From Deltaproteobacteria bacterium (GTDB lineage: Bacteria > Desulfobacterota > Desulfobulbia > Desulfobulbales > SURF-16): a stretch of 42,767 bases of DNA. A model generated the notes under the pieces. That model did no database searches, was not told the DNA's origin, and saw nothing but the letters and a program-made list of their open reading frames with translations. Shown one piece after another: positions 1-42,767 of this stretch; within the stretch, counting starts at the first letter, position 1, and each line of letters opens with the position of its first letter. The stretch is taken from NCBI GenBank assembly GCA_016208225.1, contig JACQYM010000109.1, positions 5,034-47,800 on the forward strand, written 5' to 3'. A program made the translations under genes and the position numbers.

Positions 1-227
1 ATGGCCTGGGCCCGGCCCATCTCCTCGCCCTTTGCGGTGACAAAGGAGTTGAGGGACATGTTCTGCGATTTGAACGGCGCCACCGACACCCCGTCCTGCA
101 GCAGAATGCGGCACAGGGCCGCGGTGAGAAACGATTTTCCGGCATTGGAACAGGTGCCCTGCAGCATGAGGGCCGGGGTGCGGACCTGCGTGGTCCGGCG
201 GAACAGTTCGGCAAGGGTCGGGGCCAT
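1..227 (-). CDS. cobQ: Cobyric acid synthase, N-terminal part (runs off window)
   Basis: Not in ORF track. Manual translation from ATG at 227 gives ...[57 protein letters not shown], the CobQ/CbiP N-terminal signature (QGTxSxxGKS, PFKxQNMxxNS, ExGRAQ). Confidence 0.93.
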
Positions 228-231
228 GTTT

Positions 232-888
232 TTATGCCGCCGTTTTGGTAAAGATCACCAGATGACGCGTGGCCCGGCTGAAAGGCAGGGCAAGGGGCAC
301 CACCTCCCGCAGCCGGTAGGGACTGGCCGGCTGGTCATGCTGCCACTGGCTGATCTCCTCCTCGGCCCTGGGGCCCTTCATGCAGATCACCGTGCCGCCG
401 GCCGGACTGAACGGCGCCGCCAGGGCGAGAAATTCGCTGATGGCGGCGACGGCCCGGCTGGTGATGCAGGGATAGGCCGGCAGCTGGCCGGCCAGGGCGG
501 GTTCAAGACGTTTTTCCATGACTTCGACGTGGTTCAAGGCGAGGCTGCGGACAATATGGCGCAGAAAGGCGGCCCGCTTGGCCCGGGGCTCGATGAGGGT
601 CAGGTTGAGCTGCGGGCAGGCGGCCTTCAGCACCAGGCCGGGGAAACCGGCGCCGCTGCCCACATCCAGCAGCTCGGGCTTTTCCCCGGGCAGATGGGGC
701 AGCAGGGTGAGGGAATCGAGAAAATGGGTCTCAATGATTTCCTGCGTCGGTGCCCTGGCCACCAGATTCATCTTCAGGTTCCACTTGGCGAGTTCCGTGT
801 AATAGCGGGCCAGACGATCAATCTCCCGGCTGCCGAGCTGCAGCCCGAGGGCCTTGCTGCCCTGCACAAGTAAGTCCCGTGGCGTCAT
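232..888 (-). CDS. rsmG: 16S rRNA m7G527 methyltransferase
   Basis: WNxx[24 protein letters not shown] motif, SRA, MKG. Confidence 0.95.
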
Positions 889-896
889 GGCAACAA

Positions 897-2210
897 TCAG
901 CTCTGGTCGTCAAGCCTGATCACCACCGAGCGGGCATGGGCGGTCAGCCCCTCCAGGTTGGCCAGATTGACGATATGTTCGGCATCGGCCAGAAAGGCCC
1001 GGCGGGAGCAGGAAATCAGGCTGCTTTTTTTGAGAAATGTTTCCACGCCCAGGGACGAGGAGATGCGGGCCGTGCCCATGGTGGGCAGCACATGATTCGG
1101 ACCGGCCACATAGTCGCCGTAGGCCTCGGGGGAATAATCGCCGAGGAAGATCGCCCCGGCATGGCGGATGGCGGGCAGCCAGTTGAAGGGGTCGGTCACC
1201 ATCAGTTCCAGGTGCTCGATGGCGATGTCATTGGCAATTTCCATGGCCTCCTCCAGCGAGCCGCAGACCAGAATGGCGCCCCGGTCGGTGAGGGACTTGC
1301 GGGCAATCCACTCGCGGCTCAGCAGCTGCAGCTGTTTTTCCAGCTCCATGACGGTGCGGTCGGCCACATCCTGGCTGGTGGTAACCAGCATGGCCAGGGC
1401 CTGGGGGTCATGCTCGGCCTGGGCCAGCATGTCCGCGGCGATAAAGGCCGGGTTGGCCGTCTGGTCGGCCACGATGAGCACCTCGCTGGGTCCGGCGATC
1501 ATATCGATCCCCACCCGGCCCGCCACCTGGCGTTTGGCCTCGGTGACATACTGATTGCCCGGTCCGACGATGACGTCAACCGCCGGAATGATGCCGGTGC
1601 CGTACGCCAGGGCCGCAATGGCCCAGGCGCTGCCGGCCTTGTAGATCTGGGTGATGCCGATTTCCTGGGCCGCCACCAGCAGGGCGGGATGCACCATGCC
1701 CCGTTCATTGGGCGGGGTGACCATGATGCGGTGTTTTACCCCGGCAATGCCCGCCGGGATGCCGTTCATCAGCACCGACGAGACCAGCGGCGTTTTCCCG
1801 CCCTGGCCGCCAGGCACGTAAAGGCCGGCATAGGCCACCGGCCGCACCAGGCGGCCGGTGATGGAGCCGTCCTCCCTGGTGAGAATCCAGGACTGCTCCA
1901 TCTCCCGTTCATGGAAGGTCTGGATGCGCTCTTTGGCCAGCCGCAGGCTCTGCATCAGGTTATCGTCAACCTGGGCGTAGGCCTCGGCCAGCTCGGACTC
2001 CGAGACCCGCAGCTGGTCAATGGTCATGTTCGGGGCGTCGAAGCGGCGGGTGTACTCCAGCAGGGCCTCGTCGCCCCGCTCCCGGACGGCCTGAAGGATG
2101 GCGCTGACCGCCTGTCGGCAGATGTCGTCAGCCAGTTGAAAACGATAGGTCAGTCGGGCCAGAGAGCGCTTGCCCTCGATTGATTGGGTAGTGCATGGGG
2201 TAATGATCAT
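897..2210 (-). CDS. hisD: Histidinol dehydrogenase
   Basis: [47 protein letters not shown]. Confidence 0.97.
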
Positions 2211-2222
2211 TTTAGATCTCCT

Positions 2223-2322
2223 GAATTGCGGATCTTATGGATTGCGGATTTCGGATTGCGGATTTCGGATTGCCATCAACCATCAATCATGAGCCATCAG
2301 CTATGAGCCATGAGCCATCAGC
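2223..2322. repeat. Two adjacent heptamer tandem tracts (GGATTGC/GGATTTC, then TCAACCA/TGAGCCA)
   Basis: Period-7 repeats directly visible in the hisD-cytochrome intergenic region. Confidence 0.85.
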
Positions 2323-4042
2323 TTTCTTGATATACCGGGCATTTTATCTCAGGGCTGTAATTTTTATACGCCGGATCATTATACTCCTTGTGGCATTCCA
2401 GGCAGAGGCCGACGCGCAGGATGCGGGCCAGCTCCTCCTTGTTGAACGGCCGCACCGCCGGACGGGAGCTTTTCTGCAGAGGAGTGCCGTCAATGGTGAC
2501 ATAGGCGTCCAAGGCCGGCGTCCGGCCCGCCGCCGTCTCAATGCCCTGGTCGGTGCCGGCAAAATGCCAGGCCCCGTTTTCCCGCCACACCGTGCCTTCG
2601 CCCAGGCCCAGCACCTTGGGGGAGAGGTGGCAATCCGTACAGCTCCTGCCCCCGGCCTGGGTGGTATGGGGGTTGATGGCCGCCATGGTGAGGCTGTTGA
2701 ACTGGCGGTCCGGCCGGCCTTTCTGGTCAATCAGGGTGACCACGTCCTGGCAGCCGGGGGTGACGATCACCACCTCTTCATCCCACATGGCCAGCATCGG
2801 CCGTTCAAAGCGCAGATAGGAGCGGCCCTCGTTCCACCAGCCCGCTGTTTCCGTCAGCGTCAGCTTGTCCAGATGGGTCTCGGTCATGTCGCGCTTCACG
2901 TGACAGCCGTAACACTGGGGGACCCAGAGGGAGTGGCACGCCTCGCAGCCCACCCGTTTGTGGCCGGCAAAGTCGCACACCCCGGCCTTGGGCGGCTTCA
3001 AGGGGTGTTTTTTGTCGCTGATCTTATTGTTGAGCAGCCAGGAGTCGCCTTCCCGGCTGACATTGTTCAGCTTCTCATTTTTCCTGGTCTGGCCCGGGAC
3101 CAGGCCTTCGCCGCTCTGTCCGGCACTGACATGGCAGGTGGCGCAGCTGATCTCGAGCTGCTCTTCGTAATGGGCATAGTTGGTGCCGTCGCCCATGATC
3201 TCGTTTCGGGTATGGCAGTCGATGCAGGCCATGCCGCGTTGATAATGGATGTCAGCGGGCAGGTCAAGATAAAAGCGGTCGCCGGGCAGCCTTTTTTCCG
3301 ACATTCGGCCATTGCTGTACGGGGTGCCGTAATTTTCCGATTCATAGACGCCGGTATAGCTTATGCCGATGCGGCCGCTCCGGTTGTGGCAGCGGACACA
3401 GTTCTCCACCGGGATCTTTTTGATGATCAGCGGGTGGATTTTTTTGGCCTCTTCCGGGGGCAGCTTCGGGTCCTTGATGAAATGGCAGGCAGTGCAGCCG
3501 CCGCCTTTTTCGCCGAAGAATCCGGGCAGATCGCCTTTCTGTTTCCACAGATGGCAGGTGCCGCACAGTTTGCGGAAATAATCCAGGGCGAGGGAGGTCT
3601 CGCCGCTTGCCAGCAGTTTTTCCACCGAATAGTCGCCGTTCTGGTCCGGGGCCTCGCCCCAGTAGTAGAGCAGGGTGGCCAGAATGCCGCGGTTGGTGGC
3701 CATCAGGGAGTTTTTCACCTTTTTGACGTCCGCCGCGTGGCACCCCTCGATGCCGCAGGTTTTTTCCACCAGCCGCAGATCGCCCGGATTCTTGACAATG
3801 CCCGCATGGGCCTTTTCCTTGTCAATGGCCAGGGCATCGCCCAGATGGCAGGGGGAGCAGCCGATCACCAGCCGGTCGTGGGCCGCGTCCAGTTTCTCCG
3901 TGGTATGACAGCTCAGGCACATCTCGACCTGACCGGAGGTGGTCTGATAGAGGCGCTCCGGCCGCTTGGTCAGATTTTCGCGGATGACCAGCAGCAGCAC
4001 GACCAGCAGAACCAGGAAAAGCACAAGCCGGGATTTCGACAT
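2318..4042 (-). CDS. Membrane-anchored or exported multiheme cytochrome c (11 CxxCH + 1 CX4CH)
   Basis: Motifs CLSCH, CSPCH, CGIEGCH, CGTCH, CTACH, CVRCH, CIDCH, CATCH, CEACH, CYGCH, CTDCH, CLECH. N-terminal basic plus hydrophobic segment. Start placed at ATG 4042, 1 nt after the nadE stop. Confidence 0.9.
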   Translation of the reverse strand: MSKSRLVLFLVLLVVLLLVIRENLTKRPERLYQTTSGQVEMCLSCHTTEKLDAAHDRLVIGCSPCHLGDALAIDKEKAHAGIVKNPGDLRLVEKTCGIEGCHAADVKKVKNSLMATNRGILATLLYYWGEAPDQNGDYSVEKLLASGETSLALDYFRKLCGTCHLWKQKGDLPGFFGEKGGGCTACHFIKDPKLPPEEAKKIHPLIIKKIPVENCVRCHNRSGRIGISYTGVYESENYGTPYSNGRMSEKRLPGDRFYLDLPADIHYQRGMACIDCHTRNEIMGDGTNYAHYEEQLEISCATCHVSAGQSGEGLVPGQTRKNEKLNNVSREGDSWLLNNKISDKKHPLKPPKAGVCDFAGHKRVGCEACHSLWVPQCYGCHVKRDMTETHLDKLTLTETAGWWNEGRSYLRFERPMLAMWDEEVVIVTPGCQDVVTLIDQKGRPDRQFNSLTMAAINPHTTQAGGRSCTDCHLSPKVLGLGEGTVWRENGAWHFAGTDQGIETAAGRTPALDAYVTIDGTPLQKSSRPAVRPFNKEELARILRVGLCLECHKEYNDPAYKNYSPEIKCPVYQES

Positions 4043-4043
4043 C

Positions 4044-5681
4044 TTATTCCCTGAAATTCTGGGCAATGGGATAGCGGCGGCCGTAGCCGAAGGCCTTGGA
4101 GGTGACTTTCAGCCCCATGGCCGCCTGCTGCCGTTTGTATTCGTTGCGTTTGATGCGGCGGACGATGTCTTCCACGATATGGCGGTCAAAACCCCGGCGG
4201 ACGATGTCGTCGATGGCAAGATGCTCCTCCAGGTAGGCGGCGAGGATGGGATCGAGCACCTCGTAAGGGGGCAGGTCATCCTGGTCCTTCTGGTCCGGGG
4301 CCAGCTCGGCGCTGGGGGCGCGGCTGATGGTGCGGGCCGGGATGATTTCCCTGTCCCGGTTGACAAAGCGGGCCAGGGCATAGACCATCTGTTTGGGGAT
4401 GTCGGCGAGCAGGGAAAGGGCGCCGGCCATATCGCCGTACAGGGTGCAGTAGCCCACTGCCATTTCCGATTTGTTGCCGGTGGAGAGCAGCAGGGCGTTG
4501 AATTTGTTGGCCAGGGCCATGAGCAGTGTGCCGCGGATGCGGGCCTGGATGTTCTGTTCGGTGATGTCCTCCTGCAGACCGGTGAAAAGAGGTGCGAGGG
4601 TGCTGCGGAAGGAGGCAAAGGTGTCGGAGATATTCAGGGTCTCCAGGCGGATGCCCAGGTTGGCGGCCAGCCGGTCGGCGTCGGTAATGCTTTCCATGGA
4701 CGTGTAAGGGGAGGGCAGGGCCACCCCCATGACGTTTTCAGGGCCCAGGGCCTCGCAGGCAATGGCGCAGGTCAGGGCCGAATCGATGCCGCCGCTTACG
4801 CCGATCAATACCCTGGAGAAACCGCATTTTCTGATGTAGTCCCGGCAGCCCATGGCCAGGGCCTGGAAAACAAGGGCGGTTTCATCAGTTGCCGCCGGCG
4901 CCGCCGGCGCCGGCAACCGGTCGGTGTCGATGACGAGCATCTCTTCGCAGAAGGAGGCGGCCTGGCGGCGGAGGCAGCCGTCTTGGCCCAGCACCAGGCT
5001 CGCCCCGTCAAACAGCACGCTGTCCTGGCCCCCGACCTGGTTGACATAGAGCATGGGGGTCTGATATTTGCGGCAGAGCTGGGAGAAAATCGTCAGCCGG
5101 AGCTGCTGCTTGCCCATGGTGAAAGGGGAGGCGGCGATATTGATGAGCAGATCGATGCCGGACCGGGTCAGGTCGGCGACCGGATTGACCTGATAGAGCG
5201 GATGGGGAAAGCTGTCCTCATCGTTGAAGATATCCTCGCAGATGGTGATGCCCAGGCGCAATCCCTTGTAGGGAAAGGGGATGCTCGCCTCGCCCGGTTC
5301 AAAATAACGGGCCTCGTCAAAGACATCATAGGTGGGCAGCAGCCGCTTGTGGGCGGCAAACAGAATGCTGCCGTTCTCAAAGAGCAGGGCGCTGTTGTGC
5401 AGGGGCTTGCCCGTGCTGCCGCTATGGCGGGTGATGGCCCCGCACAGCACGCCGATGCCGCGGACGTCCGCGACCAGGGCGTTGATGGCGGCTTCCTGCT
5501 GGCCCAGAAACGCCTCATGCTCCAGGTAATCCTGCGGCGGGTAGCCGCTGATGGCGTGTTCCGGCAGCACGGCCAGCCCGCAGCCGGCCTGGGCGGCTTT
5601 TTCAAGGTAGCGGCTGATTTTGGCGATATTGCCGGGAAAATCACCGATAACCGGATTTAATTGAATGAGGGCGACTTTCAT
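4044..5681 (-). CDS. nadE: Glutamine-dependent NAD+ synthetase
   Basis: Nitrilase-like domain (PE..GYPPQD, KRLLPTYDVFDE, ICED) plus SGGIDS, NIQARIRG, TGNKSE, GYCTLYGD, PSAEL. Start at MKVALIQ. Confidence 0.95.
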   Translation of the reverse strand: MKVALIQLNPVIGDFPGNIAKISRYLEKAAQAGCGLAVLPEHAISGYPPQDYLEHEAFLGQQEAAINALVADVRGIGVLCGAITRHSGSTGKPLHNSALLFENGSILFAAHKRLLPTYDVFDEARYFEPGEASIPFPYKGLRLGITICEDIFNDEDSFPHPLYQVNPVADLTRSGIDLLINIAASPFTMGKQQLRLTIFSQLCRKYQTPMLYVNQVGGQDSVLFDGASLVLGQDGCLRRQAASFCEEMLVIDTDRLPAPAAPAATDETALVFQALAMGCRDYIRKCGFSRVLIGVSGGIDSALTCAIACEALGPENVMGVALPSPYTSMESITDADRLAANLGIRLETLNISDTFASFRSTLAPLFTGLQEDITEQNIQARIRGTLLMALANKFNALLLSTGNKSEMAVGYCTLYGDMAGALSLLADIPKQMVYALARFVNRDREIIPARTISRAPSAELAPDQKDQDDLPPYEVLDPILAAYLEEHLAIDDIVRRGFDRHIVEDIVRRIKRNEYKRQQAAMGLKVTSKAFGYGRRYPIAQNFRE

Positions 5682-5687
5682 ATCAGG

Positions 5688-5772
5688 TGATGGCTCATGG
5701 CTCATGGGTAATAGTTTATAGTTAATGGTTGACTGCCCGCGGGTTTTTGGTTTTGCTCATGAGCCATGAGCT
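5688..5772. repeat. Heptamer tract (TGGCTCA/TAGTTAA type) and short inverted copy
   Basis: Period-7 repeats. 5688-5732 is an in-register reverse complement of 2276-2320. Confidence 0.8.
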
Positions 5773-5901
5773 ACTTATAGCATAATCAGGAGGCGCCTGC
5801 CGCATCAATTTTCGGTCAAGTTTTGCTTGCAGGATCAGCAGTTTTCATACTACTCTGCATGACGCTTTATTACTGCATTATCTTGTGCGCTTTAATCCTA
5901 A

Positions 5902-5939
5902 AGGGTGTCTTGAATAATTAGAATTATTCGAGATGCCCT
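5902..5939. repeat. Near-perfect palindrome or hairpin upstream of phoH
   Basis: AGGGTGTCTTGAATAATT-AG-AATTATTCGAGATGCCCT; the mismatches are G-U compatible. Confidence 0.7.
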
Positions 5940-5962
5940 AAAGTCCATAGAGGCCTTCCTGC

Positions 5963-7282
5963 ATGCGAAAATATTTCGTCCTTGACACCAACGTTCTGCT
6001 GCATAATGCTGATTCAATCAGCTCCTTTACCGATAATTATGTCGTGCTGCCCATGTCGGTCATCGAGGAGCTTGATAAATTCAAATCCCGTAGCGACGAG
6101 CTTGGCCGCAACGCCCGCAAGGTCATCAGGGATCTTGATCATCTCCGGGTGCGCGGCAGGCTGGCCGAGGGCGTGGAAATGGATAACGGCGGCATCCTGA
6201 AAATCATTACCGAAGGAGAAAATATCGACTGCGGCGGCCTGAACATGAATGTGCCGGACAACCGGATTCTGGCCGTGGCCTACACCCTGTTTAAAAAAGG
6301 CGAAAAGGTCATTTTCGTTTCCAAGGATATCAATGCCCGCCTGAAGGCCGATGCCCTGGGTATCGGGGTCATGGACTTCGAGAAGCAGAAGATCAATTTC
6401 GACGAACTTTTTTCCGGCTACCGGGAACTGCCGGTGCCGGGCAAAGTGATCGATACTTTTTATGAAAAACGTGAGGTGGAGAGCGAGGGGCTGGGGCTGA
6501 TGCCCAATGAATTCGTGCTGCTGCAGGATGAGGCCGACCCCAAGCATACCGCCCTGGCCCGGGCCATCAGCGACAAAAAACTGGTGCGGCTGAATCCCCA
6601 GTATGATTCAGCCTGGCAGATCCGCTCCCGCAGCAAGGAACAGCGCATGTGCCTGGAACTTTTGCTTGATCCGGGTGTCGAAATTGTAACGCTGGTGGGG
6701 CAGGCCGGCACCGGCAAGACCTTGCTCGCCCTTGCCGCGGGTCTGGAAGAGGTGATTATCAACAAGCGTTATGAAAAAATTCTTGTCTCCCGGCCGATCA
6801 TCCCCCTTGGCAAGGACCTGGGCTACATGCCCGGCGACAAGGACGAAAAACTGGCCCACTGGATGCAGCCCATTTTTGACAACCTCACCTTTCTCATGGG
6901 CAGCGGTCAGCCGCCGAAAAACCGGCAGGATGACGACTCGTTGCGCCATAAGATGGAAAAGCTGCTGAAGGACCATGTGGTGGAGCTGGAGGCCCTGACC
7001 TACATCAGGGGCCGGTCGATTTCCGGCCAGTATGTGATTGTCGATGAGGCGCAGAACCTCACCCCGCACGAGGTCAAAACCATCATCAGCCGGGCCGGCG
7101 AGGGGACGAAAATGGTGCTGACCGGAGATCCGTATCAGATCGACAACCCGTATCTCGATTCCAGCAGTAACGGGTTGACCTATACGGTGGAACGGCTGAA
7201 GGAGCTGCCCATTCACGGCCACATCACCCTGCGGAAAAGTGAACGGAGCCAGCTCGCCGGGGTAGCGGCGGATTATCTGTAA
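5963..7282 (+). CDS. phoH: PIN domain + PhoH-family ATPase (PhoH2/YlaK-like)
   Basis: FVLDTNVLL and VIEELD (PIN); GQAGTGKT, LGYMPG, YIRGRS, DEAQN, LTGDPYQID, SERS. Confidence 0.93.
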   Translation: MRKYFVLDTNVLLHNADSISSFTDNYVVLPMSVIEELDKFKSRSDELGRNARKVIRDLDHLRVRGRLAEGVEMDNGGILKIITEGENIDCGGLNMNVPDNRILAVAYTLFKKGEKVIFVSKDINARLKADALGIGVMDFEKQKINFDELFSGYRELPVPGKVIDTFYEKREVESEGLGLMPNEFVLLQDEADPKHTALARAISDKKLVRLNPQYDSAWQIRSRSKEQRMCLELLLDPGVEIVTLVGQAGTGKTLLALAAGLEEVIINKRYEKILVSRPIIPLGKDLGYMPGDKDEKLAHWMQPIFDNLTFLMGSGQPPKNRQDDDSLRHKMEKLLKDHVVELEALTYIRGRSISGQYVIVDEAQNLTPHEVKTIISRAGEGTKMVLTGDPYQIDNPYLDSSSNGLTYTVERLKELPIHGHITLRKSERSQLAGVAADYL

Positions 7283-7293
7283 TGGGAGAGAAT

Positions 7294-7431
7294 TCAGGAG
7301 CCAGGAGTCAGGAGCCAGAAGTTATAAAAGTACCGGTTATCTGTGGCGTCATGCCGGATGTCCAACGTTTCAAGGGTCGGTGAGGTGGTACTTTTGCCTT
7401 GTGCCTAATGCCTGTTGCCTCCTGACTCCTG
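7294..7431. repeat. Heptamer tracts (YCAGGAG; CCTnnTG) forming a local inverted pair
   Basis: CAGGAGTCAGGAG at ~7302 is the exact reverse complement of CTCCTGACTCCTG at ~7419. Confidence 0.75.
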
Positions 7432-7465
7432 CTAACCACATCGAATCTTTAAGGAAGCGAACAAT

Positions 7466-8533
7466 ATGGAATTCGTACCGAAATGGATTGCCTGGGAAAT
7501 CACCAGACGTTGCAACCTCCACTGCGTGCACTGCCGTTCTTCATCGGAACTTGAGGTCATAGGCCATCCTGATTTTTCACTTGCTGAGGCGAAAAGGGTC
7601 CTGGACGACATCGCCTCCTATGCCAGTCCGGTCATCGTGCTTTCCGGCGGTGAACCCCTGCTGCGGGGGGATGTCTTTGACATTGCCGCCTATGGCACCG
7701 GCAAAGGGCTGCGCATGTGCCTGGCCACCAACGGCACCCTGGTTACCGAGGAAACCTGCGCCGGCATCAAAGCCGCCGGCATCAAGATGGTGTCGCTCAG
7801 TCTGGACGGCTCCAGCGCCGCGGTGCATGACGATTTCCGCAGTCAGACCGGGGCCTTTGCCGGCACCCTCAATGCCGCGGCCCTGTTCAAGAAGCATGAT
7901 ATCCCCTTTCTGATCAATTCCTCCTTCACCAAACGCAATCAGGAGGAGATCCCTAAAATCTACAAACTGGCCAAGGAGCTTGGCGCCACGGCCTGGTACA
8001 TGTTTATGATCGTGCCCACCGGCCGGGGGGAGGATATCATGAAGGAGCTGATATCCATGGAGGATTATGAAAAGATGCTGGAATGGCATTATGAGATGGA
8101 AAAGGAGGAGGACGAGATTCTGGTCCGTCCCACCTGCGCCCCCAGTTATTACCGCATCGTCCTGCAGAAGAAGAAGGAAACCGGCGACGATTTCCAGCGG
8201 CGCAGTCTGAAATTTTCCACGGGCGGCTCAAAAGGGTGCCTTGCCGGCCAGCTCATCTGCCTGATCGATGTGGACGGCAATGTGCTGCCCTGCAGCTACT
8301 TTCCGGTGAGCGCCGGTAATATTCGCGAGCAATCCTTTAAGGACATCTGGGAAAATTCCAAGCTCTTTCACGATATGCGCGATTTCAAGTCCTATGAGGG
8401 CCGTTGCGGTTCCTGTGAATATGTCGGCGTCTGCGGCGGCTGCCGCGCCCGGGCCTACGCCATCCACGGCAACTATATGGCGGAGGAGCCTTTCTGTTCC
8501 CATGTGCCGGCCAAATTAAAGAGGATCGGCTGA
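7466..8533 (+). CDS. ahbD: Radical SAM/SPASM protein, AhbD-like (coproheme decarboxylase / heme b synthase)
   Basis: [42 protein letters not shown] cysteines ([16 protein letters not shown]); lies upstream of hemE/hemH. Confidence 0.8.
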
Positions 8534-8580
8534 AGGCAGAAGGCAGAAGGCAATAGACAAGAGGCAATAGGCAAGGGGCA
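8534..8580. repeat. AGGCARN heptamer tract
   Basis: aggcaga aggcaga aggcaat agacaag aggcaat aggcaag directly after the stop codon. Confidence 0.8.
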
Positions 8581-8587
8581 GGGGGGC

Positions 8588-8610
8588 GTAGGAGCGGGTC
8601 TTGCCCGCGA
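8588..8610 (+). repeat. GTAG-family REP-like palindrome
   Basis: GTAGGA-GCGGG-TCTTG-CCCGC-GA: GTAG tetranucleotide followed by a GC-rich hairpin. Confidence 0.6.
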
Positions 8611-8854
8611 TGAAGAATTTTCACGGTGCTCTCTGGCTGCTCCGTGGCGAAAAGGGCCCTCCCCGCCATGGCAAAGGTGTCCGTCGCCGGGAGGATGCGG
8701 TTAGTGAAGAGGCTTTCATGGCCATACAACCGTCAACCGTCAACTGTAAACCGTAACCACCCTTGGCCGCCTGAATAATGAAGGGTAAATCCGGTTTTTC
8801 CGGAAGAACAAGTCAACCAGTCAATCGATCCACCAATCACTCAAGGAAAAAAGA

Positions 8855-9883
8855 ATGAATACAAATTTTCTCAAGGCATGCAGAGGGGAAGAAGTCAGCC
8901 ATACGCCGATCTGGATTATGCGGCAGGCGGGCCGTTATCTGCCTGATTATCATAAGGTGCGCGGCAAGGTTACGTTCCTTGAGCTCTGCAAAACTCCCGA
9001 GCTGGCGGCGGAAGTTACCCTGCAGCCGGTTGATATTCTCGGCGTTGACGCGGCGATTCTCTTTTCCGATATTCTGGTGGTGCTCGACGCCATGGGCATG
9101 GAGCTTGATTTCAGGGAAAAACAGGGGCCGGTGCTGCCTTCCCCCATCCGCAGCCGGGCCGATGTGGATCGCCTGATCGTGCCTGATCCGGTGGAGGGGC
9201 TCGGCTATGTCATGGACACCATCCGCCTGCTGCGCCGGGAACTGGCCCACAAGGTGCCGCTCATCGGCTTTTGCGGCGCCCCCTTTACCCTGGCCACCTA
9301 CATGGTGGAAGGCGGATCGTCGAAGAGTTTTTTCCAGACCAAGAAGATGATGTATGCCGAACCGGAGCTTTACGGGGCCATGCTTGACAAGGTCACCGAC
9401 TGTACCATCGCCTATCTGCAGGCCCAGGTGGAGGCCGGGGCCCAGGCTCTGCAGGTGTTTGATTCCTGGGCCGGCGCCCTGGCGCCCTGCGACTTTGAGG
9501 AGTTCGCCCTGCCCTATGTGAAAAAGATCATGGCGGCCCTGAAACCGGCCGGGGTACCGCTCATCTATTTTGCCAACAACGGCGCCACCCTGATGGAGCT
9601 GTCCAAAACCTGCGGTGCTGACGTGCAGGGGCTTGACTGGCGGGTGAATCTGGCCGATGCTGTCAAGGTTTTCGGGCCGGATATCGCGGTGCAGGGAAAT
9701 CTTGACCCCTGCGCCCTGCTGCTGCCCGAGGAGAAGCTGGAAAAACGGGTCGCCCGCATCCTGGCCGACGGCAAGGGTGCCCGGGGCCATATTTTCAACC
9801 TGGGCCATGGCATTCTGCCGGAAACCCCGCCGGAAAAGGCCAAGTTCCTGGTTGACACGGTGCATCGCCTGTCGGCCCGGTAA
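8855..9883 (+). CDS. hemE: Uroporphyrinogen decarboxylase
   Basis: [50 protein letters not shown]. Confidence 0.97.
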
Positions 9884-9905
9884 ACGGCGGGCAAGGGGGG
9901 GCGGC

Positions 9906-10466
9906 ATGATACCCACGGTAGAGACCTGTCTGCAGCTGATGGATGAGCACCGGATGCTCGACAACATCAGGGAGCACTCCAGGGTGGTGGCCAGGGTGGC
10001 CGAATTGATCACCACCGGGCTCAGGCAGCAGGGAGAGACGCTTGACCTTGACCTGATCACCGCCGGGGCCCTGCTCCATGACATTGCCAAAACTCATTGT
10101 CTGGACAGCCGCTGCGACCATGCCAAGGTGGGCAGCGCCATCTGCCGGGACCTTGGTTTCCATGAAACCGCCGAGATTGTGGCCGAGCACGTGCTGCTGA
10201 AAAGCAACGGCAGCGGCCCGGTCACGGAAAAGGAAATCGTCTATTACGCCGACAAACGGGTCAACCATGACCGGGTTGTCAGTCTCCATGAGCGGCTGGA
10301 CTATATCCTGGATCGCTATGCCCGCAATGACGAGGTGCGTCAGGAGCTGATCCGCCAGAATTTCGATAAATGCCTCGTTGTGGAGCAACGGGTTTTTGCC
10401 GCCCTTGATTTCAGGCCTGAGCAGGTGGCCGCACTTGTCATGTCCCGCAGGGATTGGAGGGTTTAA
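9906..10466 (+). CDS. HD-domain (HDIG-type) metalloprotein
   Basis: H..., ALLHDIAK, DHA, AEH, YADKR metal-ligand pattern. Start at ATG 9906 after a G-rich RBS. Confidence 0.85.
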   Translation: MIPTVETCLQLMDEHRMLDNIREHSRVVARVAELITTGLRQQGETLDLDLITAGALLHDIAKTHCLDSRCDHAKVGSAICRDLGFHETAEIVAEHVLLKSNGSGPVTEKEIVYYADKRVNHDRVVSLHERLDYILDRYARNDEVRQELIRQNFDKCLVVEQRVFAALDFRPEQVAALVMSRRDWRV

Positions 10467-11258
10467 ATGGATGATCAGGCGCAGAACGCCATCGCTGTTA
10501 TACTCCTGAATCTGGGCGGCCCGGAGCGGCTGCAGGATGTGGAGCCGTTTCTGTTCAACCTCTTTGCCGACCGCCGCATTATCCGGCTTGGTCCGGCATT
10601 GCTGCAGAAGACCCTGCAGCAGCTCGCCGACCTGAACATCTCCCGCATTATCGCCCTGACCCTCTACCCCCATTACTCCAAGGCCACCACCGGTTCTTCC
10701 CTGGATGATCTGCGCGAGGCGGCCGCCGCCTTCCCTGCCTTTTTCGATATCGCGGAAATAGCCGCCTGGCCGGATCAGCCCGATTACATCAACTGCCTGG
10801 CTGCCGCCATTCAGGCCGGCATGCGGCAGTTCGGCGGAGAGGATACCCAGCTCGTCTACAGCGCCCACAGCCTGCCGGTGCAGTTTATTGAGGAGGGCGA
10901 CCCGTATCTGGATGATATGCAGAAAACGATCAGGGGGGTGGAGAAGATCACCGGCCTGGCCGGCCATCTCTGCTTTCAGAGCAGAAGCGGCCCGGTTGAA
11001 TGGCTCTCCCCGTCAACCCCGGAAATGCTGGAAAAACTGGCGGCCCAGGGCTGCAGGAAGGTGTTGATGGTGCCCATCAGTTTTGTCTCCGACCATGTGG
11101 AAACCCTGTACGAGATTGATATCCAGTACCGGGAAATGGCCGAGGAACTGGGCATGACCCTGAAACGGACCGAATCCCTGAACGTCATGCCCCGCTTCAT
11201 CACCGGCTTGAAGACCCTGGTTGAGGCGGCCGCCCGGCAGCAGAACTGGCTGGCGTAA
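10467..11258 (+). CDS. hemH: Ferrochelatase with an apparent in-frame internal deletion (possibly non-functional)
   Basis: LLNLGGP, LYPHYS, SAHSLP, GDPY, FQSR.GP..WL.P, PISFVSDHVETLYE are present. The YxxIGGxSPL...MRY segment is absent and the protein is only 263 aa. Confidence 0.88.
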   Translation: MDDQAQNAIAVILLNLGGPERLQDVEPFLFNLFADRRIIRLGPALLQKTLQQLADLNISRIIALTLYPHYSKATTGSSLDDLREAAAAFPAFFDIAEIAAWPDQPDYINCLAAAIQAGMRQFGGEDTQLVYSAHSLPVQFIEEGDPYLDDMQKTIRGVEKITGLAGHLCFQSRSGPVEWLSPSTPEMLEKLAAQGCRKVLMVPISFVSDHVETLYEIDIQYREMAEELGMTLKRTESLNVMPRFITGLKTLVEAAARQQNWLA

Positions 11259-11294
11259 ACCTTTCCACTGTCGCATGACAGTGTAGCATGGCCC

Positions 11295-11359
11295 TGCCAC
11301 ACAATGTGTGGCACGCCGCATCTCGTGCCACACATTCCTTTTTGTCCGTTCTGCCACAC
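11295..11359. promoter_or_regulatory. Candidate enhancer-binding-protein sites (TGCCACAC repeats)
   Basis: Perfect palindrome TGCCACACA-A-TGTGTGGCA at 11295-11313; further TGCCACAC at 11326 and 11352. Confidence 0.65.
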
Positions 11360-11378
11360 CAAACAAATAGCTTTATAT

Positions 11379-11391
11379 TATCAATATGTTG
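11379..11391 (+). promoter_or_regulatory. IHF binding site
   Basis: TATCAA-TATG-TTG matches WATCAANNNNTTR and has an AT-rich 5' flank. Confidence 0.65.
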
Positions 11392-11419
11392 CCTGGTAAA
11401 TGCCATGTGCCGACGCCTG

Positions 11420-11435
11420 TGGCACGTCTGCTGCA
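11420..11435 (+). promoter_or_regulatory. Sigma54 (-24/-12) promoter
   Basis: TGGCACG-TCTG-CTGCA versus consensus TGGCACG-N4-TTGCW. Confidence 0.75.
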
Positions 11436-11496
11436 TTTCTTTAAATTAAAAAATAGAAATGCAGCACCTCTTGAAAGGGACAAAGGGGGGACGGTC

Positions 11497-11715
11497 ATGA
11501 AAAAGAGAACTGAAAACAAGGCATGCACCGCAGTCATCGACAGATACGATTATGATGAAGATATTGCTGAAGCAGCAAGTCATGTCGGGACGGGCACAAT
11601 TTTTAATCTCTGCGCGCTGATCGGCGCCTGGGGGGTTACCTGTCTGGGCAGCGCCGTCGTCCAGTTCGGCATCGCTACAATGGTGAAAGGCTGGTTTGCC
11701 GGCATCACGGGGTAA
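11497..11715 (+). CDS. Small (72 aa) hypothetical membrane protein
   Basis: RBS AAGGGGGG; charged N-half and Gly-rich hydrophobic C-half; preceded by a sigma54 promoter. Confidence 0.7.
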   Translation: MKKRTENKACTAVIDRYDYDEDIAEAASHVGTGTIFNLCALIGAWGVTCLGSAVVQFGIATMVKGWFAGITG

Positions 11716-11724
11716 AGATCTGGA

Positions 11725-11856
11725 AACGGCTTCGTAAAAAGTCTTTTTTCACCACAGAGCACACAGAGATCACAGAGAAATAATATTTAGTACAGCTAGT
11801 TATCTCTGTGGGCTCTGGGCGCTCCGTGGTTGATTTTCAGTTCCTGCGAGTTCGTC
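11725..11856. repeat. MITE-like palindromic repeat with CACAGAG nonamer core (copy 1)
   Basis: Core 11747-11839 is self-complementary. Imperfect outer ends AACGGCTTCGTAAAAAGTC / CAGTTCCTGCGAGTTCGTC. Confidence 0.7.
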
Positions 11857-11866
11857 ACATATGCTT

Positions 11867-11891
11867 AAAGCACCCCGTGGGGTGTTTTTTT
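11867..11891. terminator. Probable bidirectional intrinsic terminator between convergent genes
   Basis: AAAGCACCCC-GT-GGGGTGTTTTTTT. Confidence 0.65.
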
Positions 11892-11937
11892 CACTCCTCA
11901 CTCCTTACTCCTTACTCCTTACTCTTCACTCTCACTT
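11892..11937. repeat. YACTCCT heptamer tract
   Basis: cactcct cactcct tactcct tactcct tactctt. Confidence 0.8.
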
Positions 11938-11950
11938 TACCTGCTCAAGC

Positions 11951-13063
11951 TTACCCCGGCACCTGATAGCGCCGCATGCGGACGCTGATCAGGATGCCGA
12001 TGCCGGCCATGGTGGTGATCAGCGATGAGCCGCCGTAGCTGAACAGGGGCAGCGGCATGCCGACCACGGGCAGCATGCCCATGACCATGGCCAGATTGAT
12101 GAATGCCTGCCAGAAGATAAGCGACACCACGCCGATGCTGAGCAGGGTGCCGAATTTGTCCCGGGAGGAGACGGCGCTGTTCAGCCCCCAGAGGATGAGA
12201 AAAAAATAGATGAAGAGGAACAGGGACGAGCCGATAAAGCCGAATTCCTCGGCCCAGATGGAAAAGGCGAAATCCGTGTGCCGTTCCGGCAGAAAGTCGA
12301 GATGGCCCTGGGTACCCTCCAGATAGCCTTTGCCGGAGAACAGACCGCTGCCCACCGCGATCTTGGATTGCATGATATGATAGCCGGTTTTCAGGGGATC
12401 GGCCTCGGGGTTCAGAAAGGTTTCAATGCGCTGGCGCTGGTATGGTTTGAGGATGAATTTCCAGGCAATGGGGACAAGGGAGGCGCATGTTCCCAGCAGG
12501 ATGCTCAATGTCTGCCATTTGAGTTTGACAAAAAGGGTCATGGAGACAAAGATAAAGCCCAGCATGAGCGCCGTGCCCAGATCCGGCTGTTTCAGGATGA
12601 GCAGAAAGGGCACCAGTGTCAGGGTAATGGGAATGGCCAGTTCCATGAGGGTGAAGCCCTTGCCGGTGTCCTTGCGGGAGTAATAGCTCGCCAGGGTGAT
12701 GACCAGCATCAGTTTGGCCGGCTCGGAGGGCTGCAGGTTAAAAAAACCGAGATTGATCCAGCGCTGCGCCCCTGACAGGGTTTTGCCCATGATGAGGGCA
12801 TAGAGCAGCAGCAGACAGATGAGCCCGTACATCGGATAATTCCAGGCCATGAAAAGACGGTAATCGACGCTGATGATGGCCAGGACCAGTCCCATGCCCA
12901 TGATGAAATAGTAGAGCTGCTTGATGTAGACCGGGGTGCCCGGGGGTTTGTCCGGGTAGATGGCGCTGTAGAGGTTCATCAGGCACATGGTGGCAATGAG
13001 CGCCAGCCAGATGAGGATGATCCAGTCAAAATGCTGCAGAAGTCGTCTGTCAAAGCGTATCAT
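11951..13063 (-). CDS. rodA: Rod shape-determining protein RodA (SEDS)
   Basis: GAQRWI, QPSE.AK, QPDLGT, LPERHTDF, EEFG, LPLFSYGGSS; follows mrdA. Confidence 0.96.
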   Translation of the reverse strand: MIRFDRRLLQHFDWIILIWLALIATMCLMNLYSAIYPDKPPGTPVYIKQLYYFIMGMGLVLAIISVDYRLFMAWNYPMYGLICLLLLYALIMGKTLSGAQRWINLGFFNLQPSEPAKLMLVITLASYYSRKDTGKGFTLMELAIPITLTLVPFLLILKQPDLGTALMLGFIFVSMTLFVKLKWQTLSILLGTCASLVPIAWKFILKPYQRQRIETFLNPEADPLKTGYHIMQSKIAVGSGLFSGKGYLEGTQGHLDFLPERHTDFAFSIWAEEFGFIGSSLFLFIYFFLILWGLNSAVSSRDKFGTLLSIGVVSLIFWQAFINLAMVMGMLPVVGMPLPLFSYGGSSLITTMAGIGILISVRMRRYQVPG

Positions 13064-13100
13064 GATATCTCGAAATTAATAACTGCGCAGGTCGATAGTA

Positions 13101-13195
13101 TGAAAATTAACCACAGAGAGCACAGAGCCCACAGAGATGATGAATCGTAAATAAAAAATATTTTCTCTGTGATCTCTGTGTGCTCTGTGGTGAAA
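13101..13195. repeat. CACAGAG nonamer palindromic repeat (copy 2, inverted relative to copy 1)
   Basis: Reverse complement closely matches 11747-11839. Confidence 0.8.
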
Positions 13196-13202
13196 CCGAA
13201 GT

Positions 13203-15071
13203 TTACGGTGTCGGCGCATCCCCGTTTTTCTCTTTAAAATACATTTCCAGTATCTGTTTGGCAATGGGCGCCGCCACCGAGCCGCCGTGGCCGCTGTGTT
13301 CCACCAGCACGGTCACGGCGATTTCCGGTTTTTCCGCCGGGGCAAAGCAGGTGAACCAGGCGTGGTCCTTGTATTTCCGGGGCAGCTGCGACTCCGGGAT
13401 GCTCTTGAACTTGGCCATGCGCACAACCTGGGCGGTTCCGGTTTTGCCGCCCACAATAATGTTTTCCATTTTAGCGCTGGTGGCGGTGCCGTGTCTGGTG
13501 TTCACGGCATCGATCAGCCCTCTGACGATAAACTCCCGATCCTGGGCCGAACCATTAACCTTGCCGAGCAGCTTGGGCTCGATTTTTTTCATGGTGGAGC
13601 CGTCCGGGTCCTTGATTGCCTCAATAATCTGCGGCTTGTAGAGCTTGCCGCCATTGACGATGGCTGCGGTCATGCGGCAGATCTGCAGCGGGGTCGCCAG
13701 ATTGAAACCCTGGCCGATGGCCACGGACAGTGTTTCGCCGTCCTGCCACTTCTCGTTTTTTTTCATCTTTTTCCAGGCAGAGGTCGGGACCAGTCCCGGT
13801 TTTTCATGCTCCAGCTCAATGCCCGTTTTTTTGCCCAGGCCAAGACTCTCCGCATAGGCGGCAAGGCGGTCCACGCCGACCTTCTGTCCCACCTGGTAAA
13901 AATAGACGTCGCAGGATTCGGAAAGGGCGCGCTGCAGGCTGATTGCCCCGTGCCCTGATTTTTTCCAGCAGCCGTAACGGCGATTATACATATGGAGTCC
14001 GCCGTTGCAGTAGAAAGTGGTCTGCGGGTTGATGACCTTTTCCGACAGGCCGGCCAGGGCGGTGATGATTTTGTAGGTTGAGCCCGGCGGATACTGGCCC
14101 TGCACCGATTTGTCGACCAGGGTATGCAGGGGATCGTTGAGCAGCTCCTGCCATACCCTGGTCGAGATGCCGCCGATGAACTCGTCAAGCTTGAGCGAGG
14201 GGGCGCTGGCAATGGCCAGCAGTTTCCCGGTGTTGACATCCATGGCCACCGCTGCTCCCGCGATCCCTTCCATCGCCTTTTCCGCGGTGTTCTGCAGATC
14301 GATATCCAGGGTCAGCTGCAGATCGTTGCCCGGCATCGGGTCCTGGTGCTGGAGGACCTGCTGTTCAAAGCCGAGGACATCCACCTCAAGGTAGCGGAAT
14401 CCTTTCTCGCCCCGCAGTTCATTTTCAAAAATCTTTTCAATACCCATTTTGCCGATCGGATCACCGCCCTGGTATTTGTTGTATTTGAGGGCCTCAAGCT
14501 CGGTTTTGCTGATCTGTCCCAGATAACCGATGAGGTGCGATGCCATATTGCCGTAAAGGTAATCGCGGCTCGGCACCGCCTCCACCCGCACGCCCGGCAG
14601 TTCAAGGTGATGATTCTCGATGTAGACCAGGGTTTTCCAGTCAATATCCTCTTTGATCAGGATGGGCATATAGCGGGGCTGCCCGGCTGCCTCGCGGATG
14701 CTGGTCAGCAGATTGGAAATATCTTCATTTAATATCTGGGAGAGACGTTTGGTCACCTCATCCGGGTTGGGTGCGTCCTCCTTGGTCCAGAGCAGATTGA
14801 AATAGGGGCGGTTGGTAATGATGACCCGGCCGAACCGGTCAAGGATATTGCCGCGCGGCGCCTGGGTCTGCTGGATGCGGATCCGGTTGTTTTCGGAAAG
14901 TTTTACATACTCTTCCCCGTTTTTGATCTGCAGAAACCAGAGGCGGGCGACCAGCAGGGCGATAAAAACGATGATGACGATGGTGGCGATTTCCACCCGT
15001 TTTTTGAGGACAATAAGCTCCTCTTCATCAATTTTATGTATTTTTTCGACGGCGCGGCGGATTCTGGGCAT
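13203..15071 (-). CDS. mrdA: Penicillin-binding protein 2
   Basis: PRGNILDR, PPGSTYK (SxxK), SCD (SxD), KTGTAQ, DHAWF. Confidence 0.96.
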   Translation of the reverse strand: MPRIRRAVEKIHKIDEEELIVLKKRVEIATIVIIVFIALLVARLWFLQIKNGEEYVKLSENNRIRIQQTQAPRGNILDRFGRVIITNRPYFNLLWTKEDAPNPDEVTKRLSQILNEDISNLLTSIREAAGQPRYMPILIKEDIDWKTLVYIENHHLELPGVRVEAVPSRDYLYGNMASHLIGYLGQISKTELEALKYNKYQGGDPIGKMGIEKIFENELRGEKGFRYLEVDVLGFEQQVLQHQDPMPGNDLQLTLDIDLQNTAEKAMEGIAGAAVAMDVNTGKLLAIASAPSLKLDEFIGGISTRVWQELLNDPLHTLVDKSVQGQYPPGSTYKIITALAGLSEKVINPQTTFYCNGGLHMYNRRYGCWKKSGHGAISLQRALSESCDVYFYQVGQKVGVDRLAAYAESLGLGKKTGIELEHEKPGLVPTSAWKKMKKNEKWQDGETLSVAIGQGFNLATPLQICRMTAAIVNGGKLYKPQIIEAIKDPDGSTMKKIEPKLLGKVNGSAQDREFIVRGLIDAVNTRHGTATSAKMENIIVGGKTGTAQVVRMAKFKSIPESQLPRKYKDHAWFTCFAPAEKPEIAVTVLVEHSGHGGSVAAPIAKQILEMYFKEKNGDAPTP

Positions 15072-15095
15072 GGGCGGGAAATGGGGGAAACCAGG

Positions 15096-15632
15096 TTAAT
15101 CCCTGAAGGTATTTTTGTGTTTCGGCCGCAGAAAAAACAGTCCGGACTTCTTGGGGGACAGCAAGGTGTCAAAGGCCTCAAACACGTTGAACATCGGCAT
15201 GGTGATCAGGCCCAGCAGCAGGGTCTGCAGCAGAATGTCCTTCCAGTACCACGGCAGTTCGTTTTCCGGGGCCAGGAAGGTGGCAAAGGAATAGAGCAGG
15301 CTGTTGGCGAACAGAAAACTGGCAAGCACCAGGGGAATGCGATGGACCACCTCCTGAATGGCCAGTTTTTTCGCCAGACCATGGAGCACAAAAAAGAGCA
15401 GCAGGTAGGTGATCGGATAGATGCCCAGAAAAATTCCGGAGAAAATATCCATGACCAGTCCCAGCAGCAGGAGCAGCAGGGCGCCGTGCACCAGTTCGAG
15501 ACGCATGGCCGTAAAGACGATCAGCACGAAAAAGGGATCAGGGGTGCCGATCCAGTCCGGCAGAATGGTCAGCAGGGAGGTCTGCACCACAAGCAGAAAG
15601 ACGCCGAGAAAAAAATAGGAGATGACAGGCAT
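15096..15632 (-). CDS. mreD: Rod shape-determining protein MreD
   Basis: Highly hydrophobic, PD motif, GLVMDIFSG; located between mreC and mrdA. Confidence 0.85.
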   Translation of the reverse strand: MPVISYFFLGVFLLVVQTSLLTILPDWIGTPDPFFVLIVFTAMRLELVHGALLLLLLGLVMDIFSGIFLGIYPITYLLLFFVLHGLAKKLAIQEVVHRIPLVLASFLFANSLLYSFATFLAPENELPWYWKDILLQTLLLGLITMPMFNVFEAFDTLLSPKKSGLFFLRPKHKNTFRD

Positions 15633-15634
15633 GA

Positions 15635-16495
15635 TCAGTGGTGTTGCTGCCCTAAATCCTGGGCGGCCAGCGAGCTTTCGTGCATGATAATGATCAGATA
15701 TTCGAGCTGCGAAAAATCGACCGCCGGTTCAATATCAATTTTCTGAAACATCCCCCTCTTGCTCTTGGTCACTTCGGACACCTTGCCCACCGGCAGACCT
15801 TTGGGGAAAATATCGCCGAGACCGGAGGTGACGATGGCGTCACCCTTTTCCACATCGGCGTTCTTCAACACATACAGGAGATTGAAGCCGCTGCTGCCGT
15901 TGCCTTTCAGGATGCCCTGCACCCGGTTCTTCTGCACCAGCACGTCAATGGCGCTGTTCGGATCATTGGCCAGGAGAACCTTCGAGTAGTTGGGCGACGT
16001 GTCAAGTATCTGGCCGACCACCCCCTCAACGGTGACGACCGGCATCCCCTTTTCCACGCCCTCGCTGCTTCCCCGGTCAATAATGATGGTGCGGAACCAG
16101 AGGGACGGGTCGCGGCCCACGATCTGCGCGGTCAAGGTGGGCGGCGGGAGGGAATCCTTCAGCTGCAGGAGCTTGCTGAGGCGGACATTGGTGGCCACCG
16201 CCTCGCGGTACTTGATGTTGGTTGCCTTGAACGAATCAAGCTCCTCTCTGAGCCGCGTATTTTCATCCCGCACATGCAGCAGGCCGACGTAGTTGGTCCA
16301 GATGCCGGTGATGCCGCCGGTGAGGCGGATCATGACATACTGCCCTTTGCCGATGAGATCCAGAGCAAGCCGTTGCGGTCCGTTCAATTCCTGACGGCCC
16401 ACGGTGGAGGCGATCAGAATGAGAATGAAGGTCAGGATGGAGCCGAAGAGGAAAAAAATCTTGATCTGCCGTGATTTTTTATTTTTTTTTCTCAT
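15635..16495 (-). CDS. mreC: Rod shape-determining protein MreC
   Basis: TM anchor, coiled coil, IDRG..GV, VTSGLG..FPKG.PVG. Confidence 0.94.
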   Translation of the reverse strand: MRKKNKKSRQIKIFFLFGSILTFILILIASTVGRQELNGPQRLALDLIGKGQYVMIRLTGGITGIWTNYVGLLHVRDENTRLREELDSFKATNIKYREAVATNVRLSKLLQLKDSLPPPTLTAQIVGRDPSLWFRTIIIDRGSSEGVEKGMPVVTVEGVVGQILDTSPNYSKVLLANDPNSAIDVLVQKNRVQGILKGNGSSGFNLLYVLKNADVEKGDAIVTSGLGDIFPKGLPVGKVSEVTKSKRGMFQKIDIEPAVDFSQLEYLIIIMHESSLAAQDLGQQHH

Positions 16496-16504
16496 CAGGA
16501 TAGA

Positions 16505-17554
<1,050 letters not shown>

Positions 17555-17863
17555 TTAGGGGTTAAATTTTGAATAATTTGCATGTTTCAGGATCCGGATC
17601 ATTTCATGAGAGTCCGGCAATGGGATTTCGTAGAGGAAAACTTTCAAAGAATATCCCGCTTGGCGGGACTATATTTGATCGCTCATACTCCTTAAACCTT
17701 AACTTGCACACCTTAGCAAACAAAAAAAATGTTAGCAAGAAAAATGCTTTTTGGGCGATAGTTTGTCGGGTGCGCATTCCGTTCGTCAGGTTTGCCGGGA
17801 AAAAATACTTGACAGCCATAAACCATTCCGATTATATGTGGCCATCATTTTGTCTTGCGGAAT

Positions 17864-17939
<76 letters not shown>

Positions 17940-18073
17940 AAGTAAGGCAGACAGTTGTTTTTCCGGGTCGTCGATATACCTTAAAATAAATTGCGGCTGG
18001 GCGTTCCGTCTCACATACGCAATGAGGATCTTTAATCGGGGAGGGCCTTACAGTTTTTCCTAATATTAAAGAT

Positions 18074-18130
18074 AGCCTCTGTCGGCACTCAAGAATTGGC
18101 CTTCTTTACGCCGCAGAGGCTTTTTTTATT
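18074..18130 (+). terminator. Long-loop intrinsic terminator
   Basis: AGCCTCTG(T)CGGC ... GCCGCAGAGGCT followed by a T-run. Confidence 0.6.
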
Positions 18131-18304
18131 TGCCGGCCGGAAGATCGGTCAAATCGGTAACCGGTGCGGCCTGATTCCGTGCAGGCGGGAATCCCGGTAC
18201 CGTTACCATTGCCATCAATCATCAATCGGCCGGCAGATCATGTGCCAGTTGCCGATTCCCGTTTTTCCTGGGAAAGTATTCCCAGCTGTTCATCGGAGAT
18301 TTTC

Positions 18305-18493
18305 ATGTCCTCAGTCAAAAATCAGGGTGACGCGCAAGACAAGTCCTTGTCAAAGGCGATAACCGATGAAGCGATTCTGAAGGTCACCAAGGAAATCATT
18401 GTCAAGTTTATCGAGTGCGGCCGGCTGTCGCCGGCAAATTTTGACGAAACGTTTGAGCAGGTCTACAAAAAGGTCGTGAGCACGGTCCGGTGA
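18305..18493 (+). CDS. Small hypothetical protein (62 aa)
   Basis: RBS GGAG. Amphipathic helical sequence ILKVTKEIIVKFIE.GRLSP..F. Confidence 0.7.
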   Translation: MSSVKNQGDAQDKSLSKAITDEAILKVTKEIIVKFIECGRLSPANFDETFEQVYKKVVSTVR

Positions 18494-18496
18494 TGA

Positions 18497-18619
18497 TTCC
18501 AGGTCGCCTTCAAACCAGTACCTTTGTCGGCTGCGCTGTGCGGCTCCTCTCCGTACTCCATGTACTGTCTCGTCGCTGCTCGCTTGCCTTCGCGGTCTTG
18601 GTCTGAATGCAACCTGGAA
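18497..18619. mobile_element. MITE with ~21-bp terminal inverted repeats and a TGA target-site duplication
   Basis: TTCCAGGTCGCCTTCAAACCA ... TGGTCTGAATGCAACCTGGAA, flanked by TGA at 18494-18496 and 18620-18622. Confidence 0.75.
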
Positions 18620-20091
18620 TGAGTAAGGGCGAAGAGGGGGCAACGGTTGATCCTTCTCTGAATATCTTTCCGGCCCATGTCCGCCATATTCATCTGATGG
18701 GGATATGCGGCACCGCCATGGCAGCCATGGCCGGCATGCTCAAAAGCCAGGGTTTTCATGTAACCGGATCGGATGCCCATGTGTATCCGCCCATGAGCGA
18801 TTTCCTGGTCCGCACCGGCATTCCCATTCTGGAAGGCTATCGGGCCGAAAATCTGGCGGACCGGCCGGACCTGGTCATCGTCGGCAACGTCATCACCCGT
18901 AAAAATCCCGAAACAGCGGCCCTGGCCGCTCTGCGCATCCCCTATCTGTCATTTCCCCAGGTGCTGCGCCATCTCTTCCTGGCCGGCAAGCAGTCCCTGG
19001 TGGTGGCCGGCACCCACGGCAAAACCACCACCTCCTCCATGCTGGCCACCATGCTCCATGGCGCCGGCCTTGATCCCGGCTTCATGATCGGCGGCATCGT
19101 CCAGGCCTTTGGCCGCAATTTCAGAGTGGGGCAGGGGCCTTATTTTGTCGTGGAAGGTGACGAGTATGACACGGCCTTTTTTGATAAGGGGCCGAAATTT
19201 CTTCATTATCAGCCCCATATCGCCATTATTACCAGCATTGAGTTTGACCATGCGGATATCTACGCGGATCTGGACGCGGTCAAACGCTCCTTTGCCCGAT
19301 TGATTGCCCTGATGCCGGCGGACGGCTGCCTGGTCGCCCATGTCGATGACCCGGTGGTGCAGGAACTGACCGCTGCCGCCCCCTGCCCGGTGGTGGGCTA
19401 CGGCCACCTGGCGGAAGATGAGTGGCGCCTCACTGACGTGCAATCCTATCGGGGCGGAAGTTCTTTCACGGCCCTGCACCGCGGCCAGCCCTTCGGCGCG
19501 TTTTCCACGAAGATGCCCGGCAGGCATAATTGCCTGAACAGCCTGGCGGTCATTGCCGTGCTGCACCGGTTGGGTCTTGCAGCGGACGTCATCGGCCGGG
19601 AGCTCGCTCTTTTCCAGGGGGTCAAGCGGCGTCAGGAGGTGCGCGGCGAGGTCGGCGGCGTCACCGTGATTGATGATTTCGCCCATCACCCGACCGCGGT
19701 GCGGGAAACCCTGGCCGCGCTGCGGGCCGCATATGCCGGGCAGCGGCTGGTCACCGTGTTTGAGCCGCGCACCAATACGAGCCGGCGCCGGGTGTTTCAG
19801 CAGGATTATGTCCGTGTCTTTGATGACGCGGATGTGGTGCTGGTCAAGGAGCCCGATGTTCTCGCCGCCGTGGCCGAGGATCAGCGCTTTTCCTCGGCGG
19901 AGCTGGTCGGGTCGCTGCGGCAGCGAGGGGTTGACGCCCATTATTTCCCGGACACCGACCGGATTCTCGCTTATCTCGCCGATATCCTGCGGCCGCAGGA
20001 TGTTGTCGCCATCCTGTCCAACGGCGGATTTGACAATATTCATGCCCGGCTGCTGCAGCAGCTTGCACAACGTTTTTCGCCTGTTGGATAA
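18619..20091 (+). CDS. mpl: Murein peptide ligase (UDP-MurNAc:tripeptide ligase)
   Basis: HLMGICGTAM, YPPMS, GTHGKTTT, EGDEYDTAFFDK, EFDHADI, DDFAHHP, FEPRTNT, SNGGF. Confidence 0.93.
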   Translation: MSKGEEGATVDPSLNIFPAHVRHIHLMGICGTAMAAMAGMLKSQGFHVTGSDAHVYPPMSDFLVRTGIPILEGYRAENLADRPDLVIVGNVITRKNPETAALAALRIPYLSFPQVLRHLFLAGKQSLVVAGTHGKTTTSSMLATMLHGAGLDPGFMIGGIVQAFGRNFRVGQGPYFVVEGDEYDTAFFDKGPKFLHYQPHIAIITSIEFDHADIYADLDAVKRSFARLIALMPADGCLVAHVDDPVVQELTAAAPCPVVGYGHLAEDEWRLTDVQSYRGGSSFTALHRGQPFGAFSTKMPGRHNCLNSLAVIAVLHRLGLAADVIGRELALFQGVKRRQEVRGEVGGVTVIDDFAHHPTAVRETLAALRAAYAGQRLVTVFEPRTNTSRRRVFQQDYVRVFDDADVVLVKEPDVLAAVAEDQRFSSAELVGSLRQRGVDAHYFPDTDRILAYLADILRPQDVVAILSNGGFDNIHARLLQQLAQRFSPVG

Positions 20092-20245
20092 ATAGTCTCT
20101 ATTTCCGTATTTCTACGGACTTTTCTCCCCATGGACCCGTCTCTGTTTTCCGTGCTTATGCACAAAAAATAAGTGCAGCTTTTTCCCCTGGTATTGTTGC
20201 GTAAAATCAGCATGATATGTTTGATTTTTCGGTCATGCGCCGGGA

Positions 20246-20320
20246 ATGAACCGTTATTCATAATTGTGTGAATAGCCATTCATTTTTTGCTTGACATAGA
20301 AAATGCTATGGGATAAAAAT
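20246..20320 (+). promoter_or_regulatory. Tandem RTGAA-N6-TTCAT sites and sigma70-like promoter of the nuo operon
   Basis: Sites at 20246-20261 and 20268-20283. TTGACA at 20291; weak -10 near 20314. Confidence 0.5.
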
Positions 20321-20582
20321 CCGCTGGAACTGCGCAATTTCAAGTGTTGCGCGGCAAAGAGTCAAAGTTCCGCAAACAGGTGAACCTGCCCGGAGCAGGA
20401 AGATGATGGACGAATTCTCCTGTTCCCCCGGTGCGGAGGGATGACTTTCCAGGCAACTCCCCCGGGAGCTGGCCTTTCTTCAGGTCACAACAACCATTTT
20501 AAAGGTGCTGCTCAGTCTGGAACTGAAAAGCGCCTGATCGTCCCCCCGGAGATTTCCGCCGGACGGACAAAGGAGCTGAATC

Positions 20583-20984
20583 GTGGAACAACAGGCTCTC
20601 CTTGATCTTCTTTATGTCGCGGCATTTACCCTTTGCGGTCTCGGCTTTGGTTTTGGCCCCCTCCTCATTGTTTATCTCTTCTCCCCGCGCGGCACCCGCA
20701 ATCTCGTCAACAAGACAAGAATCCCTATTGAGTGCGGTATGGAAACCATAGGTCCTGCCTGGATTCGATACGGTATTGTCTATTATCTGTATGCCTTGAT
20801 GTTTCTGGCCTTTGATGTGGATGTGCTGTTTCTTTTTCCCGTGGCAGCGGTTTATAACGATTTCCCCGGGATGCGGGGGTTTGTCGAAATTGTTTTATTT
20901 GTCGCGGTTCTTTCACTGGCGATTGTTTATGCATGGAATAAGGGAGTGTTCAAGTGGGAACGGAAAGTATACCAACAGCAGTAG
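20583..20984 (+). CDS. nuoA: Complex I-like subunit A
   Basis: [24 protein letters not shown]. Confidence 0.93.
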
Positions 20985-21490
20985 AGAGTGCTATACCCCC
21001 TGCATTGTTGCAGTTTCATCAACTTGATAAACTGCGGATGCTGGCCAGGGCAAACTCATTGTGGCCCATGACCTTCGGCTTGGCCTGCTGCGCCATTGAG
21101 ATGCTGTCAAGCGGCTGCGCCCGTTTTGACCTGTCGCGTTTCGGTGCGGAGGTTTTCCGTCCGTCACCGCGGCAAAGCGATGTGATGATCGTTGCCGGCA
21201 CCCTCAATAAAAAGATGTTGCCCGCCGTCAAGATCCTTTATGACCAGATGCCGGAACCCAAGTGGGTTATCGCCATGGGAAACTGCGCGATTTCCGGCGG
21301 TCCTTTTGTTTTTCCGGGTCAATATAATGTTGTGGAAGGAGTGGACAGCTTTCTGCCGGTTGATGTCTATATCCCCGGTTGTCCGCCGCGTCCTGAGGCC
21401 CTGATTGAGGGATTGCTGGAACTGGAGGAAAAGATTACCGGTCACCGGCGCTGGCCGCGGGTGAAACCGGAAACAGCGGTCAAGGGTTGA
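20954..21490 (+). CDS. nuoB: Complex I-like subunit B
   Basis: [30 protein letters not shown]. Confidence 0.96.
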
Positions 21491-21574
21491 GCCGGAGCAG
21501 CATTTACCACTCACAGGTTGCCGGGTATTTACAGGTACTGCCGGTTATGGTGAGTTCACCTTCATGGTAACGTT

Positions 21575-22141
21575 ATGGATCGAGCTAAAATAAAAAGAGA
21601 ACTGGAAAAGTTGGCCGCTGCAGGTATGCCTGCCGAGCAACCGCAGGAAGCAGCGGCGCCGGTGGAAGTCCAAGCTGAAGGAGAGGGAGAGGGCAAGCCG
21701 AAGCCCAAGGCCAAGAAGGAAGAGGATGCCCCCCCCCGAAAAAATGGCCTGATCGAAACGGAATATGCAAAACGGGGCGCTCATCTTGATGTGCAGATCA
21801 ACCCGGATCAGGTGGTCAGCGCGGCTGAATTCCTGGATGGCGAGGGGATGACCCTGGAGATGGTGACCGGCGTTGACTGGATCAAGGAGAATCAGTTCGA
21901 AGTCATTTATGACTATTCCTATACCGGCGGCCAGCTGTTGCGGGTGGTGGTGCGGGCCAGAGTTGACCGGAACAAGCCCGACATTGCCACTGTTTGTCAT
22001 ATCTTTGGGGGCGCAAACTGGCATGAGAGGGAGACCTGGGAATTGCTGGGCATCAATTTTGTCGGTCATCCGCAGCTTGAACACTTCCTGTTGCCGGAAG
22101 ATGCTGATTTTTTCCCATTACGTAAGGATTTCAAACCATGA
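21575..22141 (+). CDS. nuoC: Complex I-like subunit C with charged N-terminal extension
   Basis: VTGVDW, ANWHERE, GHP, PLRKDF. Confidence 0.93.
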   Translation: MDRAKIKRELEKLAAAGMPAEQPQEAAAPVEVQAEGEGEGKPKPKAKKEEDAPPRKNGLIETEYAKRGAHLDVQINPDQVVSAAEFLDGEGMTLEMVTGVDWIKENQFEVIYDYSYTGGQLLRVVVRARVDRNKPDIATVCHIFGGANWHERETWELLGINFVGHPQLEHFLLPEDADFFPLRKDFKP

Positions 22142-23256
22142 GTTCATTAGCCCAAAGCCAGTTGCGTGAGACCTTTGAGCTGAATATAGGTCCACAGCAT
22201 CCTGCCACCCACGGTGTACTGCGCATCAAGGTCGTCATGGACGGGGAATATATCGTCCGGGCGGAGCCTATTCTCGGCTATATTCACCGCATGCATGAGA
22301 AAATGGGCGAAAACCGGACATGGAACCAGTTCTGGCCCAATATGGGCCGGCTCGATTATCTGTCCGCCATTGCCTATAACCATTGCTATGCCTGTCTGGT
22401 GGAGCGGGCCATGGGCATCGAGGTGCCTGAGCGGGCGGAGTATATTCGCGTCATCACCGCCGAGCTGAACCGGATCCAGAGCCATCTTTTAGGCTTCGGT
22501 GCCTATATCATGGATCTTGGCGGCTTTACACCGCTCATGTACGCCATGGATGAGCGCGAGCAGATCCTCGACCTCCTGGAGTCGGTCACCGGCTCCCGCC
22601 TCACCTACTGTTATTTCCGGTTCGGCGGGGTGTATAACGATATCGATGACGACTTCATCACCGGCACCCGCGCCTTTATCAAGAGATTTCGGCCCCAGAT
22701 TCCCATGTATCATAAGCTGGTTACCGGCAATGTCATCCTGATGGACCGTCTTAATGGCGTCGGCCCCATTTCCGCGGATCTGTGCCGGAAATATGGCGCC
22801 ACCGGCCCTGTGCTGCGGGGTTCGGGCGTCAATTTTGATGTCCGCCGGAATGAACCGTACGGGGTCTATCCGGAGCTTGATTTCGATATTCCGGTGTATC
22901 ACGAATGTGATTCCATGGCCCGTTACATGGTGAGAATGGATGAGATGGTGCAGTCCTGCCGCATCATCGAAAATGCCTTGAATAAACTGCCGGAAGGGCC
23001 GGTGATGGCTGAGAAGGTGCCGAAGGCCCTGAAACCGCCCAAAGGTGATTTTCATTTTGCCGTGGAAGCCGCGCGCGGAACTTTTTCCATGAGAACCGTC
23101 AGTGACGGCACCAACACCTCGTACCGGATGAGACTGCGGTCTCCAACCTATTCCAATGTCAGCCTGTTCGAGGAGGCAAGCCGCGGGATGCTGCTTTCCG
23201 ACGCCCTGGCGTTTTTGGGAAGTCTTGATCCCGTCATCCCCGAGATGGACCGGTAA
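22138..23256 (+). CDS. nuoD: Complex I-like subunit D
   Basis: GPQHPATHGVLR, GYIHR, RLDY, EMDR C-terminus; no NiFe CxxC pairs. Confidence 0.96.
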   Translation: MSSLAQSQLRETFELNIGPQHPATHGVLRIKVVMDGEYIVRAEPILGYIHRMHEKMGENRTWNQFWPNMGRLDYLSAIAYNHCYACLVERAMGIEVPERAEYIRVITAELNRIQSHLLGFGAYIMDLGGFTPLMYAMDEREQILDLLESVTGSRLTYCYFRFGGVYNDIDDDFITGTRAFIKRFRPQIPMYHKLVTGNVILMDRLNGVGPISADLCRKYGATGPVLRGSGVNFDVRRNEPYGVYPELDFDIPVYHECDSMARYMVRMDEMVQSCRIIENALNKLPEGPVMAEKVPKALKPPKGDFHFAVEAARGTFSMRTVSDGTNTSYRMRLRSPTYSNVSLFEEASRGMLLSDALAFLGSLDPVIPEMDR

Positions 23257-23268
23257 GGAGCAAGCACG

Positions 23269-24252
23269 ATGAATGAATTAATACGATTACTCGCTTACAT
23301 GCTGGGCATTGCCGCCTTTCTTGGTTTGAATCTCGCCTATCTGGGCTGGGTCGAGAGGAAGGGCGCCGGTCATTTTCAGCGGCGGACCGGCCCGAAAGAG
23401 GTTGGGCCCTATGGACTGCTGCAGCCCCTTGCCGACGGTCTCAAGCTCATGTCAAAACAGCTTGTTGTCCCGACCAATGCCGACAGGCCGCTCTATATGT
23501 GCGCCCCGATCCTCATCATGGTGCCCTCTGTTCTGTTGTTTGTCGCCATCCCGTTTGGCGAGCATCTGGTGCCCAGGGAATTTAATTTCGGTCTGATCAT
23601 GATGTTTGCCTTTGCCTCCATGGCCGGTTTATCCATCCTGATCGGCGGCTGGGGCTCGGGGAACAAATATTCACTCATCGCCGGAACCAGGGCGGTCTCG
23701 CAGAATGTTGCCTATGAGATTCCCATGCTGATCACGGCAATCAACATCGTCCTGATCACCGGCTCCCTGGATCTGAATGAAATCGTCCGGCAGCAGGGCA
23801 GCTACATCTGGAACTGGAATGTATTCCGGCTGGATAAATCCATCCTCATGCCGGTTTCCTTCCTGGTTTTCTTTATCTGTTCCCTGGCCGAGACCAATCG
23901 TACCCCGTTTGATCTGGGTGAGTGCGAAGGCGAGCTTGTCGCCGGCTATCATACGGAATACGGCGGTATGGGGTTCGGCCTTTTCATGATGGCTGAGTAT
24001 GCCAACCTTGTCATCGGCTGCAGCCTGACCACTGTTCTCTTTCTCGGCGGCTGGCAGTGTCCGTTCGGTTTATTCCCGGGGCCGCACTGGTTCCTGCTCA
24101 AGATGTATTTTCTCATCTGGTGTTTTGTCTGGATTCGCTGGACCTATCCGCGCACCACATTCTGGGGCCTGCTGAATCTTTCCTGGAAATATCTCATTCC
24201 GTTTTCATTGGTTAACTTGTTGCTAACAGCCTTATTTATAAAGGTATTTTGA
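23269..24252 (+). CDS. nuoH: Complex I-like subunit H
   Basis: ERK...Q.R.GP, LQPLADGLK, AETNRTPFDL, ELVAGYHTEY. Confidence 0.96.
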   Translation: MNELIRLLAYMLGIAAFLGLNLAYLGWVERKGAGHFQRRTGPKEVGPYGLLQPLADGLKLMSKQLVVPTNADRPLYMCAPILIMVPSVLLFVAIPFGEHLVPREFNFGLIMMFAFASMAGLSILIGGWGSGNKYSLIAGTRAVSQNVAYEIPMLITAINIVLITGSLDLNEIVRQQGSYIWNWNVFRLDKSILMPVSFLVFFICSLAETNRTPFDLGECEGELVAGYHTEYGGMGFGLFMMAEYANLVIGCSLTTVLFLGGWQCPFGLFPGPHWFLLKMYFLIWCFVWIRWTYPRTTFWGLLNLSWKYLIPFSLVNLLLTALFIKVF

Positions 24253-24254
24253 TT

Positions 24255-24824
24255 ATGTCCGGATACTTTAAAGAGATCATTACGGGATTGAAAAGTCTGG
24301 CCATCGGCTTGCAGATCACCAATAAAGAATTTTTCACCAAACCCATCACCCTGCAGTATCCCCATGAGTCGGTGAAGATGACGCCCCGCTATCGGGGCCA
24401 TATTGAACTGGTCAAGGACCCGCAGACCGGCACGCACCGGTGCATCGCCTGCGGCATGTGCGAGAAGGGCTGCCCCACGGGCTGCATTACCGTGCAGGCG
24501 GAAAAGCGGGAAGGGGTCAAGGGCAAGGTGCTGACCGCCTATATTCTCAACTTTACCACCTGCAGTCTGTGCGGTCAGTGTGTGGAAAACTGCAAGCCCG
24601 AGGCCATCAACTTTTCCAATGAGTACAATCTGGCCAGCACCCGGCGCGAAGATTACATTTTCAACCTGCTGCAAAAGCTGCATCCCGAAGGTGTTCCGGA
24701 ACCTGAGATTGATCCGGAGTTATTAAAGAAAGAACGCGAGAAAAAAGAAGCTGCAAAGAAAGAACCCGCAAAAAAAGCAGCAGCTAAGGAAGGCGGGGAA
24801 TCAAAAGCAGAGGAAAAAAGCTGA
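24255..24824 (+). CDS. nuoI: Complex I-like subunit I (2x4Fe-4S) with Lys/Glu-rich tail
   Basis: T.QYP, RYRG, CIACGMCEKGCP, CSLCGQCVENCK. Confidence 0.93.
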   Translation: MSGYFKEIITGLKSLAIGLQITNKEFFTKPITLQYPHESVKMTPRYRGHIELVKDPQTGTHRCIACGMCEKGCPTGCITVQAEKREGVKGKVLTAYILNFTTCSLCGQCVENCKPEAINFSNEYNLASTRREDYIFNLLQKLHPEGVPEPEIDPELLKKEREKKEAAKKEPAKKAAAKEGGESKAEEKS

Positions 24825-25357
24825 TGAATCCTTCACTGTTTTCACCGGAAGGTCTAGCCGGGATTATTTTCCTGATCCTGATCGGCGTGACAATACTCGG
24901 GGCGATCATAGCCACCTGTACGAAAAGGCTGATCAGAAGTGTTACCGGACTTGCGGTCTGTTTCGTGGGCGTTGCCGGACTTTACTACTTCCTGAACAGC
25001 CCCTTTGTCGCCATGATGGAACTGCTGATTTATGTCGGCGCCGTCTGTGTGACCATCGCCTTTGCCATCATGCTCGCCGAACCGGACGAGGCAAGGCTGG
25101 CGAGAAAAATCAGCGGGTTGAGCGGCGGCCTGGCCGCGATCTGCGGCGGGGCCATAGCATTTGCCCTTGGTTACGCGGCTGTCAACGGCACCTGGATGGC
25201 GGCGCCCGCTGCCCGGGCCAACGACGGATCGCTGAAGATGATCGGTGAATCCCTGCTGACCAGATACAGCATGGTATTTGAACTGATCTCGATTGTCCTG
25301 CTGGTGGCCATCATCGGCTCAATGGCTCTTGCCCGGGGCGGAAGGAGGGAAGAATAA
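24824..25357 (+). CDS. nuoJ: Complex I-like subunit J
   Basis: LIYVGAV, FELISIVLLVAIIG. Confidence 0.92.
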   Translation: MNPSLFSPEGLAGIIFLILIGVTILGAIIATCTKRLIRSVTGLAVCFVGVAGLYYFLNSPFVAMMELLIYVGAVCVTIAFAIMLAEPDEARLARKISGLSGGLAAICGGAIAFALGYAAVNGTWMAAPAARANDGSLKMIGESLLTRYSMVFELISIVLLVAIIGSMALARGGRREE

Positions 25358-25359
25358 TC

Positions 25360-25680
25360 ATGTTAACTCTCAGTTCTCAGCTCAACACGTATCTTATCAT
25401 GGGTGCCGTTCTTTTCGGATTCGGCATTTTCGGCCTGCTGCGCCGGCCGAGCCTCATCGGCATGCTGATCGCCGTGGAGCTTGTTTTAAGCGGCGCCTCG
25501 ATCAATTTTATGGCCTTTAACCGTTTTCTGGCGCCTGATCCCACGGTGGGGCAGATCATAACCCTGTTCATCATGGCCATCGCCGCGGCCGAGGCCGCCA
25601 TCTCGCTGAGCATCGTTATCGCCGTATACAGGAATTACAAGTCCATTGAAGTTGAAGACCTGGTAGAACTTAAAGGATAG
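25360..25680 (+). CDS. nuoK: Complex I-like subunit K
   Basis: VELVL, AIAAAEAA, LKG C-terminus. Confidence 0.94.
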   Translation: MLTLSSQLNTYLIMGAVLFGFGIFGLLRRPSLIGMLIAVELVLSGASINFMAFNRFLAPDPTVGQIITLFIMAIAAAEAAISLSIVIAVYRNYKSIEVEDLVELKG

Positions 25681-25694
25681 AATTGAGGATTATC

Positions 25695-27181
25695 ATGGAA
25701 ACCGTCAGCGCCGCCACCGGCGATATCGTAACCACAAGTAGATTAGTATGGACTTTGATTGTCCCGTTGCTTGGCTCCTTCCTCGTTTCATTGTCCGGGA
25801 AAAAGCCCAATCTGCGGGAGAGCTGGTCTGTCATATCTGCCGTCATACTTTTTTCACTGGTCTTAACGATGGTTTCACCGGTTTTGGCCGGGAAAACCTT
25901 TTATTATCAGCTTTTTAAAATACTGCCGGGCGTGACGGTAACCCTGCGGGCCGATGCTTTTTCCATGATCTTCGCCCTGGTCGCCTCCTCCCTCTGGATC
26001 GCGGCCGCTTTTTACTCCATGGGGTATATGCGCGGGCTGCATGAGCATGCGCAGACCCGGTTCAACACCTGTTTTGCCATTGCCATCTTCGGCGCCATCG
26101 GCGTGGCCTTCTCGGACAACCTGTTTACCATGTATCTCTTCTATGAGATCGTCAGTGTCTGCACCTACCCGCTTGTTGCGCATCATCAGGATGAAGAGGC
26201 GTATGAAGGGGCAAAAAAATATATTGTTTATCTGACCACCACGGCCAAAGGGTTTCTGCTGCCCTCCCTGGCGCTCATTTACGTGATGACCGGCTCGCTC
26301 GATTTCCCCTATAACATTTACAGCGGTATGTTCCCGGCTGATGCCAACTCCGCCATTGTTACCATGCTCTTCATCTTCTGCCTGTTCGGCTTTGCCAAAA
26401 ACGGCGTCATGCCGTTCCATCGCTGGCTGCCGGGCGCCATGGTCGCCCCGACCCCGGTCAGTGCCCTTCTCCATGCCGTGGCCGTGTCTTCTGTACCGCC
26501 CGCATGATGCTGTACGGATTCGGCGTTGATCTGATGACGTCCCTGAATCTTGGCCTGCCCACGGCCTACTTTGTCGGCTTTACCGTGGTGATGGCCTCCG
26601 TCATCGCCCTGACCAAGGATAATCTGAAAGCGCGGCTGGCCTACTCCACGGTCAGTCAGCTCTCCTATATTATCCTGGGGGTCTGTCTGCTCACCCCGCA
26701 CGGCATTGCCGGCGGTCTGATCCATATCGCCAATCACGCCTTTTCCAAAATCACCCTCTTCTTCTGCGCCGGCGCCATCTATGTCGCCACCCATAAGAAA
26801 AATATCTCCGAGATGGGCGGACTGGCGAAATCCATGCCCTTTACCTTCGGGGCCTTTGCCATCGCCTCGCCCAGCACGATCGGCGCCCCGCCGCTGGCGG
26901 GCTCTGTGACCAAATGGGAACTGCTGGTCGGCCCCATCGAATCGGGTTCCTTCGGCATCATTCTCGTCTTGCTTGCCAGTACGCTGCTCAATGTCGGTTA
27001 TTTTGCCCCGGTCGCCTACAAGGCATTTTTCGGCAAACGGCCGGCCGGCGAGCAGTATGAGGGCATCAAAGAGGCGCCATTGAGCATGGTTATTCCCCTG
27101 TGCACAGCCTCACTTATTTCGGTCATTATTGGCATCTATCCGAATTTTTTCATGAATTTTGTTAAGGCGGTGATAGGATGA
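25695..27181 (+). pseudogene. MrpD-like antiporter subunit, frameshifted at ~26486 (true lesion or sequence error)
   Basis: ORFs 25683-26507 and 26504-27181 are two halves of one protein: ...APTPVSALLHAVAV, frame change, VFCTARMMLY...LKARLAYSTVSQLSY, NHAFSK. Confidence 0.85.
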
Positions 27182-27426
27182 TTAGCTTGATTGAATTCTT
27201 CCGCGAGCGCCTGAAGGGAACTATTATCGCCTGTCTGGTTTTGATCGGCATAATAGCTCTCTGGGGGGCATTTATGGTTGATACGAGCCATGCTCATACC
27301 AAAATGGAAAAGATCCCGTTTTTCTGGAGTTTTTTTGGACTGATCGGCGGAGCGTTGCTTATTCTCCTGTCACGATTCTTCGGCCGCCTGGGAATCATGA
27401 CCCGCGAGGATTATTACGATGAATAA
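27178..27426 (+). CDS. Small 2-TM membrane protein of the complex I-like operon
   Basis: 82 aa, two hydrophobic stretches, overlaps both neighbours, ends REDYYDE. Confidence 0.8.
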   Translation: MISLIEFFRERLKGTIIACLVLIGIIALWGAFMVDTSHAHTKMEKIPFFWSFFGLIGGALLILLSRFFGRLGIMTREDYYDE

Positions 27427-29197
27427 TTTCTGGATGCATCCCGCATTGATACTGATCATCGGCGGACTCGTTCTGCCCCTGATGAAAGGGCCGATCAGGA
27501 AACCATTTCTCATGATCGTGCCGCTGCTGACCTTTCTGAACGTGCTGGCCCTGGATGAAGGGGTACACGGCGTGGTGCAGTTCATTGACTGGCACCTCGT
27601 CTTCGGCCGGGTTGACAACCTGAGCCAGATATTCGGCTATATCATGTCGCTCATGTGTATCATCGGCACCCTCTTTGCCTTGAATGTCGAGGAGGATGCG
27701 CAGCATATCGCGGCCTGGTTTTATGTGGCCGGCTCCCTTGGCGTCATCTTCTGCGGCGATTATGTCGTCCTCTTCCTCTTCTGGGAACTGATGGCCTTTG
27801 CCTCCGTTTTTCTGGTCTGGTTCCGCCGTGGTCCGCAGTCGCTGGCCACCGGCTACCGGTATTTGCTCGTGCATACGCTGGGCGGGCTTTTCCTGCTGGC
27901 CGGTTTTGTGCTGCGCTACTATAATACCGGCGGCGACATTTCCTTTGTCCCCCTGGGCGTTGATACCCCGAACCTGGCCACCTATCTGATTCTGATGGGT
28001 TTCATCGTCAACGCCGCCGTGCCGCCCTTCCACTCCTGGCTGCCGGACGCCTATGCCGAAGCCAGTGTCGCCGGCGCCGTGTTCATGTGCGCCTTTACCA
28101 CCAAAACGGCAATCTATGTCCTGGCCCGCGGCTTTGCCGGCATGGATATTCTTATCCCCCTTGGTGCCGTCATGGCGCTCTATGGGGTGGTCTACGGAGT
28201 CATTGAAAATGACGGCCGCCGCATTTTTGCCTGGGATACGGTGAGCCAGGTCGGCTACATGGTGGTGGGCGTCGGCATCGGCTCCAATCTGGCCATCAAC
28301 GGCGCCTGTGCCCATGCCTTTGCCCATATCCTTTATAACGGTCTGCTGTTCATGGGCACCGGCTCGGTGCTGTACATGACCGGCACCTGCAAGCTCAACG
28401 AACTGGGCGGTCTCTACCGGAAGATGCCGCGCACCTTTCTCTTTACCATGATCGGCGGCCTGTCCATTGCAGGTTTTCCGTTATTCAGCGGTTTTGTCAG
28501 CAAGTCAATGATCATCTCCGCCGGGTTCGAGTCGCATCAGACTCTGGCCGCCTTTGCCCTGCTGCTGGCCTCCGGCGGTACATTCCTGCTGGCCGGTCTG
28601 AAGGTGCCCTACTTTATCTGGTTCGGCAAGAACAACTGCAGCAGCGAGCGATGGGAAAAGGCGGCTGATCCGCCATGGAACATGCAGGCCGCCATGGCTA
28701 TCGCCTCGGTGATGTGCGCCTTTATCGGCTGCTATACGGCGTATCTCTATAACATGCTGCCGTTTCCGGTCGACTACCATCCCTATTCGGCCTACCATCT
28801 GTCCGAGACATTCCAGATTATCGGCACCTGCGGCATCATGTTTTTTGTCCTGAAACGGTTCATGGAGCCCACCGCCACCATCAGTCTTGATCTTGACTGG
28901 TTTTACCGGATGGCCGGCCGCGGTTTCATGTGGATTGACAGCAGGATATTCCAGTTTATCGACACCTGTGTCGGTGAAATTTACCGTTATATCGGTCTCT
29001 TCCCGTTAATGACCATTTCCCGCTTCTGGTCATGGTTTGACTGGAATGCCATCGACGGCGTGGTGGACGGCACGGCCCGGTCGGTGCGGTCCATCGGCGG
29101 CGTAGTGCGCAAGGTGCAGGCTGGTAATTTACAATACAATATATTCTTTGCCGCTACCTTCGTTGCAGGGGCGGTACTGATCTTTGTATTTGTTTGA
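27419..29197 (+). CDS. Antiporter-like subunit (MrpD/NuoL family) carrying a NuoL-type lateral helix
   Basis: FWELM, HSWLPDAY, FTTK, ELGGL, GFPLFSGFVSK; C-terminal DWFY...IDGVV...QAGNLQY plus final TM. Confidence 0.88.
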   Translation: MNNFWMHPALILIIGGLVLPLMKGPIRKPFLMIVPLLTFLNVLALDEGVHGVVQFIDWHLVFGRVDNLSQIFGYIMSLMCIIGTLFALNVEEDAQHIAAWFYVAGSLGVIFCGDYVVLFLFWELMAFASVFLVWFRRGPQSLATGYRYLLVHTLGGLFLLAGFVLRYYNTGGDISFVPLGVDTPNLATYLILMGFIVNAAVPPFHSWLPDAYAEASVAGAVFMCAFTTKTAIYVLARGFAGMDILIPLGAVMALYGVVYGVIENDGRRIFAWDTVSQVGYMVVGVGIGSNLAINGACAHAFAHILYNGLLFMGTGSVLYMTGTCKLNELGGLYRKMPRTFLFTMIGGLSIAGFPLFSGFVSKSMIISAGFESHQTLAAFALLLASGGTFLLAGLKVPYFIWFGKNNCSSERWEKAADPPWNMQAAMAIASVMCAFIGCYTAYLYNMLPFPVDYHPYSAYHLSETFQIIGTCGIMFFVLKRFMEPTATISLDLDWFYRMAGRGFMWIDSRIFQFIDTCVGEIYRYIGLFPLMTISRFWSWFDWNAIDGVVDGTARSVRSIGGVVRKVQAGNLQYNIFFAATFVAGAVLIFVFV

Positions 29198-29251
29198 GGG
29201 ATCGAACGGCAAAACTCTCTCAGTAATATTATTGAATAGAGGAAAGTGGTA

Positions 29252-30757
29252 ATGGATTTTTTAATAATGAATGAAGGGTTTCCCCTCTTAAGCACCCTCG
29301 TCTTTCTTCCTTTGGCAGGGGCGTTTATCCTGCTGTTTCTGCCGGGAGAGAATGTGCAGCGCCTCTGGGCCATGATCGTCACCTCGGTCACGGCGGGCAT
29401 ATCCCTGTCCCTCTATTCAGGATTTGACTCCGCCACGGCCAAATATCAGTTCGGCGAGCACATCAGCTGGATTCCCTCCTTGAATATCAATTATACCCTT
29501 GGCATTGACGGCATCAGCCTGCTGCTTGTCCTGCTGACCACCCTCATCATGCCTTTATGTGTTCTCGGCTCCTGGACCTATATCAAGGTCCGGGTGAAGG
29601 AATTCATGATCTGTCTGCTGATCATGGAAACCGCCATGCTCGGCGTTTTCATGGCCCTGGATTTCGTCCTTTTCTATGTGCTGTGGGAGGCCATGCTCAT
29701 CCCCATGTACCTGCTGATCGGTGTATGGGGCGGGCCGCGCAAGATCTATGCCTCCATCAAGTTCTTCCTCTACACCCTGGCCGGCTCCGTCATGCTGCTT
29801 GTGGCCATTATCGCCCTGTATCTCAAAACCGGTTCCTTCAGTATCCCGGTAATGATGGGACAGGATTATTCATCCACATTCCAGATCTGGGTATTTTTGG
29901 CCTTCTTCCTCGCCTTTGCCATCAAGGTTCCCATGTTCCCCTTTCATACATGGTTGCCCGCGGCCCATGTCGAGGCCCCCACCGCCGGCAGTGTGATTCT
30001 GGCCAGTATTCTGCTGAAGATGGGCACCTATGGTTTTCTGCGTTTCTGTCTGCCGATCACGCCGCTGGCAACCCTGAGCCTCGGACCATATGTCCTGTGG
30101 CTGTCGGTGGCGGCCATTCTTTACGGCGGCTTTACCGCCCTGGCCCAGTCTGATATGAAGAAGCTGATCGCTTACTCCAGCGTCGGACATATGGGATTTG
30201 TCACCCTCGGTATTTTTTTCCTGAACCGCCAGGGTCTGGAAGGGGCCATTCTGCAGATGATCAATCACGGCGTCACCACCGGCGCCCTGTTCCTCTGCGT
30301 TGGTATGATGTATGAGCGGACGCACAGCCGGGAGATTGCCGATCATTCGGGCATCGCCCAGAACCTGCCGATATTCGTGTCGTTTCTGACCATTTTTTCC
30401 CTCTCCTCCCTGGCCTTTCCGGCAACGAACAGTTTTGTCGGCGAATTTCTCGTGCTGGCCGGGGCATTCAGCGTCAATAAGATAGTCGCCGGTGCCGCCA
30501 TCCCGGGCGCCATTCTGGCCGCCGCCTACATGATGCGTCTGCTGCAGCATGTTCTCTTCCGCGGACCCGGTCGGCCTGATATCGCTGATTTGAATATCCG
30601 TGAGATTGTAACGCTTGCACCCCTGCTCTGCTTTGTGTTCTGGATCGGTTTAGCGCCTGAGCCTTTTTTAAGCGTCATGCATACCAGTGTTGATAATTTG
30701 ATCCAGCAGGTAAATGTGGCCAGAACGGCACAGGTTGCCATGCTCCTGGCGCCGTAG
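29252..30757 (+). CDS. nuoM: Complex I-like subunit M
   Basis: GIDGIS, WEAMLIP, IKVPMFPFHTWLP.AHVEAP, LLKMG.YG, YSSVGHMG, FVGEF. Confidence 0.95.
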   Translation: MDFLIMNEGFPLLSTLVFLPLAGAFILLFLPGENVQRLWAMIVTSVTAGISLSLYSGFDSATAKYQFGEHISWIPSLNINYTLGIDGISLLLVLLTTLIMPLCVLGSWTYIKVRVKEFMICLLIMETAMLGVFMALDFVLFYVLWEAMLIPMYLLIGVWGGPRKIYASIKFFLYTLAGSVMLLVAIIALYLKTGSFSIPVMMGQDYSSTFQIWVFLAFFLAFAIKVPMFPFHTWLPAAHVEAPTAGSVILASILLKMGTYGFLRFCLPITPLATLSLGPYVLWLSVAAILYGGFTALAQSDMKKLIAYSSVGHMGFVTLGIFFLNRQGLEGAILQMINHGVTTGALFLCVGMMYERTHSREIADHSGIAQNLPIFVSFLTIFSLSSLAFPATNSFVGEFLVLAGAFSVNKIVAGAAIPGAILAAAYMMRLLQHVLFRGPGRPDIADLNIREIVTLAPLLCFVFWIGLAPEPFLSVMHTSVDNLIQQVNVARTAQVAMLLAP

Positions 30758-30843
30758 CCGTTGATTCATAGTCGACGCAGTTTTGAGTTTTAACCGCGTA
30801 GTTATTATTAAGGCAAGCTGATCATACAGTATAAGGATTACAC

Positions 30844-32259
30844 ATGTTGTTCGCACCAGAGTTAGTACTGTTAATAGGGAGTCTGGTTCTCTTCGGCCTC
30901 TGTCTCGGGGAGGAGAAAGGAAATCTGGCGAAATTCGCGGCCCTTGTGCTGGCTGTCGTCGCAGCCATAGCGAGCCTTGCCACCTTGAATATGTCGGGCA
31001 GCCTGTTTTATGAAGCCTACCGCATCGATCTTTTCTCGCAGCTGTTCAAGCTCGCCATTTCCGTCGGCCTGATAGCCGTGTTGATGTTCAGCACGGAATC
31101 AAAGGGTATTTCCGTTCGCATGCGGGCCGAATATTATCTTTTCATGATTCTGAGCACCCTTGGCCTGGTGATGATGGTCAGCAGTGTTGAGTTGCTCTCC
31201 CTGTTCATCGCGCTGGAACTTTCCTCATACTCCCTCTATCTGATGGTGCCGATGCGCAACGACCAGAAAGGTTTGAAGGTGCAGATGGAGGCGGCAATCA
31301 AATATGTTCTCTTTGGTGTGGTTGCCACGGGCACCATGCTGTATGGCATGAGTTTCATTTTCGGCATGACCGGCACCACCTATTTAAATGAACTGGTGCC
31401 CAGGATGCATTCTCTTGTCGCCTCCCCCACGACCCTGCTGGCCATTGCCCTGTTCATGGCAGGCTTTTTTTATAAGCTTGCCGTATTTCCCTTTCATTTC
31501 TGGGTGCCGGATGTGTATCAGGGGGCGGCCAACGCCACGACCGCCTTCATTGCCTCCATCCCGAAACTTGGCGCCGTTGCCATTCTGATCCGCATCACCA
31601 CCCTGGTCGCTCCCACGGGCGGAGAGGCGGTGGTCACCATGCTGATGATCCTTGCCGTCTGTTCCATGTTCTACGGCAACCTGTCGGCCCTGGTGCAGAA
31701 AGACATCAAGCGCATGCTCGGCTTTTCCGGTATTTCCCATGCGGGTTTTGTGCTGCTTGGTCTGCTGACCTTGAAGGAGACCGGCTATGCGACTTCCATG
31801 TATTATATCACCGGTTATGTTTTCATGAACCTTGCCTGTTTTCTGGTGATCTGCAAAGTTTCGCAGAAGGGCGAGAATCTCTGCATCGATGATCTGAGCG
31901 GTCTCTATAAACGGGCGCCGCTCCTCGCCCTGACGCTGCTGGTGGGCATGATGGCCCTGGCCGGGATCCCGCCCTTTGTCGGCTTCATGGGCAAATTCAT
32001 GCTGTTGACCGGCGCCCTGCGCGCCGGGCATCTGACCCTGGTCATTCTGGCCGCGCTCAATACCGCCATTGCCATCTATTATTATCTGTCCGTGGTGCGG
32101 GTGGCATTCTGCAGCGCCCCGGAAGAGCGTCCGGATGTGCCGGTTGACCTGATGACCCGATGCGTCAGCATTTCATTGATTGCGGTCATCATTTTCATGG
32201 GGGTGGCGCCCAAACAGATTGTTGAAATTGCCGCAACTGCTGTGCGGACCATCCTCTAG
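30844..32259 (+). CDS. nuoN: Complex I-like subunit N
   Basis: LELSS, EAAIKY, KLAVFPFHFWVPDVYQGA, PK, AGIPPF.GF.GK, YYYL. Confidence 0.95.
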   Translation: MLFAPELVLLIGSLVLFGLCLGEEKGNLAKFAALVLAVVAAIASLATLNMSGSLFYEAYRIDLFSQLFKLAISVGLIAVLMFSTESKGISVRMRAEYYLFMILSTLGLVMMVSSVELLSLFIALELSSYSLYLMVPMRNDQKGLKVQMEAAIKYVLFGVVATGTMLYGMSFIFGMTGTTYLNELVPRMHSLVASPTTLLAIALFMAGFFYKLAVFPFHFWVPDVYQGAANATTAFIASIPKLGAVAILIRITTLVAPTGGEAVVTMLMILAVCSMFYGNLSALVQKDIKRMLGFSGISHAGFVLLGLLTLKETGYATSMYYITGYVFMNLACFLVICKVSQKGENLCIDDLSGLYKRAPLLALTLLVGMMALAGIPPFVGFMGKFMLLTGALRAGHLTLVILAALNTAIAIYYYLSVVRVAFCSAPEERPDVPVDLMTRCVSISLIAVIIFMGVAPKQIVEIAATAVRTIL

Positions 32260-32514
32260 AATCGCGCCGGGAGCCGGAAGACGGAATTCAGGGTCTGCAG
32301 GAGAAAGACTTGCACCCTGATTCTTCAATCCCGGCTCCTGAGCAGTTGCCTCCGCCGCGTAAATGCCGTAGGCAGAGTCCTCTTACGGGGTAATTAATCT
32401 GCCTCCGGTCCCTTGTAGTTTTCCGATCTTTGCGCACCACCCCTGCCGGGGCAGGCATCACCTGTCTGGCGCAAGTCCATTGCTCTCCGTCACAAGCTCC
32501 TCTCGACTGTCTGC

Positions 32515-32544
32515 TTGACAAGCTGAAAAAATTGGGTATAGTAT
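32515..32544 (+). promoter_or_regulatory. Sigma70 promoter for tRNA-Gly/rimP operon
   Basis: TTGACA at 32515; TATAGT/TAGTAT at 32537-32544. Confidence 0.7.
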
Positions 32545-32559
32545 GTCATTAACTTATGG

Positions 32560-32635
32560 GCGGACATAGCTCAGCTGGTAGAGTACAAGCTTCCCAAGCT
32601 TGGTGTCGCGGGTTCGAATCCCGTTGTCCGCTCCA
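32560..32635 (+). tRNA. tRNA-Gly (CCC)
   Basis: GCGGACA/TGTCCGC acceptor, CAAGC-TTCCCAA-GCTTG anticodon arm, TTCGAAT T-loop, TCCA end. Confidence 0.97.
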
Positions 32636-32832
32636 ACAGAGTTAATATGAGTTCGCTGTTTTTGGCAGCGACTCTTTCCTGAGGGCATGGTTGCCAGGAT
32701 GTTCTTCCTGCGCTGTGCACGTTTGGCGGATGCACACAGTGCTCATTATTTCTGCCAAGCTTCTTAAAGTACAAGGGTTATGCCGGGCGCAGAAACCTTG
32801 ACTGGATGGCCTTTCCGTCGCCATCCGAAGAG

Positions 32833-32863
32833 AAAGTGGGCTATGCCCGCTTTTTTTATTTTT
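32833..32863 (+). promoter_or_regulatory. rimP leader hairpin (terminator-like attenuator)
   Basis: AAAGTGGGC-TAT-GCCCGCTTT plus T-run just upstream of rimP, as commonly conserved for this operon. Confidence 0.7.
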
Positions 32864-32889
32864 GACGTACCTCATTTTCTCTGGTTGAT

Positions 32890-33354
32890 ATGACTTCACA
32901 TAAAGAGCATATTGTTGCGGAAGTCGGGCGATTGCTCGAACCTGTGCTAGCCGAAAATTATCTGGAACTGGTCGAGGTGCAGTTCCGGCAGGAACCGGCT
33001 GGCTGGGTGCTCAGGGTTATTATTTATAAAGAAGGCGGGACATCGGTTGATGACTGCGCGAAGGTGAGCCGGGAGTTGAGCCGTCTGCTGGACGTTGAGG
33101 ATCTCATTCCGCAGAAATATATGCTGGAGGTATCGTCACCCGGCCTTGACCGACCGCTGCAATCGGAAAGGGATTTTTTGCGCAACAGAGGCGAAAAGGT
33201 GCGGCTTACGGTGGAAATTGCCGGGACTTTTGCGACGGTAACCGGAATCATTGACAATGTACGGGACGGCATGCTCGTGCTCAAGGACGATGCCGGCATG
33301 GTTTCCCATCCGCTAACCGCGATAAAGAAAGCAAGGCTTGAGATTGAATTTTAA
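32890..33354 (+). CDS. rimP: Ribosome maturation factor RimP
   Basis: [26 protein letters not shown]. Confidence 0.96.
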
Positions 33355-33441
33355 TCAGGTCTGTTCAAGAATTTAATATATTGCCGGTTTCAGCCGCTTT
33401 AGCAGCCTGTATGGTACGGGTTGGAATTGTGGAGAATGATG

Positions 33442-34734
33442 ATGTTATCAGATTTGAAAAGAATAATAGACCAGATCAGTCGGGATAAGGGCATTGACCG
33501 GCAGCTTCTCATCGAGGCTCTGGAAGAGGCAGTGCTGTCCGCTGCCAAAAAACGGTATGGCCTGCGACGTGATATTGAAGTCAAATTCAATGACGAATTC
33601 GGCGAGGTTGAACTGTTCCAGTTTCGGAAAGTGGTTGAGCAGGTGGAAGACGAACAGGTCGAGGTTTCCCTTGAGGAGGCCAAAAGACTTGACCCGGAAG
33701 TTGAGCTCGGCGATGAGCTGGGTTCGAAAATGGAAAATGTTTCGGATCTCGGCCGCATTGCCGCCCAGTCAGCCAAGCAGGTCATTATTCAGAAAATGAA
33801 GGATGCGGAGCGGGGCGTGATCTTTGACATGTACCGGGACCGCAAGGGTGAGATTGTTAACGGCATTGTGCAGCGCTTTGAGCGCGGCAACATGATTATC
33901 AATCTGGGCCGGACGGACGCGCTGCTGCCGAAAAAGGAGCAGATGCCGCGCCGGTCATACCGGCAGGGTGACCGTATCCGCGCCTATCTCATGGATGTCC
34001 GGCAGGACGTGCGCGAGCAGCAATTGATTCTGAGCCGCACCTGCAATGAGTTTCTCGTCAAGCTTTTCGAGATGGAAGTGCCGGAGATTTCCGAGGGCAT
34101 TGTCAAAATCATCAATGCCTGCCGCGAACCGGGCTCCCGGGCAAAAATTGCGGTTGCTTCATCCGAACCGGATGTGGACCCGGTGGGTGCCTGCGTGGGT
34201 ATGAAGGGGTCCCGGGTGCAGAATGTGGTGCAGGAACTGCAGGGCGAAAAGATTGATATTGTTCCCTGGAGCCCTGATCCGGCAAAATATGTTTCCAATG
34301 CCCTGGCCCCGGCCCAGGTTTCCATGGTTGTGGTCGATGAGGACAAAAGGACGCTGCTCGTGGTTGTGCCGGATGATCAGCTTTCGCTGGCCATCGGCAG
34401 GCAGGGACAGAATGTCCGTCTGGCCTCCCAGTTGCTGGGCTGGCGCATAGATGTGAAAAGCGAGCAGCGGTACAGCAGGATGACGGAGGCCGGTTTCCAG
34501 TCCATGATGCGGGTGCGGGGCATGAGTGAAAAAATTGCCGAAACCCTTTATGACGGCGGGATCAACACGGCCCTGGAGCTGGCAAACGTCGATGAGGCTG
34601 AGCTGATGAAAATTATCGGCATAAGCGAGGTCGAGGCCCAGCTCATGAAGGCCGAGGCGGCCCGATCCGTGGCGGCTGCCGATCAGCAGGATGCAGAGGC
34701 TGAAAGTGTGACGCAGCCCGCGGATGGTGAATGA
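33442..34734 (+). CDS. nusA: Transcription factor NusA
   Basis: GRIAAQSAKQVI.Q, REPGSRAKIAV, DPVGACVG, LSLAIG..GQNVRLA. Start chosen by RBS GGAG. Confidence 0.97.
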   Translation: MLSDLKRIIDQISRDKGIDRQLLIEALEEAVLSAAKKRYGLRRDIEVKFNDEFGEVELFQFRKVVEQVEDEQVEVSLEEAKRLDPEVELGDELGSKMENVSDLGRIAAQSAKQVIIQKMKDAERGVIFDMYRDRKGEIVNGIVQRFERGNMIINLGRTDALLPKKEQMPRRSYRQGDRIRAYLMDVRQDVREQQLILSRTCNEFLVKLFEMEVPEISEGIVKIINACREPGSRAKIAVASSEPDVDPVGACVGMKGSRVQNVVQELQGEKIDIVPWSPDPAKYVSNALAPAQVSMVVVDEDKRTLLVVVPDDQLSLAIGRQGQNVRLASQLLGWRIDVKSEQRYSRMTEAGFQSMMRVRGMSEKIAETLYDGGINTALELANVDEAELMKIIGISEVEAQLMKAEAARSVAAADQQDAEAESVTQPADGE

Positions 34735-35038
34735 TCAGCAATACGTGGGTGGAAAGACGGAAAAGACAGGGCCGGTACGAACGTGCCTCGGCTGCGGAAA
34801 AAAGGCGCCGAAAGCCAGTCTGATCCGGTTTGCGGTGGTGAATGGCCGCATTGTTGTTGATGAAGGATACAGTCTTACCGGCAGAGGAGCATACAGCTGC
34901 AGGCAGGAGATCTGCCTGCGCCTGCTGGCAAAAAAAGGAAAAAGACTTGCCAGGGCTCTCCGCTGTGAGAAGCCGGATCCCCACCATGACATGGCATCGT
35001 TGATCAGCACCACGATTGATAGTTTTGTAGCAAAATAG
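34724..35038 (+). CDS. ylxR: YlxR/DUF448 RNA-binding protein
   Basis: P.RTC.GC, LIRF, GRGAY.C between nusA and infB. Confidence 0.88.
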   Translation: MVNDQQYVGGKTEKTGPVRTCLGCGKKAPKASLIRFAVVNGRIVVDEGYSLTGRGAYSCRQEICLRLLAKKGKRLARALRCEKPDPHHDMASLISTTIDSFVAK

Positions 35039-35104
35039 CGGGGGCCGGAGAAAAGAATAATTTTTAAGGCGTCCGCGCGCAGAAAGGCAGTTTCAGGAGC
35101 ATAT

Positions 35105-37975
35105 ATGGGAAAAATCCGGGTATACGAGTTGGCCAAAGAAGCAGGGGTTGAAAGTAAAATTTTGACCGCCCAACTCATTGAATTAGGCTATAATGTACGA
35201 GCCTATAACTCCACCCTTGAAGATGATGCGGTCGAAGAAATCCGCACCAGGCTGGGTTTTAAAAAGGTTGAAGTGCAAGAAAAAAGAATAGAAAGCAAAG
35301 GGCGGACCACAATTATCCGCCGGCGGACGCCGACCGTCGCCGAACCAGAGGAAGAATTGCCGGGAAAAGAAACGGCTGAGGAATATGTTCCGGAGACGCT
35401 TGCGCGGGCAGAGGAACACAAAGTCGAGACGGCGGAGTCCTTAGAGGAAAAGGCCGTAGAGGCCTTGCCGGAGGAGAAACCGGATCGTGTTGAGCCCGCC
35501 GGCCCGCGAGGGGTTGAAGAAGCCGCTGGTCAAGCTGCTGCCGCCGCCGAAAAAGCGGCCGTGCAGCCTGCGGCGCTCGGGGCTGAAAAACCGGCAGTCG
35601 CCGGGCCGCCGGCGGAAAGCCAACCCGGCCAAAGGGCCGAACAGCAGCCGGAGCTTGCCGAGGCTGAGCCCCAAGCTGCGGTGGAAAGTGCTGCGGTACG
35701 TGCAGCCGGGGAAGCCGTTTCCGAAACCGCTCCCGCGGCAGAAGCCATGGGCACTGGGGAACTGGAGGAAGTCGGCCCGGCGGCACCGGAGTCGCCCCGG
35801 GATGAAGCGCCGTTATTAAAACGCAAAAAAGGGCTGGCCAAGATCATCGGGCGCACGGAGATTCCCCTGCCGGTTGAGGACAGCCGACTGGTACGCCCCA
35901 AAAAAGTGGTCGAAAAACCGAAAAAAGCGAAAGTTGTGCTTCGCCCCGAAGTTGAGACGGTTGAAGTCGTCGATGAGGATGCGAAAGGCAAAGCCAAGGC
36001 GAAAAAGGGCAAACGTTTTGTCAAGTTCAGTCCGGAACCGGGGCTGGCGCGTTTCAAGAAAGGCGTGAAACGCAAAGACGGCGTTGATGTGGATGTGGAT
36101 GAGATCGGCCCGCTCGGCGCCCGCATCGCTTCCGGAGTCCGCGTGATGCGCGGCCAGAGGGGCGGCCACAAGAAGAAGAAACGTGAAGAAGCCGTGCAGC
36201 TGATCAGCGAAACAAAGGCCATCAAGAAACGGATCAAGGTGCTGGAAACCATCACCGTCGGCGATCTTGCCCACCGGATGGGCGTTAAATCCAATGAAAT
36301 CATCGCCAAACTCATCGGCCTGGGGATTATGGCCACGGTAAATCAGGCCCTTGATGTCGATACGGCGATGCTTGTTGCCAACGATTTCGGCTTTGAGGTG
36401 GAACAGGGCATAACGGAGGAGCAGTCCATCATTGAACTGATTGCCTCGGAAAGCGGCGGTGCCGTCATTCCCCGTCCTCCCGTGGTGACCGTCATGGGAC
36501 ATGTCGATCACGGCAAGACCTCCATCCTTGATGCCATCCGCAATACGGATGTGGCTGCCGGCGAGGCAGGCGGTATCACCCAGCATATCGGCGCCCATTA
36601 TGTCCGGTCGCTCAAGGGGGATCTGGTGTTTCTCGATACGCCTGGACATGCGGCATTCACGGAAATGCGTTCCCGCGGCGCCCAGGTGACGGATGTGGTG
36701 GTGCTCGTGGTCGCGGCCGATGACGGCGTGATGGATCAGACCAAAGAGGCGATCAACCATGCCAAGGCGGCAGGGGTGCCGATCCTTGTTGCGGTCAATA
36801 AAATAGACAAGCCCGATGCCGATCCGGCCAGGGTGAAGCGTGAACTGGCGGAACTGGGGCTGGTGCCGGAAGAGTGGGGCGGTGAGACGATCTATTGCGA
36901 AACTTCCGCCAAGCAGGGCCTCGGCATTGATGAACTGGTGGAAAGCATCACGCTGCAGACCGAGATTCTTGAATTGAAAGCCGACCCGAATCGACGGGCG
37001 AAGGGCTGGGTTATCGAGGCCCAGCTTCATAAAGGCCGCGGCCCCGTTGCCACGGTGCTTGTCCAGCATGGCACCCTGCGTGTCGGCGATCATTTTGTCG
37101 CCGGCATCTTTCATGGCAAGGTCCGCTCGCTGACCGACGATAAAGGGCGCAAGATAACCGAGGCCGGCCCGTCAATGCCGGTTGAAATCCAGGGATTGAC
37201 CGGTGTGCCCAAGGCCGGTGATGAATTTGTGGTTGTGCCGGATGAAAAGATGGCAAGAAGCGTCAGCTCCGATCGGCAACTGAAGAGCCGTGAGTCGGAA
37301 CTGGCCAGCAGCACCAAGATTTCCCTCGAGAATCTCTTCGAAAAGCTGCAGGAAGGGGAGATGAAAGAGCTGCGGGTCGTGCTGCGCGCCGATGTCCAGG
37401 GTACCCTGGAGGCTTTCGGCAAGGCGATTCAGGAACTGAGCACCGATGCAATCAAGGTGAAGATCCTCCATTCCGGCACCGGCACCATCATTGAGTCCGA
37501 TGTGTTGCTGGCCGCCGCCTCGAACGCCCTGATCATCGGGTTTAACGTCCGTCCCAACAGCAAGGTGGCGGAGCTTGCCAAGTCCGAGAATGTGGATCTG
37601 CGTTTCTATGACGTTATCTACCATGCCCTGGATGATATCAGAAAGGCGATGGTCGGCCTGCTCGAACCGACCTTTAAGGAAAAGGTTATCGGTAAAGTTG
37701 AGGTGCGCAACACCTTTCACGTACCGAAAATTGGTACAATTGCCGGCTGTTACGTGCTTGACGGCAAGATTGAACGTAATGCCCATGTGCGCCTGCTGCG
37801 GGATGGCGTGGTTGTCTTTACCGGCCGGATTTCATCGCTCAAGCGCTTCAAGGATGACGTCAGGGACGTGCAGTCAGGGTATGAATGCGGGCTGGGCATT
37901 GAAAATTATAATGACATCAAGGTGGGTGACCAGCTTGAGGCTTTTGTCATGGAAAAGATGGAGGCTGAGCTGTAA
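35105..37975 (+). CDS. infB: Translation initiation factor IF-2
   Basis: [38 protein letters not shown]. Confidence 0.98.
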
Positions 37976-37992
37976 GGCTTTCCTCGTAATGG

Positions 37993-38409
37993 ATGACCAT
38001 GGTTGCCGCAAAGGATAAATCACGATTCACCCTGCCTGCCGGCCTGGCCCCCGGGCCGAAGAGACGGCCGGTCAGAGTGGCAGATACCATCAGAAACGAG
38101 ATCGCCGTCCTGCTTCTCTTCAAGGTGAAGGACCCGGCCCTGCACAATGTCAGCATTGTGCATGTGGACGTGAGCGACGATCTGAGCCGGGCCAGGATTT
38201 ATTATGCCTGCGCCCCGGACATGGCCGCCAAGGTCGGCGCCGGGCTGAACCGGGCGAAAGGTTTTATCCGCAGCCACCTTGCCAAGGTAATGCAGATGCG
38301 GCATGTGCCGGAACTGCTGTTTAATTTCGACCCGTCAACCGAACATGATGCCAAGATGCAGAAAATTTTTCAGGAGATAGCCCGCGAAAATGAACCAGGC
38401 TCTGTCTGA
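37993..38409 (+). CDS. rbfA: Ribosome-binding factor A
   Basis: R..RVA..I..EI, KDP, DL..A, GFIR, R.VPEL.F. Exact start uncertain. Confidence 0.93.
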   Translation: MTMVAAKDKSRFTLPAGLAPGPKRRPVRVADTIRNEIAVLLLFKVKDPALHNVSIVHVDVSDDLSRARIYYACAPDMAAKVGAGLNRAKGFIRSHLAKVMQMRHVPELLFNFDPSTEHDAKMQKIFQEIARENEPGSV

Positions 38410-39367
38410 AATAATTCCCGTGCTCAACGCCGCCAGCAACGTGCTGATTGCCACCCATGTTTTCCCGGATGCCGATGCGCTGGGTGCCCAGCTTGCATTA
38501 GGCAATATCCTGCGGTCCAGGGGCAAGGGCGTTTATCTCTACAGCGAGGAGCCGGCGCATTATATCCTTGAGTTTCTGCGCGGTTCCGACCGGCTGAACA
38601 TCGGCCTGCCCGGCCCGAATCAATTTGACTGCGCCGTGGCCCTCGATTGCGGCGATGACGTGCGGCTCGGCAAGGCAAAGGAAGAACTGCTGACAATCCA
38701 TCCCTTTGTGGTCATCGATCATCATACCGGCCATAAAAATTTCGGCGATGTGCGCTGGGTTGATCCTGGGAAATCCTCGACCGGCGAGATGGTGTATGAA
38801 CTGGCCCTGGCCATGGGGGCGGAAATTGATTACGACACGGCCTATTGTCTCTATTCCGCCATTGTTTCCGATACCGGCTCGTTCAAGTACGCATCGACCA
38901 CCGCCGATACCCTGCGCATTGCCGGCGAACTGGTGGCCCGGGGGGTGAAACCGGCCGAGATTTCCGGCAAGATCTTTGATAATTTTACCAGGAACCGGCT
39001 GCAGCTCCTCCAGGAAGTGTTGTCAACATTGACGCTGTACGAGGAGGAGCAGTTGGCGCTCATCGCGGTGACCAGCGATCTGTATGTTAAGACCGGCACC
39101 AGCGCGGCGGATACCGAGCTGTTTATCAATTACCCCCGATCACTGGAAACGGTAAAAATCGCCGCCTTTATCAAGGAGGCGAAAGATTATATCAGCGTGA
39201 GCCTGCGCTCCAAGGGTCAGTATGATGTGGCCCAGGTGGCGCGCAAGTTCGGCGGCGGCGGCCATCGCAATGCGGCGGGATTCAAATTGCCCGGCCAAAC
39301 CATGGCCGAGGTGCGCCGTGATCTGCTGGCAGAACTGCGGACCCTGCTGCCGGCGGCGCGTAAATAA
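38390..39367 (+). CDS. nrnA: DHH/DHHA1 oligoribonuclease / PAP phosphatase
   Basis: H..PDADA, IDHH, DTGSF, SLRS, GGGGH.NAAG. Confidence 0.92.
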   Translation: MNQALSEIIPVLNAASNVLIATHVFPDADALGAQLALGNILRSRGKGVYLYSEEPAHYILEFLRGSDRLNIGLPGPNQFDCAVALDCGDDVRLGKAKEELLTIHPFVVIDHHTGHKNFGDVRWVDPGKSSTGEMVYELALAMGAEIDYDTAYCLYSAIVSDTGSFKYASTTADTLRIAGELVARGVKPAEISGKIFDNFTRNRLQLLQEVLSTLTLYEEEQLALIAVTSDLYVKTGTSAADTELFINYPRSLETVKIAAFIKEAKDYISVSLRSKGQYDVAQVARKFGGGGHRNAAGFKLPGQTMAEVRRDLLAELRTLLPAARK

Positions 39368-40102
39368 ATGCAGGCTGTTGCGCCGGGCGTGATCCTGCTT
39401 GACAAACCTGTCGGCCCCACCTCGTTTAGAATGGTACAGCTGGTCAGACGGGCGCTGCAGATCAAGAAGGTGGGCCACACCGGCACCCTTGATCCTTTTG
39501 CCTCGGGACTGCTTGTCATCTGCTCCGGCAGGGCGGCCACCAAGACCATTCCGCTGCTCATGGAAGGGGAAAAAGAGTACACCGCCACGCTCCAGCTCGG
39601 CATTGAGACCGACAGTCAGGACCTGACCGGCACCGTTATCAGGCGCAGTCCAGTCCCTGATCTCAGCAGCACAAGGATTGAAGAGTGTCTGGGGGCCTTT
39701 GTCGGTGAACAGCTGCAGCAGCCGCCCAATTTCTCGGCCTTGAAATTTCAGGGGAAGCCGCTCTACTATTATGCCAGGAAGGGCGTGACGGTTGAAAAAG
39801 AGCCGCGACTGATTTTTGTCAGGGAAATTGAAGCGCTCGGCCGGCAGGAAGATCAGCTGCAGATCCGGGTGGTATGCGGCAAAGGAACGTACATCCGGGC
39901 TCTGGCTGCTGATATCGGCGCCGCCCTTGGCTGCGGCGCCCATCTGGTTGCCTTGCGCCGCTTGCGGAACGGCCCTTTTTCGGTGGCGGACGCCGTGGCC
40001 GGCGATGCCCTGGTTGATGACCGGCAGGCGGCATGCGAGCTGTTGCTGAAAAATATGCTGCCCGTTGATGATCTGATCGCCGGATGCAGGAAAAACGTGT
40101 AA
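39368..40102 (+). CDS. truB: tRNA pseudouridine-55 synthase (short form)
   Basis: LDKP.G.TS, KVGHTGTLDPFASG, K.Y, PP.FSA, KGTYIR.LA.DIG. Confidence 0.95.
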   Translation: MQAVAPGVILLDKPVGPTSFRMVQLVRRALQIKKVGHTGTLDPFASGLLVICSGRAATKTIPLLMEGEKEYTATLQLGIETDSQDLTGTVIRRSPVPDLSSTRIEECLGAFVGEQLQQPPNFSALKFQGKPLYYYARKGVTVEKEPRLIFVREIEALGRQEDQLQIRVVCGKGTYIRALAADIGAALGCGAHLVALRRLRNGPFSVADAVAGDALVDDRQAACELLLKNMLPVDDLIAGCRKNV

Positions 40103-40237
40103 TATAGGAAAGGAAGTTTTGGAATTTAGTCTGTCATCTGTTGAGATTTTTATGAAAAATAGTATTTATCTCAGCAGGTTAATGTAACGCCGTAAGTGAA
40201 ATCAAGAATGTCTATTATTTGGTAGGAGGATATAATC

Positions 40238-40507
40238 GTGTCATTGGAACCTGTGCAGAAACAAGAAATTATCGAAAAATTTGCAACGCATAAAGGCGAT
40301 ACCGGCTCCCCTGAAGTTCAGGTTGCCCTGCTCAGCGCGCGGATTGCGTACCTCACCGGCCATTTTCAGACCCACAAGAAGGACCACCATTCCCGGCGTG
40401 GTCTGTTGAAACTTGTCGGGCAGAGAAGACGGCTGCTCAATTATCTGAAAGTGAAAAATGTTGACCGCTACCGTTCGGTCATCAAGGAACTCGGCATCCG
40501 GAAATAA
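40238..40507 (+). CDS. rpsO: 30S ribosomal protein S15
   Basis: [23 protein letters not shown]. Confidence 0.98.
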
Positions 40508-40698
40508 CGTTGTCTTTCGGGGTGGCAGGGAACTTCTGCACCACGAAAATCATCGAAAGTAATGACGCCTGCACCACTTCATGGTGCTGCCGGCGCCTCT
40601 GTCAGGCAATCTCCGTGCACGGCCTGCCCTGCTGCAGGCCGGGATATTGCAAACGGTCCAGGACTTATCCGAGTCCTGGACTTTTATTATTTTTACAT

Positions 40699-40822
40699 CG
40701 GGTTACGAATTAGGCCTGAGCAATGAAGGGTTGCGCAGCGGGGTTCCCCGCCGCGTCCGGCGGGTCGCTGCCCGCTTTCTTTGGTGAGGCCATATTATTG
40801 CTCAGTCGTAGTTCGTAATCCG
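40699..40822 (+). promoter_or_regulatory. Long stem-loop in the pnp leader (candidate RNase III site)
   Basis: CGGGTTACGAATTAGGCCTGAGCAAT pairs with ATTGCTCAGTCGTAGTTCGTAATCCG and ends next to the pnp RBS. Confidence 0.6.
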
Positions 40823-40834
40823 GAAGGTGAAGGA

Positions 40835-42767
40835 ATGTATAAAAAAGTTGAAGTAGAAATCGGTGGTCGAATCCTTGCCATTGAAACCGGCAAAATCGCG
40901 AAACAGGCAAATGGGTCGGTCGTCGTCACCTATGGCGACAGCGTTGTGCTGGTCACGGCCACGGCGGCGAAAGTGGGCCGGCCTGATATTGATTTTTTCC
41001 CGCTCACCGTGGAGTACCAGGAGCGTTTTTACGCAGTCGGCAAAATCCCCGGCAGCTATTTCCGCCGGGAAATCGGCAGACCCACGGAAAAGGAAACCCT
41101 GTCCAGCCGCTTTATCGACCGTCCGCTGCGGCCGCTGTTTGCCGCCGGCTATCGCAATGAAACGCAGATCATCGCCACCGTGCTCTCGGCGGACAGAATG
41201 AATGACCCGGACATCATGGCCATGGTCGGCGCCTCTGCCGCGCTGACCGTATCGGATATTCCCTTTCTCGGGCCGATCGCCGGCGTCCGGGTCGGCTATG
41301 TTGACGGGCAATATGTGCTCAATCCGTCCAAGGAGGAGCTGACCAGATCCAGGCTGGACCTGATCGTGGCCGGCAGCCGCAATGCGGTGGTCATGGTTGA
41401 GGGCGGCGCGGACAACCTGTCCGAGGATGAGGTGCTGTCCGGTGTTTATTTCGGTCATCAGGGACTGCAGCCTCTCCTCGATATCCAGGAGGAGCTGCGG
41501 CGTGAGGTTGGCCGTCCCAAACTCGCCGTGACCGCGCCCGTGGTCAATGAAGCCCTGCAGGCCCGGATCGCGGCCATGGCTGCGGAAAAAATGCAGAAGG
41601 TGGTAACCACCGCCGACAAGATGGCCCGGAGTGATCTCTACCAGGAACTGGAGAAAGAGATACTGGCGGAACTGGAAAAAGAGGAGGGTTTTGCCGACCA
41701 GCGCGAGGCCAAGGAACTTCTTCACGACCTGAACAAGACCCTGATGCGCGACATGATCATCAAGGACGGCAAACGCATTGACGGCCGTTCGTTTGCCGAT
41801 ATCAGGCCCATTGCCAGTGAAATCGCCATTCTGCCCAGGGCGCACGGCTCGGCCCTGTTCACCCGCGGTGAAACCCAGGCCCTGGTCACGGCCACCCTTG
41901 GCAGCGGCGAGGACGAGCAGCGGGTGGAAACCCTGGAAGGCATGGAAAACCTGCCCTTCATGCTCCACTATAATTTCCCCCCCTTCTGTGTCGGCGAGGT
42001 GCGCTTCATGCGCGGCCCCAGCCGGAGGGATATCGGCCATGGCGCCCTAGCCACCCGGGCCATCCAGGCCATTCTGCCCGAAGTCGGCACATTTCCCTAT
42101 ACCATCAGGATCGTTTCCGATGTCATGGAGTCAAACGGCTCCTCGTCCATGGCCACGGTGTGCGGCGGCTGTCTGTCCCTGATGGATGCCGGCGTGCCCA
42201 TCAAGCAGCCGGTGTCCGGCGTGGCCATGGGGCTGATCAAGGACGGGGATACCGTCGCCGTGCTCTCCGACATCCTGGGTGACGAAGATCATCTCGGCGA
42301 TATGGATTTCAAGGTATGCGGCACGGCGGACGGCATTACCGCTCTGCAGATGGATATCAAGATCGAGGGCATTTCCCGGGAGATCATGACCAGCGCCCTT
42401 GCCCAGGCAAAAGCCGGGCGGCTGCATATCCTGGAGAAGATGGCCGAGGCCATCAAGGAACCGCGGGCCGTGCTGCCTGAGCATGCCCCCAAGATCTTCA
42501 CCATGCAGATCAACCCTGACAAGATCCGCGATCTCATCGGCCCCGGGGGCAAAATGATCAAGTCGATCACCGCTGAATACGCGGTGAAAATCGATGTGGA
42601 GGATTCCGGCAAGGTCATGATTTTTGCACCGGACGGTATTGTCGGACAGAAGGTCTATGACCGGGTGCACGAAATCACCGCGGAAGTGGAGATCGGCAAA
42701 ATATACAAAGGCAAGGTGCAGAAGATTGTCGATTTCGGCGCCTTTGTCGAAATCCTGCCCGGCACCG
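40835..42767 (+). CDS. pnp: Polyribonucleotide nucleotidyltransferase (partial, runs off window)
   Basis: Not in ORF track. ATG 40835 MYKKVEVEIGGR..ETGKIAKQANG, DFFPLTVEY, GKIPG, HGSALFTRGETQ, ESNGSSSMA, DHLGDMDFK, KH and S1 start. Confidence 0.97.
   Translation, partial: MYKKVEVEIGGRILAIETGKIAKQANGSVVVTYGDSVVLVTATAAKVGRPDIDFFPLTVEYQERFYAVGKIPGSYFRREIGRPTEKETLSSRFIDRPLRPLFAAGYRNETQIIATVLSADRMNDPDIMAMVGASAALTVSDIPFLGPIAGVRVGYVDGQYVLNPSKEELTRSRLDLIVAGSRNAVVMVEGGADNLSEDEVLSGVYFGHQGLQPLLDIQEELRREVGRPKLAVTAPVVNEALQARIAAMAAEKMQKVVTTADKMARSDLYQELEKEILAELEKEEGFADQREAKELLHDLNKTLMRDMIIKDGKRIDGRSFADIRPIASEIAILPRAHGSALFTRGETQALVTATLGSGEDEQRVETLEGMENLPFMLHYNFPPFCVGEVRFMRGPSRRDIGHGALATRAIQAILPEVGTFPYTIRIVSDVMESNGSSSMATVCGGCLSLMDAGVPIKQPVSGVAMGLIKDGDTVAVLSDILGDEDHLGDMDFKVCGTADGITALQMDIKIEGISREIMTSALAQAKAGRLHILEKMAEAIKEPRAVLPEHAPKIFTMQINPDKIRDLIGPGGKMIKSITAEYAVKIDVEDSGKVMIFAPDGIVGQKVYDRVHEITAEVEIGKIYKGKVQKIVDFGAFVEILPGT

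Follow-up and report, generated by a model that had tools for sequence, protein, structure and literature searches.

The operon at positions 20583..32259 of the window (the whole stretch of 42,767 nucleotides analysed here) raises the question of what kind of complex I is encoded when an MrpD-like gene stands among nuo genes, and whether such an enzyme is new. All genes lie on the + strand in the order nuoA-B-C-D-H-I-J-K, MrpD-like D1, p82, L592, nuoM and nuoN. The sequence-only reading had given this order, and open reading frames (ORFs) and profile matches bear it out, except that the split of the MrpD-like gene into two ORFs had gone unnoticed; all other reading frames of the operon are intact. 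Every gene but p82 matches a Pfam or NCBIfam profile. The series begins with nuoA (20583..20984; PF00507, 92.8 bits), nuoB, the carrier of the N2 cluster (20954..21490; NF005012, 229 bits vs cut-off 116), and nuoC (21575..22141; PF00329, 106.7 bits, residues 73-187 only), which has a charged N-terminal extension with abundant Lys and Glu. It continues with nuoD (22138..23256; NF004739, 427 bits vs cut-off 360), nuoH (23269..24252; NF004741, 319 bits vs cut-off 305), nuoI (24249..24824; TIGR01971, 114.1 bits vs cut-off 113.05, residues 20-139 of 191) with a Lys-rich C-terminal tail, nuoJ (24824..25357; PF00499, 109.5 bits) and nuoK (25360..25680; NF004320, 84 bits vs cut-off 57). Four subunits match Proton_antipo_M (PF00361), in line with the earlier count of four antiporter-type subunits, and the Pfam and NCBIfam matches in the operon include no canonical NuoL. 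The operon does not encode nuoEFG, and no PF01512 (NuoF) match was found in the organism's own genome (88% complete).

Between nuoK and nuoM lie three tightly packed genes, with a gap of 2 nt between nuoK and D1 and overlaps of 4 nt between D1 and p82 and of 8 nt between p82 and L592. D1 (25683..27181) belongs to family NF006236. The gene p82 (27178..27426) encodes a two-helix membrane protein of 82 aa, for which no family was found in Pfam or NCBIfam; it has a conserved HAHT motif and EDYYD at the C-terminus, and is homologous to an 81-aa protein of Mrp operons (35% identity, E = 1e-6) and, by alignment, to a hypothetical protein of S. meliloti. L592 (27419..29197) is an antiporter-like subunit of 592 aa with a lateral helix and belongs to NF009310 (712.4 bits, cut-off 564, model positions 5-581 of 584). 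In the antiporter tree, D1 falls together with an MrpD from stand-alone Mrp operons (SH-aLRT 100), and L592 pairs with the Mrp subunit A590 (SH-aLRT 100), the pair being sister to NuoL/HyfB (support 97), while nuoM (29246..30757; TIGR01972, 600.8 bits) and nuoN (30844..32259; TIGR01770, 351.7 bits vs cut-off 332.6) fall inside their own clades. An Mrp-derived extra module had been proposed for this locus. The tree upholds the Mrp origin, but not for D1 alone: according to our sequence comparisons, D1-p82-L592 is an Mrp-derived three-gene cassette that replaces NuoL as a whole.

The same cassette occurs in relatives in stand-alone operons of the form mrpE-F-G-(MbhD/MbhE/MnhB fusion)-C-D-D-p81-A590, represented by three-pump Mrp loci of Desulfobulbales and Desulfotignum (L119, L120, L093, L096, L104). 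These share with the window an MrpD that is 50% identical to D1, the 81-aa protein related to p82, a 590-aa helix-bearing subunit with 44% identity to L592 over residues 8-503, and the families NF006236 (680.6 bits) and NF009310 (734.4 bits). Unlike the window, they contain Mrp small subunits and lack the Q-module, and the helix end and TM16 of their long subunit are not NuoL-like.

The sequence-only reading had regarded the enzyme as an independent version, while allowing that this type of operon might be known already. [quoted passage not shown] Judged by gene content and similarity, the window operon is one more example of this design and, since the design is already published, not a new kind of enzyme. 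In the second nuo cluster of S. meliloti pSymA, nuoJ-K are followed by an MrpD family gene (487 aa), a hypothetical protein (84 aa), a 'Na+/H+ antiporter subunit D' (586 aa; MrpD2), M and N, which matches the window's series of nuoK, NF006236 subunit, small membrane protein (82-84 aa), NF009310 subunit, nuoM and nuoN. Identity to the window amounts to 47% between MrpD2 and L592 over the full length of L592, 56% for D1 and 53% for NuoM, and MrpD2 likewise has a TM15-TM16 link of 88 residues and an Asn at the TM7 position. The rhizobial cluster is rearranged (J-K-...-M-N-A-B-C-D-E-F-G), whereas the window keeps the canonical A-B-C-D-H-I-J-K order without nuoEFG; as the S. meliloti version has nuoEFG, electrons may come from a different donor in the Desulfobulbales version.

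Two further known systems are close to this design. The 2M complex I found in Nitrospira and other organisms (Chadwick et al., 2018, ISME J 12:2668, as cited in PMC9040806 and PMC7419157) is described there as likewise having four antiporter-like subunits, often without NuoEFG, and the rationale proposed for it is the same, namely a higher number of ions per electron pair or electron flow in reverse. Its extra subunit, however, is a second NuoM next to a canonical NuoL with a 26-aa helix insert, whereas in the window the extra subunit is of Mrp type, the replacement extends to NuoL and the link gains only 9-12 residues. Complex_I_3 of 'Ca. Manganitrophaceae' is presented in PMC9040806 as having the same MrpD-like subunit pair instead of NuoL, with five pumps including a second NuoM; its MrpD2 is stated to carry a further 26-aa helix insert relative to rhizobial MrpD2, and this insert is absent in the window.

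The gene order of the operon is found unchanged at the loci of 20/20 relatives, from genus to order level, each with D1 as one ORF (489-503 aa) and with p82 (82-88 aa). A full-length L592 orthologue is present in 34/40 relatives (E <= 3e-211). In GTDB species genomes, nuo genes surround 76 of the 80 best loci, and 53 have a contiguous nuoK-D1-p82-L592-nuoM-nuoN; among them are loci of Verrucomicrobiota and of two bacteria in culture, Hydrosulfovibrio ferrireducens and Desulfurivibrio dismutans. For D. dismutans, PMC12142623 reports strong upregulation of an EFG-less Nuo cluster under sulfur disproportionation.

The lateral helix of L592 lies in the TM15-TM16 link (residues 483-570; 28865..29128), for which AlphaFold2 predicts helices at 458-482, 492-537 and 545-591; confidence is low from roughly residue 487 on. 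DWFY occupies residues 493-496, and the 44 residues counted from there to D541 of DWNAIDG (28895-29059) are correct. The comparison with 18-20 residues in typical NuoL was based on the wrong motif: two MAFFT modes place the canonical motif (FDWLY in E. coli, IDE[IL]Y in relatives) on GEIY at 519-522 of L592, and 18 residues separate GEIY from D541, the same spacing that canonical NuoL has. The link itself measures 88 residues in L592 and 88-89 in 8/8 green-complex-type sequences vs 76-79 in 4/4 canonical NuoL. A net insertion thus exists, but of about 9-12 residues only (~14-18 Å if helical), hence ~10 in place of ~26, and the 2M-like lengthening by one subunit does not hold. Because the links of the stand-alone Mrp homologues, with 93-95 residues, are at least as long, the length is a trait of the family as a whole and did not arise as an adaptation to complex I. 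Part-wise profile searches show the helix to be a mosaic, Mrp-type at its start (including DWFY) and NuoL-type from about residue 510; the NuoL-type profile of helix end and TM16 is unmatched by two A590 subunits and the Desulfotignum homologue L093. L592 also carries Asn198, invariant in 17 orthologues, where NuoL, NuoM, NuoN and D1 keep a TM7 lysine, and may for this reason not pump in the textbook manner.

These data bear on where D1 would sit. An order N-M-D1-L592, with the L592 helix lengthened across an extra subunit as in 2M, is possible but doubtful. MrpA helices run along the neighbouring MrpD in solved Mrp complexes (as presented in PMC7419157), D1 and L592 are an Mrp-derived pair, and the link does exceed the canonical length; moreover, if DWFY is read as the homologue of canonical DW[LF]Y, GEIY follows exactly 26 residues on, and the five-pump Manganitrophus enzyme has its further insert. 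Yet the gain falls well below the ~39 Å of the published 26-aa one-subunit insert, which PMC9040806 states to be absent from rhizobial MrpD2, a protein with the link length of L592, and the NuoL-like helix end and TM16 suggest docking on NuoM/NuoN as in the canonical enzyme. Complex prediction of L592 (90-592) with D1 (16-503) scored 0.53 (best of 3 controls 0.00), runs agreeing in at least 56% of contacts with partner pLDDT of at least 79, and it gives no interface. Its mark was reached by 116/157 solved complexes and 2/215 mismatched pairs; only 18 of the 157 reached it with a score no higher than 0.60, as did both passing mismatches. As MrpA-MrpD complexes have already been solved, the pass may reflect likeness only, and it weakly suggests that the two subunits pair. 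We consider it very improbable that D1, p82 and L592 make up, alone or in addition, an Mrp-type cation/proton antiporter distinct from complex I and merely co-transcribed with nuo. The stand-alone operons and 3 of the best 80 loci, all Desulfotignum, do place the cassette in Mrp context. Against this stand the fixed gene order in relatives, the NuoL-like helix end and TM16 found in nuo context but not in the stand-alone versions tested, and the operon's lack of a canonical NuoL, so that complex I would miss its distal pump and clamp. In addition, no Mrp small subunits (PF01899, PF04039; MrpE, MnhB) were found in the 88% complete genome, whose other PF00361 genes lie only in one Hyf/Hyc-like cluster; an L592 query gave only 4 matches each in the relatives G006 (98% complete) and G013 (99%).

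In this assembly D1 is broken into an ORF of 274 aa (25683-26507), which matches positions 4-258 of the 493-position NF006236 model (399 bits), and one of 225 aa (26504-27181), which matches positions 268-492 (368 bits), while an intact orthologue at locus L013 reaches 825.5 bits (cut-off 663). According to DNA alignment with 9 relatives and public-run contigs, 13 nt are lost after 26483 (26483..26484), causing a frameshift and the loss of the conserved TM8 'VVKVG' stretch with its invariant lysine. The D1 channel residues E155, K239, K270, H352, H356, K360 and K415 form a full set that is invariant in 16 orthologues. A true pseudogene, leaving a three-pump enzyme (L592, M, N) or a decaying operon, would fit this deletion; if the frameshift were real in the strain, the working pumps would number three at most. 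We regard this as unlikely, given that D1 is unbroken in all 20 relatives, that the remaining operon genes are undamaged and that the source genome is a MAG broken into 412 contigs. Furthermore, 4/4 public groundwater runs hold the 13 nt: they are present in all contigs covering the site (X2, X3, X4) and, in X1, in a loose end. Depth is 93 in X2, which represents a related strain and not the source strain, and low (2-5) in X1, X3 and X4, the X4 contig being otherwise identical to the window. Because all four runs contain the 13 nt, the split probably stems from faulty assembly or from a rare variant, with the natural gene intact.

We therefore posit, with high confidence in the explanation as a whole, that this is a green-type complex I in which an Mrp cassette replaces NuoL, with four pumps and with the split of D1 most likely an artefact or rare variant. 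The product would be a quinone reductase of complex I type from a groundwater member of the Desulfobulbaceae, assembled as a single complex from a Q-module (NuoB, C, D, I), the proximal membrane subunits NuoH, A, J, K, N and M and, in the place of NuoL, the MrpD-type pump D1, p82 and L592, a putative pump with a long lateral clamp helix. The result would be a 'green complex I' membrane arm with four putative pump modules. Since the operon lacks NuoEFG, its electron partner may be ferredoxin or another low-potential carrier, or else some oxidoreductase, with menaquinone as the probable acceptor. Four modules should raise the ion/electron ratio, a stoichiometry that we infer, as we do the direction of electron flow and the ion moved. 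Such an enzyme would suit a large driving force, as from ferredoxin to menaquinone, or the gradient-driven reverse reduction of a low-potential carrier.

The tightly packed operon at 20583-32259 (+) comprises, according to Pfam and NCBIfam, nuoA-B-C-D-H-I-J-K, D1, p82, L592, nuoM and nuoN, where D1 is an MrpD-like subunit (25683-27181, +), p82 is an 82-aa two-helix membrane protein that belongs to no family (27178-27426, +) and L592 is a 592-aa helix-bearing antiporter-like subunit (27419-29197, +). Each of the ten Nuo subunits (A, B, C, D, H, I, J, K, M and N) matches its Pfam family, and NuoB, D, H, I, K, M and N additionally pass the curated NCBIfam cut-offs. The sequence-only reading is thus borne out both in its gene order and in its finding of four antiporter-like subunits. 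All four PF00361 subunits fall short of the NuoL models. L592 belongs over its full length to NF009310 (PRK12668, 'Na+/H+ antiporter subunit D'; 712.4 bits at a threshold of 564, covering 5-581 of the 584 model positions), and its 150 bits on TIGR01974 (NuoL) are far under the cut-off of 407.5. For p82, no Pfam family was found above cut-off in any of 19 alignment members, even at E <= 1. The window holds no nuoE, nuoF or nuoG, and PF01512 (NuoF) was not found in the 88% complete genome to which it belongs. The small subunits MrpE, F, G and MrpB/MnhB, which accompany MrpA/D-type subunits in Mrp antiporters (CPA3), are likewise absent from the window, and neither PF01899 (MrpE) nor PF04039 (MnhB) was found in the same 88% complete genome.

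The operon is flanked upstream by a Mur-type ligase and downstream by housekeeping genes (a tRNA, rimP, nusA, infB, rbfA, truB and pnp). Rfam identified two tRNA genes only in the window, located 2.6 kb upstream of nuoA (17864-17936) and 0.3 kb downstream of nuoN (32560-32632), with 63.5 and 68.5 bits for the pair; regulatory RNA was not found near the operon. NuoC carries an N-terminal extension of ~70 residues (21575-21790) and NuoI a C-terminal tail of ~50 residues (24670-24824), both rich in Lys, Glu, Ala and Pro and both outside the family models. At the start of the window (1-5700; GC 0.59-0.65), long ORFs overlap on both strands. Among the ORFs scanned there, the one Pfam match is a histidinol dehydrogenase (897-2210, -), and the plus-strand ORFs tested were without match; other long minus-strand ORFs lie at 2318-4066 and 4044-5705.

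In the available sections of two published papers, two MrpD-like subunits in place of canonical NuoL, and thus four pump subunits, define green complex I (PMC9040806; PMC7415380), and the Nitrospira 2M complex I, which has a second NuoM, is one of the enzymes cited in the available text of PMC9040806. By family models and phylogeny, the window fits this definition of green complex I. The description of green complex I is reportedly that of Degli Esposti and Martinez-Romero in 2016, whose paper PMC7415380 summarises, and that of 2M complex I is said to be by Chadwick et al. in 2018. A search with L592 led to pSymA-type plasmids of Sinorhizobium and Rhizobium (47% identity, full length). The S. 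meliloti locus consists of nuoJ-K, an MrpD-family gene (487 aa), a hypothetical protein (84 aa), a 'Na+/H+ antiporter subunit D' (586 aa), nuoM, nuoN and nuoA-B-C-D-E-F-G, and its proteins share full-length identities of 47% with L592, 56% with D1 and 53% with NuoM, with the small protein in the same place. D1, L592 and NuoM of the green-complex type each form one group in the tree that includes the S. meliloti protein, while the S. meliloti NuoN groups with a canonical NuoN instead. The membrane arm of the pSymA enzyme is the same as that of the window, whereas the gene order differs: on pSymA the membrane-arm genes precede nuoA-D (J-K-D1-x-D2-M-N-A-B-C-D-E-F-G), and in the window the order is A-B-C-D-H-I-J-K-D1-p82-L592-M-N. 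The pSymA cluster also encodes nuoEFG, which the window lacks.

An independent version of an extended complex I, as proposed from the sequence alone, is therefore not what we find, the membrane arm being that of the published green complex I. Since the four-pump arm is already in print, little is added here as discovery. The operon is real, conserved, expressed in relatives and of a published kind, and what the window contributes is a Desulfobulbaceae example that lacks EFG and keeps the canonical order of genes, as well as an assembly-level frameshift. Three details are not described in the available portions of papers citing the primary work on green complex I: that D1-p82-L592 (hereafter the cassette) also occurs in three-pump Mrp operons, that the clamp helix looks like a mosaic, and that its gain in length is modest.

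The operon type is widely distributed. Of 40 relatives from the same order, 34 have a full-length L592 orthologue (E <= 3e-211), and the identical 13-gene order was found in 20/20 loci from the genus, family and order level. In these 20 loci D1 is intact. Among GTDB species genomes, at least 574 stretches contain L592 relatives, the best 80 of which belong mainly to Desulfobulbales (Desulfobulbaceae, Desulfurivibrionaceae, Desulfocapsa, Desulfobia) and also include Desulfotignum and several Verrucomicrobiota. The genomic context of these best 80 loci is nuo in 76, Mrp in three (Desulfotignum) and too short to tell in one. The whole block nuoK-D1-p82-L592-nuoM-nuoN is contiguous in 53 of them, the rest being mostly cut at contig ends. 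Verrucomicrobiota, Hydrosulfovibrio ferrireducens and Desulfurivibrio dismutans show the same order, the latter including the strain AMeS2 record (L082). Some relatives (loci L115, L116 and L117 in genomes G033, G032 and G021) possess, beside the four-pump operon, another nuo operon of canonical type; it lacks EFG, reads A-B-(C)-D-H-I-J-K-L-M-N and encodes a normal NuoL of ~640 aa. In one 100% complete relative (G029:C15:237729-239498), the L592 orthologue lies in three consecutive pieces matching query positions 5-252, 249-486 and 498-590, and this copy may be frameshifted or decaying.

With respect to the origin of the cassette, stand-alone operons in relatives contain mrpE, mrpF, mrpG, an MbhD/MbhE/MnhB fusion, mrpC, two MrpD genes (496 and 494 aa), an 81-aa protein and a 590-aa helix-bearing subunit. 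The 494-aa MrpD shares 50% identity with D1, the 81-aa protein 35% with p82 (E = 1e-6), and the 590-aa subunit 44% with L592 over residues 8-503. The stand-alone Mrp proteins also pass the models of the green-complex proteins, with 680.6 bits for NF006236 (PRK08375.1-1, 'cation/H+ antiporter subunit D', cut-off 663 bits) and 734.4 bits for NF009310. Such three-antiporter Mrp-type operons occur in relatives and in Desulfotignum (L120 at G026:C25, 3039-10744; L119, L093, L096, L104), and in them MrpA is split into the 590-aa helix-bearing subunit and the separate MbhD/MbhE/MnhB fusion protein. A maximum-likelihood tree was quickly built for 51 antiporter-like subunits under LG+G4, with SH-aLRT as the only support measure and a midpoint root for display. 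In it, D1 grouped with the Mrp 494-aa MrpD (support 100) and L592 with the Mrp 590-aa subunit (support 100), the latter pair adjoining canonical NuoL and a HyfB-like protein (support 97). The operon's own NuoM and NuoN each fell within the canonical clade of that name (support 100 in both cases). The extra subunit of 2M complex I is a second NuoM, whereas D1 lies outside the NuoM clade and with the MrpD of Mrp operons (support 100). From these groupings, the proposed Mrp derivation of the extra module holds, but what is Mrp-derived is a cassette of three genes standing in for NuoL rather than one added gene.

The lateral helix of L592 had been read as lengthened in the manner of 2M complex I, based on the 44 residues between DWFY (493-496) and D541. 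The count is right, but in two MAFFT modes the canonical NuoL motif (FDWLY in E. coli, IDE[IL]Y in three canonical NuoL of relatives) aligns with GEIY at 519-522, from where the distance to D541 is 18 residues, the canonical spacing. With TM15 ending at residue 482 and TM16 starting at residue 571, bounds taken from an AlphaFold2 model of low confidence after about residue 487, the TM15-TM16 link measures 88 residues in the window and 88-89 in all eight green-complex-type proteins including S. meliloti, vs 76-79 in four of four canonical NuoL and 93-95 in two Mrp 590-aa subunits. Hydropathy gave links of 74-81 (canonical) vs 86-91 residues (green-complex-type) for the rows in which TM15 was detected. 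Residue ranges for this helix are not listed in the E. coli complex I paper PMC8357420. The link shows a net gain of ~9-12 residues (14-18 Å if helical), far below the ~26 aa inserted in the NuoL lateral helix of 2M complex I. The available text of PMC9040806 gives 26 residues per one extra subunit and reports this insert to be absent from rhizobial MrpD2. A lengthening by one subunit width, as in 2M enzymes, is not seen here.

The two parts of the helix differ in their affinities. Residues 483-512 of L592, used as a profile, retrieve the Mrp homologues (E = 6e-14 to 1.5e-6) and no canonical NuoL, and a profile of residues 510-592 finds three of the four canonical NuoL (E = 1e-7 to 5e-6, 18-24 bits) and not that of E. 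coli, all E-values being computed for a set of 51 sequences. The Mrp 590-aa subunits and the Desulfotignum homologue were not found by the latter profile (~1 bit each). Because the start profile finds Mrp homologues and the end profile canonical NuoL, the clamp helix looks, at the sequence level, like a mosaic that starts as Mrp-type and whose end and anchor are of the NuoL type. The end portion follows genomic context and not core phylogeny; the core of the Desulfotignum homologue is 63% identical to L592 and nested within the L592 clade. A phmmer search of the PDB with the C-terminal 153 residues of L592 retrieved no NuoL, only a chance match (E = 0.53).

In the window D1 is split into two ORFs, 25683-26507 and 26504-27181, a break overlooked in the sequence-only reading. 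On model NF006236, which has 493 positions, the halves cover 4-258 and 268-492. Their scores of 399.1 and 367.8 bits both lie under the cut-off, while the intact orthologue in a related locus (L013, 96% identical) scores 825.5 bits. Three-frame translation places the frame shift at ~26484, and DNA alignment shows that the window is without 13 nt that all nine aligned relatives have. The missing nucleotides encode the 'VVKVG' motif of TM8, including its lysine. D1 is a single ORF of 489-503 aa in 20/20 relatives' loci. Programmed frameshifting was considered and rejected, because the relatives read through in one frame with 13 additional nucleotides. The source assembly is a MAG of 412 contigs. 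Logan contigs from four public groundwater metagenome runs (X1-X4) were compared over 25700-27400, and the 13 nt were present in every contig covering the break site. The X2 contig, from a related strain, has a depth of 93; the X3 contig has five other differences from the window and the X4 contig none, and the X1 contig begins at 26484 with a loose end that contains the 13 nt. As all covering public contigs have these nucleotides, the deletion is peculiar to this assembly. The split thus most probably reflects an error of assembly or else a rare variant, the low depths of 2-5 in X1, X3 and X4 leaving this short of proof.

Channel residues were located using what we take to be the key positions of the E. 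coli subunits, compared with the E. coli sequence. The TM5 glutamate is kept in all four subunits. D1 has E155, K239, K270, H352, H356, K360 and K415, all invariant in 16 orthologues. In L592, Asn198 occupies the position of the TM7 lysine that is kept by NuoL, NuoM, NuoN and D1; this asparagine is invariant in 17 L592 orthologues, and S. meliloti and the Mrp 590-aa subunit share it. L592 retains K229 (the TM8 position of NuoM K265), H299, H303 and K362. Pump residues are intact in D1, NuoM and NuoN.

On the question whether D1 belongs to the enzyme, the other PF00361 genes of the genome lie only in a Hyf/Hyc-like cluster on another contig, and in two nearly complete relatives an L592 query gave only four matches each. 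The Hyf/Hyc-type cluster (L114, G000:C8, 11034-15508), cut by the contig end, encodes a HyfB-like protein (590 aa), a HycD-like protein (306 aa), a 217-aa protein and a partial second antiporter-like subunit, and may represent a group 4 hydrogenase or related complex. A complex prediction for L592 (90-592) with D1 (16-503) scored 0.53, with 0.00 for the best of three controls, contact agreement between runs of at least 56% and partner pLDDT of at least 79; the output held no interface. The mark it passed is reached by 116/157 solved complexes and 2/215 mismatched pairs, and at scores of 0.60 or below by 18/157 solved complexes and both of the passing mismatches. The prediction lends weak support to a pairing of L592 with D1, and solved MrpA-MrpD complexes may explain the pass. 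We tentatively suggest, at somewhat less than even chances, that L592 is a chimera of an Mrp core and helix start with a NuoL-type end and anchor, which would dock on NuoM/NuoN as NuoL does, while D1 would lie at the distal tip beyond the strap, with p82 holding it there. If true, complex I would have a second route to extension, different in structure and without the longer clamp of the 2M type.

We posit that the 13 proteins would form one L-shaped enzyme, in which electrons would enter at NuoI/NuoB from a low-potential donor other than NADH, menaquinone would be reduced at NuoD/NuoH and the four modules would move ions. The extensions of NuoC and NuoI may provide a surface on which an acidic electron carrier docks; their lysine-rich stretches could attract it. 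Midpoint potentials are about -400 to -500 mV for ferredoxin, -320 mV for NADH and -74 mV for menaquinone. On account of these values, the energy of electron transfer from NADH to menaquinone would scarcely cover five ions, whereas that of transfer from ferredoxin could. In reverse mode, more ions per electron pair would make the reduction of a low-potential carrier easier. For D. dismutans, the available text of PMC12142623 reports strong upregulation of the EFG-less Nuo cluster when the cells disproportionate sulfur, and the authors suggest that an unknown partner donates the electrons. The design is widespread, considering the at least 574 L592 relatives in GTDB species genomes, and the operon encodes the sole complex I-type enzyme found in its own assembly. 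Because of this and the upregulation published for D. dismutans, the four-pump enzyme is likely to matter for coupling electron flow from a low-potential carrier to menaquinone with the membrane gradient in sulfur-cycling Desulfobulbales.
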